From positions 3,480,001 to 3,512,000 of the forward strand of contig NC_014972.1 in assembly GCF_000186885.1 (NCBI RefSeq): a DNA stretch of 32,000 nt, written 5' to 3'. The notes beneath the pieces are model-generated. The model worked only from the letters and a program-made list of their open reading frames with translations, was not told the DNA's origin and did not search any database. Shown in pieces: positions 1 through 32,000 of this stretch. Each line of letters begins with the position of its first letter. Positions within the stretch are counted from its first letter, which is position 1. Source of the stretch: Desulfobulbus propionicus DSM 2032. Its GTDB lineage: Bacteria; Desulfobacterota; Desulfobulbia; Desulfobulbales; Desulfobulbaceae. The translations under genes and the position numbers were made by a program.

Positions 1-28
1 GGCGGTTTTTCCCCGGCCCCTCCCGTCA

Positions 29-808
29 TCAACGGTACTCGTGGGAAAAGGAGGCGTCGTAGAGTTTGGAGGCGATGTGGCTGTCCTCGCCCAGGGCCGG
101 GCCGACCACGATCATGGCCGTCTTCTTGATCCGCGAGGCCTGGATGTGGGCCGCGATGTCGTCGAGGCGGCCACGGACAATCTGCTGATCCGGCCAACTG
201 GCCCGCTCGACCACGGCGATCGGGGTCTCGGGCGCATAGCCGCCGCTGATCAGGTCATCGACCACGGTGGCGATCAGCGACACGCTGAGAAAGATGCACA
301 TGGTCGCCTGGGCGCGGGCCAGGTTGCGCAGCGATTCGCGCTCCGGCACCGGCGTGCGGCCTGCCTGGCGGGTGAAGATCACCGTCTGGGTGACCTCGGG
401 CACGGTCAGCTCGACCTTGAGGGCAGCGGCGCTGGCAAAGGCCGAACTCACCCCGGGCACCACCTCGTAGGGAATCCCCTGGGCATCGAGCCACTGCATC
501 TGTTCACGGATGGCGCCGTAGATGGCCGGGTCGCCGGTGTGCAGCCGCACCACGCGCAACCCTTGGCGATAGCCATCGGCCAGCAACTGCATGATCGTGT
601 CCAGATCGAGGCTGGCGCTGTCGTGGCAGCGGGCCGCAATGCCGTCGAGCAGGGCGGGGTTGACCAGACTGCCGGCATAGACGACCACATCGGCCTGATC
701 CAGCAGGCGGCGGCCCTTGAGGGTGATCAGTTCCGGGTCCCCAGGGCCGGCGCCGAGAAAGACTACCGGATGGAGAACCGCATCAAGCGGTGAGGGCGTT
801 GCGTTCAT
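29..808 (-). CDS. cbiF: Precorrin-4 / cobalt-precorrin-4 C11-methyltransferase
   Basis: 259 aa. N-terminal 'VVFLGAGPGDPELITLKG' tetrapyrrole-methylase motif, plus 'HTGDPAIYGA' and 'VVPGVSS'. Sits in the cbi operon. Its 5' end overlaps the cbiL stop by 26 nt. Confidence 0.9.
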   Translation of the reverse strand: MNATPSPLDAVLHPVVFLGAGPGDPELITLKGRRLLDQADVVVYAGSLVNPALLDGIAARCHDSASLDLDTIMQLLADGYRQGLRVVRLHTGDPAIYGAIREQMQWLDAQGIPYEVVPGVSSAFASAAALKVELTVPEVTQTVIFTRQAGRTPVPERESLRNLARAQATMCIFLSVSLIATVVDDLISGGYAPETPIAVVERASWPDQQIVRGRLDDIAAHIQASRIKKTAMIVVGPALGEDSHIASKLYDASFSHEYR

Positions 809-1571
809 TGGACACCTGTACCTTTTTTTTACGGATCACCATGGTGGAGAAATAGTGCAGTGTGCACCCCCGGGCCTGGCGGATATCGGTGTAGACCCGT
901 TCCTCGGGCATGCCTGAACGCTCGATCAGCACCGCGCAGTCCACCAACCCCAACTCCTCCAGCAGGTCGATCAGGACATCGAGCCGTTTGTGCACCTTCA
1001 TCAGTACCACCGCATCGAGGGTGGTGAGGATGGAACGCAAGCGGTCGTCTTCAAAGGCGGCCGGGACCACGGCCAAGACATCGTCGCCCAGGGCCAGCGG
1101 ACTGGCCTGGGAGGCGGCGCAGGCGGCCATGGCGGTGATGCCCGGCACCACGGTCACCGGTATCTGCGGCCGCTGTTCTTGGATCATGGCCAGCAGATAG
1201 AAGGCGGTGGAGTAAAGGGTGGCATCGCCCAGGGTGGGAAAGGCCACGTCCGAACCCCGGTCGAGATGGCGGATGACCTCGTCGGCCGACTGCCGCCAGG
1301 CTGAGAGCAGTTGTGCGTCGGTGTCCTGGCCGAGAAAAACCTTTTTCATCGGAAAGCAGAGCGACAGGATGGTGCGGCCGGTATCGGGCACCATCTGTTC
1401 GGCGATCTGCTGGGCGCTGCTCAGCCCCTTTTCCCGGGCCGTGGGCACGGCCCAGACCTTGGCGTCGCTCAGGATGCGCACCGCCTTGTAGGTCATGAGT
1501 TCCGGGTCGCCGGGACCCACTCCGACCAGATAAAGATGGCCGGTTTGCGCGGAGGAGTTGTCGCTCTTCAT
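783..1571 (-). CDS. cbiL: Cobalt-factor II / precorrin-2 C20-methyltransferase
   Basis: 262 aa. 'LYLVGVGPGDPELMTYKA' and 'VVPGITAMAA' are tetrapyrrole methylase fold motifs. Length and operon position fit CbiL/CobI. ATGA overlap with the upstream gene. Confidence 0.85.
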   Translation of the reverse strand: MKSDNSSAQTGHLYLVGVGPGDPELMTYKAVRILSDAKVWAVPTAREKGLSSAQQIAEQMVPDTGRTILSLCFPMKKVFLGQDTDAQLLSAWRQSADEVIRHLDRGSDVAFPTLGDATLYSTAFYLLAMIQEQRPQIPVTVVPGITAMAACAASQASPLALGDDVLAVVPAAFEDDRLRSILTTLDAVVLMKVHKRLDVLIDLLEELGLVDCAVLIERSGMPEERVYTDIRQARGCTLHYFSTMVIRKKKVQVSNERNALTA

Positions 1572-2779
1572 TTGTCGCCTGTGATGAGGGTTATGGGGTT
1601 GAAGACTCGTGGTTCGCTGTCCGGGGACAGACGCCGGTTCACGGCCAGGGTACTGCTCGCCACCCGCAGGCCCAGCCGCTGCAGGGCGGCCAGGGCCGTG
1701 GTTTCGGTCTGCTCCAGCACGGCGTTGACCACGATGCGGCCGCCTGCGGCCAGTCGGGCCACCGCCGCTTCGAGGATCGGTTCCAGTCGCTGGCCGCTGC
1801 CGCCGATGAAGATCCGATCCGGTGCGGGCAGGTTGGCCAAGGCATCGGGCGCCTCGCCGCTGACCAAGTGGATGGCATAGGCGCCGTAGCGCCGGATGTT
1901 GGCGCGGATGTTGGCCTGCTCCTCGGGTTTTTTCTCGATGGTGTGGATCGAGAGGTCAGGGCACATCCGGGCCGCTTCCAGTGATACCGAGCCGGAACCG
2001 CCGCCAATATCCCAGAAAACGCCGGTGGCCGGCAACCGCAGCCGGTGCAGGGTGGCGGCGCGGACCTCGTCCTTGGTGATCAAGCCGCGCGAATGGAGGA
2101 TCTCGTCCTCGCGCAGGCCAAAGCAGAGGTCTGCCGCTGATGGTTGCGGCTGCTCGATCAGCATCATGTTGAGGGCGGAAAAATGGCCGGCCGCGATCTC
2201 TGCCAAGCTGCCGCTGGTCAGCCGTTCGTCGGCCAGGCCGAGATTTTCCGCCACCCGGATGCGAATGGCGGCAATGCGCTCGCGGTCTTCGCAGGCGGTG
2301 AGCGCGTTCAGCAGGGTGGCCGCCACCCGGTCCGGACTGTTGCGGCTGTCGGTGAACAGCATCATTGGCCCGCGACCGAGGATGCGGCCGGCAAGGTCCT
2401 GCACCGTGCGCCCGTGGAGGCTGAGCAGGGTCAGGTCGTCCCAGGGAAGGCGGAAGCGGGCGCAAGCCAGCTGCACGGCGGACAGCGCCGGATGAATGCG
2501 GAGGCGGTCCGCACCGAAGCGGGCGATCAGGGTGCGGCCGATGCCGTAGAACAGGGGATCGCCGCTGGCCAACACCGCCACGTCGCCGTCGATGAGTGCC
2601 GTATCCACCTGGTGCAGCATGGCATCGACCGGAGCGATGTCGATCAGGGGATGGAGCAGGCCGGCCACCAGCGGCCGGTGGCGGCGGGAGGCGACGATGG
2701 CGCGGCAGCGGCGCAGGATGGGCCACTGCTCGCTGTTCAAGGCCTTGCCGCTAATACCGATCAGTTCAATCCGTGACAT
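1568..2779 (-). CDS. cbiET: Fused CbiE/CbiT: cobalt-precorrin-6Y C5,15-methyltransferase (decarboxylating)
   Basis: 403 aa. The N-terminal half is a tetrapyrrole methylase ('VLASGDPLFYGIG'). The C-terminal half is a SAM-MTase with 'GLITKDEVRA' and 'WDIGGGSGSVSLEAA', typical of CbiT. Confidence 0.9.
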   Translation of the reverse strand: MSRIELIGISGKALNSEQWPILRRCRAIVASRRHRPLVAGLLHPLIDIAPVDAMLHQVDTALIDGDVAVLASGDPLFYGIGRTLIARFGADRLRIHPALSAVQLACARFRLPWDDLTLLSLHGRTVQDLAGRILGRGPMMLFTDSRNSPDRVAATLLNALTACEDRERIAAIRIRVAENLGLADERLTSGSLAEIAAGHFSALNMMLIEQPQPSAADLCFGLREDEILHSRGLITKDEVRAATLHRLRLPATGVFWDIGGGSGSVSLEAARMCPDLSIHTIEKKPEEQANIRANIRRYGAYAIHLVSGEAPDALANLPAPDRIFIGGSGQRLEPILEAAVARLAAGGRIVVNAVLEQTETTALAALQRLGLRVASSTLAVNRRLSPDSEPRVFNPITLITGDK

Positions 2780-3860
2780 GGACCACTCCCTCCTCCGAGG
2801 TCACCAGATAGACGCGCACCTCCAGGCCGGACCAGCGTTCGGCTTGGGTCTTGGCCCGACGGCAGACGGCGGTGATCAGATCGTCCCGGCCCCATTCCTT
2901 GAGTCGATCATAGATCTCCCGAGCCGTGTTGGCCGCGTGCAAGGTGGCAACGGCGGCTGTTTCCAGTCCGAGTTCTGCCAGCAGGTCGGCGGCCTGCCGT
3001 GTTTCCAGGGCACCGTTGCGCACATGGGTCTGGGGTACGGCCAGGGCCGCCTTGACCAGTTTGGCCCACATCTCGGCCAAATGGATGCGGGCAAAACCGT
3101 GTCGCCGGGCAGCCTCCAGGGCATAGAGCAGATAGTCGCCCATCATTACCTGGGTCTCCTCCGGGAGACCGAGCCGATGCTGCACCGCCGCCTCCGAGGT
3201 CCGGCCGGTGGCCAGGATCACCTCGGAGAGGCCGGCCGCCCGGGCTACCTGCATCGAGGCCTCGATGGTGTCGGTCCAGGCCTTGGCGGAAACGGGCCGG
3301 ACGATGCCGGTGGTGCCGAGGATGGACAGACCGCCGATCACCCCCAGCCGCCGGTTGAGAGTCTTCTCGGCCAGGGCCTCGCCGTCGCGGACAAAGATCG
3401 ACACCTCCACGGGGCGGAGCGGGCCCTCGTCGGCGGCCAGGGCTTCCGCCACTGCGGCCCGGATCATCTGCCGGGGCACGGGATTGATCGCCGGTTCGCC
3501 CACCGCGACCGGCAAGCCGGGCTTGGTCACCCGCCCAACACCCGGGCCGTTGACCAGCGTGATCGGCTCGTCCTGCGACTCGTCCAGCCAGCGGACCTCG
3601 GCCCCGATCTCCGCACCGTTGGTCACATCCGGGTCATCGCCCGCATCCTTGACCACCGTGGCCATGATCCGCTCCCCGTCGGTACGTCCAACGCGGCACA
3701 GGGCAAAACGGTGGCGCGAGCCGTCGGGAAAAGGAATTTCCACCGTCTGGGGTGTGTCCTGCCCCAGCAGGCAGAGCACCGCCGCCTTGGCCGCCGCCGC
3801 CGCACAGGCACCGGTGGTGTAGCCGCTGCGCAGCGCTTTTCGTTGCGAAGGTCGCTCCAT
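2766..3860 (-). CDS. cbiD: Cobalt-precorrin-5B (C1)-methyltransferase
   Basis: 364 aa. N-terminal 'LRSGYTTGACAAAAAKAA' and 'GTTGIVRPVS' are characteristic CbiD signatures. Confidence 0.9.
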   Translation of the reverse strand: MERPSQRKALRSGYTTGACAAAAAKAAVLCLLGQDTPQTVEIPFPDGSRHRFALCRVGRTDGERIMATVVKDAGDDPDVTNGAEIGAEVRWLDESQDEPITLVNGPGVGRVTKPGLPVAVGEPAINPVPRQMIRAAVAEALAADEGPLRPVEVSIFVRDGEALAEKTLNRRLGVIGGLSILGTTGIVRPVSAKAWTDTIEASMQVARAAGLSEVILATGRTSEAAVQHRLGLPEETQVMMGDYLLYALEAARRHGFARIHLAEMWAKLVKAALAVPQTHVRNGALETRQAADLLAELGLETAAVATLHAANTAREIYDRLKEWGRDDLITAVCRRAKTQAERWSGLEVRVYLVTSEEGVVHVTD

Positions 3861-3866
3861 GGTCCG

Positions 3867-4487
3867 TCAAGCCAGACGCAGCAGGGCGTTGACCGCGGCC
3901 ACCGCCACCGGCGTGCCGCCCTTGCGGCCCAGGGCGGTGATGAAGGGATAGGGTTTTGCCGCCAGCAGTTCCTTGGATTCGGCCGCGTTGACAAAGCCCA
4001 CCGGCACGCCGATCACCAGGTCCGGGGCAAAGAGCCCTTGGTCGATCAGTTCCATCACCTTGAGCAGGGCGGTCGGCGCGTTGCCCACGGCGACGATGCC
4101 GATATTGTCGTCGATGCTGCGGGCCATGGCCGCATCGGAGCGGGTGGTGCCGTTGGCCTTGGCCAGGGCCACGGTTTCCGCTTCCGCCACCCGGCAGATC
4201 ACCTGGCCGCCAAAACGGGCCAACAATCCCTTGGAAATACCGCTGGCACCCATGTTGACGTCGATGAGGATGTTCTTGCCGGCCCGGATGGCAGCCAATC
4301 CGGCGCTGATCGCCTGGGGATGAAACCGGAAGGTGTCGGCAAAGCCGAAATCGCCGGTGGCATGGATGGCGCGGCGGACCACGGCGAACTCCTCGGGCGA
4401 AAAGGTGGTGGGGCCGAGTTCACGCTCGATGATGCGAAAACTTTCGGTCTCGATATCCTGGGGGGCGATGGGTTGCAGGGTGACCAT
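3867..4487 (-). CDS. cbiC: Cobalt-precorrin-8 methylmutase
   Basis: 206 aa. 'VVRRAIHATGDF', 'VAVGNAPTAL' and 'VIGVPVGFVNAAESKE' match the CbiC/CobH family pattern. Confidence 0.9.
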   Translation of the reverse strand: MVTLQPIAPQDIETESFRIIERELGPTTFSPEEFAVVRRAIHATGDFGFADTFRFHPQAISAGLAAIRAGKNILIDVNMGASGISKGLLARFGGQVICRVAEAETVALAKANGTTRSDAAMARSIDDNIGIVAVGNAPTALLKVMELIDQGLFAPDLVIGVPVGFVNAAESKELLAAKPYPFITALGRKGGTPVAVAAVNALLRLA

Positions 4488-4544
4488 GTTTATTCAGGTT
4501 GTTGAGTGATTAAGATCGTAAGGTGTTCCAGCAGTAAATTGCAG

Positions 4545-5906
4545 TCAAAATGGCTCTCGCCCACACCCGGCCTTCCGACAAGCCGCCACAAACCGCTCCG
4601 CCACCGCAGGCGTCCGGCCCCAGTGGAGGTGGATGTAGCCGGCCAGGGTGTTCTTGTGGACATGGCCTTCGGATGCCCCGTTTTCCATGCGGTAGGCGGC
4701 GGGTACATCGGCACCGTCGGCATCGATGGTCGAGTAATGAAATTCATGCCCGTGGAGCACCGTGCCCGCAGGCGCCAGCAGACAGTCGTGTTCGACCCTC
4801 GGCTGGCGGTAGCCCAGGCTGCGCAGCCGGGTCTGCATGCGGGCCACAAAGGGATAGACACCGATCATGGGGAAGCAGGCGCCCTCGTGATCCAAGATGG
4901 CGGCGCACAGGTACATGAAGCCGCCGCATTCGCCATAGACCGGACGGCCGCTGGCGGCAAAGGCCCAGATCTGTTCCCGCATGGTGCTGTTGGCGCTCAG
5001 CTGGCTGGCATGCAGTTCCGGATAGCCGCCGCCCAGGTAAAGGCCGTGCAGATCCGGCGGTAGGTCCGGATCGTGGAGCGGACTGAACAGCACCAGTTCG
5101 GCCCCGGCCTCGCGGAGCAGGTCGAGGTTGTCCTCGTAGTAGAAGCAGAAGGCCGCATCCCGGGCCACGCCGATCCGTACCGGCGAGCCGGTGGCCACCA
5201 GGGGGGCATCGGACACCGGTGGCACGTCCCTCCGTTCGCCGGCAATGCGGAGCAGCAGGTCCAGATCGAGGTGCTGCTCGACTAGATGGATCAACCGTTC
5301 CAGTCCCTCGCCGCGCAGCGGGTGTTCCTCGCCCATGTGCAACCCCAGGTGGCGGGAAGGGATGTGCACCTCCTCGCTGCGGGGGAGAAAGCCGATGATC
5401 GGCACCCGGCAGTGGGCCTGAAGGGCCGCGGCCACCATGTTCCGGTGCTTGTCCGAGCCGATCCGGTTGCAGATGATCCCGGCCAGGGAGAGGTCCGGAT
5501 CGAGGGTGGCAAAACCATGGGCCACGGCGGCCACGCTTTCCGCCGCCGAGCGGACATCGATCACCAGCAGAACCGGCAACTTGAGCGTTTTGGCCAGGGT
5601 GGCCGCCGACCCCTCGCCACCGTCAAACAGCCCCATCACCCCCTCGACCACGGCGCAGCCCTCGGAGGCACCGTGACGGGCAAAGGTGCGGCGGACCCAG
5701 TCAGCCCCGCACATGCGCACATCGAGGTTGCGCGACGCTCGTCCGGTGACCATGCGATGCAGGCTGGGGTCGATGAAGTCCGGGCCGCACTTGAACGGCT
5801 GGACCACGATACCCCGCCGGGCCAGGGCCGCCATCACCCCCAGGGTGACGGTGGTCTTGCCGCAACCCGAATGGGTGCCGGCGATGAGCACGGCCGGCCG
5901 GCTCAT
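4545..5906 (-). CDS. cbiA: Cobyrinate a,c-diamide synthase
   Basis: 453 aa. P-loop-like 'IAGTHSGCGKTTVTLG', then 'KCGPDFIDP', and a C-terminal glutamine amidotransferase part ('GECGGFMYL'). Confidence 0.9.
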   Translation of the reverse strand: MSRPAVLIAGTHSGCGKTTVTLGVMAALARRGIVVQPFKCGPDFIDPSLHRMVTGRASRNLDVRMCGADWVRRTFARHGASEGCAVVEGVMGLFDGGEGSAATLAKTLKLPVLLVIDVRSAAESVAAVAHGFATLDPDLSLAGIICNRIGSDKHRNMVAAALQAHCRVPIIGFLPRSEEVHIPSRHLGLHMGEEHPLRGEGLERLIHLVEQHLDLDLLLRIAGERRDVPPVSDAPLVATGSPVRIGVARDAAFCFYYEDNLDLLREAGAELVLFSPLHDPDLPPDLHGLYLGGGYPELHASQLSANSTMREQIWAFAASGRPVYGECGGFMYLCAAILDHEGACFPMIGVYPFVARMQTRLRSLGYRQPRVEHDCLLAPAGTVLHGHEFHYSTIDADGADVPAAYRMENGASEGHVHKNTLAGYIHLHWGRTPAVAERFVAACRKAGCGREPF

Positions 5907-6823
5907 AGGCGGGTGATGCCTTCCTGACCGTAATCCGGGTAGAGCAGCGACTTGACGAAGCCGATGCCGTCGAGCAGCCCCAGGGTCGGCCGTGAGACCA
6001 TCTCTTCATCGACTAGGAACACTTGGCGCTCGCGCACCGCCTTGATCAGATAAAAACCCGGTTCCTTGACAATGTCATCGACGCTCACCGGATTCATCCG
6101 CCCGGACTGGGCCAGATAAAGGTCGATCTGCTCGGCCTTGGCCAGGATGCGCTCCTTGCCGTAAGCGGCGATATTGGTCTCGCGCATCCGCTCGGCATCG
6201 GTGGCGATGTTGACCCCGCCCGCCGACTCGAGCACGAACATGGCCATGGAAGTGGGGGCAAAGGTCTTCATCTGCTTGTGGATGGCCTCGAAGTAGACCC
6301 GTTTGCGTTTCTCCATCGGAATATCCTTCAGCGAGGCGGTGATTTCGGCCAACCGGGTGCCAAAAGTCTCGATCATGGCCTTGGCCTGGGCTTCCCGGCC
6401 GGTGAGCTTGCCCAGGTTCTCCCAGTAGACGAACAGCCCGCTGGCTTCGGTCGGCTGCAAGGACACGACGCGGACATTGTTTTTTTCGAGGATGCGCACC
6501 AGGTTGGGGTAGCCACGGCTGATCATCGGCCGAATCAGCACCAAATCGGGTTTGAGTGCCAACAGTCGTTCGGGATCGTCCTGGAACTGGACCACCGGCC
6601 GGCCGGGCAACCCGGCGTCGCTGGGGCCGCAGGCCACGATTTCCTTGTCCAAGCCGAGTTCGAGCAGATTGGTGGTGTGGGCCGGATAGAGGGAGATGAT
6701 GCGTTTGAAGGGCTGGTTGAAGACCAGGGTCCGATGCTCGCTGTCGGTGATCGAAGCGGCCGATGCCACGGAAACGAGGAGAAAGACAAGGCACTGGACG
6801 AAAAGCAAGACGTTGATGCGCAT
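5903..6823 (-). CDS. Periplasmic substrate-binding protein of a corrinoid/siderophore-type ABC importer (BtuF-like)
   Basis: 306 aa. Has a signal peptide ('MRINVLLFVQCLVFLLVSVASA'). 'IISLYPAHTTNLLELG' and 'KPDLVL' are typical of class III periplasmic binding proteins. Embedded in a B12-riboswitch operon. Confidence 0.8.
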   Translation of the reverse strand: MRINVLLFVQCLVFLLVSVASAASITDSEHRTLVFNQPFKRIISLYPAHTTNLLELGLDKEIVACGPSDAGLPGRPVVQFQDDPERLLALKPDLVLIRPMISRGYPNLVRILEKNNVRVVSLQPTEASGLFVYWENLGKLTGREAQAKAMIETFGTRLAEITASLKDIPMEKRKRVYFEAIHKQMKTFAPTSMAMFVLESAGGVNIATDAERMRETNIAAYGKERILAKAEQIDLYLAQSGRMNPVSVDDIVKEPGFYLIKAVRERQVFLVDEEMVSRPTLGLLDGIGFVKSLLYPDYGQEGITRL

Positions 6824-6841
6824 GGGTCGGGTGGGTTGAGG

Positions 6842-7660
6842 TTAGCGGTTGAGCGGCAGGCGAAAACTCACCTGACGACTGTTGGTGAAGGCGTTGGACC
6901 GAACCTCGGCCTCGACGCCGTACACGGCTTCAATGTTTTCCGGCGTCAGCACCTCCTCGGTCGGTCCCTGGCAGACCACCTGCCCCTGTTTGAGGAAGAT
7001 CAGCCGGTCACAGAAGAACGAGGCCAGGTTGAGGTCGTGCATGACCGCCACCACCTGCATCCCCTGCCGCTCGAAGCGGCCGCGGATCAGATGCAGGATC
7101 TCCAGGCTGTGGTGGATGTCGAGATTGGAGGTGGCCTCATCGAGCAGGAGCACCGCCGGTTTCTGGGCCAGGGCCCGGGCCACGGCCACCCGCTGTTTTT
7201 CGCCGCCCGACAAGCGGGTGACCGGCCGGTTGGCCAGGGCGGCGATGCCGGTGGCCTCCAGGGCCTCGTCGACCAGGACCTGGTCGGTTTCGCTGGGGGC
7301 GGCAAAGCGATGGAGGTGCGGATGCAGGCCCATCTCCACCACCTCGCGCACCGAATAGCCGAAGCGGACCATGAAATCCTGGGGCACCAGAGCCAGCTGT
7401 CGGGCGAGCTGCTTGCGCGGCCAGACATGGAGGGGGCGGCCCATGAACTCGATCATCCCCGAGTGCGGCATCAGCAGGCCGCCCATCAGGTCGAGCAGGG
7501 TGGTCTTGCCGCTGCCGTTGGGGCCGAGGATACCGTAACAGCAGCCACGGCGCAACTCCAGGCTGACATCGCATACCACCGGTGTCCCGTTGTAGCCGAA
7601 GTTAACCTTGGTCAGCGACCAGAGCAGTTCGCCTGATGGTTCAGAAATCGCTCTTGCCAT
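6842..7660 (-). CDS. ABC transporter ATP-binding protein (BtuD/FecE-like)
   Basis: 272 aa. Walker A 'GPNGSGKTT', ABC signature 'LSGGEKQR', Walker B 'LLLDEATSNLD'. Confidence 0.85.
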   Translation of the reverse strand: MARAISEPSGELLWSLTKVNFGYNGTPVVCDVSLELRRGCCYGILGPNGSGKTTLLDLMGGLLMPHSGMIEFMGRPLHVWPRKQLARQLALVPQDFMVRFGYSVREVVEMGLHPHLHRFAAPSETDQVLVDEALEATGIAALANRPVTRLSGGEKQRVAVARALAQKPAVLLLDEATSNLDIHHSLEILHLIRGRFERQGMQVVAVMHDLNLASFFCDRLIFLKQGQVVCQGPTEEVLTPENIEAVYGVEAEVRSNAFTNSRQVSFRLPLNR

Positions 7661-8681
7661 CCTGCTGTCGTCTCTTGAAAAGGATACAGAAGAAGGGGCC
7701 GCCCAGCAGCGCGGTGAGCACGCCGATCGGCACCTCCACCGGCAGCACCGCGCGGGTGAGGGTATCGGCGATCAGCAGCAACAGGCCGCCGGTGAAGAAG
7801 GACAGGGGAATCAACAGCCGGTTGTCCGGGCCGACCAGGTGGCGCAGCATGTGCGGCACGATCAGGCCGACAAAGCCGATGATTCCGGACACCGAGACTG
7901 CCAGCGCGGTCATCAGGGTGGCCACGGTGAGCAGGAGGGTACGCAGGCGGACGGTGTTGATGCCCAGCGAGGTGGCGGCCCGGTCGCCGGTGGCCATGAT
8001 ATTGAGATCGCGGCTGTAAAACACGCCCACCAGGGTGCCCAACAGGGCCGTGGGGGCCAGGAGGAGGATGTTCTGCCACGAGGCGCCGGCGAGGCTGCCC
8101 ATCAGCCAAAAAATGATCAAGCCGACCTGTTCGTCGGCCAGGAATTTAAGAAAACCGATGGCCGCCGACAGGATGGCGGCAACGATGACCCCGGCCAGGA
8201 TCAGGCTGGTCGAGGAGAGCCGCCGGTCGCCCGCGGCAAGAAAGAGCACCACCGCCAGCGTGCCCACGCCGCCGCCAAAGGCGAATACCGGAATGGTGAC
8301 CCCGGGCGGCAGGGCCAGACCGAAGATCTGGAGGACGATCACCAGCGAGGCGCCGAAGGCGGCGCCGGTGGAGATGCCCAGGGTGTAGGAGTCGGCCAGG
8401 GGATTGAGGAGGATGGCCTGGAAAACGGCGCCGCTGACCCCCAGCAAGCCGCCAACCAACACCGAGGCCAGAATCCGGGGCATGCGCACGTCGGCGACCA
8501 CGGTGGCGGCCACCGGATCAACAGCCGGCGGCATGGTGTGGCCGGCGAGTTTAGCCCAGAGGATGGCGAACACGTCCGGAATGGAGACGTCAAGGAAGCC
8601 GAGGGTGGCGGACAGGGCCACGGCAAAGACCAGCAACACGGTCAGCGGCAGCAGCCAGGTGGCGGCGGTCCGGCCATTCAT
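7641..8681 (-). CDS. ABC transporter permease, FecCD/BtuC family
   Basis: 346 aa polytopic membrane protein. 'DVRMPRILASVLVGGLLGVSGAVFQ' and 'TALLGGPFF' are FecCD-family hallmarks. TGATG overlap with the cbiK stop. Confidence 0.85.
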   Translation of the reverse strand: MNGRTAATWLLPLTVLLVFAVALSATLGFLDVSIPDVFAILWAKLAGHTMPPAVDPVAATVVADVRMPRILASVLVGGLLGVSGAVFQAILLNPLADSYTLGISTGAAFGASLVIVLQIFGLALPPGVTIPVFAFGGGVGTLAVVLFLAAGDRRLSSTSLILAGVIVAAILSAAIGFLKFLADEQVGLIIFWLMGSLAGASWQNILLLAPTALLGTLVGVFYSRDLNIMATGDRAATSLGINTVRLRTLLLTVATLMTALAVSVSGIIGFVGLIVPHMLRHLVGPDNRLLIPLSFFTGGLLLLIADTLTRAVLPVEVPIGVLTALLGGPFFCILFKRRQQDGKSDF

Positions 8682-9583
8682 CAGTGCAGGTCCACTCCGG
8701 CCTCGGCCGCGGCTTGGGCGGCATGATCAACGAAAATCCGGGCCACGGCAGGCTGCTCGCCCAGCCCTTGAAGCGCTGAGAGCACCTCGAACCCCGCGCG
8801 GACGAGGATCGATCGCCAGGAATCCTCCTGCGGTCCGATCAGGTCGCGGGTGGCATGCTCGCCGGCAACAAGAAGAAAGGGTTTGAGAAGCACACGCCGC
8901 TGTCCATGGAGCCGCAGATCGCCCACCACCTGGTCCAGGGCCGGAAACCCCTCGACCGTGGCGATCAGGGTCAGGACATCGGCATAGAGTTCGCGCATAC
9001 GGGCGGCAAACTCCAAATAGAGGCCGCCGGAAGGAAAGTAGTGGTTGCCGTGGCCCATGTAGACCAGGGCCGCGCCGTGGCTGCGCGCCAACTCGGCATC
9101 GCTGGCCAGGGCCCGGGCGGCGATGCGAATGTCGTCGGCATAAGCGTGTTTGAGGCTGTAGGCACCGAGCAGCGGCCGGCCCAGGCCGATGGCCGTGAAA
9201 GGCTGCCAGCGCGGCTTCATGGTCCGAATCGAGCGCAGGCCATGAACATAGGACGCCAGGTCGTGGAACTCCTCGGCCGGGGCGATGTGAGTCGACTGGA
9301 CCACCAGGGCAGTATGGCCCCGGTCTTGGAGATTGGCGATGGTGGCCAGGATGCCCTGGACTTCGAGAATTTCCAGCGGTATTTCGGGATGTTCGACTCG
9401 GTAGGCGGGATTGGCGGCACGCTGGTGCCAGATGCGGCGGATCTGGTTGGAAGTGAAGGCCAGACGCACCGGAGTGCGGGGATAGGCGGCCTCCATGGCG
9501 GTCTTGATCGCCAGCAGCCCTTGCAGGGCCGGTTCCACCGTTGTTCCGAACATGGCCAGGACAATGGCCTCGCTCTGCTGCAC
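8681..9583 (-). CDS. cbiK: Sirohydrochlorin cobaltochelatase (anaerobic type)
   Basis: 300 aa. 'AIVLAMFGTT' first strand and 'LVYMGHGNHY' histidine motif. First gene after the riboswitch. Appears to start at GTG 9583, preceded by GGAGGA 6 nt upstream. Confidence 0.8.
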   Translation of the reverse strand: MQQSEAIVLAMFGTTVEPALQGLLAIKTAMEAAYPRTPVRLAFTSNQIRRIWHQRAANPAYRVEHPEIPLEILEVQGILATIANLQDRGHTALVVQSTHIAPAEEFHDLASYVHGLRSIRTMKPRWQPFTAIGLGRPLLGAYSLKHAYADDIRIAARALASDAELARSHGAALVYMGHGNHYFPSGGLYLEFAARMRELYADVLTLIATVEGFPALDQVVGDLRLHGQRRVLLKPFLLVAGEHATRDLIGPQEDSWRSILVRAGFEVLSALQGLGEQPAVARIFVDHAAQAAAEAGVDLH

Positions 9584-9603
9584 CGTGTGCTCCTCCAGCG
9601 GTC

Positions 9604-9646
9604 AAAAAAACAGCACCGGCCGGCACGTTCCAACACACGGCCGATG
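9604..9646 (-). terminator. Second intrinsic-terminator-like hairpin in the cbiK leader
   Basis: Minus strand: CATCGGCCG-(15 nt loop)-CGGCCGGTG (9 bp, one G-U), then CTG and a T7 tract. Lies immediately upstream of the cbiK SD. Confidence 0.5.
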
Positions 9647-9664
9647 CCCCTTTGCCGGCCCGAC

Positions 9665-9701
9665 AAAAAAAATCCCGGACCCGCACGTCTGATCCAGGAT
9701 G
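9665..9701 (-). terminator. Riboswitch expression-platform terminator
   Basis: Minus strand: ATCCTGGATC-(9 nt loop)-GGTCCGGGAT (10 bp, two G-U), followed directly by a T8 tract. Lies about 25 nt downstream of the aptamer. Confidence 0.6.
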
Positions 9702-9724
9702 TCCCTTGTTTACCGCTGGAGTCT

Positions 9725-9905
9725 GCAACCCGTCTTGTCGCCGCAAGGTCGGGGTCATACGGTTCAGGCAGGTCTTCTGACTTCCGGATCGTCCTTCTTC
9801 CGCGCCTTCCCGTTGTCACAGTGGCGTATGTGCGAAAGTTGTCCCCGGCTACAGCGGCGGGCCCGTTCCGGCTTTGAACCGGATTCCCTTTTCATCCGTT
9901 GATAC
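9725..9905 (-). ncRNA. Cobalamin (B12) riboswitch aptamer
   Basis: Minus strand reads 'AAGGGAATCCGGTTCAAAGCCGGAACGGGCCCGCCGCTGTAGCCGGGGAC', then 'GCCACTGTGACAACGGGAAGGCG', then the B12 box 'AGTCAGAAGACCTGCC' (plus-strand coordinates 9767-9782). Order and spacing match the conserved cobalamin riboswitch core. Confidence 0.9.
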
Positions 9906-9930
9906 GGACACCTGAACCACAGGTGCGGCC

Positions 9931-9959
9931 ATGGTACCTGCCACCCGGGGTGAAGTCAA
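9931..9959 (-). promoter_or_regulatory. Candidate sigma70 promoter for the riboswitch-led cbi operon
   Basis: Minus strand TTGACT-17 nt-TACCAT, about 25 nt upstream of the aptamer start. Confidence 0.35.
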
Positions 9960-10027
9960 GCCGCGAATGGAGCGCGTGGCGCAAAAAGCCCGGGTCCGGC
10001 AGGCCACGATCCCAGAGGCAGCCGCAC

Positions 10028-10846
10028 TCACCCGCCGTTTCCCGCCAACGGTTCCTGAGACGGTGTCGCCACCAGCGGCGGCAACAGGGTCTGCACCTCG
10101 TAGGCGGTCCACTGCAGAAGCCCGGAAAGGGTGGCCACGTTGATCCGATTGAGCCCCCGGGCGATTTCCTCGTAGCTTTTCCCTTTTTGCCGCAGCCGGC
10201 CAATCGACGCCGACAGCTGTTCCCGGGAAAAGCGTTTTTTCCCATCCGCTGGAGGCGGCGTTTCCGGCTCCTGGCCGGCATGGGGCATCGGCCCGCGGCG
10301 TGGGTCAAGCTGAAGCGGCAGTTCGATCACCTGGTAGAGTTCATCGGTCCCTTGCGTGACCTGGAGGGGGGCGGATGCAGCTGCTTCGTCCGCCTCAGCC
10401 GCGTTTTGTGTGGCGGGCTGCAGGGGCTTGTATTCCAGTTGCAGGCCCACCATCAGCCGCATCAGATCGTCAATCTGACGGTCGCGGCGGGCCAGCTGTT
10501 CGCGCATGTCCTCCAACTGTTCACGAAGCAGCTCGATCTGATCCTTGTAGGCGAGGAGCAGGTCCTGGAGAAAGTCGCTGCCCGGCTCGGTCGGTTTGGT
10601 CGGGGCACCGGCCCTGGCTGCGGCGGGTTCCTCGCCGTCGCGGGGGTAGGCGGCGAGCAGCTGCCGCCCCTCGTCCCATCGCTCCAGATCGGCATAGCGG
10701 AACCGGACCTCCTGCTTGCCGGTCACCGGGTTGAGCACCAGCTTATAGGGCAATCCCCGCTTGCGGTAGCGGCTGATGGATTTGGTCGAGACGTTGAGGA
10801 AATCGGCCGCCTCTTTCTGGGTGACCATGTAGTCGTTGTCGCTCAT
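10028..10846 (-). CDS. DNA-binding protein: N-terminal MerR/excisionase-type HTH, central coiled coil, C-terminal resolvase/recombinase-like HTH
   Basis: Trimmed to the ATG at 10846 ('MSDNDYMVTQKEAADFLNVSTKSISRYRKRG'). Heptad-like 'YKDQIELLREQLEDMREQLARRDRQIDDLMRL'. C-terminal 'RLRQKGKSYEEIARGLNRINVATLSGLLQWTAYEVQTLL'. The start is 2 nt after the decarboxylase stop. Confidence 0.6.
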   Translation of the reverse strand: MSDNDYMVTQKEAADFLNVSTKSISRYRKRGLPYKLVLNPVTGKQEVRFRYADLERWDEGRQLLAAYPRDGEEPAAARAGAPTKPTEPGSDFLQDLLLAYKDQIELLREQLEDMREQLARRDRQIDDLMRLMVGLQLEYKPLQPATQNAAEADEAAASAPLQVTQGTDELYQVIELPLQLDPRRGPMPHAGQEPETPPPADGKKRFSREQLSASIGRLRQKGKSYEEIARGLNRINVATLSGLLQWTAYEVQTLLPPLVATPSQEPLAGNGG

Positions 10847-10848
10847 GC

Positions 10849-12285
10849 CTACCGTGTTCGGGGGTGATCCAGGCCGCTCCTTTCGGCCAGCAGTTCCCGG
10901 CCGGTTTCGATCACCGCCCGAAAAAAGGTGTCGATCTCGGATTTGTCGACGTTGATGTTGGTAATCAGCAACCGCAGCACCAATTCGCCGTTGACGAACC
11001 CGGTACCGACCAGGCTGCGGCCGGTGCGGTGCATCCGTTCCCGCAGTTCCTGATTGAAGGCGGCGGCAGGGATAGGCGCGGGAGGACGGAAGCGAAAACA
11101 GACGTTGAACGACTCCCGGGGCACCACCATTTCCAGCTCTGCGGCCTGTTGCACCTGCGCCTCGGCATAGGCGCACAGCTCAAGATAGTGTTCCACCCGC
11201 TCGGCCAACCCCTCGCGGCCATAAAATTTCCAATCAAGAAACCATTTGAGGCTGTCCACCCGCCGGCCGCACTGGAGCGACTGGGTGCCCAGATCGCGGA
11301 TCTCGCCGTTGTCGCCCTCGCGGAAGATGTAGCTCTCATCGCCGGCGCTGCACACCTGGCGAAGAATATCGGGCCGCTGATTGAACAGCAGCACGTTGCA
11401 CATCAGGGAGGTGCCCAGCATTTTATGAAAGTCCAGGGTGAACGAGTCGGCCTGCTCCAGATGGGGCAAGAACCGGGCGCGCAGCCGGTCGCTAAACACC
11501 ACCGCTCCCCCCCAGGCGCCGTCGACATGCAGCCAGAATTTGTATTGATCGCGCAGGGCGATGATTGGCTGCAGCAGGTCATAGGATCCCCGCACCGTGG
11601 TGCCGGCGGTGGCGGCGACAAAAAAGGGCACCCCGCCTGCGGCGGTGATCTCGGCCAGTCGTTGTTCCAGAGCGTCCACCCGCATCCGGCCGTGATCGTC
11701 CACCGGCACCTTGAGCAGATGCTCCGCCCCCAAACCGAGAATGTTGGACGCCCGGTCCATGGAGTAATGGGCGTCGGCATTGACCAGGGCGAACAGCGGC
11801 GGCCGGCCGAACAACCCCTGCTGCTTGACCGCCGGATCGGCGTTGTTGCGCGCCGCCATCATGGCGATCATGTTGGCGTTGCTCGAACCGGTGGTCATCT
11901 GACCGGTACCGTTGTGAAAACCGACCAGTTCAAGCATGGTCCGCAGCAGGTATTTCTCCATCAGGGTGGAGACTGGCGCGGTCTCGTACGTGCAGGCCGA
12001 GGTGTTGGTGACGGCGGTCACCATCTCGCCGATCACCGACGGCAGGTTGGCCCCGGCCCACATCCGGTTGAGGTAGGCGGGATGGCTGGTCCTGACCGCA
12101 TGGGTCAGATATTTCTCTACCCAGGCGAACAGCTGGTCCCAGTCTCCCCGCACGCCGCTGTCCAGATCCAGCCGTTGCCGCAGCTCCTCGGGATCGAGAT
12201 AGTCAACAAAGGGTCCCGTCGCCCGCTCTTGGGAGTAGCGGGTGAGGATCTGCAGCAACCGCGCTAAAATTTTTTCCTGCTCCAT
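10849..12285 (-). CDS. PLP-dependent group II amino-acid decarboxylase (GAD/CSAD/PanP/DABA-decarboxylase family; substrate unresolved)
   Basis: 478 aa. 'GSSNANMIAMMAARN', 'HVDGAWGGA', and the PLP-lysine motif 'DFHKMLGTSLMCNVLLF'. Confidence 0.85.
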   Translation of the reverse strand: MEQEKILARLLQILTRYSQERATGPFVDYLDPEELRQRLDLDSGVRGDWDQLFAWVEKYLTHAVRTSHPAYLNRMWAGANLPSVIGEMVTAVTNTSACTYETAPVSTLMEKYLLRTMLELVGFHNGTGQMTTGSSNANMIAMMAARNNADPAVKQQGLFGRPPLFALVNADAHYSMDRASNILGLGAEHLLKVPVDDHGRMRVDALEQRLAEITAAGGVPFFVAATAGTTVRGSYDLLQPIIALRDQYKFWLHVDGAWGGAVVFSDRLRARFLPHLEQADSFTLDFHKMLGTSLMCNVLLFNQRPDILRQVCSAGDESYIFREGDNGEIRDLGTQSLQCGRRVDSLKWFLDWKFYGREGLAERVEHYLELCAYAEAQVQQAAELEMVVPRESFNVCFRFRPPAPIPAAAFNQELRERMHRTGRSLVGTGFVNGELVLRLLITNINVDKSEIDTFFRAVIETGRELLAERSGLDHPRTR

Positions 12286-12599
12286 GTGTCCTGTGAAAGC
12301 TCCCTGTGGTCAGTGACGATGGCCAACAAACGCAACCTGCAACCACCCCGGCAGCATGACGAGCCGCCGGGAAAACCACCTTTTGTTCGATATATCCGCT
12401 TCGCCGTTTTCGGCGGACAGGAGGCGACGCAACCGCGCGATGCACCGTTTGCCGGAATCCCGGAAACACGGCGAAAGCGATTGCTCTATACTACAGGGGA
12501 GACGGATAATCGAACAGAAAGTGGCCCATGCCGATGGGGAAAACAGTGGTCTCGGCCCCAAACCGTTGCCACATGCAGCGCGGCCGCCCGGCGCGTCTC

Positions 12600-13187
12600 T
12601 CAGCTCTCGGGAGAGGCCAGGGTGTCGAGGTACACCATGCCCTCCAGCAACAGATGATCGACCCGTTCCTGCAGGCGCATGGTTGTCGGCACGGACATCT
12701 GACCGGGGTAAAAGGCAAAGGTTCCCTGGCGCCAGGACAAGGACTCGAAAAATGCCTCCTTGATCTGACGGATGAGCAGATCGTCCAGCCGGGCCGCGTC
12801 CACGTAGCCCTTCTCCTGAAGGAGGTGCCCCAGGGGGCGCGTGCCCTGGTCCTGCCGATGAAGGAGGAGGCATTCGTGCAGCTGTTCTTCGGTGATCATG
12901 CCGGATTCGAGCAGCATCTCACCGATTTTACGAGGATTGATGCGCAACATGCCATAGGTCAGCACGCCGCTGGCAAAATAAAAACTGCCGCTGTTTTCCG
13001 GGGCATGCACTTCGAGTTTTCCGCTGAGGGCGGCAAAATCGAACAGCTGAAAGATGTTCTCCAAGGCAATGGCGGCGATATCGCCCTGAAAGGCGGCCGC
13101 CGTTTTCGCGGGCTGATCGGCTGCGTGCCGGGAGGACGTCGGGGGGGCCTGCGGTGGGCCTGGTCTATTCAACGGATTGGTTTGCAT
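12600..13187 (-). CDS. DUF4388 domain protein with a C-terminal MshEN/T2SSE_N-like tandem motif
   Basis: 195 aa. 'GDIAAIALENIFQLFDFAALSGKLEV...GSFYFASGVL' is DUF4388-like. It is followed by 'RKIGEMLLESGMITEEQLHECLLLH' and 'RPLGHLLQEKGYVDAARLDDLLIRQ'. Confidence 0.65.
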   Translation of the reverse strand: MQTNPLNRPGPPQAPPTSSRHAADQPAKTAAAFQGDIAAIALENIFQLFDFAALSGKLEVHAPENSGSFYFASGVLTYGMLRINPRKIGEMLLESGMITEEQLHECLLLHRQDQGTRPLGHLLQEKGYVDAARLDDLLIRQIKEAFFESLSWRQGTFAFYPGQMSVPTTMRLQERVDHLLLEGMVYLDTLASPES

Positions 13188-13241
13188 GGTCGTGTTGGAG
13201 GTTTCTTGTGGTTGCGGGCCGTGCTCCCCTCTGCGGCCGTT

Positions 13242-14435
13242 CTACACGCGGACAATTTCCTCCGGCGCATGGGTCAGCACCTGCGGTCCGTCGGCTTGGA
13301 GCACAAAGGTGTTTTCCGTGCCGATGGCCCCTTCCGGGAAGACGAATTTCGGCTCCAGGGCAAAGGTCATGCCGGCGGCCAGGGGCATCTTTACCCCGGT
13401 GGCGAAGATCGGATACTCGTCGAGTTCCAGACCGACGCCGTGGCCGATGAAGCGCACCCGGTCGTTGCCCATGCCCATGAAATGGTCCGCCAGCCCCATC
13501 TGCTCGGCCAGTTCGACCGATTTGGCGTAGACCGTTTCACAGAGGACCCCGGGCTTGAGCATGCCCACCAGTTCGGCCTGGATGGCCAGCGCCGCCGCAT
13601 GGGCCTGGCGCAACCGCGCGGAGACATCGCCGAGGACAAACATCCGGGCGCCGTCGGCGGTGTAGCCGTTGATCACGCAGGTGTAGTCGATGTAGACGAC
13701 TTCGTTCTTGCCGATGGTCTTCCAGCCGGCGCCGTGCGGGTTATTGGCCGGGGTCAGGCCGCAGCCCCCCACCGGCCCGTCGAAGTAGGTAGGGGCGGCG
13801 CCACTTGATCCGGAGGTGACGTTGCCCATGAAGAAGTCCTGGTTGAAGGCGCGCATCTTGGAACAGCCGCCGTAGCCGCGTTTGCGCATCCCGGCCTCGA
13901 ACAGGCTGGCCAGTTCAATTTCGGTCATGCCCTCGCGCAGCCAGGAGGGCACCTCGGCAAAGACCTGATCGAGCACGCCGCAGGCGCGGTGGAGCAGATC
14001 GATCTCATAGGCGGATTTGATGGTGCGGAGGCGCCTGAGGACATCCGAGATGTCGGAGAAGGTGGTGTCGTTGAAGACCTTGGCATAGAACTGCCAGGTA
14101 TTGTAGGGGATGACATCCAGCTCCAGGCCCAGGGTCTCGATTGCAAACCCCCGATCCTTGAGCAGGTCGGGAATCGCCTTCAGGCTCTTCACCTCCAGGA
14201 TGGTGTCGATCGGCGACTCGGTGCAGGCCCGCTCGAAACTCTTGCGCACCATGAGAACCGGTTGGCCGGCGCGGGGGATGAACAGATGGCTCGATTGCGA
14301 GGTGCCGCTAAGATAGAACAGGTTGGTATGGTGGATGATCAGGGCGCCGTCGAGCCCCAGCTGCTCCAGGGTCTGCTGAAAGGTGGCGATGCGCGCGTCA
14401 ATCTCGCTTTTTGGCGTGTACAGCATGTCCGTCAT
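13242..14435 (-). CDS. M24 family metallopeptidase (Xaa-Pro aminopeptidase/creatinase-like)
   Basis: 'HGVGLELDEYP', 'DYTCVINGYTADGARM' and 'FALEPKF' form the pita-bread metal-ligand pattern, with a creatinase-like N-terminal domain. Start set at the ATG at 14435 ('MTDMLY'), which has AGGGGGA 8 nt upstream. The track ORF starts 11 codons earlier (14468). Confidence 0.85.
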   Translation of the reverse strand: MTDMLYTPKSEIDARIATFQQTLEQLGLDGALIIHHTNLFYLSGTSQSSHLFIPRAGQPVLMVRKSFERACTESPIDTILEVKSLKAIPDLLKDRGFAIETLGLELDVIPYNTWQFYAKVFNDTTFSDISDVLRRLRTIKSAYEIDLLHRACGVLDQVFAEVPSWLREGMTEIELASLFEAGMRKRGYGGCSKMRAFNQDFFMGNVTSGSSGAAPTYFDGPVGGCGLTPANNPHGAGWKTIGKNEVVYIDYTCVINGYTADGARMFVLGDVSARLRQAHAAALAIQAELVGMLKPGVLCETVYAKSVELAEQMGLADHFMGMGNDRVRFIGHGVGLELDEYPIFATGVKMPLAAGMTFALEPKFVFPEGAIGTENTFVLQADGPQVLTHAPEEIVRV

Positions 14436-14498
14436 GAAGAGGTCCCCCTGTGCGTGCGTTTGAAACAAACTCCCGGTTTGACAGCAAAGTTGCAGGCA

Positions 14499-14527
14499 AA
14501 CCTATTCAACAAACGACGATCTGTCAA
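14499..14527 (-). promoter_or_regulatory. Candidate sigma70 promoter upstream of the M24 peptidase gene
   Basis: Minus strand TTGACA-17 nt-TAGGTT in the 130-nt gap after nspC. Confidence 0.25.
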
Positions 14528-14601
14528 TGCCTAGTCGGCCCGGCGGAACGCTTCCCCACTTGGCCGTGAGCAAGCGTTGTTGCCCACCGTAAGGGCAGGA
14601 T

Positions 14602-15782
14602 TCAGCTCAGGCGCGTTTTGAACTCCTCGTAACCGAAGCGGCGCACCAGCACGAGTTCGTCGTCGTCCGGCCGGTAGCGCATGATCGAGGGCAACTGCAC
14701 GCCGTTGAAGGTATTGGTTTTGACCATGGTGTAGATGGCCATGTCGGTGAACACCAGCCGGTCGCCGGGGGCAAGCTCCGCATCGAAGGAGTATTCGCCG
14801 GCCACGTCGCCGGCCAGGCAGGAGAGCCCGCCGATCCGGCAGGTCCAGGCTTTTTCTCCCGCTTCGCCCGAGCCGACGATGTGCGGCCGGTAGGGCATTT
14901 CCAGCACATCGGGCATGTGGGCAGGCACCGAGGCATCGATGATGGCGATCGGCATATCGGCGTTCACCACGTCGAGCACCGTGGCCACCAGGTAACCAGC
15001 GTTGAGAGCCACCGCCTCGCCGGGTTCGAGATAGACCTGTACCCCCCAACGGTCCTGGAAGCGGCCCACAATATCGATCAGCAAATCGAGCTGATAGCCG
15101 GGACGGGTGATGTGGTGGCCGCCGCCGAAGTTGATGTAGGCCATCTGCGGGATCACCTCGGCAAAGTTCCGTTCCACTGCGGCCACGGTCCGCTGCAAAC
15201 AGTCGGCGTCCTGCTCGCAGAGGTTGTGCCAGTGCAGGCCGCTGATGCCGTCGAGCAGATCGGCGCGGAAATCTTTCCTGCGGATGCCCAGCCGCGAGCC
15301 CGGCGCACACGGGTCATAGATGGGGGTGGCTCCTTCGGAATGCTCGGGATTGACGCGCAGGCCGAACTTCAGCTCCCGACCTGTCCGCTTAGCTGTGGTT
15401 TCAGCCAGACTGCGGAACCGCTGCCACTGGCCAAAGGAATTGAACACCAAATGATCACTGGTCACGGCCAACTGCTCGATATCGTGTTCGGAGTAGGCGG
15501 CGGCAAAGCTGTGCACCTCGCGGCCGAACTCCTCGCGGCCGAGCCGGGCCTCGTGCGGCGAGCTGCAGCAGACCCCATCCAGCACCTGCCGGAGCAGCGG
15601 AAAGACGCTGAACATGGCAAAGCATTTCAGAGCCAGGAGGATCTTGCAACCGGTGGCCTGCTTGACCTGGGCAAGGAGAGCGAGGTTGTCGGCCAGCAAC
15701 CCCTCGTCGACCACGAAGGCCGGAGTCACCACTCGCGCCGGATCGAAGCGGCAACCGTATCGGCCGTGAAAGCGGGCTTCGT

Positions 15783-15786
<4 letters not shown>
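14602..15786 (-). CDS. nspC: Carboxynorspermidine/carboxyspermidine decarboxylase
   Basis: 394 aa. 'TPAFVVDEGLL', PLP-lysine context 'ILLALKCFAM', 'INFGGGHH', 'GGLSCLAGD'. GTGA start/stop overlap with the upstream dehydrogenase gene. Confidence 0.85.
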
Positions 15787-16973
<1,187 letters not shown>

Positions 16974-17105
16974 GGGGAGCCTCCTTCAAACGTGTTAAAA
17001 CTGGCAGAAAATCGGTTAATTGCCCATTGGAGCAAGCAGGACGTGAACAGGTTTCCCCCCGTGCGGCCGGACTGACGCCGGAACCGTGGAATGGGCCGCG
17101 ATTGC

Positions 17106-17942
17106 TCAGCTCCGCCAGTCCATACCGATGTCGCAGGCGCGGGCACTGTGGGTGAGTGCCCCGACCGAGATGATATCCACCCCGGTCTCGGCGATACCGC
17201 GCACGGTGTCCAGGTTGACCCCGCCCGAGGCCTCGATGATCGCCCGACCGTCGATCAGGTTCACCGCCTGGCGCATGGTGGCCAGATCCATGTTGTCGAG
17301 CATGATCACCCCCACGCCGCAGGCCAGACACTCCTCCACCTGGGCGAGCGTATCGGTCTCGACCTCGACGTTGATGGTGTGCGGCACTCGGGCCCGCACC
17401 CGGCGCACCGCCTCGGTGATCGAGCCGCAGGCCGCGATGTGGTTGTCCTTGATGAGCACGCCGTCGCTGAGGCTGTAGCGGTGGTTGCGGCCGCCGCTGG
17501 CCCGCACCGCGTACTTTTCCAACAACCGCAGACCGGGCGTGGTCTTGCGGGTATCGACGATGGTGGCCTTGGTGTGCCTGACCGCGTCAACAAAGGCCGT
17601 GGTCAGGGTGGCGATGCCGCACAACCGTTGCACCAGGTTGAGCGCCACCCGCTCGCCCCGCAACAGGGCACGGGTGGCGCCGCTGATGGCGAGCAACGCC
17701 GTGCCGGTCTCGACCCGGGTGCCGTCGGCCACGGCATCGGTGCAGACCACGCTTGGATCGAGCAGACGAAAGACCCGCGCGGCCACGGTTTCCATGCCGA
17801 CCACGGTCATGGGGTGGCGGGCGATGAAATAAGCCTGGGCCTGGTCTTCGGGGCTGAAAATGGCCTCGGTGGTGATATCGCTGTGTTCCAGATCTTCGGC
17901 GAGCAGGTTCCGCAGCAGGGGATCGAGCAAAAAGGTATCCAT
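17106..17942 (-). CDS. nadC: Nicotinate-nucleotide diphosphorylase (carboxylating) / quinolinate phosphoribosyltransferase
   Basis: 278 aa. 'DTRKTTPGLR', 'GGGRNHR'-type 'ASGGRNHRYSLSD', 'IMLDNM', 'EASGGV'. Confidence 0.9.
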   Translation of the reverse strand: MDTFLLDPLLRNLLAEDLEHSDITTEAIFSPEDQAQAYFIARHPMTVVGMETVAARVFRLLDPSVVCTDAVADGTRVETGTALLAISGATRALLRGERVALNLVQRLCGIATLTTAFVDAVRHTKATIVDTRKTTPGLRLLEKYAVRASGGRNHRYSLSDGVLIKDNHIAACGSITEAVRRVRARVPHTINVEVETDTLAQVEECLACGVGVIMLDNMDLATMRQAVNLIDGRAIIEASGGVNLDTVRGIAETGVDIISVGALTHSARACDIGMDWRS

Positions 17943-17943
17943 A

Positions 17944-20628
17944 TCAGCGCAGTTTGTTCAGGCGTTCGGTGGATTCGATGGTCTTGGCCAAGCGGGCGCG
18001 GATCTCGGCCTCCTTGTCCCGCTCCTTGGCCACCACCGCCTCGGGGGCGTTGCTCATGAACTTGTCGTTCCCGAGCTTGGCGACGATTCGCTCCAGCTCC
18101 TTTTCCAGCTTACCCCTCTCCCTGGCCAGCTTGTCTAGTTCGCCGACCACATCGATCAACCCCTTGAGCGGCACCACCAGTTCGACATCCTGCACCAGAG
18201 CGTGACCGGCATCGTCGGGCACCGTGGCTTCGGTGACGATGGTCAGCGCGCTGGCCCGGACCATGGCCTGGATGCCAGGGGCAAAGTCGGTGAGCAGCTG
18301 ACGCTTGGCCGCATCCGGACAAATGAGCTGGGCCTCGATCTTGGCGCTGGGGTGGACCTCGGCCTCGGTACGGATGGTGCGCAGACCGGAGATCACTCCC
18401 ATGAGCAGGTTCATCGCTGTCTCGGCCTCCGCATCCTCCCAGGCGGGATTGACCTCGGGGAAGGGTTCGAGCATGATGGTGCGCCGCTCGCCGGGCAGCT
18501 GGCTCCAGATCTCCTCGGTGACAAAGGGGCAGATGGGGTGCATCAGCTTGAGCACCTGCTCCAGCACGGTGAGCAGCACCGCCTTGGCCTGATCGCGGGC
18601 GGTGGCATCATCGCTGAACAGGTCGGCCTTGATCCACTCCAGGTACCAGTCGCAGAACTCGTGCCAGACGAACTGGTAGGAGGCCGAGGCCACTTCGTTG
18701 AAGTTGTAGCCGTCGAGCGCCGCCCGCACCTCGGCAATGGTTCCATTGATGCGGCTGAGAATCCAGCGGTGCGCCAAGGCGAGCTTCTCTGGATCGGCGG
18801 CCAGCGCCGTGATCGCCGGGTCGGCCTCCTTGAGGTGCATCTGGGCGAAGCGGGCCGCGTTCCACAGCTTGTTGATAAATCTGCGGTAGCCGTCGATGCG
18901 CTCCTCGTCCATGCGGATCTCGCGGCCCTGGGCGGCAAAGGCGGTAAGGGTGAAGCGGAAGGCGTCGGTGCCGTACTGCCCAATCATCACCAGCGGATCG
19001 ATGACGTTGCCGGTGGACTTGGACATCTTCTTGCCGAACTTGTCGCGCACCAGGGCGTGGAGATAGACGTCGTGGAACGGGACCTCGTCCATGAAGTGCA
19101 ACCCCATCATCATCATCCGCGCCACCCAGAAAAAGAGGATGTCAAAGCTGGTGATCAGCACCGAGGTAGGATAGAACGTGGCCAGTTCCTTGGTGTTTTC
19201 CGGCCAACCCAGGGTGGAGAAGGGCCACAGGGCCGAGCTGAACCAGGTATCGAGCACATCGTTTTCCTGGTGCAGCGTGGTCGAGCCGCAGAAGGGGCAG
19301 GCGTCCGGGGCGCTGACCTCGACCACCAACTGGCCGCAGCCCTCGCAGGTCCAGGCCGGAATGCGGTGGCCCCACCAGATCTGGCGGCTGATGCACCAGT
19401 CGCGGATGTTCTCCATCCAGGCGTAGAAGGTGCGGTACCAGGTATTGGGATACAGCTTGATCCGCCCTTCCTGAACCGCGGCCACCGCCTTGTCGGCCAA
19501 GGGCCGGACACTGACGAACCACTGCTTGGAAGTGGTGGGCTCGACCACCGTGCTGCAACGGTAACATTTGCCCACCGCGTGCTGGTAGTCCTCGATCTTG
19601 TCGAGAAAGCCCTGCTCCTGCAGGTCGGCCACGATCTGCTTGCGGCAGGCGAACCGGTCCAGACCCGCGTAGCTGCCGGCCTCGCTGTTCATCACTCCGT
19701 GATCATCCATCACCTTCAGCCGGGGCAGATCGTGGCGCAGGCCGATCTCGTAGTCGTCGCGGTCATGCGCCGGGGTGACCTTGAGGGCGCCGGTGCCGAA
19801 TTCGCGCTGCACGTGGTGATCGAACACCACCGGGATGGTGCGGCCGGTGAGCGGCAGGCTGATGCCGATGGTTTTCAGGTGCTGGTAGCGCTCGTCCTCG
19901 GGATGGACCGCCACCGCCGTATCGCCGAGCATGGTCTCGGGCCGGGTGGTGGCCACCACCACATGGCCACTGCCGTCGGCATACGGATAACGGATGTGGT
20001 AGAGTTTACCGTCGGTGGGGTCATGCTCGACCTCGTCGTCGGCGAGCGCCGTGTGGCAGCGCGGGCACCAGTTGACGATGTAATCGCCCTTGTAGATCAG
20101 CCCCTCCTTGTAGAGGCGAACAAAGACCTCGCGCACCGCCTTGGACAAGCCTTCGTCCATGGTGAACCGCTCCCGGTCCCAATCGCAGGAGGCGCCCATG
20201 CGTTTGAGCTGGTTGATGATCGTCCCGCCCTTCTCCTCTTTCCAGGCCCAGACCCGCTCGATGAACCGCTCCCGGCCGAGATCGTGGCGGCTCAGTTGTT
20301 CGCTGGCCAACTGGCGCTCGACCACGTTCTGGGTGGCGATGCCCGCGTGATCGGTTCCCGGTACCCACAGGGTATTGTCGCCCTTCATCCGGTGATAGCG
20401 CACCAGGAGATCCTGGAGGGTATTGTTGAGGGCGTGGCCGATGTGAAGCACGCCGGTGACGTTGGGCGGCGGAATGACGATGGAGAACGACGGCCGCCCC
20501 TCCTCCATGCGGGCGCTGAAGGTTTTTTCCTCCAGCCAGTGGGTGTACCAGCGCTGTTCGACCTCGCTGAACTCGTAGGCCTTGGGCAGATCGTATTTGT
20601 CGGGATTGTTCAAGTTTGTCGCTTGCAT
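17944..20628 (-). CDS. valS: Valine--tRNA ligase
   Basis: 'PPPNVTGVLHIGHALN' (HIGH motif), 'KKMSKSTGNVIDP' (KMSKS motif), and a C-terminal coiled coil. Start trimmed to the ATG at 20628 ('MQATNLNNPDKYDLPKAYEF'). The 69-codon upstream extension in the track looks non-coding. Confidence 0.95.
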   Translation of the reverse strand: MQATNLNNPDKYDLPKAYEFSEVEQRWYTHWLEEKTFSARMEEGRPSFSIVIPPPNVTGVLHIGHALNNTLQDLLVRYHRMKGDNTLWVPGTDHAGIATQNVVERQLASEQLSRHDLGRERFIERVWAWKEEKGGTIINQLKRMGASCDWDRERFTMDEGLSKAVREVFVRLYKEGLIYKGDYIVNWCPRCHTALADDEVEHDPTDGKLYHIRYPYADGSGHVVVATTRPETMLGDTAVAVHPEDERYQHLKTIGISLPLTGRTIPVVFDHHVQREFGTGALKVTPAHDRDDYEIGLRHDLPRLKVMDDHGVMNSEAGSYAGLDRFACRKQIVADLQEQGFLDKIEDYQHAVGKCYRCSTVVEPTTSKQWFVSVRPLADKAVAAVQEGRIKLYPNTWYRTFYAWMENIRDWCISRQIWWGHRIPAWTCEGCGQLVVEVSAPDACPFCGSTTLHQENDVLDTWFSSALWPFSTLGWPENTKELATFYPTSVLITSFDILFFWVARMMMMGLHFMDEVPFHDVYLHALVRDKFGKKMSKSTGNVIDPLVMIGQYGTDAFRFTLTAFAAQGREIRMDEERIDGYRRFINKLWNAARFAQMHLKEADPAITALAADPEKLALAHRWILSRINGTIAEVRAALDGYNFNEVASASYQFVWHEFCDWYLEWIKADLFSDDATARDQAKAVLLTVLEQVLKLMHPICPFVTEEIWSQLPGERRTIMLEPFPEVNPAWEDAEAETAMNLLMGVISGLRTIRTEAEVHPSAKIEAQLICPDAAKRQLLTDFAPGIQAMVRASALTIVTEATVPDDAGHALVQDVELVVPLKGLIDVVGELDKLARERGKLEKELERIVAKLGNDKFMSNAPEAVVAKERDKEAEIRARLAKTIESTERLNKLR

Positions 20629-20687
20629 GGGCAATGGTTGATCATGCCGCCGGGGGCGGCGGGTTGACAAGAGGCTCCCACGCCCTC

Positions 20688-21770
20688 CTAGAGTACGCTC
20701 CAGGGTTTGGGCATGAAAATCTGGGAATACAGGGTCAGGGCATAACGGTCGGTCATGCCGGCGATAAAGTCGCACACCTGGCGGTGCCGTTTTTGCTCCT
20801 CCTCCACCGACTGCACGGGATTGCGCAGGCGGCAACAGGAGCCGATGCCGTCTTCGGGGAATTCGTGCTCCAGGAAGAACGCATACAGGTCGCGGATGAT
20901 TCGCTGCGCCTTCTCGAACTCGTTGTGTACCCGGCAGTTACGATAGACGTTGTCGTAGAGAAAGGCGCGCAGTTCGGTGATGGTATCGTTCATCCGCTCG
21001 CTCAGGTGCAACCGGCCGTCGTGGCGGGCCAGGGTGGTGGCGACCAGATCACCGACCATGGCATCGATCCGCTGCGAGGAACGGTCGCCGAGCACGGCAC
21101 GCAGATGCTTGGGCAGATCGTCGTTATGCAGCATGTCGGCGCGCAGAGCGTCATCCATGTCGTGGTTGACGTAGGCCATGATGTCCGCCACCCGTACCAG
21201 CTGTCCTTCCAGGGTGGCGGCCAGCTCGGTGGTGTCGTCGGGCAGGATCTCGCCGTAGCCCTTGGAGTGTTTGAGAATGCCGTTGCGCACCTCCCAGGTG
21301 AGATTGAGGCCGCAGCCACCGTTTTCGAGAAAATCAACGATACGCAGGCTCTGGCGGTAATGCTTGAAGCCCTTGGGATGGAGCAGGTTGAGGCTGAATT
21401 CGCCGGCATGGCCAAAGGGCGTGTGGCCGAGATCGTGGCCCAGGGCAATGGCCTCGGTCAGATACTCGTTGAGCCGCAGGCAAACCGCCATGGTGCGGGC
21501 GATCTGCGAGACCTCGAGCACATGGGTGAGGCGGGTGCGATAGTGGTCGCCGGCCGGGGCGAGAAAAACCTGGGTTTTGTGCTTCAGCCGACGAAAGGTC
21601 TTGGAATGAATGATCCGATCGCGATCCCTTTGAAAGGCGGTGCGCAGATGACAGGGCGCCTCGTCGCCGAACAGCCGTCCCCTGGAGCGGCTGCTCAGGC
21701 AGGCAAAGGGAGACAGGGTGTGCCGTTCCTGTTCCTCAAGCTGCTCCCGGATGGTGCATTCCCTGGTCAT
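20688..21770 (-). CDS. dgt: dGTP triphosphohydrolase-like HD-domain protein
   Basis: 360 aa. 'RDRDRIIHSKTFRRLKHKTQVF', 'RTRLTHVLEVSQIAR', 'LGHDLGHTPFGH'. Confidence 0.85.
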   Translation of the reverse strand: MTRECTIREQLEEQERHTLSPFACLSSRSRGRLFGDEAPCHLRTAFQRDRDRIIHSKTFRRLKHKTQVFLAPAGDHYRTRLTHVLEVSQIARTMAVCLRLNEYLTEAIALGHDLGHTPFGHAGEFSLNLLHPKGFKHYRQSLRIVDFLENGGCGLNLTWEVRNGILKHSKGYGEILPDDTTELAATLEGQLVRVADIMAYVNHDMDDALRADMLHNDDLPKHLRAVLGDRSSQRIDAMVGDLVATTLARHDGRLHLSERMNDTITELRAFLYDNVYRNCRVHNEFEKAQRIIRDLYAFFLEHEFPEDGIGSCCRLRNPVQSVEEEQKRHRQVCDFIAGMTDRYALTLYSQIFMPKPWSVL

Positions 21771-21781
21771 GAGCGCTCACC

Positions 21782-22892
21782 TCAGGGCTGCCACAGGAGG
21801 TAGGCCTTGATAAAGGGATCGAGCCGCCCATCGAGGACCGCGTCCACGTTGCCCTCCTCGGTGTTGGTGCGGTGATCCTTGATCAGCCGGTAGGGCTGCA
21901 ACACATAGGAGCGGATCTGGCTGCCCCAGGCGATCTCCTTTTTGTCGCCCTGGATATTTTCCTGGGTGCGTTGCTGCTCCTCCTTTTCCCGCTCGTAGAG
22001 CCTTGCCATGAGCATCTTCATGGCCGTGGCCTTGTTGCTGTGCTGGCTGCGCTCGTTCTGGCACTGGACCACGATGCCGGTGGGAAAATGGGTGATGCGG
22101 ATGGCCGAATCGGTCTTGTTGACGTGCTGACCACCCGAACCGCTGGCCCGGTAGGTGTCGATGCGGATGTCCTTGTCGTTGATCTCGATCTCGACATCGT
22201 CATCCAATTCGGGCATGACCATCACCGAGGCGAACGAGGTGTGCCGCCGGCCGCTGGCATCGAAGGGCGAAATGCGGACCAGCCGATGAATGCCGACCTC
22301 GGAGCGGAGATAGCCGTAGGCGTATTTGCCCTTGACCATGATGGTGACGCTCTTGGTGCCGGCCTCGTCGCCGGGCAGCAGATCGAGGATGTCGGCCTTG
22401 AACCCCTTGGACTCCGCCCAGCGCAGGTACATGCGCAGGAGGATACCGACCCAGTCCTGGGCCTCGGTGCCGCCGGCCCCGGCATGGATGGTGAGGATGG
22501 CGTTGTTGGCGTCGTGCTCGCCGGAAAACATGCACTCCAGCTCCACCAGCTCGACGCGGCGGCGAAGGTCGTCCAGACCGGAAACCACCTCCTGGTAGGT
22601 GTCCTGGTCGTTCTCTTCCCGGGCCATGTCGAGCAGCATTTCGGCGTCCTCGAGATCGCCGAAATTCTTCTCCCACACCCCGATCAGATCCTGCAGCTGT
22701 CCCAACTGGCGCTGCACCCGCTTGGCCTCGCTCTGGTTGTCCCAGAAGTTGGGGCTGACCGTCTGCCGCTCCAGCAGTTCGACTTGTTCACGCTTGCCGT
22801 CTAAGTCAAAGATGCTCCTTGAGCACGAGCATTTTGCCCTTGAGGCTGTCGAGCAACTGTTTGGATTCCGCTGATTCGGTGATATCGGCCAT
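21782..22892 (-). CDS. prfB: Peptide chain release factor 2, requiring a programmed +1 frameshift
   Basis: Frame 0 runs from the ATG at 22892 and encodes 'MADITESAESKQLLDSLKGKMLVLKEHL', ending at an in-frame TGA (22808..22806). The +1 frame continues 'DLDGKREQVELLERQ...' into the 311-aa track ORF, which carries 'SPF' and 'GGQ' ('SGSGGQHVN'). Total length is about 369 aa. Confidence 0.95.
22805..22823 (-). promoter_or_regulatory. RF2 autoregulatory +1 frameshift site
   Basis: Minus strand 'CTCAAGGAGCAT CTT TGA C'. This is an SD-like AGGAG 3 nt upstream of the slippery CUU-UGA-C, as in the classical prfB site. Confidence 0.9.
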
Positions 22893-22906
22893 GGTGCACC
22901 TCATTG

Positions 22907-22944
22907 AAAAAACAAAAAAGAGACGAGCACGCCGAAAGCGTCTC
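22907..22944 (-). terminator. Intrinsic-terminator-like hairpin between lnt and prfB, abutting the prfB RBS
   Basis: Minus strand GAGACG-(13 nt loop)-CGTCTC followed by TTTTTTGTTTTTT. The prfB SD (GAGGTG) and ATG follow within 15 nt. Confidence 0.5.
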
Positions 22945-23018
22945 GCCCATGATGATACCAACAGCCTGCGTGATCGCTTTATTCCGACCGGTCAAGCTGT
23001 CTCTTTTGAAAAGGTTCT

Positions 23019-23047
23019 ATACTAAACAGAAACAGCGCAAGTCTCAA
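23019..23047 (-). promoter_or_regulatory. Candidate sigma70 promoter upstream of the prfB leader
   Basis: Minus strand TTGAGA-17 nt-TAGTAT, about 120 nt upstream of the prfB ATG. Confidence 0.3.
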
Positions 23048-23123
23048 GGAAGAAAGCCGGAATAGCGGTGAAAAACCGGCGATTCCAGCGAACGGGGTCG
23101 ACCGCGCCACGCTTGCCGTTCCC

Positions 23124-24716
23124 TCACTCCACACGGCGGAGCCGATGGAGCAGCATCAGGGGCAGAAAGAGGGCGCACGCCGCGCCGAAACGATGACCGC
23201 CGCGGTTGAACACCGTGGCCAGGTCGAGCATCGGCGCCGACTCGCTCAGCGCTGCCTCGGTGAAGATGTCGCTCTGCGCGACGATCCGTCCCGTGGGATC
23301 GACAAAACCGCTGATCCCGGTATTGGCGGCCCGGATCAGGGTGCGCTTGTTTTCCACCGCCCGCAATACCGCCATGGCCATGGACTGGTGGGGCGCGCTG
23401 GAGCGCCCATACCAGGCGTCATTGGTGATGTTGACCAGCAGATTGGCGCCGCGAATGACGCTCTCGTGGGCGATGGCCGGGAAAATTGACTCGTAACAGA
23501 CCAGCATGCCGAGTTGCAGCGGGCCAAGGCGCAGCGGGCCTCTCTGGTCGCCAGCGGTGAAATCACCGATACTGACCACCAGCGGCTCGAGGAAGGGAAG
23601 AAAGCGGCGTAGCGGCACATACTCGCCAAATGGTACCAGATGCTGTTTGGCATATTGACCGCCCAGACGGCCCTCCGGCCCAATGAGGATGGCGCCGTTG
23701 TAGTAGCGGACCGATTCGCCAGCGCCGGCTTGCCGCGGCAGCTGGTATAACGGCGCTCCGGTCAGCAGCCAGGTGTTGTTGCTTGTGGCCAGGTCGCTGA
23801 CCCGTTGCATCAGGGCATCGCGCTGCGGATAGAACGGCAGGGCGGTTTCCGGCCAGACCACCAGCTCGACATCCTGCCCCGCGATGGCTTGGCGGCTCAG
23901 CCTGAGATAGGTGTCCACCGTGGCGGCCTTGGTGGCGGGCGACCACTTGATCGCTTGATCGATATTGCCCTGGACCACGGCCACCCGGGCCTGCATCGAC
24001 CGGGCGGCAATGGCGCCGACCACCTGATAGCGGACCAGGGAATAGCCGCCGATAAACACGAGAAAGCCGACGGCCGCGATCAGCAACCATCGTTCCAAAC
24101 GGACATTCCACCGTACTCCGCGCCGCTGTCGGTCAATGATTCCAACCATCAGGCCGTTGGCCAGCACCAGGGAAAAGGTCAGCAGATGGTGACCGCCGAT
24201 ATCGGCAGCTTGGATCAACCGGGGTTGGCTGAACAGACCGTAGCCGAGATCCATCCAGGGAAACCCGCTCAGCACCAGGCCTCTGAGAAAGTCAAGCCCC
24301 ACCCAGAGCACCGGCGCCCCCCAAATCAATGGGGCAACGGAACGCTCGCGATGCCAGGAACGACCGGCGACACGGCTGGTCAACCAACAGAAAATGGCCG
24401 GAAAACAGGCCATGTAGGCGGAAAGAAGAAACAGGGCCGGCAGGGTGACCCACAGGGGCAGGCCGCCGTAGCGGCCCAGGACGATCAGAATCCAATAGAG
24501 CAGCGCCAGATGGTACACCAAGCCAAACACAAACCCGGCCAGGGCGCTGCGGCCTGGCCGGGCATAGAGGGCGATCAGCAACAGCGGCACCAGGGCGACA
24601 AACAGCAGCGGCCACCAGCCAATCCGCCCGGGCATGGCCAGGGCCAGCAGGCCGGCGGAGGCAAGGGCGGCTGAGCCGAGGGTGAGCGGGGCGTCAGGGT
24701 TGGGGTGGAATCTCAT
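23124..24716 (-). CDS. lnt: Apolipoprotein N-acyltransferase
   Basis: Multi-span N-terminal membrane domain plus a CN-hydrolase domain ('VVWPETALPF', 'KQHLVPFGEYVP', 'LVCYESIF' with the catalytic Cys). Start trimmed to the ATG at 24716 ('MRFHPNPDAP'), because the longer track ORF runs through the corC coding region. Confidence 0.9.
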   Translation of the reverse strand: MRFHPNPDAPLTLGSAALASAGLLALAMPGRIGWWPLLFVALVPLLLIALYARPGRSALAGFVFGLVYHLALLYWILIVLGRYGGLPLWVTLPALFLLSAYMACFPAIFCWLTSRVAGRSWHRERSVAPLIWGAPVLWVGLDFLRGLVLSGFPWMDLGYGLFSQPRLIQAADIGGHHLLTFSLVLANGLMVGIIDRQRRGVRWNVRLERWLLIAAVGFLVFIGGYSLVRYQVVGAIAARSMQARVAVVQGNIDQAIKWSPATKAATVDTYLRLSRQAIAGQDVELVVWPETALPFYPQRDALMQRVSDLATSNNTWLLTGAPLYQLPRQAGAGESVRYYNGAILIGPEGRLGGQYAKQHLVPFGEYVPLRRFLPFLEPLVVSIGDFTAGDQRGPLRLGPLQLGMLVCYESIFPAIAHESVIRGANLLVNITNDAWYGRSSAPHQSMAMAVLRAVENKRTLIRAANTGISGFVDPTGRIVAQSDIFTEAALSESAPMLDLATVFNRGGHRFGAACALFLPLMLLHRLRRVE

Positions 24717-25593
24717 CGTTGCGGACAATGCGCACACTTTTGATGCGACGGGGATCGGCACCGAGCACCTTGAAGGAAAGGCCGTTCTCCTCGACCACCA
24801 CACCCGGCGGCGGCACCTTGCCCAAACGATGGATGATGAACCCGCCCACCGATTCATAGGGGCCCTCAGGCAGGTTGAGACGAAAATGGGCCTCCACCTC
24901 CTCGATATCGATCTTGGCGTCGACAATCACCGTGCGCTCGTCCACCACCCGCAGCTCGGAGTCTTCGTCGTCATGCTCGTCATCGATCTCGCCGACGATC
25001 TCCTCGATCACATCCTCCAGGGTAACCAGCCCGCGCACGCCGCCGAACTCATCGACCACGATCGCCATGTGAATCTTTTTCGATTGAAACTCGCGCAGCA
25101 GTTCGGTGATTGGTTTGGATTCCGGGATAAAGGTGGCCGGGTTGAGCACCTCCTTGAGGTCGAACTCGGCGTCATTGCCACGGGCGCAGAGGGACAGCAG
25201 GTCCTTGGCGTGAAGGATGCCGACTATCTGGTCCGGATTGTCCTTGTAAATGGGGATGCGGGTGTATCCCTGCTCGTTGATCAACCGGATCAGCTCCGGC
25301 ATCGAGGAAGTGAGATCGGCGCAAACCATCTCCGCCGAAGGGGTCATGATCTCGGAAGCGATGGTTTCCCGGAAATCGAAGATGGAATTGATCAGCCGTT
25401 CCTCGTGCACGGAAATCAACCCCTGCTCCTCGCCCTCCTCCAGCAACTCCTGGATCTCATGCTCCAATTCTTCGGTGGTGTCGGGGGCGGCGCGAAAACC
25501 GAGGACGGATTTTAATTTTTCAAAAAACGACTTACCAGGGGGCTCTTCATCCGAAGGCGCCGGACTCGCCGGCGACGGCTCCACAGTTTCCAT
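24694..25593 (-). CDS. corC: CBS-pair / CorC_HlyC transporter-associated domain protein (CorC/YbeX-like Mg/Co efflux-associated)
   Basis: 299 aa. 'ASEIMTPSAEMV' and 'RIPIYKDNPDQIVGILHAKDLL' (CBS pair). 'AIVVDEFGGVRGLVTLEDVIEEIVGEIDDEHD' and the C-terminal 'EGPYESVGGFIIHRLGKVP' (CorC_HlyC). Sits upstream of lnt, as in ybeX-lnt operons. Confidence 0.85.
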   Translation of the reverse strand: METVEPSPASPAPSDEEPPGKSFFEKLKSVLGFRAAPDTTEELEHEIQELLEEGEEQGLISVHEERLINSIFDFRETIASEIMTPSAEMVCADLTSSMPELIRLINEQGYTRIPIYKDNPDQIVGILHAKDLLSLCARGNDAEFDLKEVLNPATFIPESKPITELLREFQSKKIHMAIVVDEFGGVRGLVTLEDVIEEIVGEIDDEHDDEDSELRVVDERTVIVDAKIDIEEVEAHFRLNLPEGPYESVGGFIIHRLGKVPPPGVVVEENGLSFKVLGADPRRIKSVRIVRNDEIPPQP

Positions 25594-25842
25594 ACAAAAA
25601 TAGATTCTCCTTCAACGTGAAAAAACAGGTGGTATGAAAGTAGGCCAACAACGGCTAAAGTCAAGGGATATTTCCGCGACTTTTCACCGCATCCCGGGTT
25701 CCTTGCCTCTTTGCGTCCTGCGGATCGATTCCGGATATGGTTTTTTCCCTGAGCTTCCTCTTGACGGAGAGGTACGGGTATGCTAAAAGGTGCGCCTGCA
25801 ATGCGGGTGACCAGCTTGCCCGCACCATGAACATACACTCAT

Positions 25843-25918
<76 letters not shown>

Positions 25919-25925
25919 TCATATC

Positions 25926-25959
25926 AAGCACTTAGCGAACAGTCGCTAGGTGCTTTTTT
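25926..25959 (+). terminator. Rho-independent terminator after tRNA-Lys
   Basis: AAGCACTTAGCGA-ACAG-TCGCTAGGTGCTT (13 bp, one G-U), running into a T6 tract. Confidence 0.8.
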
Positions 25960-26136
25960 ATTTAGCCCCCATCGGTCTCACCCATGACAGGATGTCGCGG
26001 AACAACGCCCTTGCCACGATGGGCCAATGTTTCTGCTTGAATTCTGCGCAAAAAATACGCATAACAATCCGAGATGCGTAGGCAACCCAAAGTTCCCCAA
26101 AATCAAAAAGTCCGTTCTTGTAACGAGGTGAGCGAC

Positions 26137-26625
26137 ATGACGAAAAAAAGAGTGCTTCTGGTGGCTGTGTTCTGTTCTTTTCTTTTCTTGCCGCACTACA
26201 CTGCCCAGGCGGCTGCCTCCTTCGCCAAACCCAATTTGGCCGGAACCTGGTTTTTATACATAACCATCAACCAGATGAACAAGGAAACAGGATCGGATCC
26301 GACCTCGTATTTTGTACAGAAATCCGCCTGTGTATGGGGCACGGTCTCCGTCAATAAAAGCGGAGTGGTCAACTCGGGAACCACTCTAACTTATTACGAT
26401 TACGAAGGTGGTTCCTCCTTGTTCACCGTGACGGGTGGTGCGCTGATCATCGCCAAGAACGGCGTGGTTACCGGCGGGATCAATGTCATTGATTCGAGCC
26501 ATCAGACCGACACGATCACCATCGCGAACAGCAAGATGGAACCCGGCAAGAAGATGATCGCTGGAATCGTCAAGGACGCCGGGCACACCAAAAGCTACGG
26601 CATGTTCTCCGCAGTAAAACGATAG
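26137..26625 (+). CDS. Orphan secreted beta-rich protein (hypothetical)
   Basis: Start at the ATG at 26137 with GAGGTG 6 nt upstream. Signal peptide 'MTKKRVLLVAVFCSFLFLPHYTAQA'. Mature part is rich in G/T/S/V with short beta-strand-like runs ('LAGTWFLYITI', 'SLFTVTGGALIIAKNGVVTGGINVI'). Markedly lower GC than its surroundings. I recognise no family. Confidence 0.55.
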   Translation: MTKKRVLLVAVFCSFLFLPHYTAQAAASFAKPNLAGTWFLYITINQMNKETGSDPTSYFVQKSACVWGTVSVNKSGVVNSGTTLTYYDYEGGSSLFTVTGGALIIAKNGVVTGGINVIDSSHQTDTITIANSKMEPGKKMIAGIVKDAGHTKSYGMFSAVKR

Positions 26626-26676
26626 GGCCGTCGCCGTCTCTTGAAGATGTGTTGTTGAAACGGCTTTCCACACCAC

Positions 26677-26714
26677 AAAGCCGGTCACCTGAAGGTGACC
26701 GGCTTTTTTGTTTT
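26677..26714. terminator. Strong hairpin terminator shared by the convergent genes 26137-26625 (+) and 26734-27849 (-)
   Basis: AAAGCCGGTCACC-TGAA-GGTGACCGGCTTT followed by TTTGTTTT on the plus strand. An A-rich 5' flank gives a weaker U-tract on the minus strand. Lies 20 nt from the GT stop codon. Confidence 0.85.
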
Positions 26715-26733
26715 ATCCGCCATGGCGCTCCGC

Positions 26734-27849
26734 TCAGCTCCCATCCCTGCCCGCGACCACACCATGACGAGCATAGGTGTCAACCAGTTTTCTCACCATG
26801 CCCCGAAGACCGTAGCGATCGGCAATGATCCGATGTTGGCGTTCCATCCGTTGCGGTTCTCGTCGCGGCAGCTGGGCCAGTTCGTTCAATCCCTGGCAGG
26901 CAGCAGGGACGTCATCGTACGCAACCAGACGATAATCCTCGACCAAGTTGAGTGGCTCCTCGGTGGAAGAAATACGACAGGCGAGCACGGGCAGGCCGTT
27001 GAGCAGGCTCTGGATCAAGGCCTGGGACACGCCCTCTGCCTCGTAGGAGGAAAAAAAACAAAGGTCAAAGGCGCTGAGAAAACACTCGGGCTGCTCCTGA
27101 TGGCCGACAAAGAGCACCCGTTCGGTAACGCCCAATTCCTTGGCCAGGGCCTGAAGCCGGTCCAATTGGTCACCGTCGCCGACCAACATGAACCGGTAGT
27201 GGTCGGGCATGGCTGCCGCTGTCTTGATGATGAACGCATGCCCTTTGTAGGTACGCAGAAAACCGACATTGCCCACCAGAATATGGTGATCGCCAATGCC
27301 ATAGGCCTGACGAATAGCGTGCCGGTGCTGGGGTGAAAAACGAAACCGGGTCTCATCGTTGCCGGTTGACAGGACCACGGTCTTGCCCGCCGCGACGCCC
27401 TGCCTGGTCAACTGGGCGGCAATGGCCTCGCTGCAGGTGAAAATCACATGGGGAAAAAGAGTATAGCTTACGGCCGAGGAGATCGGCGCCAGGACGTGGC
27501 GGGTCCGGATGATCAGCGGCACCCGGCAAAAACGGGCAACAGCCCCGGCCATCCAGGAATCTTCGGAGGAATGCGTGTTGATCACCCTGGGCTTGAGCAT
27601 GCTGACGATCTGATACAGTTCCCGCCAGGCATTGGGATTGAATTTGGCGAAGGTCGAAACGCCGTATACAGGAATGTCCTCGGCGGCGGCCCGCCGCGCC
27701 AGCTCGGCATCGCGGGGAACAATCAGGCCGACGCGGAAACCGAGCCGGCGCATCTCGCGCAGTTCAGTCAGGACCCGGATCTCCTGCCCCCCCCAAACCC
27801 GGCTGCTGTCGGTATGAACCACCAATGGACTCTGTGTATTCGGTTGCAT
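26734..27849 (-). CDS. Glycosyltransferase family 4 (GT-B, GT1 clan)
   Basis: 'LVVHTDSSRVWGGQEIRVLTELREM' is the N-terminal GT4 strand plus Gly-rich loop. The C-terminal 'FFSSYEAEGVSQALIQSLLNGLPVLA' is an E-x7-E-type motif. Start set at the ATG at 27849; the GTG at 27855 is an alternative with better SD spacing. The 87-codon upstream extension in the track is not GT-like. Confidence 0.8.
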   Translation of the reverse strand: MQPNTQSPLVVHTDSSRVWGGQEIRVLTELREMRRLGFRVGLIVPRDAELARRAAAEDIPVYGVSTFAKFNPNAWRELYQIVSMLKPRVINTHSSEDSWMAGAVARFCRVPLIIRTRHVLAPISSAVSYTLFPHVIFTCSEAIAAQLTRQGVAAGKTVVLSTGNDETRFRFSPQHRHAIRQAYGIGDHHILVGNVGFLRTYKGHAFIIKTAAAMPDHYRFMLVGDGDQLDRLQALAKELGVTERVLFVGHQEQPECFLSAFDLCFFSSYEAEGVSQALIQSLLNGLPVLACRISSTEEPLNLVEDYRLVAYDDVPAACQGLNELAQLPRREPQRMERQHRIIADRYGLRGMVRKLVDTYARHGVVAGRDGS

Positions 27850-27935
27850 GCGCACGTGGTGGCCCCTCTGCCTGTCAAGAATAAACCGGCCGTTGGTGAA
27901 CGCCGCCACCCTCCTGCCACAAAGGTCGGGACCGG

Positions 27936-27966
27936 AAAAAATAGGGCAGCGAGCACGCTCCCGCCC
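27936..27966 (-). terminator. Orphan terminator-like hairpin about 90 nt upstream of the GT start
   Basis: Minus strand GGGCGGGAG-CGTG-CTCGCTGCCC (interrupted GC-rich stem), then TATTTTTT. No annotated minus-strand gene lies upstream of it. Confidence 0.4.
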
Positions 27967-28388
27967 CTTGATGCAAATATGGTTGGACAATGCCTCCGCA
28001 CCGACCGCCGTCGGCAAGGCTCCCACCGGTTGCGCGGAAACGCCCGGCAGCGCGATGACGGCGGATAATGGCTCCGCGTCTACCCTATCCACTTTCTTGC
28101 GATCCAACAAGCGTTCTCTCAGCCACTCTCCACGTCCTCTCCCAGGTGGGGTGTTGCCCTCTACGCAAAAACGTCGCCCGCTGCGGCCTTACACGCCATC
28201 TCATTGTTGGCAAAAAAGAGAAACGAACGAACGGCATTTTGAATGCCCGGCAAAAAAATGCAATTAACATTTTGAAAACGCGTGCCGATACCATACCATA
28301 CGGAAGGAATGCGGAGTTCTTTCCGAAAACAAACGGACGACGGATCCCATCGGAGGGGACGTCACAATCAATTCATAGGAGGAAATAC

Positions 28389-28934
28389 ATGAAAAAAACG
28401 TGGAAACGCAGTGCACTTCTCATGGGGACGGCAATGCTTGGGGCGATCGCCCTGTCTGGGACGAATGTGCAGGCAGGTGACGTGACCATGGACATCAATG
28501 TGGAAGTCAACTCAACGCTCACCGAAACTGCGACCAATATGGACTTTGGGACCATCGACCTCAACCCGGCCGGCGATACCGTCACCATCGATGCCACCGC
28601 GGGTTCGGCAACCCCGGCAACCACGGGAACATCGGTCATCACCGGCGGCACCAGCGGCACGATCACCGTGGCTTCGCCCAATGCCTTTACCATCACCGTC
28701 ACCTATCCTGCAACGGCAACCCTCAACGGTTCGGGCACTGCCGCGGGCGAGACCCTGACTGTCAGTGATATCGCCGCGAACTCCGAGGGCGGTAGCGGCA
28801 CTGTTGCAAAATCGTCAGGCCCCTCCCCAGGCTCGGATGCGGTCATTCACGTTGGCGGGGCAATAGTGTTCCCAGCGGACACGGTCAACGGCCCGTACAG
28901 CGGGACCATGACCATCACGCTCAACTATTCATAA
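28389..28934 (+). CDS. DUF4402-like secreted fimbrial subunit 1 (putative major subunit)
   Basis: ATG at 28389 with AGGAGG 7 nt upstream. Signal peptide 'MKKTWKRSALLMGTAMLGAIALSGTNVQA'. 'NMDFGTIDLNPAGDTVTIDA', 'FTITVTYPATATL', 'IHVGGAIVFPADTVNGPYSGTMTITLNYS' reproduce the layout I associate with DUF4402: L/M-x-F-G-x-I, then ...ItLP..., then ...vGGtL......G.Y.G...v.v.Y at the C-terminus. Confidence 0.65.
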   Translation: MKKTWKRSALLMGTAMLGAIALSGTNVQAGDVTMDINVEVNSTLTETATNMDFGTIDLNPAGDTVTIDATAGSATPATTGTSVITGGTSGTITVASPNAFTITVTYPATATLNGSGTAAGETLTVSDIAANSEGGSGTVAKSSGPSPGSDAVIHVGGAIVFPADTVNGPYSGTMTITLNYS

Positions 28935-29434
28935 TGCCCCTTGTGTTTCGGCAAAAAACGGCCAGGGCCCGCTCTTGGCGCGCCCTGGTCACCATGTTGA
29001 TGGGACCGCCTCTCCTTGCCGCTCCGCCCTTGATGGCCGGAGAGGTGGCCCACTTCACAAGCCTTGATTTCGGGACCATAGATCTCAACCCCGGTGGCGA
29101 CACCATCGTTATTGCCGCGCAGCATGGCCCCGCTTCGCCCACGGGCAGCCGTTCGGTGGTGGTGGGCGGCAGCAGCGGCCTGATGCAACTGACCTCCACC
29201 GAAGCGGAACATGTTGAAATCGTCTATCCGGAATCTGTCCTGTTGAGCTGTGGCGGCCGTTCGCTCAACATCACCAATATCGGCCCCAATTCACAGTATT
29301 CTCTTTCAGGAGTCGAGCTGCCCGGAGGGGGGGTGACCCGTTCGGTCAGTATCGGTGGGAGTCTTGCACTGCAGGGTAATGAAACCTCGGGCAGCTGCAG
29401 CGGCTCCATGTCCATCCAACTCAATTTCTTCTAA
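28934..29434 (+). CDS. DUF4402-like secreted fimbrial subunit 2 (paralog, putative minor/tip subunit)
   Basis: TAATG stop/start overlap with subunit 1. Signal-like 'RSWRALVTMLMGPPLLAAPPLMA'. 'SLDFGTIDLNPGGDTIVIAA', 'VSIGGSLALQGNETSGSCSGSMSIQLNFF' parallel subunit 1. No obvious SD. Confidence 0.55.
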   Translation: MPLVFRQKTARARSWRALVTMLMGPPLLAAPPLMAGEVAHFTSLDFGTIDLNPGGDTIVIAAQHGPASPTGSRSVVVGGSSGLMQLTSTEAEHVEIVYPESVLLSCGGRSLNITNIGPNSQYSLSGVELPGGGVTRSVSIGGSLALQGNETSGSCSGSMSIQLNFF

Positions 29435-29447
29435 AGCGGATTGTCCC

Positions 29448-30347
29448 ATGCCCAACATAGTCGCCCCTGTCGGAAAACAGAAATGGTTGCCTCTGGTTGT
29501 ATCGTTGATTGTCATCGGCCTTGTGCTGGTCGGTGCACGTTCCGCCCTGGCCGCGGCGAAAACGCTGATGCTCAATCCCGTTCGGGTCATCTTCACCGAT
29601 CGCCAGCGTACGGTGGAAGTCCATGTGATGAATCCAACCGAGGAAAGTATCACCTATGCCATTTCAACGGTGACCATGCGCAAGGATGGAAAAGGACAAT
29701 TGCAGGAAGTCACCGCCGAGAGCGAAAAAGAGCGTTCAATCAGGAGTATGGTTCGGTTTTCGCCCCGCCGGGCAACCATTGAACCCGGCAAGCGGCAGGT
29801 CGTCAAATTGATGGTCAACAAACCGGGGGATCTTGCCCCGGGTGAATATCAAACCCGTTTGCGGTTCAGCCCCCAGCCCACGGCAGCGCCAACCACGAAT
29901 TCCGGTGCTCCGGCCGCGCGCAAAGGCTCGCAATTTAACGTCGAAATTCTGGTTGACTCGACCATTCCCATCATTATCCAGCACGGGGGGATTGCCGCCG
30001 AGGTTGCCCCGCTTGCCTTGGCGATCAAGCAATCGGCGGACAGTCCCGCCGGAGTGGCCGCAGAGGTCAAGTTGTCGCGCAGCGGCAATGCCTCGGCGTT
30101 TGGCAATGTGTTCCTTCACTACGTGCCGGCCAATGATCCGAAAACCAGTCGTACAATTGGCCAAGCGCAAGGGGTTGCCATCTATCTTCCCGAGGTCGAG
30201 AAAAAAATGCTCATTCCCTTGACGGACATATCTCGCCAGGAGCTTTCCTCCGGGTCCATTCGCGTCTCGTTCCTGCCGGGAACGGGTTCCGCCAACCAGC
30301 GTGAGAATCTGGGACAAAAGGCGGTCAAGGACTTCCCGCTGCGCTGA
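29448..30347 (+). CDS. Periplasmic pilus-assembly chaperone (PapD-like, two Ig-like domains)
   Basis: Start at the ATG at 29448. TM/signal 'KWLPLVVSLIVIGLVLVGARSALA'. 'LMLNPVRVIFTDRQRTVEVHVMNPTEESITYAIS', 'VRFSPRRATIEPGKRQVVKLMV' and 'LAPGEYQTRLRF' match the PapD_N pattern: L-x-x-P-x-R-v, single-residue-spaced strands, P-p-x-x-l-x-P-G-x-x-q-x-v-r. Confidence 0.65.
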   Translation: MPNIVAPVGKQKWLPLVVSLIVIGLVLVGARSALAAAKTLMLNPVRVIFTDRQRTVEVHVMNPTEESITYAISTVTMRKDGKGQLQEVTAESEKERSIRSMVRFSPRRATIEPGKRQVVKLMVNKPGDLAPGEYQTRLRFSPQPTAAPTTNSGAPAARKGSQFNVEILVDSTIPIIIQHGGIAAEVAPLALAIKQSADSPAGVAAEVKLSRSGNASAFGNVFLHYVPANDPKTSRTIGQAQGVAIYLPEVEKKMLIPLTDISRQELSSGSIRVSFLPGTGSANQRENLGQKAVKDFPLR

Positions 30348-30372
30348 CGCTCTCCCTTCCCGCCAACGCGCA

Positions 30373-30414
30373 ACCCGGACCAGGCTGGCCATCGCCGCCT
30401 CTTCCGGGTTTTTT
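30373..30414 (+). terminator. Terminator after the subunit-chaperone operon
   Basis: ACCCGGA...AGGC...GCCT...TCCGGGT interrupted stem, followed by a T6 tract. Confidence 0.6.
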
Positions 30415-30494
30415 CTTGCACGGTTTGTTTTCTTTTTACGGTCCCCGCCGCACCGGGGAAAACGGCAAGGAGCTGGTGAGCCGGCAACGGATAC

Positions 30495-32000
30495 TCAAAT
30501 TTTATTTCGCTGCATATTTGCGTATTTTTGCGCGATCAATTTAGGGTTATACCCTGTCGGCATCCGGTTCGCGGGGAGGGTGGCGATGGGTTGCTGCTCC
30601 CTGGTGGAGTAGTTGACAGGGAGACTGAGCGCGGAACCGGTTCTGGGCCGCATGCGCGCGGCCAACCGGTCAGCCTCGTTCTTGACGCTGAAATCGCCGC
30701 AGGTGACTCGGTAATAGATCCCCTTTTCCTCACCCAGATCGACTTTTGTCACCCGTAGATCCTCGGCGCCGACAATGTCCGCCAGTTTTTGCGCAAGAAT
30801 CTGCATGCCTCTGCGCGCCGCCTCCATGGATTTATACGAGGCAAGATGGACGGCATAGGTGCCGGTGGTCCCGTTTTTTGTCGGCACAGCAGGTGGCTGT
30901 TCCGCTTTGCTGGCCGGTTGTGGGACGGGCGAGGGTATGGCGGCGCGCGTTTCGGTTTCGCGGCGCGCGACCCCGGCTTTGCCATTCGGGGCAGCATTGC
31001 CGGTACCTGTTTGGGCGGCGAAGGTGCTTGCCGCCAAGGTCAAGGGGGCAATGGAAAGAGTGGTTGTTTGTTTGGCGGAAGGCGGTGCGGATGGTTTGAC
31101 AGCGGCAAGGGCTTCATGCCCCATCCCTTGCCGGGTGTCGGAAGAACCGGGCGCGGAGGGGGCCGGTCTGTCGGCAGGCGCCTTGTCGCGATTCCTGTAT
31201 TCAGGTGGGGCAAGAATGATATCGTTGCCGCGGGCGATGGTGCCGTCGTTGTCGATGACAATCTGTTTTTGCCATTCGTCGACCGATTCCTTGAGGCGGG
31301 GATCGGTGCTGGAGGCCTGCAGTGTGTAGGTGCCAGGGAAGACTTTTTCAAACAGGTAGAATCCGTCGTATTCGGAAACGGTTTTTTGGACCTGCTTCCC
31401 CTGCTTGTCGAGCAGTTCCAACTGCACGTTGGCCAGGGGTTCCTTGACGCCCTCCCTGTTGGCAACGTACACCATGCCGTCGATTTCTCCGGTGGAAACA
31501 ACAGGAAAGTCGATGGAATGGACACTGCCCGAACGAGGCAGGACCGCCACGCCGGGAACAGCGGGTTGCCAGTGGGGATCTTTCAACGAATCCGGATCAA
31601 TTTCCACATCGGTTGGCTCGGAGGCGGCGAGCCCGGTGAATTGTGCAACGCCCTGATCATTGGTCCGGACATTTCTCCTGAGTTGCCTGGCCACCACCCT
31701 GACCTCGGGCAGGGGCGTGTCATCTTGATCAAAGACCTTGTTGTTGTTGGCGTCGTGATAAACAAACGCCGTCGTCGCGCCGCGGCCGGATCGTTTTTCC
31801 GATTTCACCACGATTTCCTCGCTCACCGGATCCTTCCCCAGGGAAAAGGAAAGGCCGAGAAAGGCACCAAAATTTCCTTCGGAATCGTACAGGAGACTGG
31901 GAGAAAGAATATATTGGCCAGTGTCGAAGTCAAGGCTGGCCCTGGCCGTGGTCAAGTCTTCCTGCAAATCGTCATCCACCTCGCGAATGACACTGGCGCC
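30495..32000 (-). CDS. Large envelope protein, C-terminal about 500 aa only (5' end outside the window): barrel-end strands, two beta-sandwich (usher-CTD/CarboxypepD_reg-like) domains, Pro/Ala-rich linker, SPOR domain
   Basis: The frame is open to the window edge. 'ASLDFDTGQYILSPSLLYDSEGNFGAFLGLSFSLG' has amphipathic beta-strand character. 'RTNDQGVAQFTGLAASEPTDVEIDPDSL' resembles the usher plug/CTD motif. 'VQLELLDKQGKQVQKTVSEYDGFYLFEKVFPGTYTL' is CarboxypepD_reg-like. The C-terminal 'YAVHLASYKSMEAARRGMQILAQKLADIVGAEDLRVTKVDLGEEKGIYYRVTCGDFSVKNEADRLAARM' fits a SPOR fold pattern. Confidence 0.6.
   Translation of the reverse strand, partial: GASVIREVDDDLQEDLTTARASLDFDTGQYILSPSLLYDSEGNFGAFLGLSFSLGKDPVSEEIVVKSEKRSGRGATTAFVYHDANNNKVFDQDDTPLPEVRVVARQLRRNVRTNDQGVAQFTGLAASEPTDVEIDPDSLKDPHWQPAVPGVAVLPRSGSVHSIDFPVVSTGEIDGMVYVANREGVKEPLANVQLELLDKQGKQVQKTVSEYDGFYLFEKVFPGTYTLQASSTDPRLKESVDEWQKQIVIDNDGTIARGNDIILAPPEYRNRDKAPADRPAPSAPGSSDTRQGMGHEALAAVKPSAPPSAKQTTTLSIAPLTLAASTFAAQTGTGNAAPNGKAGVARRETETRAAIPSPVPQPASKAEQPPAVPTKNGTTGTYAVHLASYKSMEAARRGMQILAQKLADIVGAEDLRVTKVDLGEEKGIYYRVTCGDFSVKNEADRLAARMRPRTGSALSLPVNYSTREQQPIATLPANRMPTGYNPKLIAQKYANMQRNKI

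Follow-up and report, generated by a model that had tools for sequence, protein, structure and literature searches.

Archaic (sigma) pili include Csu of Acinetobacter baumannii (CsuA/B, CsuA, CsuB, CsuE, the chaperone CsuC and the usher CsuD) and CupE of Pseudomonas aeruginosa. PF00577 detects ushers of the sigma class, CsuD among them. Spore coat protein U (Mcu) of Myxococcus xanthus belongs to an archaic chaperone-usher (CU) system from a non-enteric, formerly 'deltaproteobacterial' organism, and products of this kind of pathway are not necessarily classical adhesive pili.

Here we analyse the genes Despr_3044-3047 in a window of 32,000 nucleotides (the whole stretch of DNA considered) from Desulfobulbus propionicus DSM 2032, an anaerobe, as a preliminary description of the window had surmised. 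These genes probably encode a complete, highly divergent fibre-assembly system of the CU type. The parts list of a CU pathway with DUF4402 subunits, proposed in that description, is supported by the model of the chaperone and by the model of an usher ortholog. The locus would then represent a very divergent pilus-assembly machine, and its large family seems to be unstudied.

Results

The features of the locus are listed in Table 1. Both small secreted proteins match Pfam DUF4402 above the curated cut-off, and so belong to this family and not to SCPU or Fimbrial, as the preliminary description had it. They are indeed paralogues (31% identity, E 7e-24 in BLASTP), both have signal peptides, and the motifs said to be common to them, 'DFGTIDLNP.GDT' and the C-terminal 'SG(T/S)M(T/S)I.LN(Y/F)', are found. 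A strong AGGAGG Shine-Dalgarno box lies 5' of position 28389. The sequence shows, as had been claimed, a TAATG overlap where the two subunit genes meet and 13 nt between the second of them and the ATG at 29448. No Rfam riboswitch was found in the region upstream of the operon 28389-30347.

Table 1. Features of the Despr_3044-3047 locus in window coordinates
Feature	Coordinates	Strand	Evidence
Candidate sigma-70-like promoter 5' of the operon for both subunits and the chaperone, TTGAAA-16-TACCAT	28272..28299	+	Consensus scan alone, 9/12 matches; weak
Subunit 1, Despr_3044, 181 aa, DUF4402, signal peptide and N-terminal extension	28389..28934	+	Pfam DUF4402 E 1.3e-14
Mature N-terminal extension of subunit 1, GDVTMDINVEVNSTL, candidate donor strand	28467..28511	+	Outside the Pfam DUF4402 domain (starts at residue 46)
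Subunit 2, Despr_3045, 166 aa, DUF4402 paralogue without N-terminal extension	28934..29434	+	Pfam DUF4402 E 2.1e-11
PapD-like periplasmic chaperone, Despr_3046, 299 aa	29448..30347	+	PapD_N E 1.9e-4; AF2 model; Foldseek
Usher-like outer-membrane protein, Despr_3047, C-terminal 501 aa	30495..32000	-	Ortholog model vs FimD/PapC; gene adjacency
Usher, SPOR (peptidoglycan-binding) domain (residues 1113-1194)	30615..30860	-	Pfam SPOR E 2.7e-5, 24.8 bits vs cut-off 21
Usher, Pro/Ala/Ser-rich disordered linker, ~115 residues (~997-1112)	30861..31208	-	Ortholog-model pLDDT about 30; composition of translation
Usher, CTD2-like beta-sandwich, CarboxypepD_reg/prealbumin type (residues ~892-996)	31209..31523	-	Pfam CarboxypepD_reg E 9e-13, SdrD_B, SpaA; model and mapping
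Usher, CTD1-like beta-sandwich (residues ~795-886)	31539..31814	-	Model and mapping
Usher, last three predicted beta-barrel strands (residues 746-788)	31833..31961	-	Ortholog-model DSSP mapped onto the query

The mature N-terminus of subunit 1 is extended by ~15 residues with alternating hydrophobic positions. This alternation is a property of the family: across 89 distinct rows of the family, hydrophobic residues occupy positions 3, 5, 7, 9 and 11 in 65-97% of sequences, and positions 2, 4, 6, 8 and 10 in 11-18%. Subunit 2 has a gap of ~13 residues at the same end (16 if counted from the predicted cleavage site). Such pairs of a long and a short subunit recur in about 20 two-subunit loci. We propose that subunit 1 is the major, polymerising pilin, and that subunit 2 may be the tip or initiator subunit, which would accept a strand without donating one.

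The chaperone candidate Despr_3046 consists of a signal peptide (residues ~1-36) and two predicted beta-sandwich domains (~40-142 and 171-297). Its PapD_N score of 21.9 bits falls just short of the Pfam cut-off of 23, and weak PapD_N matches occur in 28 of its 46 homologs. In the AF2 model (pLDDT 86.8) both domains are present, and a Foldseek comparison with PDB retrieved CsuC, CfaA, Caf1M, FimC and PapD with E-values from 4e-10 to 1e-7, the alignments covering both domains (~260-280 columns at E about 1e-9 to 1e-10). CU chaperones, among them also DraB, SfaE and FaeE, make up 45 of the 50 best neighbours, CsuC being the best of them (E 3.8e-10). The PapD-like reading of 29448-30347 given in the preliminary description is thus borne out by a confident model with neighbours that are nearly all CU chaperones. 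The single top match is a WxL-interacting protein from a Gram-positive bacterium (E 3.5e-10), and CU chaperones are therefore not the only proteins with this fold; Pfam also gives a weak WxLIP_PGBD match (E 0.01). Within the A1-strand motif LNPVRVIF, R46 ('PxRVIF') is nearly invariant. The G1 strand contains the invariant GEY134, with Y134 at the start of the strand, which parallels the conserved Tyr116 of CsuC (PMC4654587).

The usher candidate Despr_3047 is 1233 aa long (L001:11048-14749, minus strand), and its N-terminal 732 aa are encoded beyond the window. The window itself covers only the last three barrel strands, the two sandwiches, the linker and the SPOR domain, the barrel itself lying outside. 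There are no matches of Despr_3047 to the Pfam families Usher, PapC_N or PapC_C. One member of the family (P0144) clears the Pfam Usher gathering score (29.3 vs 27.1 bits). The family is large, with at least 4458 clusters at 50% identity, and is missed by standard usher searches.

The usher fold was read from the model of an ortholog, P0071, which is 67% identical to Despr_3047 (744/1102). Its pLDDT exceeds 90 across most of residues 10-870. In Foldseek against PDB, FimD and PapC account for all of the 18 best matches (E 2e-29 to 8e-15); alignments with full-length ushers extend over 750-926 columns, and unrelated barrels score 1e-6 or worse. Counted from the DSSP list, the predicted barrel has 4+2 strands, the plug, which sits between strands 6 and 7, and then 18 further strands, that is, 24 in total; two C-terminal sandwich domains follow. 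The absence of a 24-strand usher-type barrel from the full-length convergent protein had been set beforehand as a possible refutation, and this barrel is present in the ortholog model. The CTD1-like region can be aligned with residues 734-793 of FimD by hhalign (E 0.015), which is not significant, if positionally consistent.

The convergent protein had been described as ending in usher-like beta-sandwiches. The sandwiches are predicted, but they are not its end, as the linker and the SPOR domain come after them. In the ortholog model the SPOR region has the beta-alpha-beta-beta-alpha-beta fold with pLDDT >85, and one to three SPOR domains occur in 76 of the 227 sampled members of the usher family. 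No signal peptide is detectable in Despr_3047, and there is an in-frame stop just upstream of its start; the N-terminal extension found in its place shows sequence conservation of its own. The lack of a signal peptide sits uneasily with an outer-membrane barrel.

A survey of gene neighbourhoods, which the preliminary description had proposed, covered 48 loci that belong to Desulfobacterota, to Gamma- and Betaproteobacteria and to Gemmatimonadota including Gemmatimonadales; in 47 of them the subunit, chaperone and usher genes lie side by side. The ORFs are intact and are kept across many independent genomes and metagenomes. The statement that the usher gene is convergent and lies outside the operon holds for this locus but not in general: the convergent arrangement is confined to Desulfobacterota, whereas all four genes point the same way in Proteobacteria and Gemmatimonadota.

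Discussion

These parts lead us to infer donor-strand complementation and exchange, fibre formation and a role for the SPOR domain. The chaperone and both DUF4402 subunits, all three with signal peptides, would be exported by the Sec pathway. The PapD-like chaperone, with its two domains, would cap each subunit in the periplasm by donor-strand complementation, using its G1 strand G-E-Y134-Q-T-R-L-R-F. The chaperone:subunit complexes would then be recruited at the outer membrane by the usher-fold protein, which combines a stalk-like domain at the N-terminus, a barrel of 24 strands with a plug inside it, and two sandwiches at the C-terminus. Since subunit 2 has no N-terminal extension, it would enter the usher first and end up at the distal tip. 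Subunit 1 would polymerise by inserting its extension, V-x-M-x-I-x-V-x-V, into the preceding subunit with displacement of the chaperone, and the fibre of subunit 1 would be extruded through the usher barrel. The SPOR domain on its long linker may tether the machine to peptidoglycan, providing either mechanical anchoring or septal or polar placement. Production of fimbriae has been reported for D. propionicus (PMC3072085). These could be type IV pili instead.

At the sequence level, the locus is only weakly linked to known components of CU systems. No significant matches were found in PDB sequence searches with the proteins of the locus, and hhalign yields E-values of 0.015 against FimD, 0.007 against FimC and 0.057 against CsuA/B. 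One possibility is that the locus falls within the archaic (sigma) class, with Csu, CupE and Mcu, and has simply diverged very far. DUF4402 would then be a distant relative of the SCPU pilin domain, and nothing would set the locus categorically apart from archaic pili. We consider this rather unlikely, although CsuC is the best CU-chaperone match, Y134 has its parallel in CsuC, and CsuA/B and DUF4402 share three colinear motifs: an alternating N-terminal strand (VDVKLNIST vs MDINVEVNST), L-x-F-G at ~20-30 residues after it, and G-x-Y-x-x-[ST]-[LM]-x-[VI]-T-[VL]-N-[FY] ending the protein. On the other hand, CsuA/B matches Pfam SCPU with E 4e-22 and gives no DUF4402 match up to E 10, while at the same level SCPU is found in none of 25 DUF4402 proteins. 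The hhalign alignment of the DUF4402 profile with CsuA/B (E 0.057) is confined to 30 C-terminal residues. Finally, PF00577 misses Despr_3047, and Csu-type ushers have neither a SPOR tail nor a stalk-like domain at the N-terminus.

It is still less probable that the DUF4402 proteins, exported through the usher-like pore with the help of the chaperone, form no long fibres. On this view the products could be short oligomers, a layer resembling a capsule or a coat on the surface, much as in Caf1-type capsules or in the spore-coat-U system of Myxococcus. The SPOR tail would suit such an envelope-structural role, no fibre is known for any DUF4402 protein, in agreement with the preliminary description, and no papers on DUF4402 were found in the literature searched. 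However, the alternating extension, present family-wide on one paralogue and missing on the other, is characteristic of subunits that polymerise head to tail in a fixed order, starting from a defined tip. Moreover, Caf1 and spore-coat-U are donor-strand polymers too, and thus this alternative differs from a fibre more in morphology than in mechanism. The convergent position of the usher gene outside the operon, its lack of a signal peptide and the lack of a Pfam Usher match might also suggest a coincidental association with some other envelope barrel (a SPOR-tethered porin or transporter), or a remnant decayed because its usher cannot be exported, but this is hardly credible given the adjacency in 47 of 48 loci across phyla with a single co-directional operon outside Desulfobacterota, the intact ORFs kept in many independent genomes and metagenomes, the conserved N-terminal extension of the usher, and structural matches to FimD and PapC >20 orders of magnitude above any other barrel.

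A divergent CU system remains our preferred reading. With Csu and CupE the locus shares small subunits rich in beta structure that have an alternating donor strand at the N-terminus (here a candidate) and finish in T-V/L-N-F/Y, a tip subunit that lacks the donor strand (here proposed), a two-domain chaperone whose G1 strand has a conserved Tyr at its start, an outer-membrane usher and clustered genes. Unlike in those systems, its subunits are DUF4402 and not SCPU, without cross-matches in either direction, and its tip candidate has a single domain. Its usher is invisible to PF00577, has a Cu_amine_oxidN1/'stalk'-like N-terminal domain and a C-terminal SPOR domain, lacks a signal peptide in this lineage and is encoded by a convergent gene. 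Mcu likewise differs in having SCPU subunits and a PF00577-detectable usher, with no sequence-level relation to the DUF4402 proteins. The WxL-interacting protein (WxLIP) of Enterococcus faecium (PDB 9i1y, 9i25) resembles the locus in the chaperone fold only, being a Gram-positive cell-surface protein without an usher partner.

Compared with type 1 and P pili, the subunits are unrelated in sequence to Fimbrial (PF00419). The usher has ~12% sequence identity to FimD and PapC and no PapC_N, Usher or PapC_C matches in Pfam; its plug and C-terminal domains score as CarboxypepD_reg/prealbumin-like, and it carries extra modules at the N-terminus (~140 aa) and at the C-terminus (linker and SPOR). The chaperone A1 motif R-V-I-F presumably corresponds to R-V-I-Y around Arg8 in FimC and PapD, which it resembles. 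The modelled usher nevertheless has the same architecture as FimD and PapC, with an N-terminal domain, a 24-strand barrel, a plug after strand 6, CTD1 and CTD2, and we take its domain boundaries to parallel closely those of FimD.

Organisation of the locus

The genes Despr_3044-3047 of Desulfobulbus propionicus DSM 2032 probably encode a functional polymer-assembly system of the chaperone-usher (CU) type. The preliminary description had read them as two DUF4402-type subunits, a PapD-like chaperone and an usher-like protein; the observation was confirmed as a whole, and its interpretation was supported. The subunit genes are joined by a TAATG overlap, the chaperone gene follows after a gap of 13 nt, and the usher gene is convergent to this operon, all as originally noted. 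A strong ribosome-binding site, AGGAGG, precedes position 28389. No riboswitch or leader of the subunit-chaperone operon was found by an Rfam scan of positions 25500-30600. A c-di-GMP-I match at 28603-28694(-) is sub-threshold, lies on the wrong strand inside coding sequence, and was dismissed as a chance match. No convincing terminator was observed in a scan of the intergenic region 30348-30494 between the convergent genes. In RefSeq, subunit 2 (WP_169701647.1) has 144 aa and begins at a later methionine; the signal peptide is more plausible, with its basic n-region, in the 166-aa form that starts at the TAATG overlap.

Features of the pilus locus (window coordinates unless prefixed; L001, metagenome contig with the complete usher gene; P0071, usher ortholog, residue numbers; usher domains as predicted by the model)
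Feature	Coordinates	Strand	Basis
Subunit 1 (Despr_3044), 181 aa	28389-28934	+	ORF listing and translation
Subunit 2 (Despr_3045), 166 aa	28934-29434	+	ORF listing and translation
Chaperone (Despr_3046), 299 aa	29448-30347	+	ORF listing and translation
Usher ORF (Despr_3047)	ends 30495, leaves window at 32000	-, convergent	ORF listing and translation
SPOR	30615-30860	-	mapped from P0071 model
Linker	30861-31208	-	mapped from P0071 model
CTD2	31209-31523	-	mapped from P0071 model
CTD1	31539-31814	-	mapped from P0071 model
Last barrel strands	31833-31961	-	mapped from P0071 model
Conserved helical N-terminal extension and Pro-rich linker of usher (outside window)	L001:14330-14749	-	
N-terminal domain	P0071 17-135		model
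Four long and two short strands	P0071, after N-terminal domain		model
Sandwich insert (plug)	P0071 288-356		model
Eighteen further strands	P0071, up to residue 659		model
Two sandwich domains	P0071 666-757 and 763-867		model
Disordered linker of 200 residues, then beta-alpha-beta-beta-alpha-beta SPOR fold	P0071		model

Genomic context

Scanning genomes with the alignment of chaperones yielded 38 loci in Desulfobulbales, Desulfobacterales, Desulfovibrionaceae, many Gammaproteobacteria, Massilia, Acidiferrobacterales, Chromatiales and Gemmatimonadales. The three family profiles were run on all six-frame ORFs of 48 loci, comprising these and earlier ones. The gene neighbourhoods bore out the grouping proposed for the window: genes for the subunit(s), the chaperone and the usher-like protein are adjacent in 47 of the 48 loci. 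In Desulfobacterota the usher gene is mostly convergent downstream, sometimes upstream; in Proteobacteria and Gemmatimonadota the whole set runs in one direction, e.g. in Polaromonas (locus L007) and in locus L010. The usher family is large, with at least 4458 representatives of 50%-identity clusters matched by the usher profile at E <=1e-30.

The flanking genes of the window are not part of the system, as only close relatives share them. The secreted 162-aa protein (26134-26625) and the GT4 glycosyltransferase (26734-28110) have no counterparts in more distant loci, and the genes of a cNMP-binding/PatA_N protein and a 123-aa protein beyond the usher gene occur only in three Desulfobulbus genomes. 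The latter two are 58-88% identical when loci L011, L015 and L016 are compared with L001, against 48-55% for the pilus genes (chaperone), and thus their presence is plain synteny. Across these Desulfobulbus genomes the neighbouring genes change markedly more slowly than the pilus genes. The 162-aa protein, encoded on the plus strand, has a signal peptide, is conserved in close relatives only, and has no match in Pfam or NCBIfam.

A tRNA-Lys (CTT) gene is located at 25843-25918(+), approximately 2.5 kb upstream of the pilus locus, and the GC content falls from approximately 63% to 53-55% across 25-27 kb of the window. The pilus locus is syntenic in other Desulfobulbus genomes, so nothing suggests that it is an island. 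The programmed +1 frameshift of the release factor 2 gene prfB, a classic phenomenon, was seen at 22805-22819(-), with the frameshift site CTTTGAC (22805-22811) and an SD-like AGGAG (22815-22819). The parts of prfB were called as separate ORFs, an upstream one of 28 aa and a PCRF/RF-1 one of 311 aa.

Subunits

Both subunits score above the gathering score (25.2) of the Pfam DUF4402 family (PF14352), subunit 1 with 55.3 bits (E 1.3e-14) and subunit 2 with 45.0 bits (E 2.1e-11). They are paralogous (31% identity, E 7e-24). Their separation from spore-coat-U pilins, suggested initially, also held, as none of 25 DUF4402 proteins matched the spore-coat-U domain SCPU (PF05229) at E <=10. The control, CsuA/B, matched SCPU at E 3.8e-22, yet had no DUF4402 match. 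PDB searches with the subunit sequences, both as single sequences and as profiles, produced nothing significant.

The mature N-terminus of subunit 1 has approximately 15 extra residues after the signal peptide (GDVTMDINVEVNSTL), outside the Pfam domain, which begins at residue 46. In subunit 2 there is no such extension, and the mature N-terminus runs almost straight into the conserved L-x-F-G strand. All DUF4402 ORFs of the 48 related loci were profiled, and approximately 20 two-subunit loci have a 'long' paralogue followed by a 'short' one beside the chaperone gene. Hydrophobic residues occupy positions 3, 5, 7, 9 and 11 of the extension in 65-97% of 89 distinct sequences, and positions 2, 4, 6, 8 and 10 in only 11-18%. 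The same alternating pattern was described in Csu pili and shown to be necessary for polymerisation (PMC4654587). The extension of subunit 1, which follows this donor-strand pattern, is a candidate donor strand. Subunit 2, having no extension, would accept a strand and be unable to donate one; this is the logic of a tip subunit, which is its proposed role.

Many gammaproteobacterial loci encode an additional protein, approximately 340 aa long and containing two DUF4402 stretches, which is placed before the two single-domain subunits (L033:4473-5501, L047:4462-5472, and the first genes of loci L023, L026, L029, L031, L034, L035 and L038). Like CsuE or FimH, this protein might act as a tip adhesin of two domains. 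A third DUF4402 gene with an N-terminal extension was found after the chaperone gene in one Desulfobulbus MAG (L015:7793-8467(+)).

Chaperone

At the sequence level the chaperone is a borderline case. It scores 21.9 bits (E 1.9e-4) with Pfam PapD_N, whose cut-off is 23, and similarly weak matches were observed in 28 of 46 homologs. PDB searches with the single sequence and the profile gave nothing significant, with CupB2 and YadV appearing only at E 0.5-0.8. The hhalign comparison of the family profile with FimC covered domain 2 only, at the right position and not significantly (E 0.007). Of the four proteins, the chaperone alone is recognised by database pipelines, as 'P pilus assembly chaperone PapD' at JGI and 'Pili assembly chaperone N-terminal domain-containing protein' in UniRef.

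The AlphaFold2 model built from the 46-sequence alignment (pLDDT 86.8) contains a signal helix and two beta-sandwich domains. Foldseek comparison with PDB retrieved CU chaperones almost exclusively: CsuC, CfaA, Caf1M, FimC, PapD, DraB, SfaE, FaeE, YadV and CupB2, with E-values of 4e-10 to 1e-7 over approximately 260-280 columns. For CsuC, CfaA, Caf1M, FimC and PapD the matches cover both domains, at E of approximately 1e-9 to 1e-10. The other top match was a Gram-positive WxL-interacting protein. Thus the model agrees with the initial assignment, and Despr_3046 is predicted to have the periplasmic two-domain PapD-like (Ig-like) chaperone fold.

In known CU chaperones the C-terminal carboxylate of the subunit is anchored by conserved basic cleft residues, Arg8 and Lys112 in PapD, or by the archaic two-domain anchor. 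In the Despr_3046 family R46 is nearly invariant and lies inside the A1-strand motif LNPVRVIF. Strand G1 has an invariant G-E-Y134 at its start and the alternating pattern Y-x-T-x-L-x-F. At the sequence level R54, R103 and R108 are invariant, and R137 of strand G1 is nearly so. Y134 is reminiscent of the conserved Tyr116 of CsuC, which opens the register-shifted donor motif (PMC4654587). The conservation of R46 and G-E-Y134 would fit a chaperone.

Usher

The complete usher gene, encoding 1233 aa, was obtained from identical metagenome contigs (L001:11048-14749(-)). Pfam identified CarboxypepD_reg/SdrD_B/SpaA-type sandwiches, a sub-threshold Cu_amine_oxidN1 ('stalk') N-terminal domain and a C-terminal SPOR domain; Usher (PF00577), PapC_N and PapC_C had no matches in this protein even at E <=10. 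Among 10 other family members, P0144 alone passed the PF00577 gathering score (29.3 vs 27.1 bits). It is related to the query usher at E 1e-88, and provides a thin bridge to Pfam Usher at the sequence level. The hhalign comparison of the family profile with FimD covered the CTD1 region only, again at the right position and not significantly (E 0.015).

The fold was judged on a model of the ortholog P0071 (1192 aa, 744 of 1102 positions, or 67%, identical to the query). Within residues 10-870 confidence is mostly high, with pLDDT above 90 at most positions. Counting from the DSSP list gives a barrel of 24 strands and places the plug between strands 6 and 7. The domain boundaries run closely parallel to those of FimD (barrel 139-665, plug 241-324, CTD1 666-750, CTD2 751-834). 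FimD and PapC make up all of the best 18 PDB matches found by Foldseek (E 2e-29 to 8e-15), with 750-926 aligned columns for full-length ushers and target-normalised TM-scores of 0.52-0.57 for isolated translocation domains. Among unrelated barrels the best matches (LptD, BtuB, Occ porins) have E 1e-6 or worse. The usher-type barrel suspected in the convergent protein was thus seen in the model of its ortholog, which predicts the usher architecture of a 24-strand barrel, an internal plug, an N-terminal domain and two C-terminal domains. The model elements were transferred to window coordinates via the alignment to the query.

The SPOR domain (PF05036) scores 24.8 bits in the window fragment (cut-off 21), and the corresponding region of the P0071 model has the order E-H-E-E-H-E with pLDDT above 85. 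Thus the usher tail belongs to the SPOR family; peptidoglycan binding is predicted for it. One to three SPOR-like domains are present in 76 of the 227 sampled family members. To our knowledge, no usher has a peptidoglycan-binding module, and a literature search joining the SPOR domain and the usher found nothing relevant. P0218, P0224, P0227, P0241 and other homologs end with three tandem SPOR-like domains. On one metagenome contig (L004:4612-8293(-)) the usher is split into ORFs of 1114 and 103 aa and the SPOR end is removed, which could be caused by a frameshift, a nonsense variant or an assembly error.

No signal peptide was detected in the usher of the Despr_3047 lineage. There is an in-frame stop five codons upstream of the TTG start, and the most hydrophobic 12-mer within residues 1-180 is the first strand of the N-terminal domain. 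Instead, every homolog from Desulfobulbales and Desulfobacterales carries a conserved helical extension of approximately 140 aa and, after it, a Pro-rich linker. The homologs from Proteobacteria, Gemmatimonadota and Desulfovibrionaceae have ordinary hydrophobic, signal-like N-termini.

Discussion

CU pili are textbook adhesins of Gram-negative pathogens. Their classification into six usher-defined clades (alpha, beta, gamma, kappa, pi, sigma) and genome surveys depend on detection of the usher by sequence. The family described here comprises thousands of 50%-identity clusters and has the full CU parts list, yet its ushers, chaperones and subunits are almost invisible to standard models. No NCBIfam model matches any of the four proteins. 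Literature searches found no paper linking CU systems with Desulfobulbus and none naming DUF4402 or PF14352, in agreement with the initial view of this family as uncharacterised. The host is an anaerobe, as had been surmised, namely a Gram-negative sulfate reducer, and according to its genome paper it 'produces fimbriae' (PMC3072085).

For the most far-reaching reading we put the chances somewhat below even. The DUF4402 systems may form an unclassified, deep-branching CU clade outside the six known ones, overlooked because its ushers escape the Usher HMM, and widespread in environmental Proteobacteria, Desulfobacterota and Gemmatimonadota. Its lineage innovations, never described for ushers, would be a peptidoglycan tether via one to three SPOR domains, together with the conserved 140-aa N-terminal module that replaces the signal peptide in Desulfobulbales and Desulfobacterales and would imply an unknown export route. 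The system would then be the maker of the D. propionicus fimbriae described in 1982.

Confirmation that the family is a CU system would carry the pathway into sulfate reducers and many uncultured environmental lineages, assign a function to DUF4402, and supply a very distant outgroup against which ancestral features of donor-strand assembly could be recognised. Two questions would then arise, namely why SPOR domains tether an usher to the cell wall and how an outer-membrane barrel is exported without a signal peptide. The family is large and unstudied, and since D. propionicus DSM 2032 is cultivable and reportedly fimbriate, both questions can be tested directly.

Among known systems, the similarity to Csu is seen in CsuC being the best CU-chaperone match of Despr_3046 and in three short motifs that are colinear between CsuA/B and DUF4402. 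However, membership in the archaic (sigma) class fails at the level of sequence: SCPU and DUF4402 proteins do not match each other's domain model, the hhalign comparison of the DUF4402 family profile with CsuA/B gave a sensible position over 30 residues, without significance (E 0.057), and the Usher HMM misses Despr_3047. We rate the DUF4402 systems as an uncharacterised branch lying deep within the CU pathway, neither a new principle nor mechanistically unprecedented. In function and architecture the system is a chaperone-usher one, nearest in style to the archaic Csu and CupE pili.

What the first reader, a model, noticed from the sequence alone, without database searches (positions are those of the whole stretch)
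30495..32000. Usher-like outer-membrane protein ending in a SPOR peptidoglycan-binding domain
The visible C-terminal about 500 aa reads as follows: terminal amphipathic strands; then two beta-sandwich domains (one with the usher-like 'TNDQGVAQFTGL..EPTDVEIDPDSL' motif); then an approximately 120-aa Pro/Ala/Ser-rich linker; then a clear SPOR-pattern domain. Classical ushers end with CTD1/CTD2 in the periplasm and have no cell-wall anchor. A SPOR domain binds denuded glycan strands, typically at division septa. It would tether the assembly platform to peptidoglycan, possibly localising it to septa or poles. I do not know of a described usher with this architecture.
Basis: partly seen in the sequence, partly recalled or inferred. 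Interest (0 to 1): 0.65.

Follow-up and report, generated by a model that had tools for sequence, protein, structure and literature searches.

The report
Pilus usher tethered to cell wall
The gene at the window edge encodes an outer-membrane pilus-assembly pore (usher fold) that carries a cell-wall-binding SPOR domain on a long flexible tail; it belongs to a widespread, unannotated chaperone-usher system built around DUF4402 proteins, and I found no paper describing an usher of this design.

Summary
Window 30495-32000 (-) is the last 501 aa of a 1233-aa protein. I read the full gene from an identical public contig. It is probably Desulfobulbus propionicus DSM 2032.

- **Usher fold.** AlphaFold gives pLDDT 85.6. 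The order is N-terminal domain, 6 strands, plug, 18 strands, CTD1, CTD2, a disordered Ala/Pro-rich linker of about 105-115 aa, a SPOR beta-alpha-beta-beta-alpha-beta fold and a terminal helix. The top 18 Foldseek PDB hits are all FimD or PapC ushers (E 8e-30 to 1e-15).
- **SPOR.** The domain passes Pfam's threshold.
- **Neighbours.** The convergent genes are two DUF4402 proteins and a chaperone whose model matches CsuC, CfaA, FimC and PapD.
- **Conserved operon.** In 80 genomes, 72 keep the chaperone and 69 keep DUF4402 genes, mostly in the order subunit-subunit-chaperone-usher.
- **Wall-binding modules recur.** C-terminal SPOR (one to three copies) occurs in several clades. Comamonadaceae members carry an N-terminal AMIN domain instead.

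Caveats:
- Pfam's Usher model does not detect this protein.
- The Desulfobacterota clade has no signal peptide, only a conserved 115-aa N-terminal module of unknown function.
- Wall binding and fibre assembly are inferred, not shown.
- No literature was found on DUF4402 or on usher plus SPOR.

The parts
30495..32000 (-). The C-terminal 501 codons plus stop of the 1233-aa usher-like gene. The first 732 codons lie beyond the window edge and were read from L002:4634-8335(-).
   Evidence: The frame is open to the window edge. Window 28001-32000 is 100% identical to L002. The full ORF is given. The identical protein P0221 lies on a 3,851,869-bp contig.
31833..32000 (-). The last three to four beta-strands of the predicted 24-strand outer-membrane barrel (fragment aa 1-56).
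   Evidence: DSSP strands at model residues 608-618, 623-631 and 636-648. Foldseek matches the FimD and PapC translocation pores.
31494..31814 (-). CTD1-like periplasmic beta-sandwich (fragment aa 63-169). It contains the TNDQGVAQFTGL...DVEIDPDSLKDP motif.
   Evidence: Model strands 655-761. hhalign aligns this motif to FimD 734-793. Homologue P0080 passes Pfam's Usher cut-off over the equivalent stretch.
31212..31490 (-). CTD2-like transthyretin / CarboxypepD_reg beta-sandwich (fragment aa 171-263).
   Evidence: Pfam CarboxypepD_reg 48.8 bits (cut-off 32.3), plus SdrD_B and SpaA. Model strands 763-855.
30867..31208 (-). Disordered Ala/Pro/Thr/Ser-rich linker of about 114 aa (fragment aa 265-378).
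   Evidence: pLDDT is below 50 for model residues 865-969. Composition is A 20%, P 16%, T 11%, S 8%. Length and sequence vary among homologues.
30615..30860 (-). SPOR domain (fragment aa 381-462).
   Evidence: Pfam PF05036 scores 24.8 bits against a cut-off of 21. The model shows a beta-alpha-beta-beta-alpha-beta fold with block pLDDT of 88-96. The profile's best solved-structure hits are the SPOR domains of CwlC, FtsN and RlpA. The tail is conserved in the family.
30498..30614 (-). C-terminal tail after SPOR, ending in a conserved helix (NPKLIAQKYANMQRNKI). Its function is unknown.
   Evidence: Helix at model residues 1078-1092. The tail is conserved in P0001 and P0002.
29448..30347 (+). PapD-fold periplasmic chaperone (299 aa, with a signal-peptide-like N-terminal hydrophobic segment), convergent with the usher gene.
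   Evidence: Pfam PapD_N is weak: 21.4 bits against a cut-off of 23. The AlphaFold model has pLDDT 86.2. Foldseek matches CsuC, CfaA, Caf1M, FimC and PapD at E 1e-10 to 1e-8 over both domains. Homologues are present in 72 of 80 related loci.
28389..28934 (+). DUF4402 protein A (181 aa), the putative polymerising subunit. After the signal peptide it has an N-terminal stretch of alternating hydrophobic residues (GDVTMDINVEVNS).
   Evidence: Pfam DUF4402 E 1.3e-14. The gene call comes from L001. The N-terminal extension pattern holds across loci.
28934..29434 (+). DUF4402 protein B (166 aa). It lacks the N-terminal extension and is a putative tip or terminal subunit.
   Evidence: Pfam DUF4402 E 2.1e-11. 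Its mature N-terminus is short, as in the chaperone-proximal genes of other loci.

Best explanation
The gene encodes the outer-membrane assembly pore (usher) of a chaperone-usher-type fibre system whose subunits are DUF4402 proteins.

Proposed mechanism:
- The PapD-fold chaperone next door would bring DUF4402 subunits to the usher's periplasmic N-terminal domain.
- Subunits would polymerise by donor-strand exchange. DUF4402-A carries a candidate donor strand and DUF4402-B does not.
- The fibre would leave through a 24-strand barrel once the plug moves aside, with the two C-terminal sandwiches holding the fibre base.

This usher has an unusual extension. After CTD2 comes a flexible Ala/Pro-rich tether of about 105-115 residues, then a SPOR domain. 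SPOR is a module that in FtsN, DamX and RlpA binds peptidoglycan glycan strands stripped of their peptides. The tether would let the SPOR domain reach the sacculus and fasten the assembly platform to it. That could brace the platform mechanically, bias it to septa and new poles where denuded glycan is enriched, or both.

Shown here: the fold, the domain order, the SPOR match and the conserved operon. Inferred: fibre assembly, donor-strand exchange, peptidoglycan binding and localisation.
For: **Usher fold.**
- The AlphaFold model has pLDDT 85.6. The order is NTD, 6 strands, plug, 18 strands, CTD1, CTD2, linker and SPOR.
- The top 18 Foldseek PDB hits are all FimD or PapC, with E 8e-30 to 1e-15 and 916 aligned columns against full-length FimD 3rfz_B.

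**Chaperone.**
- The model (pLDDT 86.2) matches CsuC, CfaA, Caf1M, FimC and PapD.

**Operon.**
- 72 of 80 related genome loci have the chaperone and 69 of 80 have DUF4402 genes.
- The commonest order is D>D>C>U, seen in 26 loci.
- All 31 neighbour proteins tested are Pfam DUF4402.
- The first DUF4402 gene regularly has 12-15 extra N-terminal residues and the chaperone-proximal one does not.

**SPOR.**
- It passes Pfam's cut-off.
- It reaches 47.9-57 bits in homologues.
- A profile of the tails hits the CwlC, FtsN and RlpA SPOR domains.
- The model has the expected fold.

**Selection for wall binding.**
- SPOR tails with one to three copies occur in Desulfobacterota, Rhodospirillales, Kiloniellales, Holophagales and Thiohalomonadaceae members.
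- A Comamonadaceae clade carries an N-terminal AMIN domain instead, scoring 28.8 and 22.3 bits against a cut-off of 20.5.

**Organism.**
- D. propionicus is reported to produce fimbriae (PMC3072085).
Against: - Pfam Usher, PapC_N and PapC_C give no hit on this protein, even at E up to 5. Only 2 of 30 family members touch PF00577.
- hhalign of the family profile against FimD gives 1.4% probability.
- The chaperone is just below Pfam's PapD_N cut-off. hhalign against FimC gives 3.2%.
- The DUF4402 profile matches no solved pilin by sequence, and its fold was not modelled.
- The protein and its whole Desulfobacterota clade lack a signal peptide. Export to the outer membrane is therefore unexplained.
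- In the SPOR domain, the residue aligned to FtsN's glutamine in 'VQCGSF' is histidine.
- Public assemblies of this species often carry a 503-nt deletion or a 20-nt frameshift in the gene. The system is therefore dispensable in many strains.
- No experimental data exist.
Confidence: 0.7

Rival explanations
1. The barrel is a usher-fold pore, but the system does not build a pilus. It exports DUF4402 proteins that form a non-filamentous coat or capsule-like surface layer, comparable to Caf1 polyadhesin capsules or the Myxococcus spore coat U proteins. In that case the SPOR tether simply couples a coat-secretion site to the wall.
For: DUF4402 has no characterised member and no paper mentions it. 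The subunits are small (about 120-130 aa mature), and some loci carry one to seven paralogues. The DUF4402 profile shows no sequence link to solved pilins.
Against: The two-class subunit pattern (with and without an N-terminal extension) and the subunit-subunit-chaperone-usher order are typical of fibre-forming systems. The organism is reported to be fimbriate. Any chaperone-usher product is a linear polymer, so this rival differs mainly in morphology.
Confidence: 0.12
2. In this Desulfobulbus lineage the gene is a decaying or non-exported relic. Without a signal peptide the protein cannot reach the outer membrane, and the SPOR tail has no current function.
For: There is no signal peptide, and the ORF is closed by a stop codon just upstream of the start. 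Most sampled assemblies of the species carry a 503-nt frameshifting deletion, and another carries a 20-nt deletion that cuts off SPOR.
Against: The signal-less N-terminal module is conserved at protein level across two orders. A profile of it finds 67 representatives, always at the extreme N-terminus of full-length proteins of 1050-1560 aa. That pattern indicates purifying selection, not decay. The intact 1233-aa allele recurs in several independent assemblies (six of the 15 cluster members listed are 1233 aa). The barrel, the CTDs and SPOR are modelled with high confidence from a conserved alignment.
Confidence: 0.08
3. The C-terminal domain has the SPOR/RNP-like fold but does not bind peptidoglycan. 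It would instead act as a protein-protein module, for example docking a periplasmic or inner-membrane partner.
For: The Pfam score for the window's copy is only just above the cut-off (24.8 against 21 on the fragment, 22.3 on the full protein). The residue aligned to FtsN's glutamine in 'VQCGSF' is histidine. A conserved extra helix follows the domain.
Against: Homologous tails score strongly as SPOR, at 47.9-57 bits. The Ser, the aromatic residue and the Arg aligned to FtsN's 'GSF' and 'WNR' positions are kept, and the Arg and Gly of the 'YRVxxG' motif are nearly invariant in the tails. A different peptidoglycan-binding module (AMIN) has been recruited by another clade of the same family. Tandem multiplication up to three copies fits avidity for a polymeric ligand.
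Confidence: 0.1

Closest known systems
Classical chaperone-usher ushers FimD and PapC (Pfam PF00577 with PapC_N and PapC_C)
   Same: The overall fold and domain order are the same: a periplasmic NTD, a 24-strand barrel with a plug inserted after strand 6, and CTD1 and CTD2. The operon also contains a two-domain PapD-fold chaperone and small secreted subunits.
   Different: About 11-14% identity. The protein is not detected by Pfam Usher, PapC_N or PapC_C. CTD2 scores as CarboxypepD_reg and the NTD weakly as Cu_amine_oxidN1 ('stalk'). The subunits are DUF4402 rather than Fimbrial. It has a C-terminal linker plus SPOR and an N-terminal 115-aa module, and this clade has no signal peptide.
Archaic (sigma) chaperone-usher systems such as Acinetobacter Csu pili (CsuA/B, CsuC, CsuD)
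   Same: Apart from an Enterococcus WxLIP chain ranked first (E 1.7e-10), the chaperone model's best structural matches are CsuC chains, with E about 2e-10. The systems are widespread in environmental bacteria and have small subunits. From my own memory rather than a test, the 'FG...' and C-terminal 'GxYxGxxxxTVxY' patterns also recall spore-coat-U pilins.
   Different: The subunits hit Pfam DUF4402 and not SCPU. No sequence match to CsuA/B was found among solved structures. As far as I know, CsuD-type ushers are recognised by PF00577 and have no peptidoglycan-binding module.
PilQ secretin of type IV pili, with N-terminal AMIN domains
   Same: It is an outer-membrane fibre-exit channel fused to a peptidoglycan-binding module. 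From my own knowledge, those modules direct it to division sites and future poles. The Comamonadaceae members of this usher family carry exactly this kind of N-terminal AMIN domain.
   Different: It has a different channel fold (a secretin multimer rather than a monomeric 24-strand barrel) and serves a different fibre system. The window protein uses SPOR at the C-terminus, not AMIN.
SPOR-domain proteins FtsN, DamX, DedD, RlpA and CwlC
   Same: The same domain family by Pfam and by profile search against solved structures. As in FtsN and DamX, the domain sits at the C-terminus after a long Pro-rich or low-complexity linker.
   Different: Those proteins are inner-membrane-anchored division proteins, lipoproteins or amidases. 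None is attached to an outer-membrane beta-barrel secretion pore.

Membership tests
Outer-membrane usher (FimD/PapC; Pfam PF00577 Usher, PF13954 PapC_N, PF13953 PapC_C) | Sequence match to the family HMMs above the curated cut-off | tested here: not met
   There was no Usher, PapC_N or PapC_C hit on the 1233-aa protein at E up to 5. Only 2 of 30 family members hit PF00577, the best being P0080 at 29.3 bits against a cut-off of 27.1. hhalign of the family profile against FimD gave 1.4% probability.
Outer-membrane usher (FimD/PapC; Pfam PF00577 Usher, PF13954 PapC_N, PF13953 PapC_C) | 24-strand beta-barrel with a plug domain inserted between strands 6 and 7 | tested here: met
   The AlphaFold model has pLDDT 85.6. 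It shows six long strands, a six-strand globular insert (model residues 276-344, carrying the invariant GW[DE]VELY motif), then 18 strands. Foldseek matches the PapC and FimD translocation pores 2vqi and 3ohn at E 1e-15 to 2e-16. This rests on a prediction only. The strand count comes from DSSP, not from inspecting coordinates.
Outer-membrane usher (FimD/PapC; Pfam PF00577 Usher, PF13954 PapC_N, PF13953 PapC_C) | Periplasmic NTD plus two C-terminal beta-sandwich domains | tested here: met
   The model has an NTD at residues 1-125, CTD1 at 655-761 and CTD2 at 763-855. Foldseek aligns 916 columns with full-length FimD 3rfz_B at E 8e-30.
Outer-membrane usher (FimD/PapC; Pfam PF00577 Usher, PF13954 PapC_N, PF13953 PapC_C) | Encoded next to a PapD-fold chaperone and secreted subunits | tested here: met
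   In the window the genes are DUF4402, DUF4402, chaperone, then the convergent usher. Of 80 loci, 72 have the chaperone and 69 have DUF4402 genes, and D>D>C>U is the commonest order. The chaperone fold matches CsuC, FimC and PapD.
Outer-membrane usher (FimD/PapC; Pfam PF00577 Usher, PF13954 PapC_N, PF13953 PapC_C) | N-terminal Sec signal peptide | tested here: not met
   There is no hydrophobic N-terminal segment, and a stop codon lies just upstream of the TTG start. The same holds for the whole Desulfobacterota clade, whereas other clades have normal signal peptides. No dedicated signal-peptide predictor was available.
Outer-membrane usher (FimD/PapC; Pfam PF00577 Usher, PF13954 PapC_N, PF13953 PapC_C) | Catalyses donor-strand exchange and secretes a fibre | not testable with these tools
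   The only evidence is indirect: the two-class N-terminal pattern of the DUF4402 genes and the report that the organism is fimbriate.
SPOR domain (Pfam PF05036) | HMM score above the gathering cut-off | tested here: met
   24.8 bits on the window fragment and 22.3-22.4 bits on the full protein, against a cut-off of 21. Homologous tails score 47.9-57 bits.
SPOR domain (Pfam PF05036) | Beta-alpha-beta-beta-alpha-beta (RNP-like) fold of about 70-80 residues | tested here: met
   DSSP gives E973-981, H984-997, E1007-1013, E1020-1029, H1032-1046 and E1050-1054, with block pLDDT of 88-96. The domain was not searched structurally on its own.
SPOR domain (Pfam PF05036) | Conserved sheet residues needed for glycan binding. 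In FtsN these are Q251, S254, W283 and R285 (numbering from my own memory of the published mutagenesis, not checked here). | tested here: inconclusive
   The alignment to the FtsN SPOR domain 1uta places window H/S/Y/R at those positions: 'VHLASY' against 'VQCGSF', and 'YYRV' against 'WNRV'. Other family members have Q at the first position. In the alignment of the tails the Arg and the Gly of the 'YRVxxG' motif are nearly invariant.
SPOR domain (Pfam PF05036) | Binds denuded peptidoglycan and localises to septa | not testable with these tools
   This needs a sacculus pull-down and a fluorescent fusion.
PapD-like periplasmic chaperone (Pfam PF00345 / PF02753) | HMM match above the cut-off | tested here: inconclusive
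   PapD_N scores 21.4 bits against a cut-off of 23, E 2.7e-4. hhalign against FimC gives 3.2% probability, but the alignment is in register over the N-terminal 'TRV...N' motif.
PapD-like periplasmic chaperone (Pfam PF00345 / PF02753) | Two Ig-like domains in the boomerang arrangement of the chaperone fold | tested here: met
   The model has pLDDT 86.2. Foldseek gives 260-280 aligned columns with CsuC, CfaA, Caf1M, DraB, FimC and PapD at E 1e-10 to 1e-8.
Archaic (sigma) chaperone-usher class (Csu / spore-coat-U type) | Subunits carry the SCPU domain (PF05229) | tested here: not met
   All 31 neighbour subunits hit DUF4402 (PF14352) and none hits SCPU at E up to 0.1. There was no sequence hit to solved Csu subunits.

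The most novel reading that the evidence does not exclude
DUF4402 systems would be a previously unrecognised, widespread class of chaperone-usher machinery whose ushers have repeatedly acquired peptidoglycan-binding modules (C-terminal SPOR or N-terminal AMIN). If so, fibre assembly is placed at the division septum or new pole through the cell wall. In addition, the Desulfobacterota ushers would reach the outer membrane without a Sec signal peptide, using the conserved 115-aa N-terminal module as a new kind of export or targeting device.
Probability: 0.15. Interest if true: 0.85.

Novelty: new variant of a known kind. Interest (0 to 1): 0.6.

Why it matters
Chaperone-usher pili are a textbook model of energy-independent secretion. 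Their ushers are described as free-standing outer-membrane pores with no link to the cell wall.

This family shows a usher-fold pore fused to wall-binding modules. It is present in at least about 590 species representatives, and current annotation does not call it a usher. NCBI names it 'stalk domain-containing', 'SPOR domain-containing' or 'carboxypeptidase-like regulatory domain-containing' protein.

If the SPOR tether works as inferred, it gives a testable route to two things. One is spatial control of chaperone-usher assembly (septal or polar placement). The other is mechanical anchoring of a fibre base to the sacculus, parallel to what AMIN domains do for the type IV pilus secretin.

The finding also gives DUF4402, a domain with no literature, a concrete predicted role. 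Finally, it raises a sharp question about how an outer-membrane barrel without a signal peptide is exported in Desulfobacterota.

Tried and rejected
- **Sequence-level usher membership did not succeed.** Pfam on the full protein, hmmsearch of the family profile against PDB sequences (only SdrD and NOMO transthyretin-like hits) and hhalign against FimD all failed to detect a usher. Only fold and context do.
- **Chaperone by sequence.** hhalign of the chaperone profile against FimC gave 3.2%. The profile against PDB sequences gave no hits. The chaperone was resolved only by structure prediction.
- **DUF4402 profile against PDB.** Nothing meaningful was found.
- **N-terminal 115-aa module.** It has no Pfam family. 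A profile search of 1.84 billion representatives found it only on these proteins, so no functional lead emerged.
- **Rfam on the locus.** The search returned a tRNA and a sub-threshold c-di-GMP-I-GGC match (23.3 bits against a cut-off of 59). That match is on the wrong strand inside a DUF4402 gene, so I treated it as chance.
- **Promoter and terminator scan of 28000-30700.** Terminator-like sites were no more frequent than in shuffled sequence (3 against a mean of 4.1). Two weak promoter-like sites were found (shuffle mean 0.7, sd 0.9); I drew nothing from them.
- **'Soluble periplasmic multidomain protein'.** Rejected because of the confidently predicted barrel and the usher matches.
- **Assembly or frameshift artefact.** Considered because one MAG splits the gene into 587 + 438 aa. 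Rejected because the window is identical to the intact allele, and the split is a real 503-nt deletion between CCAGGG microhomologies.
- **Literature searches.** 'DUF4402', 'PF14352', 'usher + SPOR domain', 'chaperone-usher + carboxypeptidase regulatory' and 'usher + AMIN/peptidoglycan-binding' returned nothing relevant.
Full report
**What is in the window**

On the minus strand an open frame runs from the window edge (32000) to a stop at 30495-30497. It has 501 codons and no internal stop. Pfam finds CarboxypepD_reg (48.8 bits, cut-off 32.3), SdrD_B and SpaA over fragment residues about 186-251. It also finds SPOR (PF05036, 24.8 bits, cut-off 21) at residues 379-451. The 114 residues before the SPOR domain are 20% Ala, 16% Pro, 11% Thr and 8% Ser.

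**The rest of the gene**

A look-up of the neighbouring DUF4402 protein returned six public contigs. One of them, L002, is 100% identical to window 28001-32000 and carries an intact 1233-aa ORF. The identical protein (P0221) and the identical chaperone (P0214) lie on a contig of 3,851,869 bp. That is exactly the published genome size of Desulfobulbus propionicus DSM 2032, an organism reported to produce fimbriae (PMC3072085). The organism assignment is an inference from that size match and from Desulfobulbus being the nearest named relatives.

**Is it a usher?**

By sequence it is not. Pfam Usher, PapC_N and PapC_C do not hit the full protein. Only 2 of 30 family members touch PF00577. A family profile finds only transthyretin-like domains among PDB sequences. 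hhalign against FimD gives 1.4% probability.

By fold it is. I modelled residues 141-1233 with AlphaFold, using a 79-sequence alignment (pLDDT 85.6, pTM 0.67). The model shows:
- an N-terminal domain;
- six long strands;
- a six-strand insert carrying the family's invariant GW[DE]VELY motif;
- eighteen further strands, making 24 in all;
- two beta-sandwiches;
- a disordered stretch (model residues 865-969);
- a beta-alpha-beta-beta-alpha-beta domain;
- a terminal helix.

The top 18 Foldseek hits in the PDB are all FimD or PapC. E-values run from 8e-30 to 1e-15, with 916 aligned columns against full-length FimD. Other barrels (LptD, Occ porins, FrpB) score 1e-6 or worse.

**Context**

Convergent with the gene are two DUF4402 genes (28389-28934 and 28934-29434) and a 299-aa gene (29448-30347). 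That last gene is weakly PapD_N-like by Pfam. Its AlphaFold model (pLDDT 86.2) matches chaperone-usher chaperones over both domains: CsuC, CfaA, YadV, Caf1M, DraB, FimC and PapD, at E 1e-10 to 1e-8.

A scan of one genome per species found at least 592 loci encoding relatives, across these groups:
- Desulfobulbales and Desulfobacterales
- Rhodospirillales
- Massilia and Polaromonas
- Halomonas and Vibrio
- Thermoanaerobaculia
- Fibrobacteraceae
- other groups

In the best 80 loci, profile searches found the chaperone in 72 and DUF4402 genes in 69. The commonest order was DUF4402-DUF4402-chaperone-usher, in 26 loci. The Desulfobulbales loci have the convergent arrangement seen in the window. All 31 sampled neighbour proteins are Pfam DUF4402 and none is SCPU.

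The first DUF4402 gene of an operon typically has 12-15 extra residues between the signal peptide and the conserved 'FG' strand. In the window these are GDVTMDINVEVNS, with alternating hydrophobic residues. The gene next to the chaperone lacks them. This is the pattern expected for a polymerising subunit with a donor strand and a tip subunit without one. That reading is an inference.

**The SPOR domain**

Homologous tails score much higher than the window's copy: P0032 at 47.9 bits, L012 at 57 bits and L026 at 56.9 bits. A profile of 24 tails has SPOR domains as its best solved-structure matches. CwlC scores E 8e-4, FtsN 0.014 and RlpA 0.3. The alignment to FtsN keeps the Ser, the aromatic residue and the Arg aligned to FtsN's 'GSF' and 'WNR' positions. 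The window has His where FtsN has Gln.

A family-specific HMM finds the tail in these groups:
- all Desulfobulbales members with a complete C-terminus, except D. alkaliphilus;
- Desulfobacterales loci L012, L014 and L015, as three tandem copies;
- a Rhodospirillales clade, as one copy;
- Kiloniellales and Holophagales members, as two copies.

On a neighbour-joining tree of the core region the distribution is patchy, which suggests several gains or losses. A Comamonadaceae clade (10 of 80 loci) has instead an N-terminal AMIN domain. Pfam gives 28.8 and 22.3 bits against a cut-off of 20.5. Two unrelated peptidoglycan-binding modules have thus been recruited at opposite ends of the same usher family. 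This is the strongest indirect argument that wall attachment is functionally selected.

**Mechanism**

The most likely reading is a chaperone-usher machine for DUF4402 fibres whose pore is fastened to the sacculus. The flexible tether of roughly 105-115 residues is long enough to bridge the periplasm between the outer membrane and the peptidoglycan layer. That estimate is an inference from general geometry. SPOR domains in FtsN, DamX and RlpA bind denuded glycan, which is enriched at septa (established knowledge). The tether could therefore bias assembly to septa and new poles, brace the platform against pulling forces, or both. Nothing here distinguishes these options.

**Caveats**

The window protein and all its Desulfobacterota relatives have no signal peptide. 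The ORF is closed by a stop two codons before the conserved non-ATG start. The first 115 or so residues form a conserved hydrophilic module that matches no Pfam family. A profile search of 1.84 billion representatives finds this module 67 times, at or near the extreme N-terminus of every long (1050-1560 aa) protein hit; shorter hits look like fragments. Relatives in other phyla have ordinary signal peptides directly before the NTD. How this barrel would be exported is unexplained.

Several assemblies of the same species, including an NCBI MAG, carry a 503-nt frameshifting deletion in the barrel between CCAGGG microhomologies. Another carries a 20-nt deletion between GCGGCGCGCG repeats that separates SPOR from the usher. 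The system is therefore often lost in nature.

**Novelty**

Full-text searches found no paper containing 'DUF4402' or 'PF14352'. They also found none linking a usher to SPOR, AMIN or another peptidoglycan-binding domain. Database names do not call the protein a usher. I rate it a new variant of a known kind. It is a chaperone-usher system by fold and operon logic. Its subunit family is uncharacterised, its usher is invisible to the standard HMM, and it carries wall-binding modules.

Noticed in passing
L002:7916-8335 (-), just beyond the window edge; protein residues 1-140: The usher-like protein starts with a conserved hydrophilic module of about 115 aa (FDASLxxEQADxLLRQTDQYAQWQRLRQ...INWQxFDxLT) followed by a Pro-rich linker. 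It has no signal peptide and its start codon is conserved and non-ATG. The module occurs only at or near the N-terminus of these Desulfobacterota proteins (67 representatives) and matches no Pfam family.
   Followed up: partly
window about 31946 and beyond the edge; L001:12882-12999, and likewise L003, L005 and L006: Four of the six contigs returned for this species, including NCBI MAG GCA_029267735.1, carry a 503-nt deletion in the barrel region between CCAGGG(G/C)CAG microhomologies. It splits the gene into 587-aa and 438-aa ORFs. The window has the intact allele.
   Followed up: yes
window about 30940-30959 (equivalent to L004:4924-4948): One assembly (L004) has a 20-nt deletion between direct GCGGCGCGCG repeats in the linker. 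The resulting frameshift leaves the SPOR domain on a separate 103-aa ORF.
   Followed up: yes
window 28389-28934 versus 28934-29434, and the D genes of L008-L086: DUF4402 genes come in two kinds. The operon-first gene has 12-15 extra N-terminal residues after the signal peptide (window: GDVTMDINVEVNS, alternating hydrophobic residues). The chaperone-proximal gene lacks them. This looks like a major subunit with a donor strand and a tip subunit without one.
   Followed up: partly
window 30498-30545 (-): A conserved amphipathic helix (NPKLIAQKYANMQRNKI) follows the SPOR domain at the extreme C-terminus. It is conserved in close homologues (P0001, P0002). Its function is unknown.
   Followed up: no
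L012:5932-9930, L014 and L015 (Desulfobacterales MAGs); L026 and L043: Relatives carry two or three tandem SPOR domains at the C-terminus rather than one.
   Followed up: partly
L054, L063, L065, L068, L076, L078, L080, L081, L085, L086; P0041-P0048, P0056: Comamonadaceae-type members (Polaromonas, Rhodoferax) have an N-terminal AMIN domain in front of the usher NTD and no SPOR domain.
   Followed up: partly
L002:8509-9609 (-), immediately upstream of the usher gene and outside the window: The gene upstream of the usher encodes a cNMP_binding + PatA_N protein of 366 aa. It could be a regulator of the locus.
   Followed up: no
window 783-8681 (-): This stretch holds a cobalamin biosynthesis and transport cluster: two TP_methylase genes, CbiD, a CobB/CobQ-like amidotransferase, a periplasmic binding protein and a FecCD permease. 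It looks ordinary.
   Followed up: no
window 10849-12285 (-) and 15783-16973 (-): A PLP-dependent decarboxylase and a saccharopine-dehydrogenase-like gene lie here. The pair suggests a polyamine (carboxynorspermidine-type) pathway. An M24 peptidase lies at 13242-14468.
   Followed up: no
window 25843-25918 (+): A tRNA-Lys (CTT) gene lies between the CorC-like gene and a 162-aa ORF with no Pfam match.
   Followed up: no
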